Source of the DNA: an uncultured archaeon
GTDB taxonomy: Archaea > Iainarchaeota > Iainarchaeia > Iainarchaeales > CSSED10-239
NCBI GenBank assembly: GCA_964591795.1
Contig: CAZQEL010000019.1
Location: 1 to 16,112, forward strand
Direction of reading: 5' to 3'
Length of the DNA: 16,112 nucleotides
Under the pieces are notes generated by a model that was not told the DNA's origin, did no database searches, and saw only the letters and a list, made by a program, of their open reading frames with translations. The position numbers and the translations under genes were made by a program. Positions 1-16,112 of this stretch are shown one piece after another; the stretch's first letter is position 1; each line of letters begins with the position of its first letter.

Positions 1-54
1 TTTTTTATCCATAATAAGATAATTTTTATGAATATATAAAATTAATTATAATAA

Positions 55-624
55 TTAACACTCAGAGAAAGGGGCATCTATATTAATAATATCATTTCCT
101 CTCTTTAGCATGTATTCGCGAAAAATACCCTCAGAATTTTTAAAAGCAAGATAGTAAGGCAAATCCATATCTATTCTGGAACTTACTCTCCCTACAGCGA
201 AGGATTCTTTTATTTTAAAACCAAATTTATTATAAAAATTAACATTATCCTCAGAGCAATCAAGTATTATTTTATAACAATCTCTTTTCTTTGAATAATT
301 GATTATTTCTTTTATTATAGATCTACCTATTTCGTTTCTTTCATATTTTTTATTTGTTGCAAAATCCTCTATATGTGCAGCAATTCCACCTTCACTTATA
401 AATTTTGGTTCTATAAGCACAGTTCCTGTACCAATTATTTTATTTTTATTGTTTATGGCAACAAAAATATGACCATCAATTAAATTTATTTTTTTTAAGA
501 TATCTTTTGCTTTATCTAAACTTATATTTCCAACAGCCTTCATATTTCCTAAAGTTGTAAAAAAACCTTTAAAATCATTATTTAAGTCATCTTTAGTTAA
601 TTCTTTAATTTTATAATCTTGCAT
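55..624 (-). CDS. GNAT-family N-acetyltransferase, GNA1-like (glucosamine-6-phosphate N-acetyltransferase family), with a C-terminal extension of about 40 aa
   Basis: 189-aa ORF. The blocks GTGTVLIEPKFI, HIEDFATN, CYKIILDC and NVNFYNKFGF align by eye with the conserved blocks of eukaryotic GNA1 (IIE.K.I, HIED, CYKIILDC, NV.FY.K.GF). The acetyl-CoA loop is atypical (RNEIGR rather than Q/R-x-x-G-x-G/A). The start lies 17 nt downstream of the ferredoxin gene, so the two are probably co-transcribed. Confidence 0.7.
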   Translation of the reverse strand: MQDYKIKELTKDDLNNDFKGFFTTLGNMKAVGNISLDKAKDILKKINLIDGHIFVAINNKNKIIGTGTVLIEPKFISEGGIAAHIEDFATNKKYERNEIGRSIIKEIINYSKKRDCYKIILDCSEDNVNFYNKFGFKIKESFAVGRVSSRIDMDLPYYLAFKNSEGIFREYMLKRGNDIINIDAPFSEC

Positions 625-641
625 ATAAATTCACTTTAATA

Positions 642-830
642 TTATTTTTCAATAGTTATGCACTTTACAGGACAAATATCTGCTGCTTGTTTATTACATC
701 CAACTTCTGCTACTTCAGTTTTAATTGGTTTTGGTTTTTCACCTGAAAATTTCCAATTATCAGGACAAACAGAAGTACAAGCACCACAACCAATACATGC
801 ATCATAATCTTGTTTTATTTTAACTACCAT
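642..830 (-). CDS. Small single-cluster [4Fe-4S] ferredoxin (Pyrococcus/Thermotoga type)
   Basis: 62-aa ORF with CIGCGACTSVCP (CxxCxxC...CP) plus a distal C...CPV. Length and layout match monocluster ferredoxins. Confidence 0.85.
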   Translation of the reverse strand: MVVKIKQDYDACIGCGACTSVCPDNWKFSGEKPKPIKTEVAEVGCNKQAADICPVKCITIEK

Positions 831-900
831 GTTAATACCATCCTATAATTTATATAAAAATTAAAAAAATCTTTATAAAAAAATAATAAATAAACACATA

Positions 901-908
901 TTTAAATA
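901..908 (+). promoter_or_regulatory. Candidate archaeal TATA box for the platform/pilin operon
   Basis: TTTAAATA lies in the 126-nt divergent intergenic region upstream of the ATG at 957. The same octamer recurs upstream of other transcription-unit starts in the window. This AT-rich spacer contains alternative TATA-like strings. Confidence 0.35.
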
Positions 909-956
909 TATCTATCTACAATATTTTATTATATATTATAAACAAAGAAGTAGAAT

Positions 957-3200
957 ATGGATCAGACAAAAATACCTAGAAAAACACCTGGTCAATTGTA
1001 TAGTTCAATATCTGTAGAATCAAGAGATTTTTCTGAAAATGATAATAAACTTTCTAAAAAGATAGAAAATGCATATGTACTTTTTTGTAAAAACATAAAT
1101 AATAGATTTCCTGGACTTGGTAAAGGCAGTAAATATGATGAAAAATTACAAAATTCAGTTGATTTTTTAAAATGGGATTTAAAACCAGAAGAGTATTTTG
1201 CAGCTTATAAATTTACTCTCTTTACAGGAGTATTATTAACAGGAATTATAATATTATTAGCTTATTCTTTTGTACTTCCAAAAATGACAGCCTTGTTTGG
1301 TAGTTCAACATTACCTCTTTTAATAACATTTGGTGTACCACTTGGATTATTTATTTATTGTCTTGATTATTTTAAAAATTATCCACAAAGAAAAGTAAAT
1401 TTAGAAAAAATATATGCCTTAACTTTTGTTCCTGAAATTTTAGGTTATATGATAATGTCTATGAAACTTGTACCTAATTTAGAAAAAGCAATTGAGTTTG
1501 CATCAAGTCATGGACATGGAAAAATAGCTGAAGATCTAAAAACTTTATTATGGGAAGTAAAGGTTGGAATTAAAAGTAGTGTTGCAGAAGCAATTGATGA
1601 ACTTGCATATAAATGGGGAGATATTTCTCAAGAGTTCAAAAAATCTTTAATGAAGATTAGATCAAGTGTAATTGAAATATCTGAATCTAAAAGATTTCAA
1701 ATTCTTGATCAAACAATGGAAGACACATTAACTTCTATTAAAAATAAACTTGAGGATTATGCAAGAAGTCTATCTCAACCAGCAATGGTTATGTTTTATA
1801 TGGGTATTTTACTTCCTTTACTTTTAATTATTATCTTACCGGTTGGTTCTGCATTTTCAAATTCAAATCTTGCAAGACCAATTTATTTAATTTTAATTTA
1901 TAATATTGCAATACCTATAGGTTGTTTGGTTTTTGCAAGAAAGGTTGTAAGGGAAAGACCAATAACATATATTCCTCCTAAAATTCCAGATAACCATCCT
2001 GATATTCCTCCAAAAAATACAATTGTTTTTAAAAATTTTAAAATTAATATTTTTGTATTAATGATAATTGTTGGAACTATTTTAATTGGATCAAGTCTTT
2101 TTTTACAAAATAATTTTGGACTTACAAAACATAATCTTTTAGTAAATGAAGGATATATACTTGAAGATGGTAAAGTTAGTGATGCAGAGTTTATGTGTAC
2201 CACTGAAGAAATATCTCTAAAAGTAACTAATCCAAACTTAAAGTGTGCTACTGAAAGGGATTTTTGGTTAAGACCTGAAAATAACACAACACCTTATTAT
2301 ATTATTTATGGAGTACTTCTTGCAATAAGTCTTTTAATTTCAATTTATCTTTATGGTACAAATATATATAAAAGAAGAGTACAGGTTAAATCTCAAAAAA
2401 TGGAAGTAGAATTTAAGGATGCCTTATATGTAATTGCAAGTAGGCTTGGAGAAAACAAACCAATTGAAGAAGCCTTAAAACATACTAAAAATTTTTTATC
2501 AAAATCTTTAATAGCTCAAGACGTTTTTGCAAAAACTTTGGATAATATAAGAATTATGGGTCTTACTTTAAAAGCATCTTTATTTGACCCTAATTATGGA
2601 GCTTTAAAAAATAATCCATCAAGATTAATAAATAGTGCTATGTTATTAGTAGTTGATTCTGTACAATTAGGGGTATCTGTTGCTGCAAAAACTTTAATGT
2701 CCTATTCTATGCAACTTAGAAATACTGATGAAGTTTCAAAAATGTTAACAAATTTAATTTCAGATATTACTGGAACATTAAATAGTATGGCAAAGTTTAT
2801 TGCACCAATTATTTTAGGAATAACAACTGCTCTTCAAAGAATAGTTATGTCCACTTTAAATTCTATTGCCTCAAGTAACATAATGCAGGATATGGATGGC
2901 ATGGTAAGTGGAATTAAAGAAGGAATAAATGCCTCAGGTATGGGTAATTTAGACGTTAGTAGTGTTTCTGGTTTAGGAGCATCAATTGATCCTACAAATA
3001 TTGCACAGTTTGCTAATTCCACAACTTTTTTAATTATTGTTGCTATCTATGTAATACAAATTGTAATAATTATTGTTTATTTTACAACTATGATAGAACA
3101 AGAAAATTTAATTTTAGCAAAAGTAAGAATTGCTCAAACTCTTCCAGTTGCAACAATTTTATTTATTATGACAACTATTTTTGCAAACATGATTTTTTAA
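957..3200 (+). CDS. Type IV pilus/archaellum-type membrane platform protein (FlaJ/TadC/PilC family, two T2SSF-like repeats), enlarged
   Basis: 747-aa polytopic membrane protein. Two segments have the T2SSF-like pattern of a cytoplasmic helical bundle followed by TM helices: FVPEILGYMIMSMKLVPNLEKAIEFAS...IAEDLKTLLWEVKVGIKSSVAEAIDELA and EVEFKDALYVIASRLGENKPIEEALKHT...AKTLDNIRIMGLTLKASL. It sits directly upstream of a run of class III signal peptide genes. The repeats are separated by an extra loop containing a Cys pair (CTTEEISLKVTNPNLKC). Confidence 0.65.
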   Translation: MDQTKIPRKTPGQLYSSISVESRDFSENDNKLSKKIENAYVLFCKNINNRFPGLGKGSKYDEKLQNSVDFLKWDLKPEEYFAAYKFTLFTGVLLTGIIILLAYSFVLPKMTALFGSSTLPLLITFGVPLGLFIYCLDYFKNYPQRKVNLEKIYALTFVPEILGYMIMSMKLVPNLEKAIEFASSHGHGKIAEDLKTLLWEVKVGIKSSVAEAIDELAYKWGDISQEFKKSLMKIRSSVIEISESKRFQILDQTMEDTLTSIKNKLEDYARSLSQPAMVMFYMGILLPLLLIIILPVGSAFSNSNLARPIYLILIYNIAIPIGCLVFARKVVRERPITYIPPKIPDNHPDIPPKNTIVFKNFKINIFVLMIIVGTILIGSSLFLQNNFGLTKHNLLVNEGYILEDGKVSDAEFMCTTEEISLKVTNPNLKCATERDFWLRPENNTTPYYIIYGVLLAISLLISIYLYGTNIYKRRVQVKSQKMEVEFKDALYVIASRLGENKPIEEALKHTKNFLSKSLIAQDVFAKTLDNIRIMGLTLKASLFDPNYGALKNNPSRLINSAMLLVVDSVQLGVSVAAKTLMSYSMQLRNTDEVSKMLTNLISDITGTLNSMAKFIAPIILGITTALQRIVMSTLNSIASSNIMQDMDGMVSGIKEGINASGMGNLDVSSVSGLGASIDPTNIAQFANSTTFLIIVAIYVIQIVIIIVYFTTMIEQENLILAKVRIAQTLPVATILFIMTTIFANMIF

Positions 3201-3215
3201 AAAAAAAGAATATTT

Positions 3216-3743
3216 ATGATTATTAAAAATAAAAAAGGACAAGCTTTTGAAGCTTATAAACTTTTAATTGCATTTGTAATTGCAGCAGCTATACTTGGTA
3301 TAATTGCAGTTATGATTTCAAAAACAAATAATCAAGCAGTAGTTATTAGTTATCAAAAAATAGAAAATTCATTTTCATCAGCAATAAATAGTCCAATTAT
3401 AAGTATGGAAAAACCTTTTGTTGTTAAGGATGTTTTAATATCTGGAATTATAAGTTATAATAGATTTGAACAACTTGGTAATATTGAACCTGGGTGTTTT
3501 GGATTAATTACGGGACCTGGAATAACAAAAGAAGCATATGGTGCAATGATTGAAAAAAAATACTTAAAAACAGATATTTATTTTAGATGTGGTTTAGGGG
3601 AAATGAATGATAGTTTAATTCCAAATGATATTTGGCCTGGTGTAACTAATTATGAACCATTTGATCAAGACCCAACAATTCTTTGCGAAAAACTTTTTTG
3701 TGTAATGTATATTAACAAAATACCATCAGATTATACACCTTAA
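3216..3743 (+). CDS. Pilin-like protein with class III signal peptide (KKG|QAFEAYKLLIAFVIAAAILG)
   Basis: 175-aa ORF with a short basic leader, G|Q cleavage motif and a hydrophobic helix of about 20 aa. The mature part has 4 Cys. Its N-terminus is paralogous to the 4343 protein (QAF..[YF].LLIA.V.A.A.LG). Confidence 0.7.
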   Translation: MIIKNKKGQAFEAYKLLIAFVIAAAILGIIAVMISKTNNQAVVISYQKIENSFSSAINSPIISMEKPFVVKDVLISGIISYNRFEQLGNIEPGCFGLITGPGITKEAYGAMIEKKYLKTDIYFRCGLGEMNDSLIPNDIWPGVTNYEPFDQDPTILCEKLFCVMYINKIPSDYTP

Positions 3744-3746
3744 ATA

Positions 3747-4250
3747 ATGAAAAATATGAAAAACAATTGGACTAGAAACATAAAATATTTTATAATTGCA
3801 ATCATTATACTTATTCTTGGTTATTTTTTCGGAATAATTATATTAGGTATTATTGCTATTATTATATTATTAATGTCAATTTTATTTGTAATTTCATTAA
3901 TATTTCATAAATCTGTTGATTTATTTTTAAATAAAAAAATAAAATTATTTATTAAAATGTTTTTTTCATTAGTAGTTTCATATGGGTTTATTTTAATTTT
4001 TTGGAATTTTATAAACAAAGTAAAAAGTACAAATATAAAGATAATGCTTATTTGGGCAATTACCTCTTTTATATTTGGATCATTATGGAATATATTAGTT
4101 ATTAAAAAGAAAGTAAGTTATAAAAATAAAGTTTTTGATTATATAGAGGAAAAGTCAGGCCTTAACATAAGAGATATATTATTTATGATAATTATTCCTG
4201 TTATTTTTACTATCTTTTTAAGTATTTTAAAAGGTTTTATAATAATTTAG
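3747..4250 (+). CDS. Small polytopic membrane protein, function unknown
   Basis: 167-aa ORF, extremely I/L/F-rich with about 4-5 predicted TM segments, starting 3 nt after the preceding pilin gene. No recognisable motif. Confidence 0.55.
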   Translation: MKNMKNNWTRNIKYFIIAIIILILGYFFGIIILGIIAIIILLMSILFVISLIFHKSVDLFLNKKIKLFIKMFFSLVVSYGFILIFWNFINKVKSTNIKIMLIWAITSFIFGSLWNILVIKKKVSYKNKVFDYIEEKSGLNIRDILFMIIIPVIFTIFLSILKGFIII

Positions 4251-4272
4251 CATTAAACAATAAAAAAAAAGA

Positions 4273-4280
4273 TTTAAATA
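4273..4280 (+). promoter_or_regulatory. Candidate TATA box (TTTAAATA) with purine-rich BRE-like stretch upstream; internal promoter for the 4343-5092 pilin pair
   Basis: The 92-nt gap after the TAG stop at 4250 contains aaaaaaaaagaTTTAAATA about 60 nt before the ATG. Confidence 0.45.
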
Positions 4281-4326
4281 TCTTTTGTACTTTAAAATTA
4301 ATAGTTTTTATTAATATTTAAACATT

Positions 4327-4333
4327 GAGGTGA
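4327..4333 (+). promoter_or_regulatory. Shine-Dalgarno site GAGGTGA for the 4343 pilin gene
   Basis: GAGGTGA lies 9 nt upstream of the ATG at 4343 and is complementary to the conserved 3' end of 16S rRNA. It is the strongest RBS in the pilus cluster. Confidence 0.65.
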
Positions 4334-4342
4334 ATTTAAAAC

Positions 4343-4882
4343 ATGAAATTAATATATTTAAAAAAAGAAAAAAGACAAACATTTGAAAAAGGACAAGCGT
4401 TTTCAACTTTTCAACTTTTAATAGCAGCTGTTGTTGCTTTAGCTTTACTTGGTGTTTTAATGCCAATTATAAGTAATATTAATCCTGGAACAGGACGTGT
4501 AGTTGATGCATTAAATGAAAGAATAAATACTCAACAAGATCAACCTGGAACTTTAAGTTTAACAGACGATTTAAAAATATCTGGTAGTAAAGATCCTTAT
4601 ATTTCTACAGCAACTGTAACTAAAGGAACTGGTATGGATGCAAAACAAGTTTTATTCATGACAAATGGATATACTACTGATTTTAGTACAACTGGTCCTA
4701 TTTTAGAAATTAAAAATCAAAGTACAATTACATATAAATTTGGAGTTTTATGTCAAACTAATGTAGATGCATTAAATGATTCAATAAGCAATTATTCAAG
4801 TGTAATAAAAGATACTACTTTAGATGGTAGTTTTGATGCTGAAGATATTAGAGTGTGTGTAATTTTCCCTGTTAAAAAATAA
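4343..4882 (+). CDS. Pilin-like protein with class III signal peptide (FEKG|QAFSTFQLLIAAVVALALLG); candidate abundant/major subunit
   Basis: 179-aa ORF with its own promoter-like element and a strong SD. The mature domain is T/S/N-rich with several N-x-S/T sequons and 2 Cys. Confidence 0.7.
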   Translation: MKLIYLKKEKRQTFEKGQAFSTFQLLIAAVVALALLGVLMPIISNINPGTGRVVDALNERINTQQDQPGTLSLTDDLKISGSKDPYISTATVTKGTGMDAKQVLFMTNGYTTDFSTTGPILEIKNQSTITYKFGVLCQTNVDALNDSISNYSSVIKDTTLDGSFDAEDIRVCVIFPVKK

Positions 4883-4894
4883 ATTTGATTAATT

Positions 4895-5092
4895 ATGGCT
4901 ATAATTAAAGAAAAAATAATTAAAATCTTAAAAGATAACAAAGGACAAGCTGAGTCTAATACTATTTTCTTTTTAATTATAGCTGCAATTGTTGCTATTA
5001 TTTTAATTGCAGTTGTTAAACCAATGTTTAATAAATCAGTAAAAGCTTCTGCTAGGCAATCAAATTTGCCTGCTCAAACACCTATAACTTAA
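4895..5092 (+). CDS. Mini-pilin with class III signal peptide (DNKG|QAESNTIFFLIIAAIVAIILIAVV), predicted mature length about 48 aa
   Basis: 65-aa ORF made of a basic leader, KGQ motif, one hydrophobic helix and a short polar tail. It is followed by oligo-T runs. Confidence 0.6.
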   Translation: MAIIKEKIIKILKDNKGQAESNTIFFLIIAAIVAIILIAVVKPMFNKSVKASARQSNLPAQTPIT

Positions 5093-5103
5093 TAAGCATC
5101 TTA

Positions 5104-5127
5104 TTTTTTAATTTAATATTTTTTTTT
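5104..5127 (+). terminator. Candidate oligo-T archaeal terminator after the pilin pair
   Basis: A T6 run (5104-5109) and a T9 run (5119-5127) lie just after the stop at 5092 and before the next TATA-like box. Confidence 0.45.
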
Positions 5128-5140
5128 AAAAAGAAAACCA

Positions 5141-5148
5141 TTTAAATA
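5141..5148 (+). promoter_or_regulatory. Candidate TATA box (TTTAAATA) for a leaderless or near-leaderless 5173-7688 transcript
   Basis: aaagaaaaccaTTTAAATA begins 32 nt upstream of the ATG at 5173. No SD lies between them, which fits a leaderless start. Confidence 0.5.
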
Positions 5149-5172
5149 CTTCTTGTAATATCTTTATAATAT

Positions 5173-5751
5173 ATGTATCCACTTAAAAAAGATAAAGCAC
5201 AAGTAAGTGCTCCTTTTGAATTATTAGTTGCAATAATTGTTATGTTATTTGTAATTATTGCAGGTAATTATGCTTTAAAAAATCTTTCTGAAAATACTTG
5301 TCTTGGAAACAAAAGACAGGATTTTAGTAATCTAATTTCTTCTTTAAGAGAGGTTGTTTTAGGTTCAGACTTAGCATATAGAACAATTGATTTTAAAACA
5401 AAAGCATGTTATAGTCAAGAATATGAAAAAACAATACTTAAAACTGTCCAAGATAAAGTAGTTTGTGAAAGATACTGTGGGTCAGGCACAAGTTGTATAT
5501 TATTATATTATTCTTATATTGATGAAGCAAAATATGAATATAAGTATCCAATTCAACCAATATGTACTTATCTTTCAACTAATTTAGTTTTTGGAACTGC
5601 GCAAGAATGTATTACAGATAGTACTGATAGTACCTTTGAAGCAATTGATCCAACTACGGAAAATATACCCTTAGGAAGTTATAAACTTTTTAAAATTTCA
5701 AGTAGTTCAGATAATGTAAACTATAGAGTTTGTATGGTGAAAATCAGGTGA
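5173..5751 (+). CDS. Cys-rich pilin-like protein with class III signal peptide variant (KDKA|QVSAPFELLVAIIVMLFVIIAG)
   Basis: 192-aa ORF with a basic leader, Ala at -1, Gln at +1 and a hydrophobic helix. The mature part has 8 Cys. Confidence 0.6.
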   Translation: MYPLKKDKAQVSAPFELLVAIIVMLFVIIAGNYALKNLSENTCLGNKRQDFSNLISSLREVVLGSDLAYRTIDFKTKACYSQEYEKTILKTVQDKVVCERYCGSGTSCILLYYSYIDEAKYEYKYPIQPICTYLSTNLVFGTAQECITDSTDSTFEAIDPTTENIPLGSYKLFKISSSSDNVNYRVCMVKIR

Positions 5752-5759
5752 AAAAATAA

Positions 5760-6395
5760 ATGTTTGAATTCACATTATCAAAAGTAAATATGTTAATTTT
5801 TGTAACTGCAATTGCTGTAGTTGTAATTTTTTTTATGAATACTTTAAATGATAATCTTAAAACACGTCAAAGTTATGAAACAGCTTATAAGATTGGTAAA
5901 GAAGTTAAATCATTGATTGATTCAGAAAGTTATTGTTCAGTTAAATTTATTGATATTCCAAGAACCATTAAAATTAATGAAGGTTCTTCTTTAGGATACA
6001 AACTTGGTTTTCAAAATTATGCATTATATGATCAAAATTCTCTAATTGTTTATATTACTGACATTAAAGAAAAAAAAATATTAGGAGCATATAATTTAGA
6101 TTATAATGGAATAATTAAATATTATACTTCAGAATATGATATAGCAAAGTATATTTTTAACCCAAATAACGATGATAAAATTTTTTTTGATCCTAGAAAA
6201 GTAAATGGGAATGAATCCAAAATAATGCTTATTAAAAATGTAAAAGATGATATTAAAACATATCATGTTATACCTTGTGAAAAAAAACAAAGTATATATT
6301 CTTGTAAATTATATGTTTGTGGTGATGGTTCAAATAATTTAGATATATCAGATATTAAATGCCTTCAGGATTTTTGTGTTCAAAATATTACTTAA
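5760..6395 (+). CDS. N-terminally anchored Cys-rich extracytoplasmic protein (no canonical prepilin cleavage motif)
   Basis: 211-aa ORF. An AGGTGA SD lies 10 nt upstream of the ATG. The N-terminus MFEFTLSKVNMLIFVTAIAVVVIFF is a hydrophobic helix without a K/R-G/A|Q motif. The remainder has 6 Cys. Confidence 0.55.
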   Translation: MFEFTLSKVNMLIFVTAIAVVVIFFMNTLNDNLKTRQSYETAYKIGKEVKSLIDSESYCSVKFIDIPRTIKINEGSSLGYKLGFQNYALYDQNSLIVYITDIKEKKILGAYNLDYNGIIKYYTSEYDIAKYIFNPNNDDKIFFDPRKVNGNESKIMLIKNVKDDIKTYHVIPCEKKQSIYSCKLYVCGDGSNNLDISDIKCLQDFCVQNIT

Positions 6396-6415
6396 AAAAT
6401 AGGAAAATAAATTAA

Positions 6416-6943
6416 ATGATTAAAACAAAAAAAGGATTTATTGGAGCAATTGGAGATGATCTTCCTAGTTTAATTCCAATATTTATGGGTTTAGTAATTT
6501 TTTTTGCTGTATTTTTAGGTGTATTTAATAGTTATAATGCTAAAAATAAAGTGTATAATATTAATCAAGAGGCTATTGAGATTTCAATGCAATTAAAATC
6601 AGATCCTGTTATTGTTAATTATAATCATTTTCTGGAAAAATGTGGAAAAATAAAAACAACTAAACATTGGGATGCTTTTTTAGTGGATTTACCTTTAGAT
6701 ACAGAATATTATGAGTCAATAAGTATAAATGATATATCAGATAATGGTTATGAAAATTTTGTAATTAAAAATATAGATGAATTTAATATGGACAATTATT
6801 ATATTTGTAATATTGATCAAGATCTTTTAGATGAACTAAAGGATCCAAATAAAAGAATAATTAATTATTTATATCCAGTAACTCTTCAAAGAGATAATGG
6901 ATATACTACACCTGCAAGACTTTACATTTTAATATGGGATTAA
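6416..6943 (+). CDS. Pilin-like protein with class III signal peptide variant (KTKKG|FIGAIGDDLPSLIPIFMGLVIFFAVFLG)
   Basis: 175-aa ORF with a basic leader, Gly then Phe at the predicted cleavage site, and a long hydrophobic segment. The mature part has 2 Cys. Confidence 0.55.
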   Translation: MIKTKKGFIGAIGDDLPSLIPIFMGLVIFFAVFLGVFNSYNAKNKVYNINQEAIEISMQLKSDPVIVNYNHFLEKCGKIKTTKHWDAFLVDLPLDTEYYESISINDISDNGYENFVIKNIDEFNMDNYYICNIDQDLLDELKDPNKRIINYLYPVTLQRDNGYTTPARLYILIWD

Positions 6944-6950
6944 AATAAAT

Positions 6951-7688
6951 ATGAATTTAATAAAACAAATTAAAGGTCAAGCTGCAATGACAGACTCTTT
7001 ATTTTTTTTAACTATAATTGTAGCGCTTTGTGTTTTATTATTTAATTTTTCTGCAACATATGGAGAAAGAACAGATTTTGCAATAAATAATCTTTATTTT
7101 AAAGAATATACAAATTCAAGTCTTAAGGCTATTTTTTATACAGATATTCCTTTAAATTTTACAAAGGACATAAATAGTTTAGAAACTGATTATTTAATTA
7201 CAGCATTAAAAAGTGATTTCTTACCTGATAGAAAAATAGGAGATAGTGACATTAATTCTTTAAGTAATGGAAATATAAGAGATCTTTCTAAATACAATCT
7301 TTTTTATACAATTAAATCATTAATGTATCCATTACCAAATTATGATTATTTATATTATATACAAGAAATAGATACAACAAATTTTATTTATTTTATGTTA
7401 AAAATAAATGAAGTTAATGATAATAAAATTATTTCTAGATATTATTTATGTGAACCATTAAGTATAAATCCGATAAGAGCTTTGGTTCAAAATGCAAATA
7501 AAATATATTCTTCTTCAACTCCATTAGTTTTTAAATTTAAAGAAAATTCTGGTCAAAATGAAGTAAGAACTGTTTCTAATTTAACTATTTGGCCATCTAC
7601 AAATAGTATTAATGATGAAATTATAACAAATACAAAAATAGAAAATAGTGTTAATTTAAAATGTAAAGAATATATTGAAGGACCTTAA
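6951..7688 (+). CDS. Pilin-like protein with class III signal peptide (KQIKG|QAAMTDSLFFLTIIVALCVLLF)
   Basis: 245-aa ORF with the KGQA motif and a hydrophobic helix. There are 2 Cys outside the helix. The mature domain is N/Y/I-rich with no recognisable fold motif. Confidence 0.65.
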   Translation: MNLIKQIKGQAAMTDSLFFLTIIVALCVLLFNFSATYGERTDFAINNLYFKEYTNSSLKAIFYTDIPLNFTKDINSLETDYLITALKSDFLPDRKIGDSDINSLSNGNIRDLSKYNLFYTIKSLMYPLPNYDYLYYIQEIDTTNFIYFMLKINEVNDNKIISRYYLCEPLSINPIRALVQNANKIYSSSTPLVFKFKENSGQNEVRTVSNLTIWPSTNSINDEIITNTKIENSVNLKCKEYIEGP

Positions 7689-8329
7689 AATTTAAGGCCT
7701 AAATCATCTTCATTATTAGTATCATCTAACTCATCATCATCATCATCTGTTAATAAAGCATGCATTTCTGATTTTTTAGTTTTTTTCTTAGTTTTTTTAA
7801 TTGTTTTTGATTTTTTAGAAATTGATACTTTTGCTTCTTTTTTCTCTTTAGCACTTGCAACTGAATTTCTTATATCTTCATTTTCAAGTTGAACAAAAAC
7901 ATCTTCAACTAATAATTTCACACCATCATAATCTACAGGCACATCATTTTCTTTTGTTGCTCTATAATGTTTACTGTTTTTTATGGTTTGTTCAATTTTT
8001 TTCTTTTTAAAATCATAAAGAGTATCATCATTTTTTACTTGATTATAGATTGCATCTGTAATAGCATCTATATTAGGTGAGATAATTTCAGATAGATTTT
8101 CTAAAACTGATTGTATTTTTTTAGTTTTACCTGTAGTATTTGATTTTTTACCATTAATATTAAGAAGACTTTTTACAGGTTTTTTAGAATTTGATGATAA
8201 TTTATAATCACTTGTATACGTTTTAGAGCTATTTGAGTTAGTAGGCAAATCAGAATAAACAATGTCACCGTTTTCTTTATATTGTCTATAATGCCTTCTT
8301 TCTCGTCTAGGAATTTTATTTGAGTCCAT
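7685..8329 (-). CDS. Lys-rich, low-complexity, probably cytoplasmic protein with an acidic C-terminal tail; function unknown
   Basis: 214-aa ORF with no hydrophobic segment. It has a KKSKTIKKTKKKTKK stretch, then DDDDDELDDTNNEDDLGLKF at the C-terminus. The N-terminus MDSNKIPRR resembles that of the platform protein. An AAGGA lies about 12 nt upstream of the ATG. Confidence 0.6.
   Translation of the reverse strand: MDSNKIPRRERRHYRQYKENGDIVYSDLPTNSNSSKTYTSDYKLSSNSKKPVKSLLNINGKKSNTTGKTKKIQSVLENLSEIISPNIDAITDAIYNQVKNDDTLYDFKKKKIEQTIKNSKHYRATKENDVPVDYDGVKLLVEDVFVQLENEDIRNSVASAKEKKEAKVSISKKSKTIKKTKKKTKKSEMHALLTDDDDDELDDTNNEDDLGLKF
7731..7747 (-). repeat. Trinucleotide microsatellite (TCA)5.7 on the + strand, i.e. 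(GAT/GAC)n, encoding the poly-Asp run
   Basis: tcatcatcatcatcatc is read directly in the sequence, inside the 3' end of the 7685-8329 gene. Confidence 0.8.
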
Positions 8330-8390
8330 ATTTTACATATCCTTCATAATTATAAATATATCTATATAAAATAATATATATAATAAACCT

Positions 8391-8398
8391 TTTAAATC
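8391..8398 (+). promoter_or_regulatory. Candidate TATA box (TTTAAATC) for the 8457-13828 unit
   Basis: It sits in the 127-nt divergent intergenic region. An AAGAGGA SD-like site at 8444-8450 precedes the GTG start at 8457. Other TATA-like strings are present. Confidence 0.3.
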
Positions 8399-8456
8399 TT
8401 TCAATTAACTATTATATTATAATATAGACACTTTATATTTTAAAAGAGGACTTAAT

Positions 8457-8942
8457 GTGCAAAATATACTAACTATAATTTTAAATTATATTTTAATGAT
8501 ATTAAAAGTGATAGGTATATCCTTTTTGTGTGCATTACCTTTTTTCATAATAATTAAGCTTTTAAACAAAAAATATTTAAAACTTAAAAAGAAAACAAAT
8601 CAAATTATTTCAGTTTCTATTATTTTTTATATAATTAATGCAATTATATTAATTTTAATTTATTTTGTTCCAATTATAGGAACTGCTTTTAAAACTATGA
8701 CAACAATAAATATCGTTGTCTTTTTTATATATCATATAATACGATTATTATTAATAAATATTCTTTTAACAGGAATATTTATGATTCTTTCATTAATAAC
8801 CTTTGCAATCTATGATAAATTAAATAAAAAAAATAATTTTACATTAATAAAAAGTTTAACAATAACAAATATAATCTGTTTTGTTTTATTATTAATTTTT
8901 CCAAAAATAATAGCTATAATTATATATTTAATATATTTATAA
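8457..8942 (+). CDS. Small polytopic membrane protein, function unknown (GTG start)
   Basis: 161-aa I/L-rich ORF with about 5 TM segments. The overlapping ATG at 8455 runs into a stop after 5 codons, so GTG at 8457 is the usable start. It ends 14 nt before the giant ORF. Confidence 0.5.
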   Translation: MQNILTIILNYILMILKVIGISFLCALPFFIIIKLLNKKYLKLKKKTNQIISVSIIFYIINAIILILIYFVPIIGTAFKTMTTINIVVFFIYHIIRLLLINILLTGIFMILSLITFAIYDKLNKKNNFTLIKSLTITNIICFVLLLIFPKIIAIIIYLIYL

Positions 8943-8956
8943 AAAGATGATAAAAT

Positions 8957-11900
8957 ATGAATACAAATAAATTAATGTCAATATTTTTTTTAATATTAAT
9001 GATAAATGGAATTTTTGCATCGTCAATTGATCCAACAAGAATTGATACAAAAAATACTTTGAATTTTGCAGATGCTGCAGTTCCAAATCAATATACTTCA
9101 AGTCCTAATTTATCTTCTTGTTATACTGAGGAGTTATCTCCTGAAGCAGTTGAACGTATATGGAATGATATACTGGTAAAGGGGTTTACAGTTGATACCC
9201 TTACAAGTAATCAACCAGCAGACATCACACGTGAAACTTTAGAAAAAAGTGATGTTATAGTTACTTCACAGGATACAAAGAAAGATGATGTTGTTGGTAA
9301 AACAACAATGCCAAATCAAGTTATTAATCCTTTAGAAATACCTACAGTTTTAGGACAAGTTTGTTATGGACCTTTTTCTCAAGGTCTTAATCTTGATAAA
9401 ACACTCAGAGTTGGTAGATGTGAAGGAGATGTAAACTCAGCATGTTATCTTCAAAATGAAGGTCTTTTTAGACAGAATGGAAGATATGGTTTTTTTGATC
9501 AAACATATTCAATAGGTAAAGATATATTAGATATGATAGGTGTTAAAAAATTAAATCAAATTGGTAATGAAATAATAGACCCAACTCTTGATTATAATTC
9601 AAATGTAGATTTAGGATTATTTACTGATATGTCCTATGAAGAATTAGCTGAATTTAGAAGTTCTCAGTTTACTAATAATGATCTTACAGAAATACAAATA
9701 ACAAGACTTAATTTAATTTTAGATGATGCTATTCAAAATAGTATTATAACAAATTCTTTTAATGCAAGTATGGAAAGTACTTGTAATTCTGATAATTGTT
9801 ATATAAACATGTATTCTTTATTTGATAAAGTATTTAATCAATATTATTCTGCAGATTTAGTGTTTACTTCAATTTCTCCAATGCTATGGAAGTTTACAAG
9901 TAAAATATTTAATAAAATACCACTTCCTAAAAAATTAATTACTGAAAATAAAAATGGTTTTAATTCCATTAGAGGTAAAAATGGATTTTTAGATAATCTT
10001 TTAAATAAAAATATGAATCCAGTTCAATCTGCATTAAGCAGTTATAAATTAAATAAAATTACAAAAAATATGGATGTTTATATTGATGGACTTGCTAAAA
10101 GTAATAAAACAATAACAAAAACAATTAATAGATATAATCTTAAACCAGAATTTGATAAATATCTTGAAGCATTAAATTCTAAAAAAAATATTGATACTAT
10201 AAAAAATGAATTTTTCCAAACTGGTACTTTTGCAAAACTTAATAAAGCAAAACAAAGAGTGTTTATGCAATCTGTAATGGAATATGAAGGGAATATTAAA
10301 GCAGTAAGAACAATACATGATATAACTTCAAGTAATATTGATACTATTTTAACTGGATCAAATGCTAGAAAAATATTAATGGATAAAACAAAAACTATGG
10401 ATGATTTCTATGGTTCATTAACAAAAGAACAATATGATAATGTACAAATTGAAGTTTTAAGATCAAATAAACTTAATAAAGAATTTTCTGGATACACAAA
10501 TAATAAATTTAAATGGAAGGATGGTGCAGAAGATATTACTCTTTTAAAAGAAAGAGGTAAAATTATTGCAGGCGAAGACGAATTAATGAATAAGGTTAGA
10601 ATGAAAAATGAAGTTAATCCAATAGAACTTACAAATTCAAGTAAATTTGGTGATTTAATTGAAAAGGGAAATGGTGGAATTGGAGCATATGAAACTCAAA
10701 ATGTAATTGTAAATTTTGCAGATGGTCCTCAAACCATAAAAATGATTGTTCCTTATAAAGAAACAGTAGGTGCAGTAAACCCAGTAAATTATGCAAATAT
10801 TGCTAACTATAATTCAGCAGACATTTTAATTGATTACACTTCAAAAAAAGGAATTACAAAGCAAGTAAGAGGATCATTACTTGATATTTCAGATGTAGAT
10901 CCTGGATTAGGAATTACAGCAAAGAGTGTAAGTGAAAAAGCAGTTATTGCTGCAGATATGTCTAAATATGGAATAGATCCATTAGAAGTATCACTTGGTT
11001 ATATGGATAAACTTGGTATGAAAAAAATTAAAGATGCTGAAAAAGTTACAGAAGGAGTTACAAAAGTATTAACTGACCAAGGATGGGCAACAGGTAGAGG
11101 TCTAAATTATATTAATCAAAGAATGAAACAACAACATATAACAGAATGGAGTAAAAAACCATTTAATATGATAAGTAATTCCGCTAAAGCATATCTTTAT
11201 AATTTTGCATATTGGCAATTTAAAACAGCAGGTACTACACTTGGTGGAGCTTTAGATAAATACAGTATGTTTAGAGTTCCAGAAACATACACTTCAATAA
11301 TTTTTAAACATGGTACTTCTGGAGAAATATACAATGATTCATATATTGATTTCTTTGTAAACGATGGATCTGATCAGGGTGATCTATTCATGAAATATTT
11401 CAATTCCTTAATTTTTTGGATGGTAAACATACCAAAAGAAGCACTTGAAAATACAGAATGGGAAACAACCCAAGGTGTGTCAAACTGGATGACAAATATT
11501 ACAGAAGGACATATAAGAAGAAGTTTTACAAATGATATTGCAATTTTCACAGATTCTTTTAATAATGGGTGTAATACGGCATCATGCCAAATAAAACTTG
11601 GAGATTCAACTCTTCTTGAAAATACAACTAGAAAAAAATCAGTTGATTCAAATATTAGTCAAAATACTGAAATTAATTCTAAATTAGATATAAGTTATTT
11701 GACTGGAAATAGTATTAAAACTACAAGTTATTTATTAGAAAATACATCCGAAGAAAATATGGATGATTATGGTCAAACATTAATAGCTTTCTCACATCAT
11801 ACAGATTATGATGGATCTATGGGTGGTTCAACAACACAGGATTCAGTTAATTTACTTGCTGCACAAAAACAAGAAGATACATGTTCAGCTAAGCTTAGAA

Positions 11901-13828
11901 ATTTAGAAGTTATGGGAGTTCCAATTGGTTGGACAAACACATGGACTGATAAATCATATAGAGCAGGTTTAGTTGCTGCTGGATTTTCAAATATTGCATA
12001 CTATGCTTTAAGTGCACCACAACATGGTATAATGTTAGGTGCTGTATTTGGTGATGTTATACCACAAGTAACAATCGTACCTCAAATATATAACTGTGTA
12101 GATGATGAAGAAGGATATTATACACATTTCTTTGTTGCAAAAGAAGAATTTGAAAGAATAGAGAAAGATCCTAAAAATAAAATAGGAGATGTAATTTCAA
12201 AAGGAGCTGATTCTGTACAAAAAACATTAACAAATGTTACTAAAAATACAGAACTTCAAAACTCAATTACAAAAACAACTGAAGAAGTTAAAAACTTTGC
12301 AGAAACAAAAATTAAAGATAACCCAATAATGCAATCAAGAATAGAAACTCAAGGAGATACATCAGCTTCATTAAAAGGAAAACTTTTCTTTTTTGAACTA
12401 GGTGCATCATCAACTTGTAGAGCAAGTGGATATAATGACAAGGGTGTAGAACAATTAATTGATTCAAAATTAGGAGAAACCTTAGTTATTGATAAAGAAG
12501 AAGGAACCATATCAATTGTTGATAAAGATGGAAATATTAAAGAAATTATAGGTGTTGAAAATAAAGATTGGGTTAGATTAATTGCAACAAATTTAGGTAT
12601 ACCAGCTAAAGTTATTCCCCATAGTTTATCTTACATACCAGTACCTGATACAAATACACCTTTATTTAACATGGATGTTTTTGGTAATTTAAAAATAGAA
12701 GATATTGATTTTTTAAATTGTTTAAAATCAAATTATTTTGAACAAACAGGTCTTGAAATGACAGGTAATACTCTTACTGATTATTTAGGATCTGTAAAAC
12801 AAATAACTACAACAAATACAATAAATCCAAACTCACAATATGATGCAATACCAAAAGGAAGACAAGGAACAAATGAAATTGTTGTAGAAGGAACACCAAG
12901 AAAGATTGCAAATGGAGAAAATGCAAGAGTTACTGTTCTTGGAAATAGAATAACTAAAGTATATCCAATAGAAGGACAAGATGTAACTTTAGGTAAGAAT
13001 ATTGCAATCCAATTTGAAAGGGGACAATTAATCTATAATGGAGAAAAGAATAGTTACATTATGTGGGTTGAACAAACTTATGTAATGCATCAATCTGAAA
13101 TAAAAGGAATGGATATAACTCCAATTAAAGAAACTAACCCAGTTACAGGTTGTGAAGAAAATGCCTTTGAAATGGCAGTTAATCCTGACGCAAGTAATCC
13201 TGAGGCTATTGCTAAATCTACAGAAATGAATAAAGCTTTACAAAAAGTTGGTCCTTTCCAAATGTTTGAAACTGCAAGTAAGACTTTTATTTTCTATACA
13301 ACAGATGCTCCAGAGTGTCAAAATAGAATGAAGATTATTGATAAAAAGACAGGTGTTGTAACTGACCAAGCAATTGATGGAATAATAGCCACTCCTGATG
13401 GATTTATTGTTACAACTGAGGATGGTCAACAACATAACTTTGCTTTTTCAGCAGAGGATGGAGTACCTAAACTTAAGTATAATGACCAAATTGAAACTTT
13501 ATTGTCTGCTCAAGGTAAAAACGGAGCCTTTTGGTATGATCCAAAAACAGGTAATTGGACTACTGAAAACGGACATATGATTCCATTTAATCCTGAATAT
13601 AGGGATGGGGTTACCTTTAAAGTAGGTGAGGATGGAAAAACATATGGAACAACCATACAGAACCTAATGAATCCGTTCTCTGGAACTGGAAGCGATAGTG
13701 GAGGAAGTTTTAATATCCCTTTAACTCCTGAAAAATTCTTACCATTTGTGCTTTATGTTTTAGCAATAATGGGAAGTTTTATGTATTTGTTTAATAGAAA
13801 AGAAGAATTTTTTAAAAGAAAAAAATAA
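8957..13828 (+). CDS. Giant secreted, membrane-anchored surface protein (candidate adhesin or S-layer-like protein)
   Basis: 1623-aa ORF. The N-terminal Sec-type signal is MNTNKLMSIFFLILMINGIFA|SS. The C-terminus has TPEK + FLPFVLYVLAIMGSFMYLF + NRKEEFFKRKK (TM helix plus basic tail). There are 14 Cys, several in close pairs, and many N-x-S/T sequons. I recognise no catalytic motif. Confidence 0.8.
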   Translation: MNTNKLMSIFFLILMINGIFASSIDPTRIDTKNTLNFADAAVPNQYTSSPNLSSCYTEELSPEAVERIWNDILVKGFTVDTLTSNQPADITRETLEKSDVIVTSQDTKKDDVVGKTTMPNQVINPLEIPTVLGQVCYGPFSQGLNLDKTLRVGRCEGDVNSACYLQNEGLFRQNGRYGFFDQTYSIGKDILDMIGVKKLNQIGNEIIDPTLDYNSNVDLGLFTDMSYEELAEFRSSQFTNNDLTEIQITRLNLILDDAIQNSIITNSFNASMESTCNSDNCYINMYSLFDKVFNQYYSADLVFTSISPMLWKFTSKIFNKIPLPKKLITENKNGFNSIRGKNGFLDNLLNKNMNPVQSALSSYKLNKITKNMDVYIDGLAKSNKTITKTINRYNLKPEFDKYLEALNSKKNIDTIKNEFFQTGTFAKLNKAKQRVFMQSVMEYEGNIKAVRTIHDITSSNIDTILTGSNARKILMDKTKTMDDFYGSLTKEQYDNVQIEVLRSNKLNKEFSGYTNNKFKWKDGAEDITLLKERGKIIAGEDELMNKVRMKNEVNPIELTNSSKFGDLIEKGNGGIGAYETQNVIVNFADGPQTIKMIVPYKETVGAVNPVNYANIANYNSADILIDYTSKKGITKQVRGSLLDISDVDPGLGITAKSVSEKAVIAADMSKYGIDPLEVSLGYMDKLGMKKIKDAEKVTEGVTKVLTDQGWATGRGLNYINQRMKQQHITEWSKKPFNMISNSAKAYLYNFAYWQFKTAGTTLGGALDKYSMFRVPETYTSIIFKHGTSGEIYNDSYIDFFVNDGSDQGDLFMKYFNSLIFWMVNIPKEALENTEWETTQGVSNWMTNITEGHIRRSFTNDIAIFTDSFNNGCNTASCQIKLGDSTLLENTTRKKSVDSNISQNTEINSKLDISYLTGNSIKTTSYLLENTSEENMDDYGQTLIAFSHHTDYDGSMGGSTTQDSVNLLAAQKQEDTCSAKLRNLEVMGVPIGWTNTWTDKSYRAGLVAAGFSNIAYYALSAPQHGIMLGAVFGDVIPQVTIVPQIYNCVDDEEGYYTHFFVAKEEFERIEKDPKNKIGDVISKGADSVQKTLTNVTKNTELQNSITKTTEEVKNFAETKIKDNPIMQSRIETQGDTSASLKGKLFFFELGASSTCRASGYNDKGVEQLIDSKLGETLVIDKEEGTISIVDKDGNIKEIIGVENKDWVRLIATNLGIPAKVIPHSLSYIPVPDTNTPLFNMDVFGNLKIEDIDFLNCLKSNYFEQTGLEMTGNTLTDYLGSVKQITTTNTINPNSQYDAIPKGRQGTNEIVVEGTPRKIANGENARVTVLGNRITKVYPIEGQDVTLGKNIAIQFERGQLIYNGEKNSYIMWVEQTYVMHQSEIKGMDITPIKETNPVTGCEENAFEMAVNPDASNPEAIAKSTEMNKALQKVGPFQMFETASKTFIFYTTDAPECQNRMKIIDKKTGVVTDQAIDGIIATPDGFIVTTEDGQQHNFAFSAEDGVPKLKYNDQIETLLSAQGKNGAFWYDPKTGNWTTENGHMIPFNPEYRDGVTFKVGEDGKTYGTTIQNLMNPFSGTGSDSGGSFNIPLTPEKFLPFVLYVLAIMGSFMYLFNRKEEFFKRKK

Positions 13829-13829
13829 A

Positions 13830-13852
13830 TTTTTCTTTTTTTACTTTTTTTT
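13830..13852 (+). terminator. Candidate oligo-T terminator after the giant ORF
   Basis: T5, T7 and T8 runs follow immediately after the TAA at 13826-13828. Confidence 0.45.
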
Positions 13853-14005
13853 ATTTGGATTTCTAATAGGATTTTTTTTAATAATTTTATTTGGATTATT
13901 TCTACCTCTTTCATTTGTTTTTTCTTTTTTAAGATTACTATTTTTTTTATTTGTTATTCCAAAAGCATCTGTCTTAAATATTGATTTTCGTCTCATAATT
14001 GGCAT
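13841..14005 (-). CDS. Small, highly basic hypothetical protein (54 aa), not in the supplied ORF track
   Basis: My own translation is MPIMRRKSIFKTDAFGITNKKNSNLKKEKTNERGRNNPNKIIKKNPIRNPNKKK. A strong SD (AAAGGAGAG, reverse complement of 14012-14020) lies 8 nt upstream of the ATG (14005-14003). The stop is TAA at 13843-13841. Confidence 0.45.
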   Translation of the reverse strand: MPIMRRKSIFKTDAFGITNKKNSNLKKEKTNERGRNNPNKIIKKNPIRNPNKKK

Positions 14006-14046
14006 GTTTATCTCTCCTTTAAATTATTAGTTTACACATATATATA

Positions 14047-14054
14047 TTTAAACA
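14047..14054 (+). promoter_or_regulatory. Candidate TATA box (TTTAAACA) for the lysS operon
   Basis: It lies about 40 nt upstream of the ATG at 14095, followed by an AGGTGA SD at 14082-14087. Confidence 0.4.
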
Positions 14055-14094
14055 TATTTATATATAAATATATATTGTTTTAGGTGAAAAAATT

Positions 14095-15603
14095 ATGGCA
14101 AGATTAGATGAATACGAAGAAAGTAGAAAAAAAAACTTTCAAAAATTAATTGATAACAATATAGATCCCTATCCTTACACTTTTAATAAATCTCATGAAG
14201 CAAAGGATATTCAAGAAAAATATAAAGATTTAAAAGAAGATGAATATTCAAATGATATTGCAAGTATTGCTGGTAGAATATTAATTATTAGAAACTTAGG
14301 TAAAATTGCATTTTTAGATGTTTATGATAAAACTGGAAAAATACAAATTGTTTTAAAAGTAGCTAATTTAAACGAAAAAGATTTAATTGTTTTAAATTCT
14401 CTTGATAGAGGAGACATTGTTGGTGTTTCTGGAAAAATATTTAAAACAAAAAGAGGAGAAATTTCAATCGATGCTGATTCTCTAACATTTTTATCAAAAG
14501 CATTTATGCCTCTTCCAGAAAAATGGCACGGTATTAAAGATTCTGAACTTATTTATAGAAAAAGATATCTTGATTGGATGGTTAATAAAGAATCAAGAGA
14601 TATTTTTATTATTAGAGCAAAAATAATTTCTTTAATGAGAAAATTTTTAGATGATAAAGGTTTCTTAGAAGTTGAAACTCCACTTCTTCAACCATTATAT
14701 GGTGGAGCTAATGCAAGACCTTTTGTAACTGAAAGTTTTGTATGGAAAAGAACTTTATATATGGCAGTTTCTCCTGAACTTTATTTAAAAAGACTTCTTG
14801 TTGGTGGTTTTGAAAAAGTTTACACTATTTGTAAAAGTTTTAGAAATGAAGGTGTAGATAAATCTCATAATCCTGAATTTACAATGCTTGAATTTTATGA
14901 AGCATATAAAGATTATAATTCAGCAATGGATATTTTAGAAGAAATGCTTGAGTATGTTATTATAAATATTTTTGGAACAACAAAAATAACATATGATAAC
15001 AAAGAATTTGATTTTAAAAGACCATGGCAAAAAATGACAATGAAGGAAGCAATATTTAAATTTTCAAACATAGATATTGATAAATTATCTGATGATGACA
15101 TCAAAGAAATTCTAACTAAAAACAGAATTGAAATTGAAGATTATAAAAGAGGTCTTGCAATAGCTGAAATTTTTGAATTCTATTGTGAAGATAAATTAAT
15201 TGGACCAATACATATAATTGATCATCCAAAAGAAACAACCCCACTTTGTAAATTACATAGAAATGATAAGACTTTGATTGAAAGAAATGAGCCTTATTTA
15301 AATAGTATGGAGCTTGCTAATATTTATAGTGAACTTAACGATTCATATCTTCAAGAAGAACTTATGATTGAACAAAAAGATCAAGGTAAATCTAAAGGAG
15401 AGAATCATCCTATTGATGCTGAATTTATTGAATCATTAAAATATGGTATGCCACCAGCATATGGTATAGGAATGGGTATTGATAGACTTGTAATTCTTTT
15501 AACAAATTCACAAAATATAAGAGATGTAATATTATTCCCTTTATTAAAAGAGGAAGATAAAACTTCAAAAGATTCGAAGGAAAGTGATAAAAATGGTGCA
15601 TAA
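14095..15603 (+). CDS. lysS: Lysyl-tRNA synthetase, class II
   Basis: 502-aa ORF. The N-terminal DPYPYTF and an OB-fold anticodon-binding region (AGRILIIRNLGKIAFLDVYDKTGKIQIV) are present. Class II motif 2 is FRNEGVDKSHNPEFTMLEFY and motif 3 is GIGMGIDRLVILL. Overall collinearity with bacterial and eukaryotic LysRS-II is good. Confidence 0.9.
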   Translation: MARLDEYEESRKKNFQKLIDNNIDPYPYTFNKSHEAKDIQEKYKDLKEDEYSNDIASIAGRILIIRNLGKIAFLDVYDKTGKIQIVLKVANLNEKDLIVLNSLDRGDIVGVSGKIFKTKRGEISIDADSLTFLSKAFMPLPEKWHGIKDSELIYRKRYLDWMVNKESRDIFIIRAKIISLMRKFLDDKGFLEVETPLLQPLYGGANARPFVTESFVWKRTLYMAVSPELYLKRLLVGGFEKVYTICKSFRNEGVDKSHNPEFTMLEFYEAYKDYNSAMDILEEMLEYVIINIFGTTKITYDNKEFDFKRPWQKMTMKEAIFKFSNIDIDKLSDDDIKEILTKNRIEIEDYKRGLAIAEIFEFYCEDKLIGPIHIIDHPKETTPLCKLHRNDKTLIERNEPYLNSMELANIYSELNDSYLQEELMIEQKDQGKSKGENHPIDAEFIESLKYGMPPAYGIGMGIDRLVILLTNSQNIRDVILFPLLKEEDKTSKDSKESDKNGA

Positions 15604-15751
15604 ATGTATAAAATGTAATAAAATAATCGATTCAACAAAACTTTATTGTAGAAAATGCGAAGCACAAATTAAAAGAAATGAAGAATTTAAAAAACAAAGA
15701 GAAGATGTATGGAATAAAGCAGATTTCTTTCAAAGACAAAGACTTAAATAA
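15593..15751 (+). CDS. Small zinc-ribbon protein (52 aa), not in the supplied track
   Basis: My own translation is MVHKCIKCNKIIDSTKLYCRKCEAQIKRNEEFKKQREDVWNKADFFQRQRLK. It has a CxxC-x11-CxxC ribbon plus a basic helical tail. It overlaps the lysS 3' end by 11 nt in another frame, and an AGTGAT SD-like site lies just upstream. Confidence 0.5.
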   Translation: MVHKCIKCNKIIDSTKLYCRKCEAQIKRNEEFKKQREDVWNKADFFQRQRLK

Positions 15752-15757
15752 TTTTAT

Positions 15758-16112
15758 ATGATTAAAAAAATATTAATAATATCTCATAGAGATGCAGATG
15801 GTATTACTGCAGCTGTAAGTTATATTTGGAATTATTTAGAAATAAATAATATTTCTAAAAATATAAAGCATATATATAAATACGCAGATATTATTGATTT
15901 TGAATATGGTGAAAACTTAGATCTAATTTTTAAAAAAAAGAAAATAAATTTATCTAATTATAGACAAGTTGTTGTTCTTGATTTAAATATTGGTTTAGAT
16001 AAAACTATTAGTTTATATAAAAAATTTAAAGAAAACTTAATTTGGATAGATCATCATAAAAGACCAGATAAAGATATTGCAAAAGAACTTATTAAAAAGA
16101 CTGACGGTGGAG
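15758..16112 (+). CDS. DHH-family phosphoesterase (RecJ/NrnA-like), N-terminal part, truncated by the window end
   Basis: My own translation is MIKKILIISHRDADGITAAVSY...VVVLDLNIG...LIWIDHHKRPDK. DHH motifs I (DADG), II (LD) and III (DHH) occur in the correct order and spacing. It starts 6 nt after the zinc-ribbon ORF. Confidence 0.75.
   Translation, partial: MIKKILIISHRDADGITAAVSYIWNYLEINNISKNIKHIYKYADIIDFEYGENLDLIFKKKKINLSNYRQVVVLDLNIGLDKTISLYKKFKENLIWIDHHKRPDKDIAKELIKKTDGG

Follow-up and report, generated by a model that had tools for sequence, protein, structure and literature searches.

The DNA between positions 957 and 13,828 of the 16,112-nucleotide archaeal stretch analyzed here (hereafter the window) probably encodes the structural part of an archaeal type IV pilus-like filament system that is a core trait of the Iainarchaeia/Diapherotrites, a reading to which we assign a probability of about 0.55. 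In our verdict, it is a lineage-wide variant of such a system, equipped with an accessory protein of its own in which no known fold was detected; the pilus genes themselves are of an ordinary type. The genes of the region encode a platform protein, seven proteins whose N-termini are of the pilin type, a pair of small polytopic membrane proteins, a charged protein (on the minus strand) and a giant exported protein. It occupies 12,872 of the 16,112 bases, in agreement with the 80% share that an earlier note, made from the sequence alone, had assigned to envelope proteins, and every open reading frame in the inventory of that note was found in its place.

We examined gene order in 41 species-level genomes, each with at least 7 kb of sequence upstream of a homologue of the giant gene. 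At least six of the seven pilin genes preceded the giant gene, with their order kept, in 36 of these loci; two others had three to five pilin genes there, and in one the cluster was inverted yet adjoined the giant gene. The loci designated L057 and L061 have the pilin block inverted but still beside the giant gene, and L072 and L079 have the giant gene with no pilin cluster within 10 kb. Adjacency in about 39 of the 41 species loci supports the proposal of the earlier note, untestable from the one sequence that it had, that the pilus block and the giant gene form a single module, and contradicts the outcome that it had named as refuting, namely that the two never co-occur in relatives. The conserved order is platform, seven pilin-like genes, minus-strand charged protein, small membrane protein and giant, each of the seven pilin-like genes has its own series of orthologues across the class, and an orthologue series also exists for each of the twelve module genes. 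The same order was recovered when platform homologues were used as the starting point. It also holds in remote relatives of the giant (E ~1e-21 to 1e-29, detected by profile) and over genomes of 24% to 47% GC, with relatives of 43–47% GC keeping it as well. Among the loci checked were the complete genomes of Ca. Forterrea multitransposorum and AR10 and the single-cell genome of Ca. Iainarchaeum andersonii.

The window belongs to a tiny, AT-rich DPANN archaeon related to Candidatus Forterrea (Diapherotrites). A genome-collection scan placed Ca. Forterrea multitransposorum and Iainarchaeum MAGs nearest to it, and the earlier description of a streamlined AT-rich archaeon holds, the GC content being 18–31%. 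Domain searches recognized a GNAT acetyltransferase, a 4Fe-4S ferredoxin and a class II LysRS in the flanks, the last two being the core-gene neighbors (ferredoxin and lysS) that had been named before. When all 15 window proteins were searched against Pfam and NCBIfam, the cluster gave no matches besides weak ones to T2SSF, Flp_Fap and DUF4013. In agreement with the earlier note, none of the 12 cluster proteins had an enzymatic domain in either database, and no window protein matched the archaellum families (archaellins FlaA/B, FlaF/G/H). The window gave no tRNA and no match to Rfam RNA families.

The platform protein (957–3200, plus strand, 747 aa) has about eight transmembrane (TM) segments by hydropathy, two cytoplasmic helical domains and a loop of about 60 residues (aa 386–444) with two Cys inside. 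Its own match to PF00482 (T2SSF; aa 165–295, E = 1.4e-3, 19 bits) lies below the Pfam cut-off of 25.2, but PF00482 was matched by 17 of 21 full-length homologues (42–80% identity; best E = 1e-6), several of which are annotated as T2SS F family. The assignment therefore comes from the homologues: the FlaJ/TadC-like platform of the earlier note stands through them, although not on the window protein by itself. Judged by these relatives, the protein is shown to be a member of the FlaJ/TadC/T2SS-F family, polytopic by prediction. A profile search of PDB sequences gave no meaningful match.

In other clades, a 760-aa T2SSE ATPase, which matches PF00437 (E = 5.6e-18), is encoded directly upstream of the platform. 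The ferredoxin gene occupies that position in the Forterrea-like clade of the window, and we therefore place the motor ATPase and the prepilin peptidase off the window contig. Consistently, no secretion ATPase was found in the window or within ±10 kb in Forterrea-like relatives, and none of the best 120 of 757 ATPase homologues lies on a contig of this clade. Likewise, no window protein matched a prepilin peptidase (A24 family: FlaK/PibD/EppA) in Pfam or NCBIfam, and none was found within ±10 kb of the locus in the closest relatives.

Each of the seven proteins whose genes start at 3216, 4343, 4895, 5173, 5760, 6416 and 6951 has one N-terminal hydrophobic helix by hydropathy. Directly before it stands [KR]-[GA]-Q in five of the seven and K-G-F in one, and each N-terminal motif is kept in its own orthologue group across genomes, far beyond chance. 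By inspection for a short basic leader, a small residue at −1 and a helix, the seven gene products are shown to bear class-III-like N-termini as predicted signals, those of pE and pF being atypical. No pilin family model of Pfam or NCBIfam scored above threshold for any of them.

All seven are encoded on the plus strand. pA (3216–3743, 175 aa, 4 Cys) begins with KKGQ followed by AFEAYKLLIAF, and has orthologues in L004–L008 and in 38 of the scanned loci. In pB (4343–4882, 179 aa), KGQ precedes AFSTFQLLIAAVVA, a motif that is almost invariant between clades. pD (5173–5751, 192 aa, 8 Cys) has KAQ before VSAPFELLVAII, and pG (6951–7688, 245 aa) has KGQ before AAMTDSLFFLTIIVA. The leader of pE (5760–6395, 211 aa) is very short, MFE before FTLSK, with Glu at −1 in the window clade and Gly in other clades. 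In the atypical pF (6416–6943, 175 aa), KKG and FIGAIGDDLPSLIP stand before the helix, which 12 polar or acidic residues separate from the putative cleavage site; its motif GF[IL]G.[IL]GDD[LI]PS is kept in all clades, remote ones included. The smallest, pC (4895–5092, 65 aa), is a mini-pilin of a helix and a short tail that would be about 48 residues long after predicted cleavage between KG and Q; orthologues of 57–71 aa are present at every locus. Both pC and pE showed weak similarity to Flp_Fap (PF04964; E = 0.044 and 0.021, respectively), at about 14–15 bits where the cut-off is 32.2. In size and architecture, pC is consistent with a Flp-family prepilin, and from its size, and by its likeness to Flp and to the short M. 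maripaludis pilin, we infer that pC is the candidate major filament subunit.

Between the pilin genes and the giant gene lies the gene for a charged cytoplasmic protein (7685–8329, minus strand, 214 aa; 43 K+R, 37 D+E, no TM segment), a gene that overlaps the convergent gene of pG by 4 bp and is transcribed away from the one that follows. Its N-terminal motif, IPRRERRHYR in the window and [VI]PRRxRR[FH]YR in general, is conserved together with its position, on the minus strand upstream of the giant gene, in 44 of 49 loci; elsewhere, in other clades, the protein has C-terminal Zn ribbons or is fused to a polytopic membrane domain. The N-terminal peptide that the earlier note saw shared between this Lys-rich protein and the platform, MDxxKIPR[KR], does occur in both window proteins, but it is not conserved: the likeness falls to 4/9 identities in L004 and 2/9 in L005, the closest relatives, and is absent in other clades. 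We rejected it as the mark of a partner common to both proteins, since it is unconserved in L004–L008.

Of the two small polytopic membrane proteins, both with about four TM segments and encoded on the plus strand, one (8457–8942, 161 aa) is encoded 14 bp upstream of the giant gene, and in 54 of 60 loci a counterpart lies upstream in the same orientation; its match to DUF4013 is weak (E = 2.6e-3). The other (3747–4250, 167 aa) is a clade-specific insertion, found in the window, in L004, in L005 and in Forterrea-like loci, and has no family match. For these two reasons, we rejected it as a prepilin peptidase.

The giant protein (8957–13,828, plus strand, 1623 aa) has by hydropathy only two hydrophobic segments, a signal-like one at aa 3–27 and a C-terminal one at aa 1593–1613, followed by a basic tail. 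A Sec-type signal spans aa 1 to about 24, and the C-terminal segment (13,733–13,795, plus strand; hydropathy 2.08; modeled as a helix) is the TM anchor, preceded by a conserved FN[IL]PxxPE motif and by the invariant P1588 and P1591. Between them lie a conserved, Cys-containing N-domain (aa ~55–320), a variable, basic, helical and Cys-free region (aa ~320–740, with 64 K+R in 420 aa), a strongly conserved region (aa 740–1180) with the motifs NDGSDQGDLF, FSHHTDYDG and NCVDDEEGYYTH, and all-beta domains (aa 1125–1540). At least 10 Cys are invariant, as fits an exported protein. The family comprises 208 representatives of one common architecture with no Pfam domain; it is encoded in 119 species-level genomes, including essentially all members of the class, and is confined to Iainarchaeia-like genomes. 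Conservation is graded: across clades, BLAST detects the C-terminal half and misses the middle region.

We modeled the giant twice with AlphaFold (one of the structure-prediction alignments held 48 sequences) and searched the PDB and BFVD with Foldseek. The model is mixed alpha/beta with long helices. Residues 1–1200 had no significant match in these databases. At aa ~1280–1543 (12,794–13,585, plus strand), DSSP found six to seven runs of four beta-strands, modeled at pLDDT ~90, and the best Foldseek matches of the C-terminal part were all beta-propellers, at weak scores (best E = 3.8e-4, prob 0.38). TM-scores were very low, and we therefore assign no fold to the giant; in the model, aa ~1280–1540 weakly resembles a beta-propeller, a candidate membrane-proximal one. 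Given that neither Pfam nor a profile search of PDB sequences gave a match either, the giants are one large conserved family without detectable sequence or structural relatives. NCBIfam CTERM models (PGF-, PEF-, PIP-, VPXXXP- and PEP-CTERM) did not match three giant C-termini even at E ≤ 10, and an archaeosortase-family gene lies near the cluster in L007 and L079 only, for which reasons we rejected sorting of the giant by an archaeosortase or exosortase.

The Epd system of M. maripaludis consists of the pilins EpdA–E, the platform proteins EpdJ/K and the ATPase EpdL. Like the window locus, it encodes several distinct pilin-like proteins in one operon, has a very short major pilin (in the window, a candidate one) and can have its motor genes (ATPase, platform) apart from the pilin operon; large accessory exported proteins have also been predicted for such loci (PMC4858521). 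Unlike Epd, the window has a single platform protein of ~750 aa rather than two, pilins that match no known pilin families, a charged PRRxRR/Zn-ribbon protein, and a large partner that has no DUF2341 or PilY-type domain and ends in a membrane anchor. Tad/Flp systems share with it a mini-pilin of ~50 mature residues with little beyond the helix, accompanied by larger pseudopilin-like proteins, as well as a TadB/TadC-type (T2SS-F) platform, a T2SSE-family ATPase (here, in other clades) and the sub-threshold Flp_Fap similarity of pC and pE. By contrast, the window cleavage motif is [KR]-[GA]-Q whereas Flp is cleaved after the G of GxxxxEY; the window lacks a secretin and TadZ- or TadD-type genes; the archaeal envelope has a single membrane; and the giant has no Tad counterpart.

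The giant recalls PilY1/PilC in being a large non-pilin protein, exported by Sec, whose gene adjoins a minor-pilin set. Both have a conserved C-terminal all-beta domain (a propeller in PilY1, weakly propeller-like in the giant) and a less conserved middle, and the acidic NDGSDQGD loop of the giant resembles a calcium-binding site. However, the giant does not match PF05567, PilY1 is absent from its best 50 Foldseek matches, its residues 1–1200 have no analogue, and it ends in a TM helix and a basic cytoplasmic tail that PilY1 lacks, so that a location at the pilus tip would need release or unusual insertion. With propeller matches that are weak and generic besides, we did not retain the giant as a PilY1/PilC-type tip adhesin. 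Similar in layout are archaeal loci known from genomes: large accessory proteins, exported or C-terminally anchored and predicted to be adhesins or S-layer-like, are frequent in archaeal type IV pilus loci, those of the Thermoproteales among them (PMC4858521), and "dark matter" islands in DPANN genomes hold unrecognizable type IV pilins (PMC6393860). With these the module shares, all by prediction, an ATPase (in clades other than that of the window), a TadC protein, unrecognizable Cys-conserved pilins and a large protein that is exported and has a TM segment at its C-terminus, but no sequence relationship was found.

A Sec signal, a C-terminal TM anchor and large size are the usual layout of many archaeal S-layer proteins, and the giant, which is also mildly acidic, could be the S-layer or main envelope protein rather than a part of the pilus machine, linked to the pilins through clustering of envelope genes or by a filament that passes the lattice. 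Its presence in essentially all class members is what a wall protein would show, and "S-layer-like" proteins are listed in many archaeal type IV pilus loci (Makarova et al., PMC4858521). We nevertheless consider this unlikely. The signal and anchor are not specific to S-layers, and the giant matches no S-layer family or structure, so that the ordinary S-layer protein named in the earlier note as a contrary finding did not appear; its mixed alpha/beta model with long helices differs from the arrays of Ig-like domains typical of S-layer proteins, and, at 11 in 1623 aa, N-glycosylation sequons show no enrichment. Its strongly conserved motifs, which look catalytic or metal-binding, would be unusual in fast-evolving S-layer proteins, and its linkage to the pilin genes (39 of 41) is near-universal.

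T2SS and Com systems have one major and several minor pseudopilins, and the one mini-pilin with six larger pilin-like proteins resembles that layout. By this analogy, a short pseudopilus (type II secretion- or competence-like) might work as a piston or retractile fiber in the uptake or export of DNA or other macromolecules, with the giant as receptor or cargo handler, not adhesin. The basic, helical, Cys-free middle region of the giant could bind polyanions, and for Forterrea a dependence on nucleotides from outside has been predicted (PMC5905446). Against this, the cluster holds no ComEC- or ComEA-like gene or nuclease by Pfam and NCBIfam and, in itself, no second, retraction-type ATPase; the idea comes from analogy alone, and we think it distinctly improbable. 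Finally, the two blocks might be unrelated neighbors in an inherited gene order: they are separate transcription units with a minus-strand gene between them, L072 and L079 have the giant gene without the cluster nearby, and the ferredoxin and LysRS flanks are likewise syntenic within the Forterrea-like clade. Between clades, however, the housekeeping flanks differ but the pilin cluster and the giant keep their order, even in relatives whose giant only a profile detects, and the inverted blocks of L057 and L061 still adjoin the giant gene; a mere shared ancestry of position is thus very improbable.

If the region does encode a type IV pilus-like system, its parts may act as follows. A prepilin peptidase encoded elsewhere would cut after [KR]-[GA], and the 760-aa T2SSE ATPase, which adjoins the platform in other clades and would be displaced in that of the window, would turn the platform, which would lift pilins from the membrane into the filament. 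The 48-residue mature mini-pilin (4895–5092) would be the bulk subunit, and the six larger Cys-containing pilin-like proteins minor or priming subunits. Sec would export the giant, whose C-terminal helix would hold it in the membrane; its conserved, membrane-proximal part (aa 740–1590), with the propeller-like end, may dock to the machine or the filament, probably jointly with the small membrane protein whose gene directly precedes its own, while the less conserved distal part (the variable region at aa ~320–740 and the N-domain beyond) would face outward as a binding or anchoring element. The charged PRRxRR protein would act at the cytoplasmic face. We venture, with a modest chance of being right, that the giant is the first member of an undescribed class of pilus-coupled surface devices, whose propeller-like base engages the seven-pilin filament and whose distal part captures partner cells, surfaces or polymers, DNA for instance. 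The earlier note read the module as a candidate for cell contact or host attachment, a role that it may have. According to proposals cited in PMC5905446, members of the class are mostly free-living, and on that account a module present throughout the class would not be specifically a symbiosis trait.

In the literature that we searched, the conserved 12-gene order had no earlier description, and that on Diapherotrites held only general statements of type IV pili. Few DPANN archaea have been cultured, and many envelope genes in their genomes lack annotation. On the question of how these cells make contact with hosts or obtain nutrients, what was an observation on a single contig is now a defined, testable twelve-gene module, with the giant family as a clear target for structural and localization studies. 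Should the giant turn out to be no more than a wall protein, the class would gain a candidate component of its cell envelope; should it be the end of the filament that does the work, the lifestyle of an entire archaeal class would become approachable at the molecular level. As a surface device, it would be the main interface of nearly all Iainarchaeia with their surroundings and would bear on whether these archaea are free-living or host-associated.

Gene calls, hydropathy and domain scans bore out the gene inventory and coordinates of the earlier note. The region it describes makes up 80% of the window, an entire contig of 16,112 bp with a GC content of 18 to 31%. Two minus-strand genes identified by gene call and domain scan, for a GNAT acetyltransferase (55-624) and a 4Fe-4S ferredoxin (642-830), precede a plus-strand gene for a polytopic protein of 747 aa, the platform (957-3200; gene call, hydropathy and domain scan). 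Gene calls and hydropathy then place seven plus-strand proteins, pA to pG, with a single N-terminal hydrophobic helix apiece (3216-7688; starts 3216, 4343, 4895, 5173, 5760, 6416 and 6951), a four-TM protein of 167 aa interleaved among them (3747-4250, plus), a highly charged 214-aa protein without TM segments (7685-8329, minus), a four-TM protein of 161 aa (8457-8942, plus) and, starting 14 bp beyond it, the giant protein of 1623 aa (8957-13828, plus). A class II LysRS gene follows (14095-15603, plus; gene call and domain scan).

Several smaller features accompany these genes. A TTTAAAT-type TATA-like box lies in every intergenic gap (831-956, 4251-4342, 5093-5172, 8330-8456 and 13829-14094), and a GAGGTG-like motif stands ahead of several start codons; pB and pD may thus have internal promoters of their own. 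Directly 5′ of the platform gene is a tandem repeat of 23 bp (890-945). A very basic 54-aa ORF (13841-14005, minus) separates the giant gene from lysS; its counterpart in L004, one of the two closest relatives, is a 50-aa gene in the same place (14964-15116, minus) with the common start MP.MR.K. Overlapping the lysS 3′ end is an ORF of 55 aa (15584-15751, plus) whose two CxxC pairs make it Zn-ribbon-like; it is kept in L004 (16721-16879) with the common ending ...WNKADFFQRQ.LK. The contig end cuts a DHH-family phosphoesterase gene, leaving its N-terminus (15756-16112, plus); L004 and L005, the other closest relative, have a PF01368 gene at this position. On the JGI contigs L001-L003, where the platform protein is identical to that of the window, the GNAT gene 5′ of ferredoxin is called at 148 aa versus 189 aa here, and three further small genes lie beyond it.

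We examined the linkage of the pilin block to the giant gene from both sides. Giant homologues sharing 70%, 49% and 28% identity are each preceded by this gene series. Conversely, platform homologues (43-45% identity; contigs of 0.5-1.2 Mb) also precede a gene for a 1540-1635-aa protein, and the C-terminal half of that protein shares 26-29% identity with the giant. A scan of one genome per species found a giant relative in 119 species, and 78 loci were kept and searched by tblastn with all components. In the 41 loci where 7 kb or more of sequence precedes the giant gene, at least six of the seven pilin genes lay upstream on the same strand and in the same order in 36, and three to five did so in two; in one (L061) the pilin block was inverted just downstream of the giant, and two (L072 and L079) had no pilin cluster within 10 kb. 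The minus-strand charged gene was upstream of the giant in 44 of 49 loci and the small membrane gene in 54 of 60. An exhaustive profile search of 1.84 billion proteins with the giant's C-terminal half yielded 208 cluster representatives, among which nearly all full-length relatives are 1200-1730 aa long and match at the C-terminus. Even the genes for two remote relatives (E ~1e-21 to 1e-29), from genomes of 43-47% GC, are preceded by a platform gene and this pilin-like series. Thus, the proposal that pilin block and giant belong together, which non-co-occurrence in relatives would have spoken against, holds: the adjacency is kept in 39 of 41 loci. The persistence of the module while the housekeeping flanks vary between clades indicates that this adjacency is under selection rather than merely inherited, and we consider it very improbable that the two are unrelated neighbours.

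The platform scores below threshold against Pfam T2SSF (E = 1.4e-3). Its full-length homologues number more than 378; several carry PF00482 and the NCBI name T2SS F family, and PF00482 was matched by 17 of 21 sampled homologues. We read the N-termini of the seven pilin-like proteins and their orthologues directly in five other genomes and two remote ones, and each orthologue group had its own conserved motif: KGQ-AF..(L)LI in pA; KGQ-AFSTFQLLIAAVVA in pB; [KR][GA]Q directly before the helix in the mini-pilin pC, 57-71 aa in total length; [KR][GA]Q.SAPFELLVA in pD; a leader of 3-4 residues and then FTLSK.N.LI in pE; KG-F[IL]G.[IL]GDD[LI]PS[LI].P in pF; and KGQ-AA.TD.L.FL in pG. Judged by these motifs, the N-termini are class-III-type, that is, prepilin-like. 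None of the seven reached the threshold of curated pilin models (Pfam, NCBIfam), in line with a published comment that DPANN pilins cannot be recognised from their sequences (PMC6393860). Two are atypical. pF has an acidic stretch ahead of the helix, and pE has Glu at -1 (MFE/FTLSK, 5760-5771) in the window, L004 and L005 and Gly (..G/FTLSK) in L006-L008, from other clades, so that pE processing may be absent in the Forterrea-like clade, the window and its nearest relatives. The remote loci L088 and L089 have a 198-aa gene inserted between the mini-pilin and pD (865-1461 and 2949-3545, respectively), and in L089 a ParE toxin pair (7273-7794) separates pG from the minus-strand gene.

Neither a motor ATPase nor a prepilin peptidase was found in the window. 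Directly upstream of the platform, L006, L007, L008 and a dozen other loci encode a PF00437 ATPase of 758-764 aa, with 64-72% identity across clades among the matches listed. In the window, L004, L005, L010 (Ca. Forterrea multitransposorum), L012, L013, L015, L019, L022 and L028, that place is taken by a ferredoxin gene, and the giant gene is followed by that for LysRS; none of the best 120 of 757 ATPase homologues lies on a Forterrea-like clade contig. Homologues of ~1270 aa in several Diapherotrites (P0176, P0177, P0181, P0198, P0204, P0205 and others) carry intein and LAGLIDADG homing-endonuclease domains (PF14890, PF14528). Non-Forterrea clades also encode a second motor set on the other strand, 4-6 kb downstream of the giant gene (L006 15947-20001 and about 35 loci among L009-L086). 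It comprises PAC2, two T2SSF genes and a gene for a T2SSE ATPase of 491 aa; the window lacks this set and has lysS after the giant gene.

The charged, Lys-rich protein has an N-terminal motif, [VI]PRR.RR[FH]YR, conserved across clades; it ends in zinc ribbons in L007 and L008 and is fused at its N-terminus to a polytopic membrane domain in L088 and L089. It is, then, a conserved component of the cytoplasm, tethered to the membrane in some loci. The nine-residue peptide (MD..KIPR[KR]) that had been taken to link its N-terminus to that of the platform is real in the window and fades to 4/9 in L004 and 2/9 in L005; at other loci the platform N-terminus carries the conserved motif SPG.[LI]Y, with no counterpart in the charged protein, and we treat the resemblance as chance.

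Hydropathy of the giant protein revealed just two hydrophobic segments, one N-terminal and signal-like and one at aa 1593-1613, followed by NRKEEFFKRKK. In alignments, its N-domain (aa ~55-320) has invariant Cys55, Cys155 and Cys163 and the motif YSLFDK.FN; the middle (aa ~320-740) is poorly conserved, basic, helical and Cys-free; aa 740-1180 are strongly conserved (Y.D...DFF.N.GSD.GD.F, FSHHTDYDG and NCVDDEEGYYTH); and the C-terminal part is conserved and all-beta. Directly before the TM helix stands FN[IL]P..PE (13715-13732, aa 1587-1592), both prolines of which are invariant, homologues included; it looks like a sorting signal but matched no known C-terminal sorting-signal (CTERM) model. 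L007 has an exosortase/archaeosortase-family gene just upstream of its ATPase (1-6470; TIGR04178, 42 bits versus a cut-off of 23), beside a surface protein of >2797 aa with weak SpaA and CarboxypepD_reg matches, and a related sortase gene occurs in L079. AlphaFold2 modelled aa 740-1623 (26 sequences) with pLDDT 67 overall and ~90 for aa ~1180-1540, which form six to seven four-strand runs. The top Foldseek matches of this model in the PDB, all weak, were beta-propellers (LRP6 YWTD, Kelch, WD40; best E = 3.8e-4, probability 0.38), suggesting a candidate propeller-like membrane-proximal domain. The model of aa 1-1200 (48 sequences; pLDDT 73.7, pTM 0.63) is mixed alpha/beta with long helices, and Foldseek found nothing significant for it in the PDB (best E = 0.72) or BFVD (best E = 0.058).

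An ordinary S-layer protein, the alternative raised in the earlier note, is not supported by these data: the giant has no Pfam domain, nor do seven remote relatives; the PDB sequence search gave no relative, and Foldseek with the model of aa 1-1200 nothing significant; and N-glycosylation sequons are not enriched. We regard a plain envelope or S-layer protein as unlikely. That the system is a pseudopilus device for uptake or secretion seems slightly less likely still. What is established is that a platform of the T2SS-F type and seven class-III-type substrates are strictly linked to a giant type I membrane protein, which has a small membrane partner. By analogy with established type IV filaments, an A24 peptidase would cut the pilin-like proteins after [KR]-[GA], and an ATPase would power their extraction and their assembly into a polymer on the platform. 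Like Flp, and like the short major pilin of Methanococcus maripaludis, the mini-pilin would be the bulk subunit, and the six larger proteins minor or priming subunits. From its topology and conservation gradient, the giant would hold its conserved C-terminal half beside the membrane and the machine, with the less conserved part outward; it may ride on the filament, encircle its base as a collar or serve at the cell surface as the adhesive partner.

Archaeal T4P loci are known to combine an ATPase and TadC with divergent pilins and a large protein that is exported or anchored (PMC4858521), a pattern noted in general terms for DPANN (PMC6393860). In the literature searched, papers on Diapherotrites go no further than noting type IV pili (PMC8561730), and pili do not appear in the Forterrea genome paper. 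New here are a defined twelve-gene module with an orthologue series per gene, its presence in nearly all Iainarchaeia-like genomes, the apparent displacement of the ATPase in the Forterrea-like clade and a family of large accessory proteins lacking detectable relatives in sequence or structure. Host attachment by the module, the reading offered in the earlier note, stays hypothetical. A passage of PMC5905446 cites the class as mostly considered free-living; since the module occurs throughout it, the module alone is not evidence of symbiosis.
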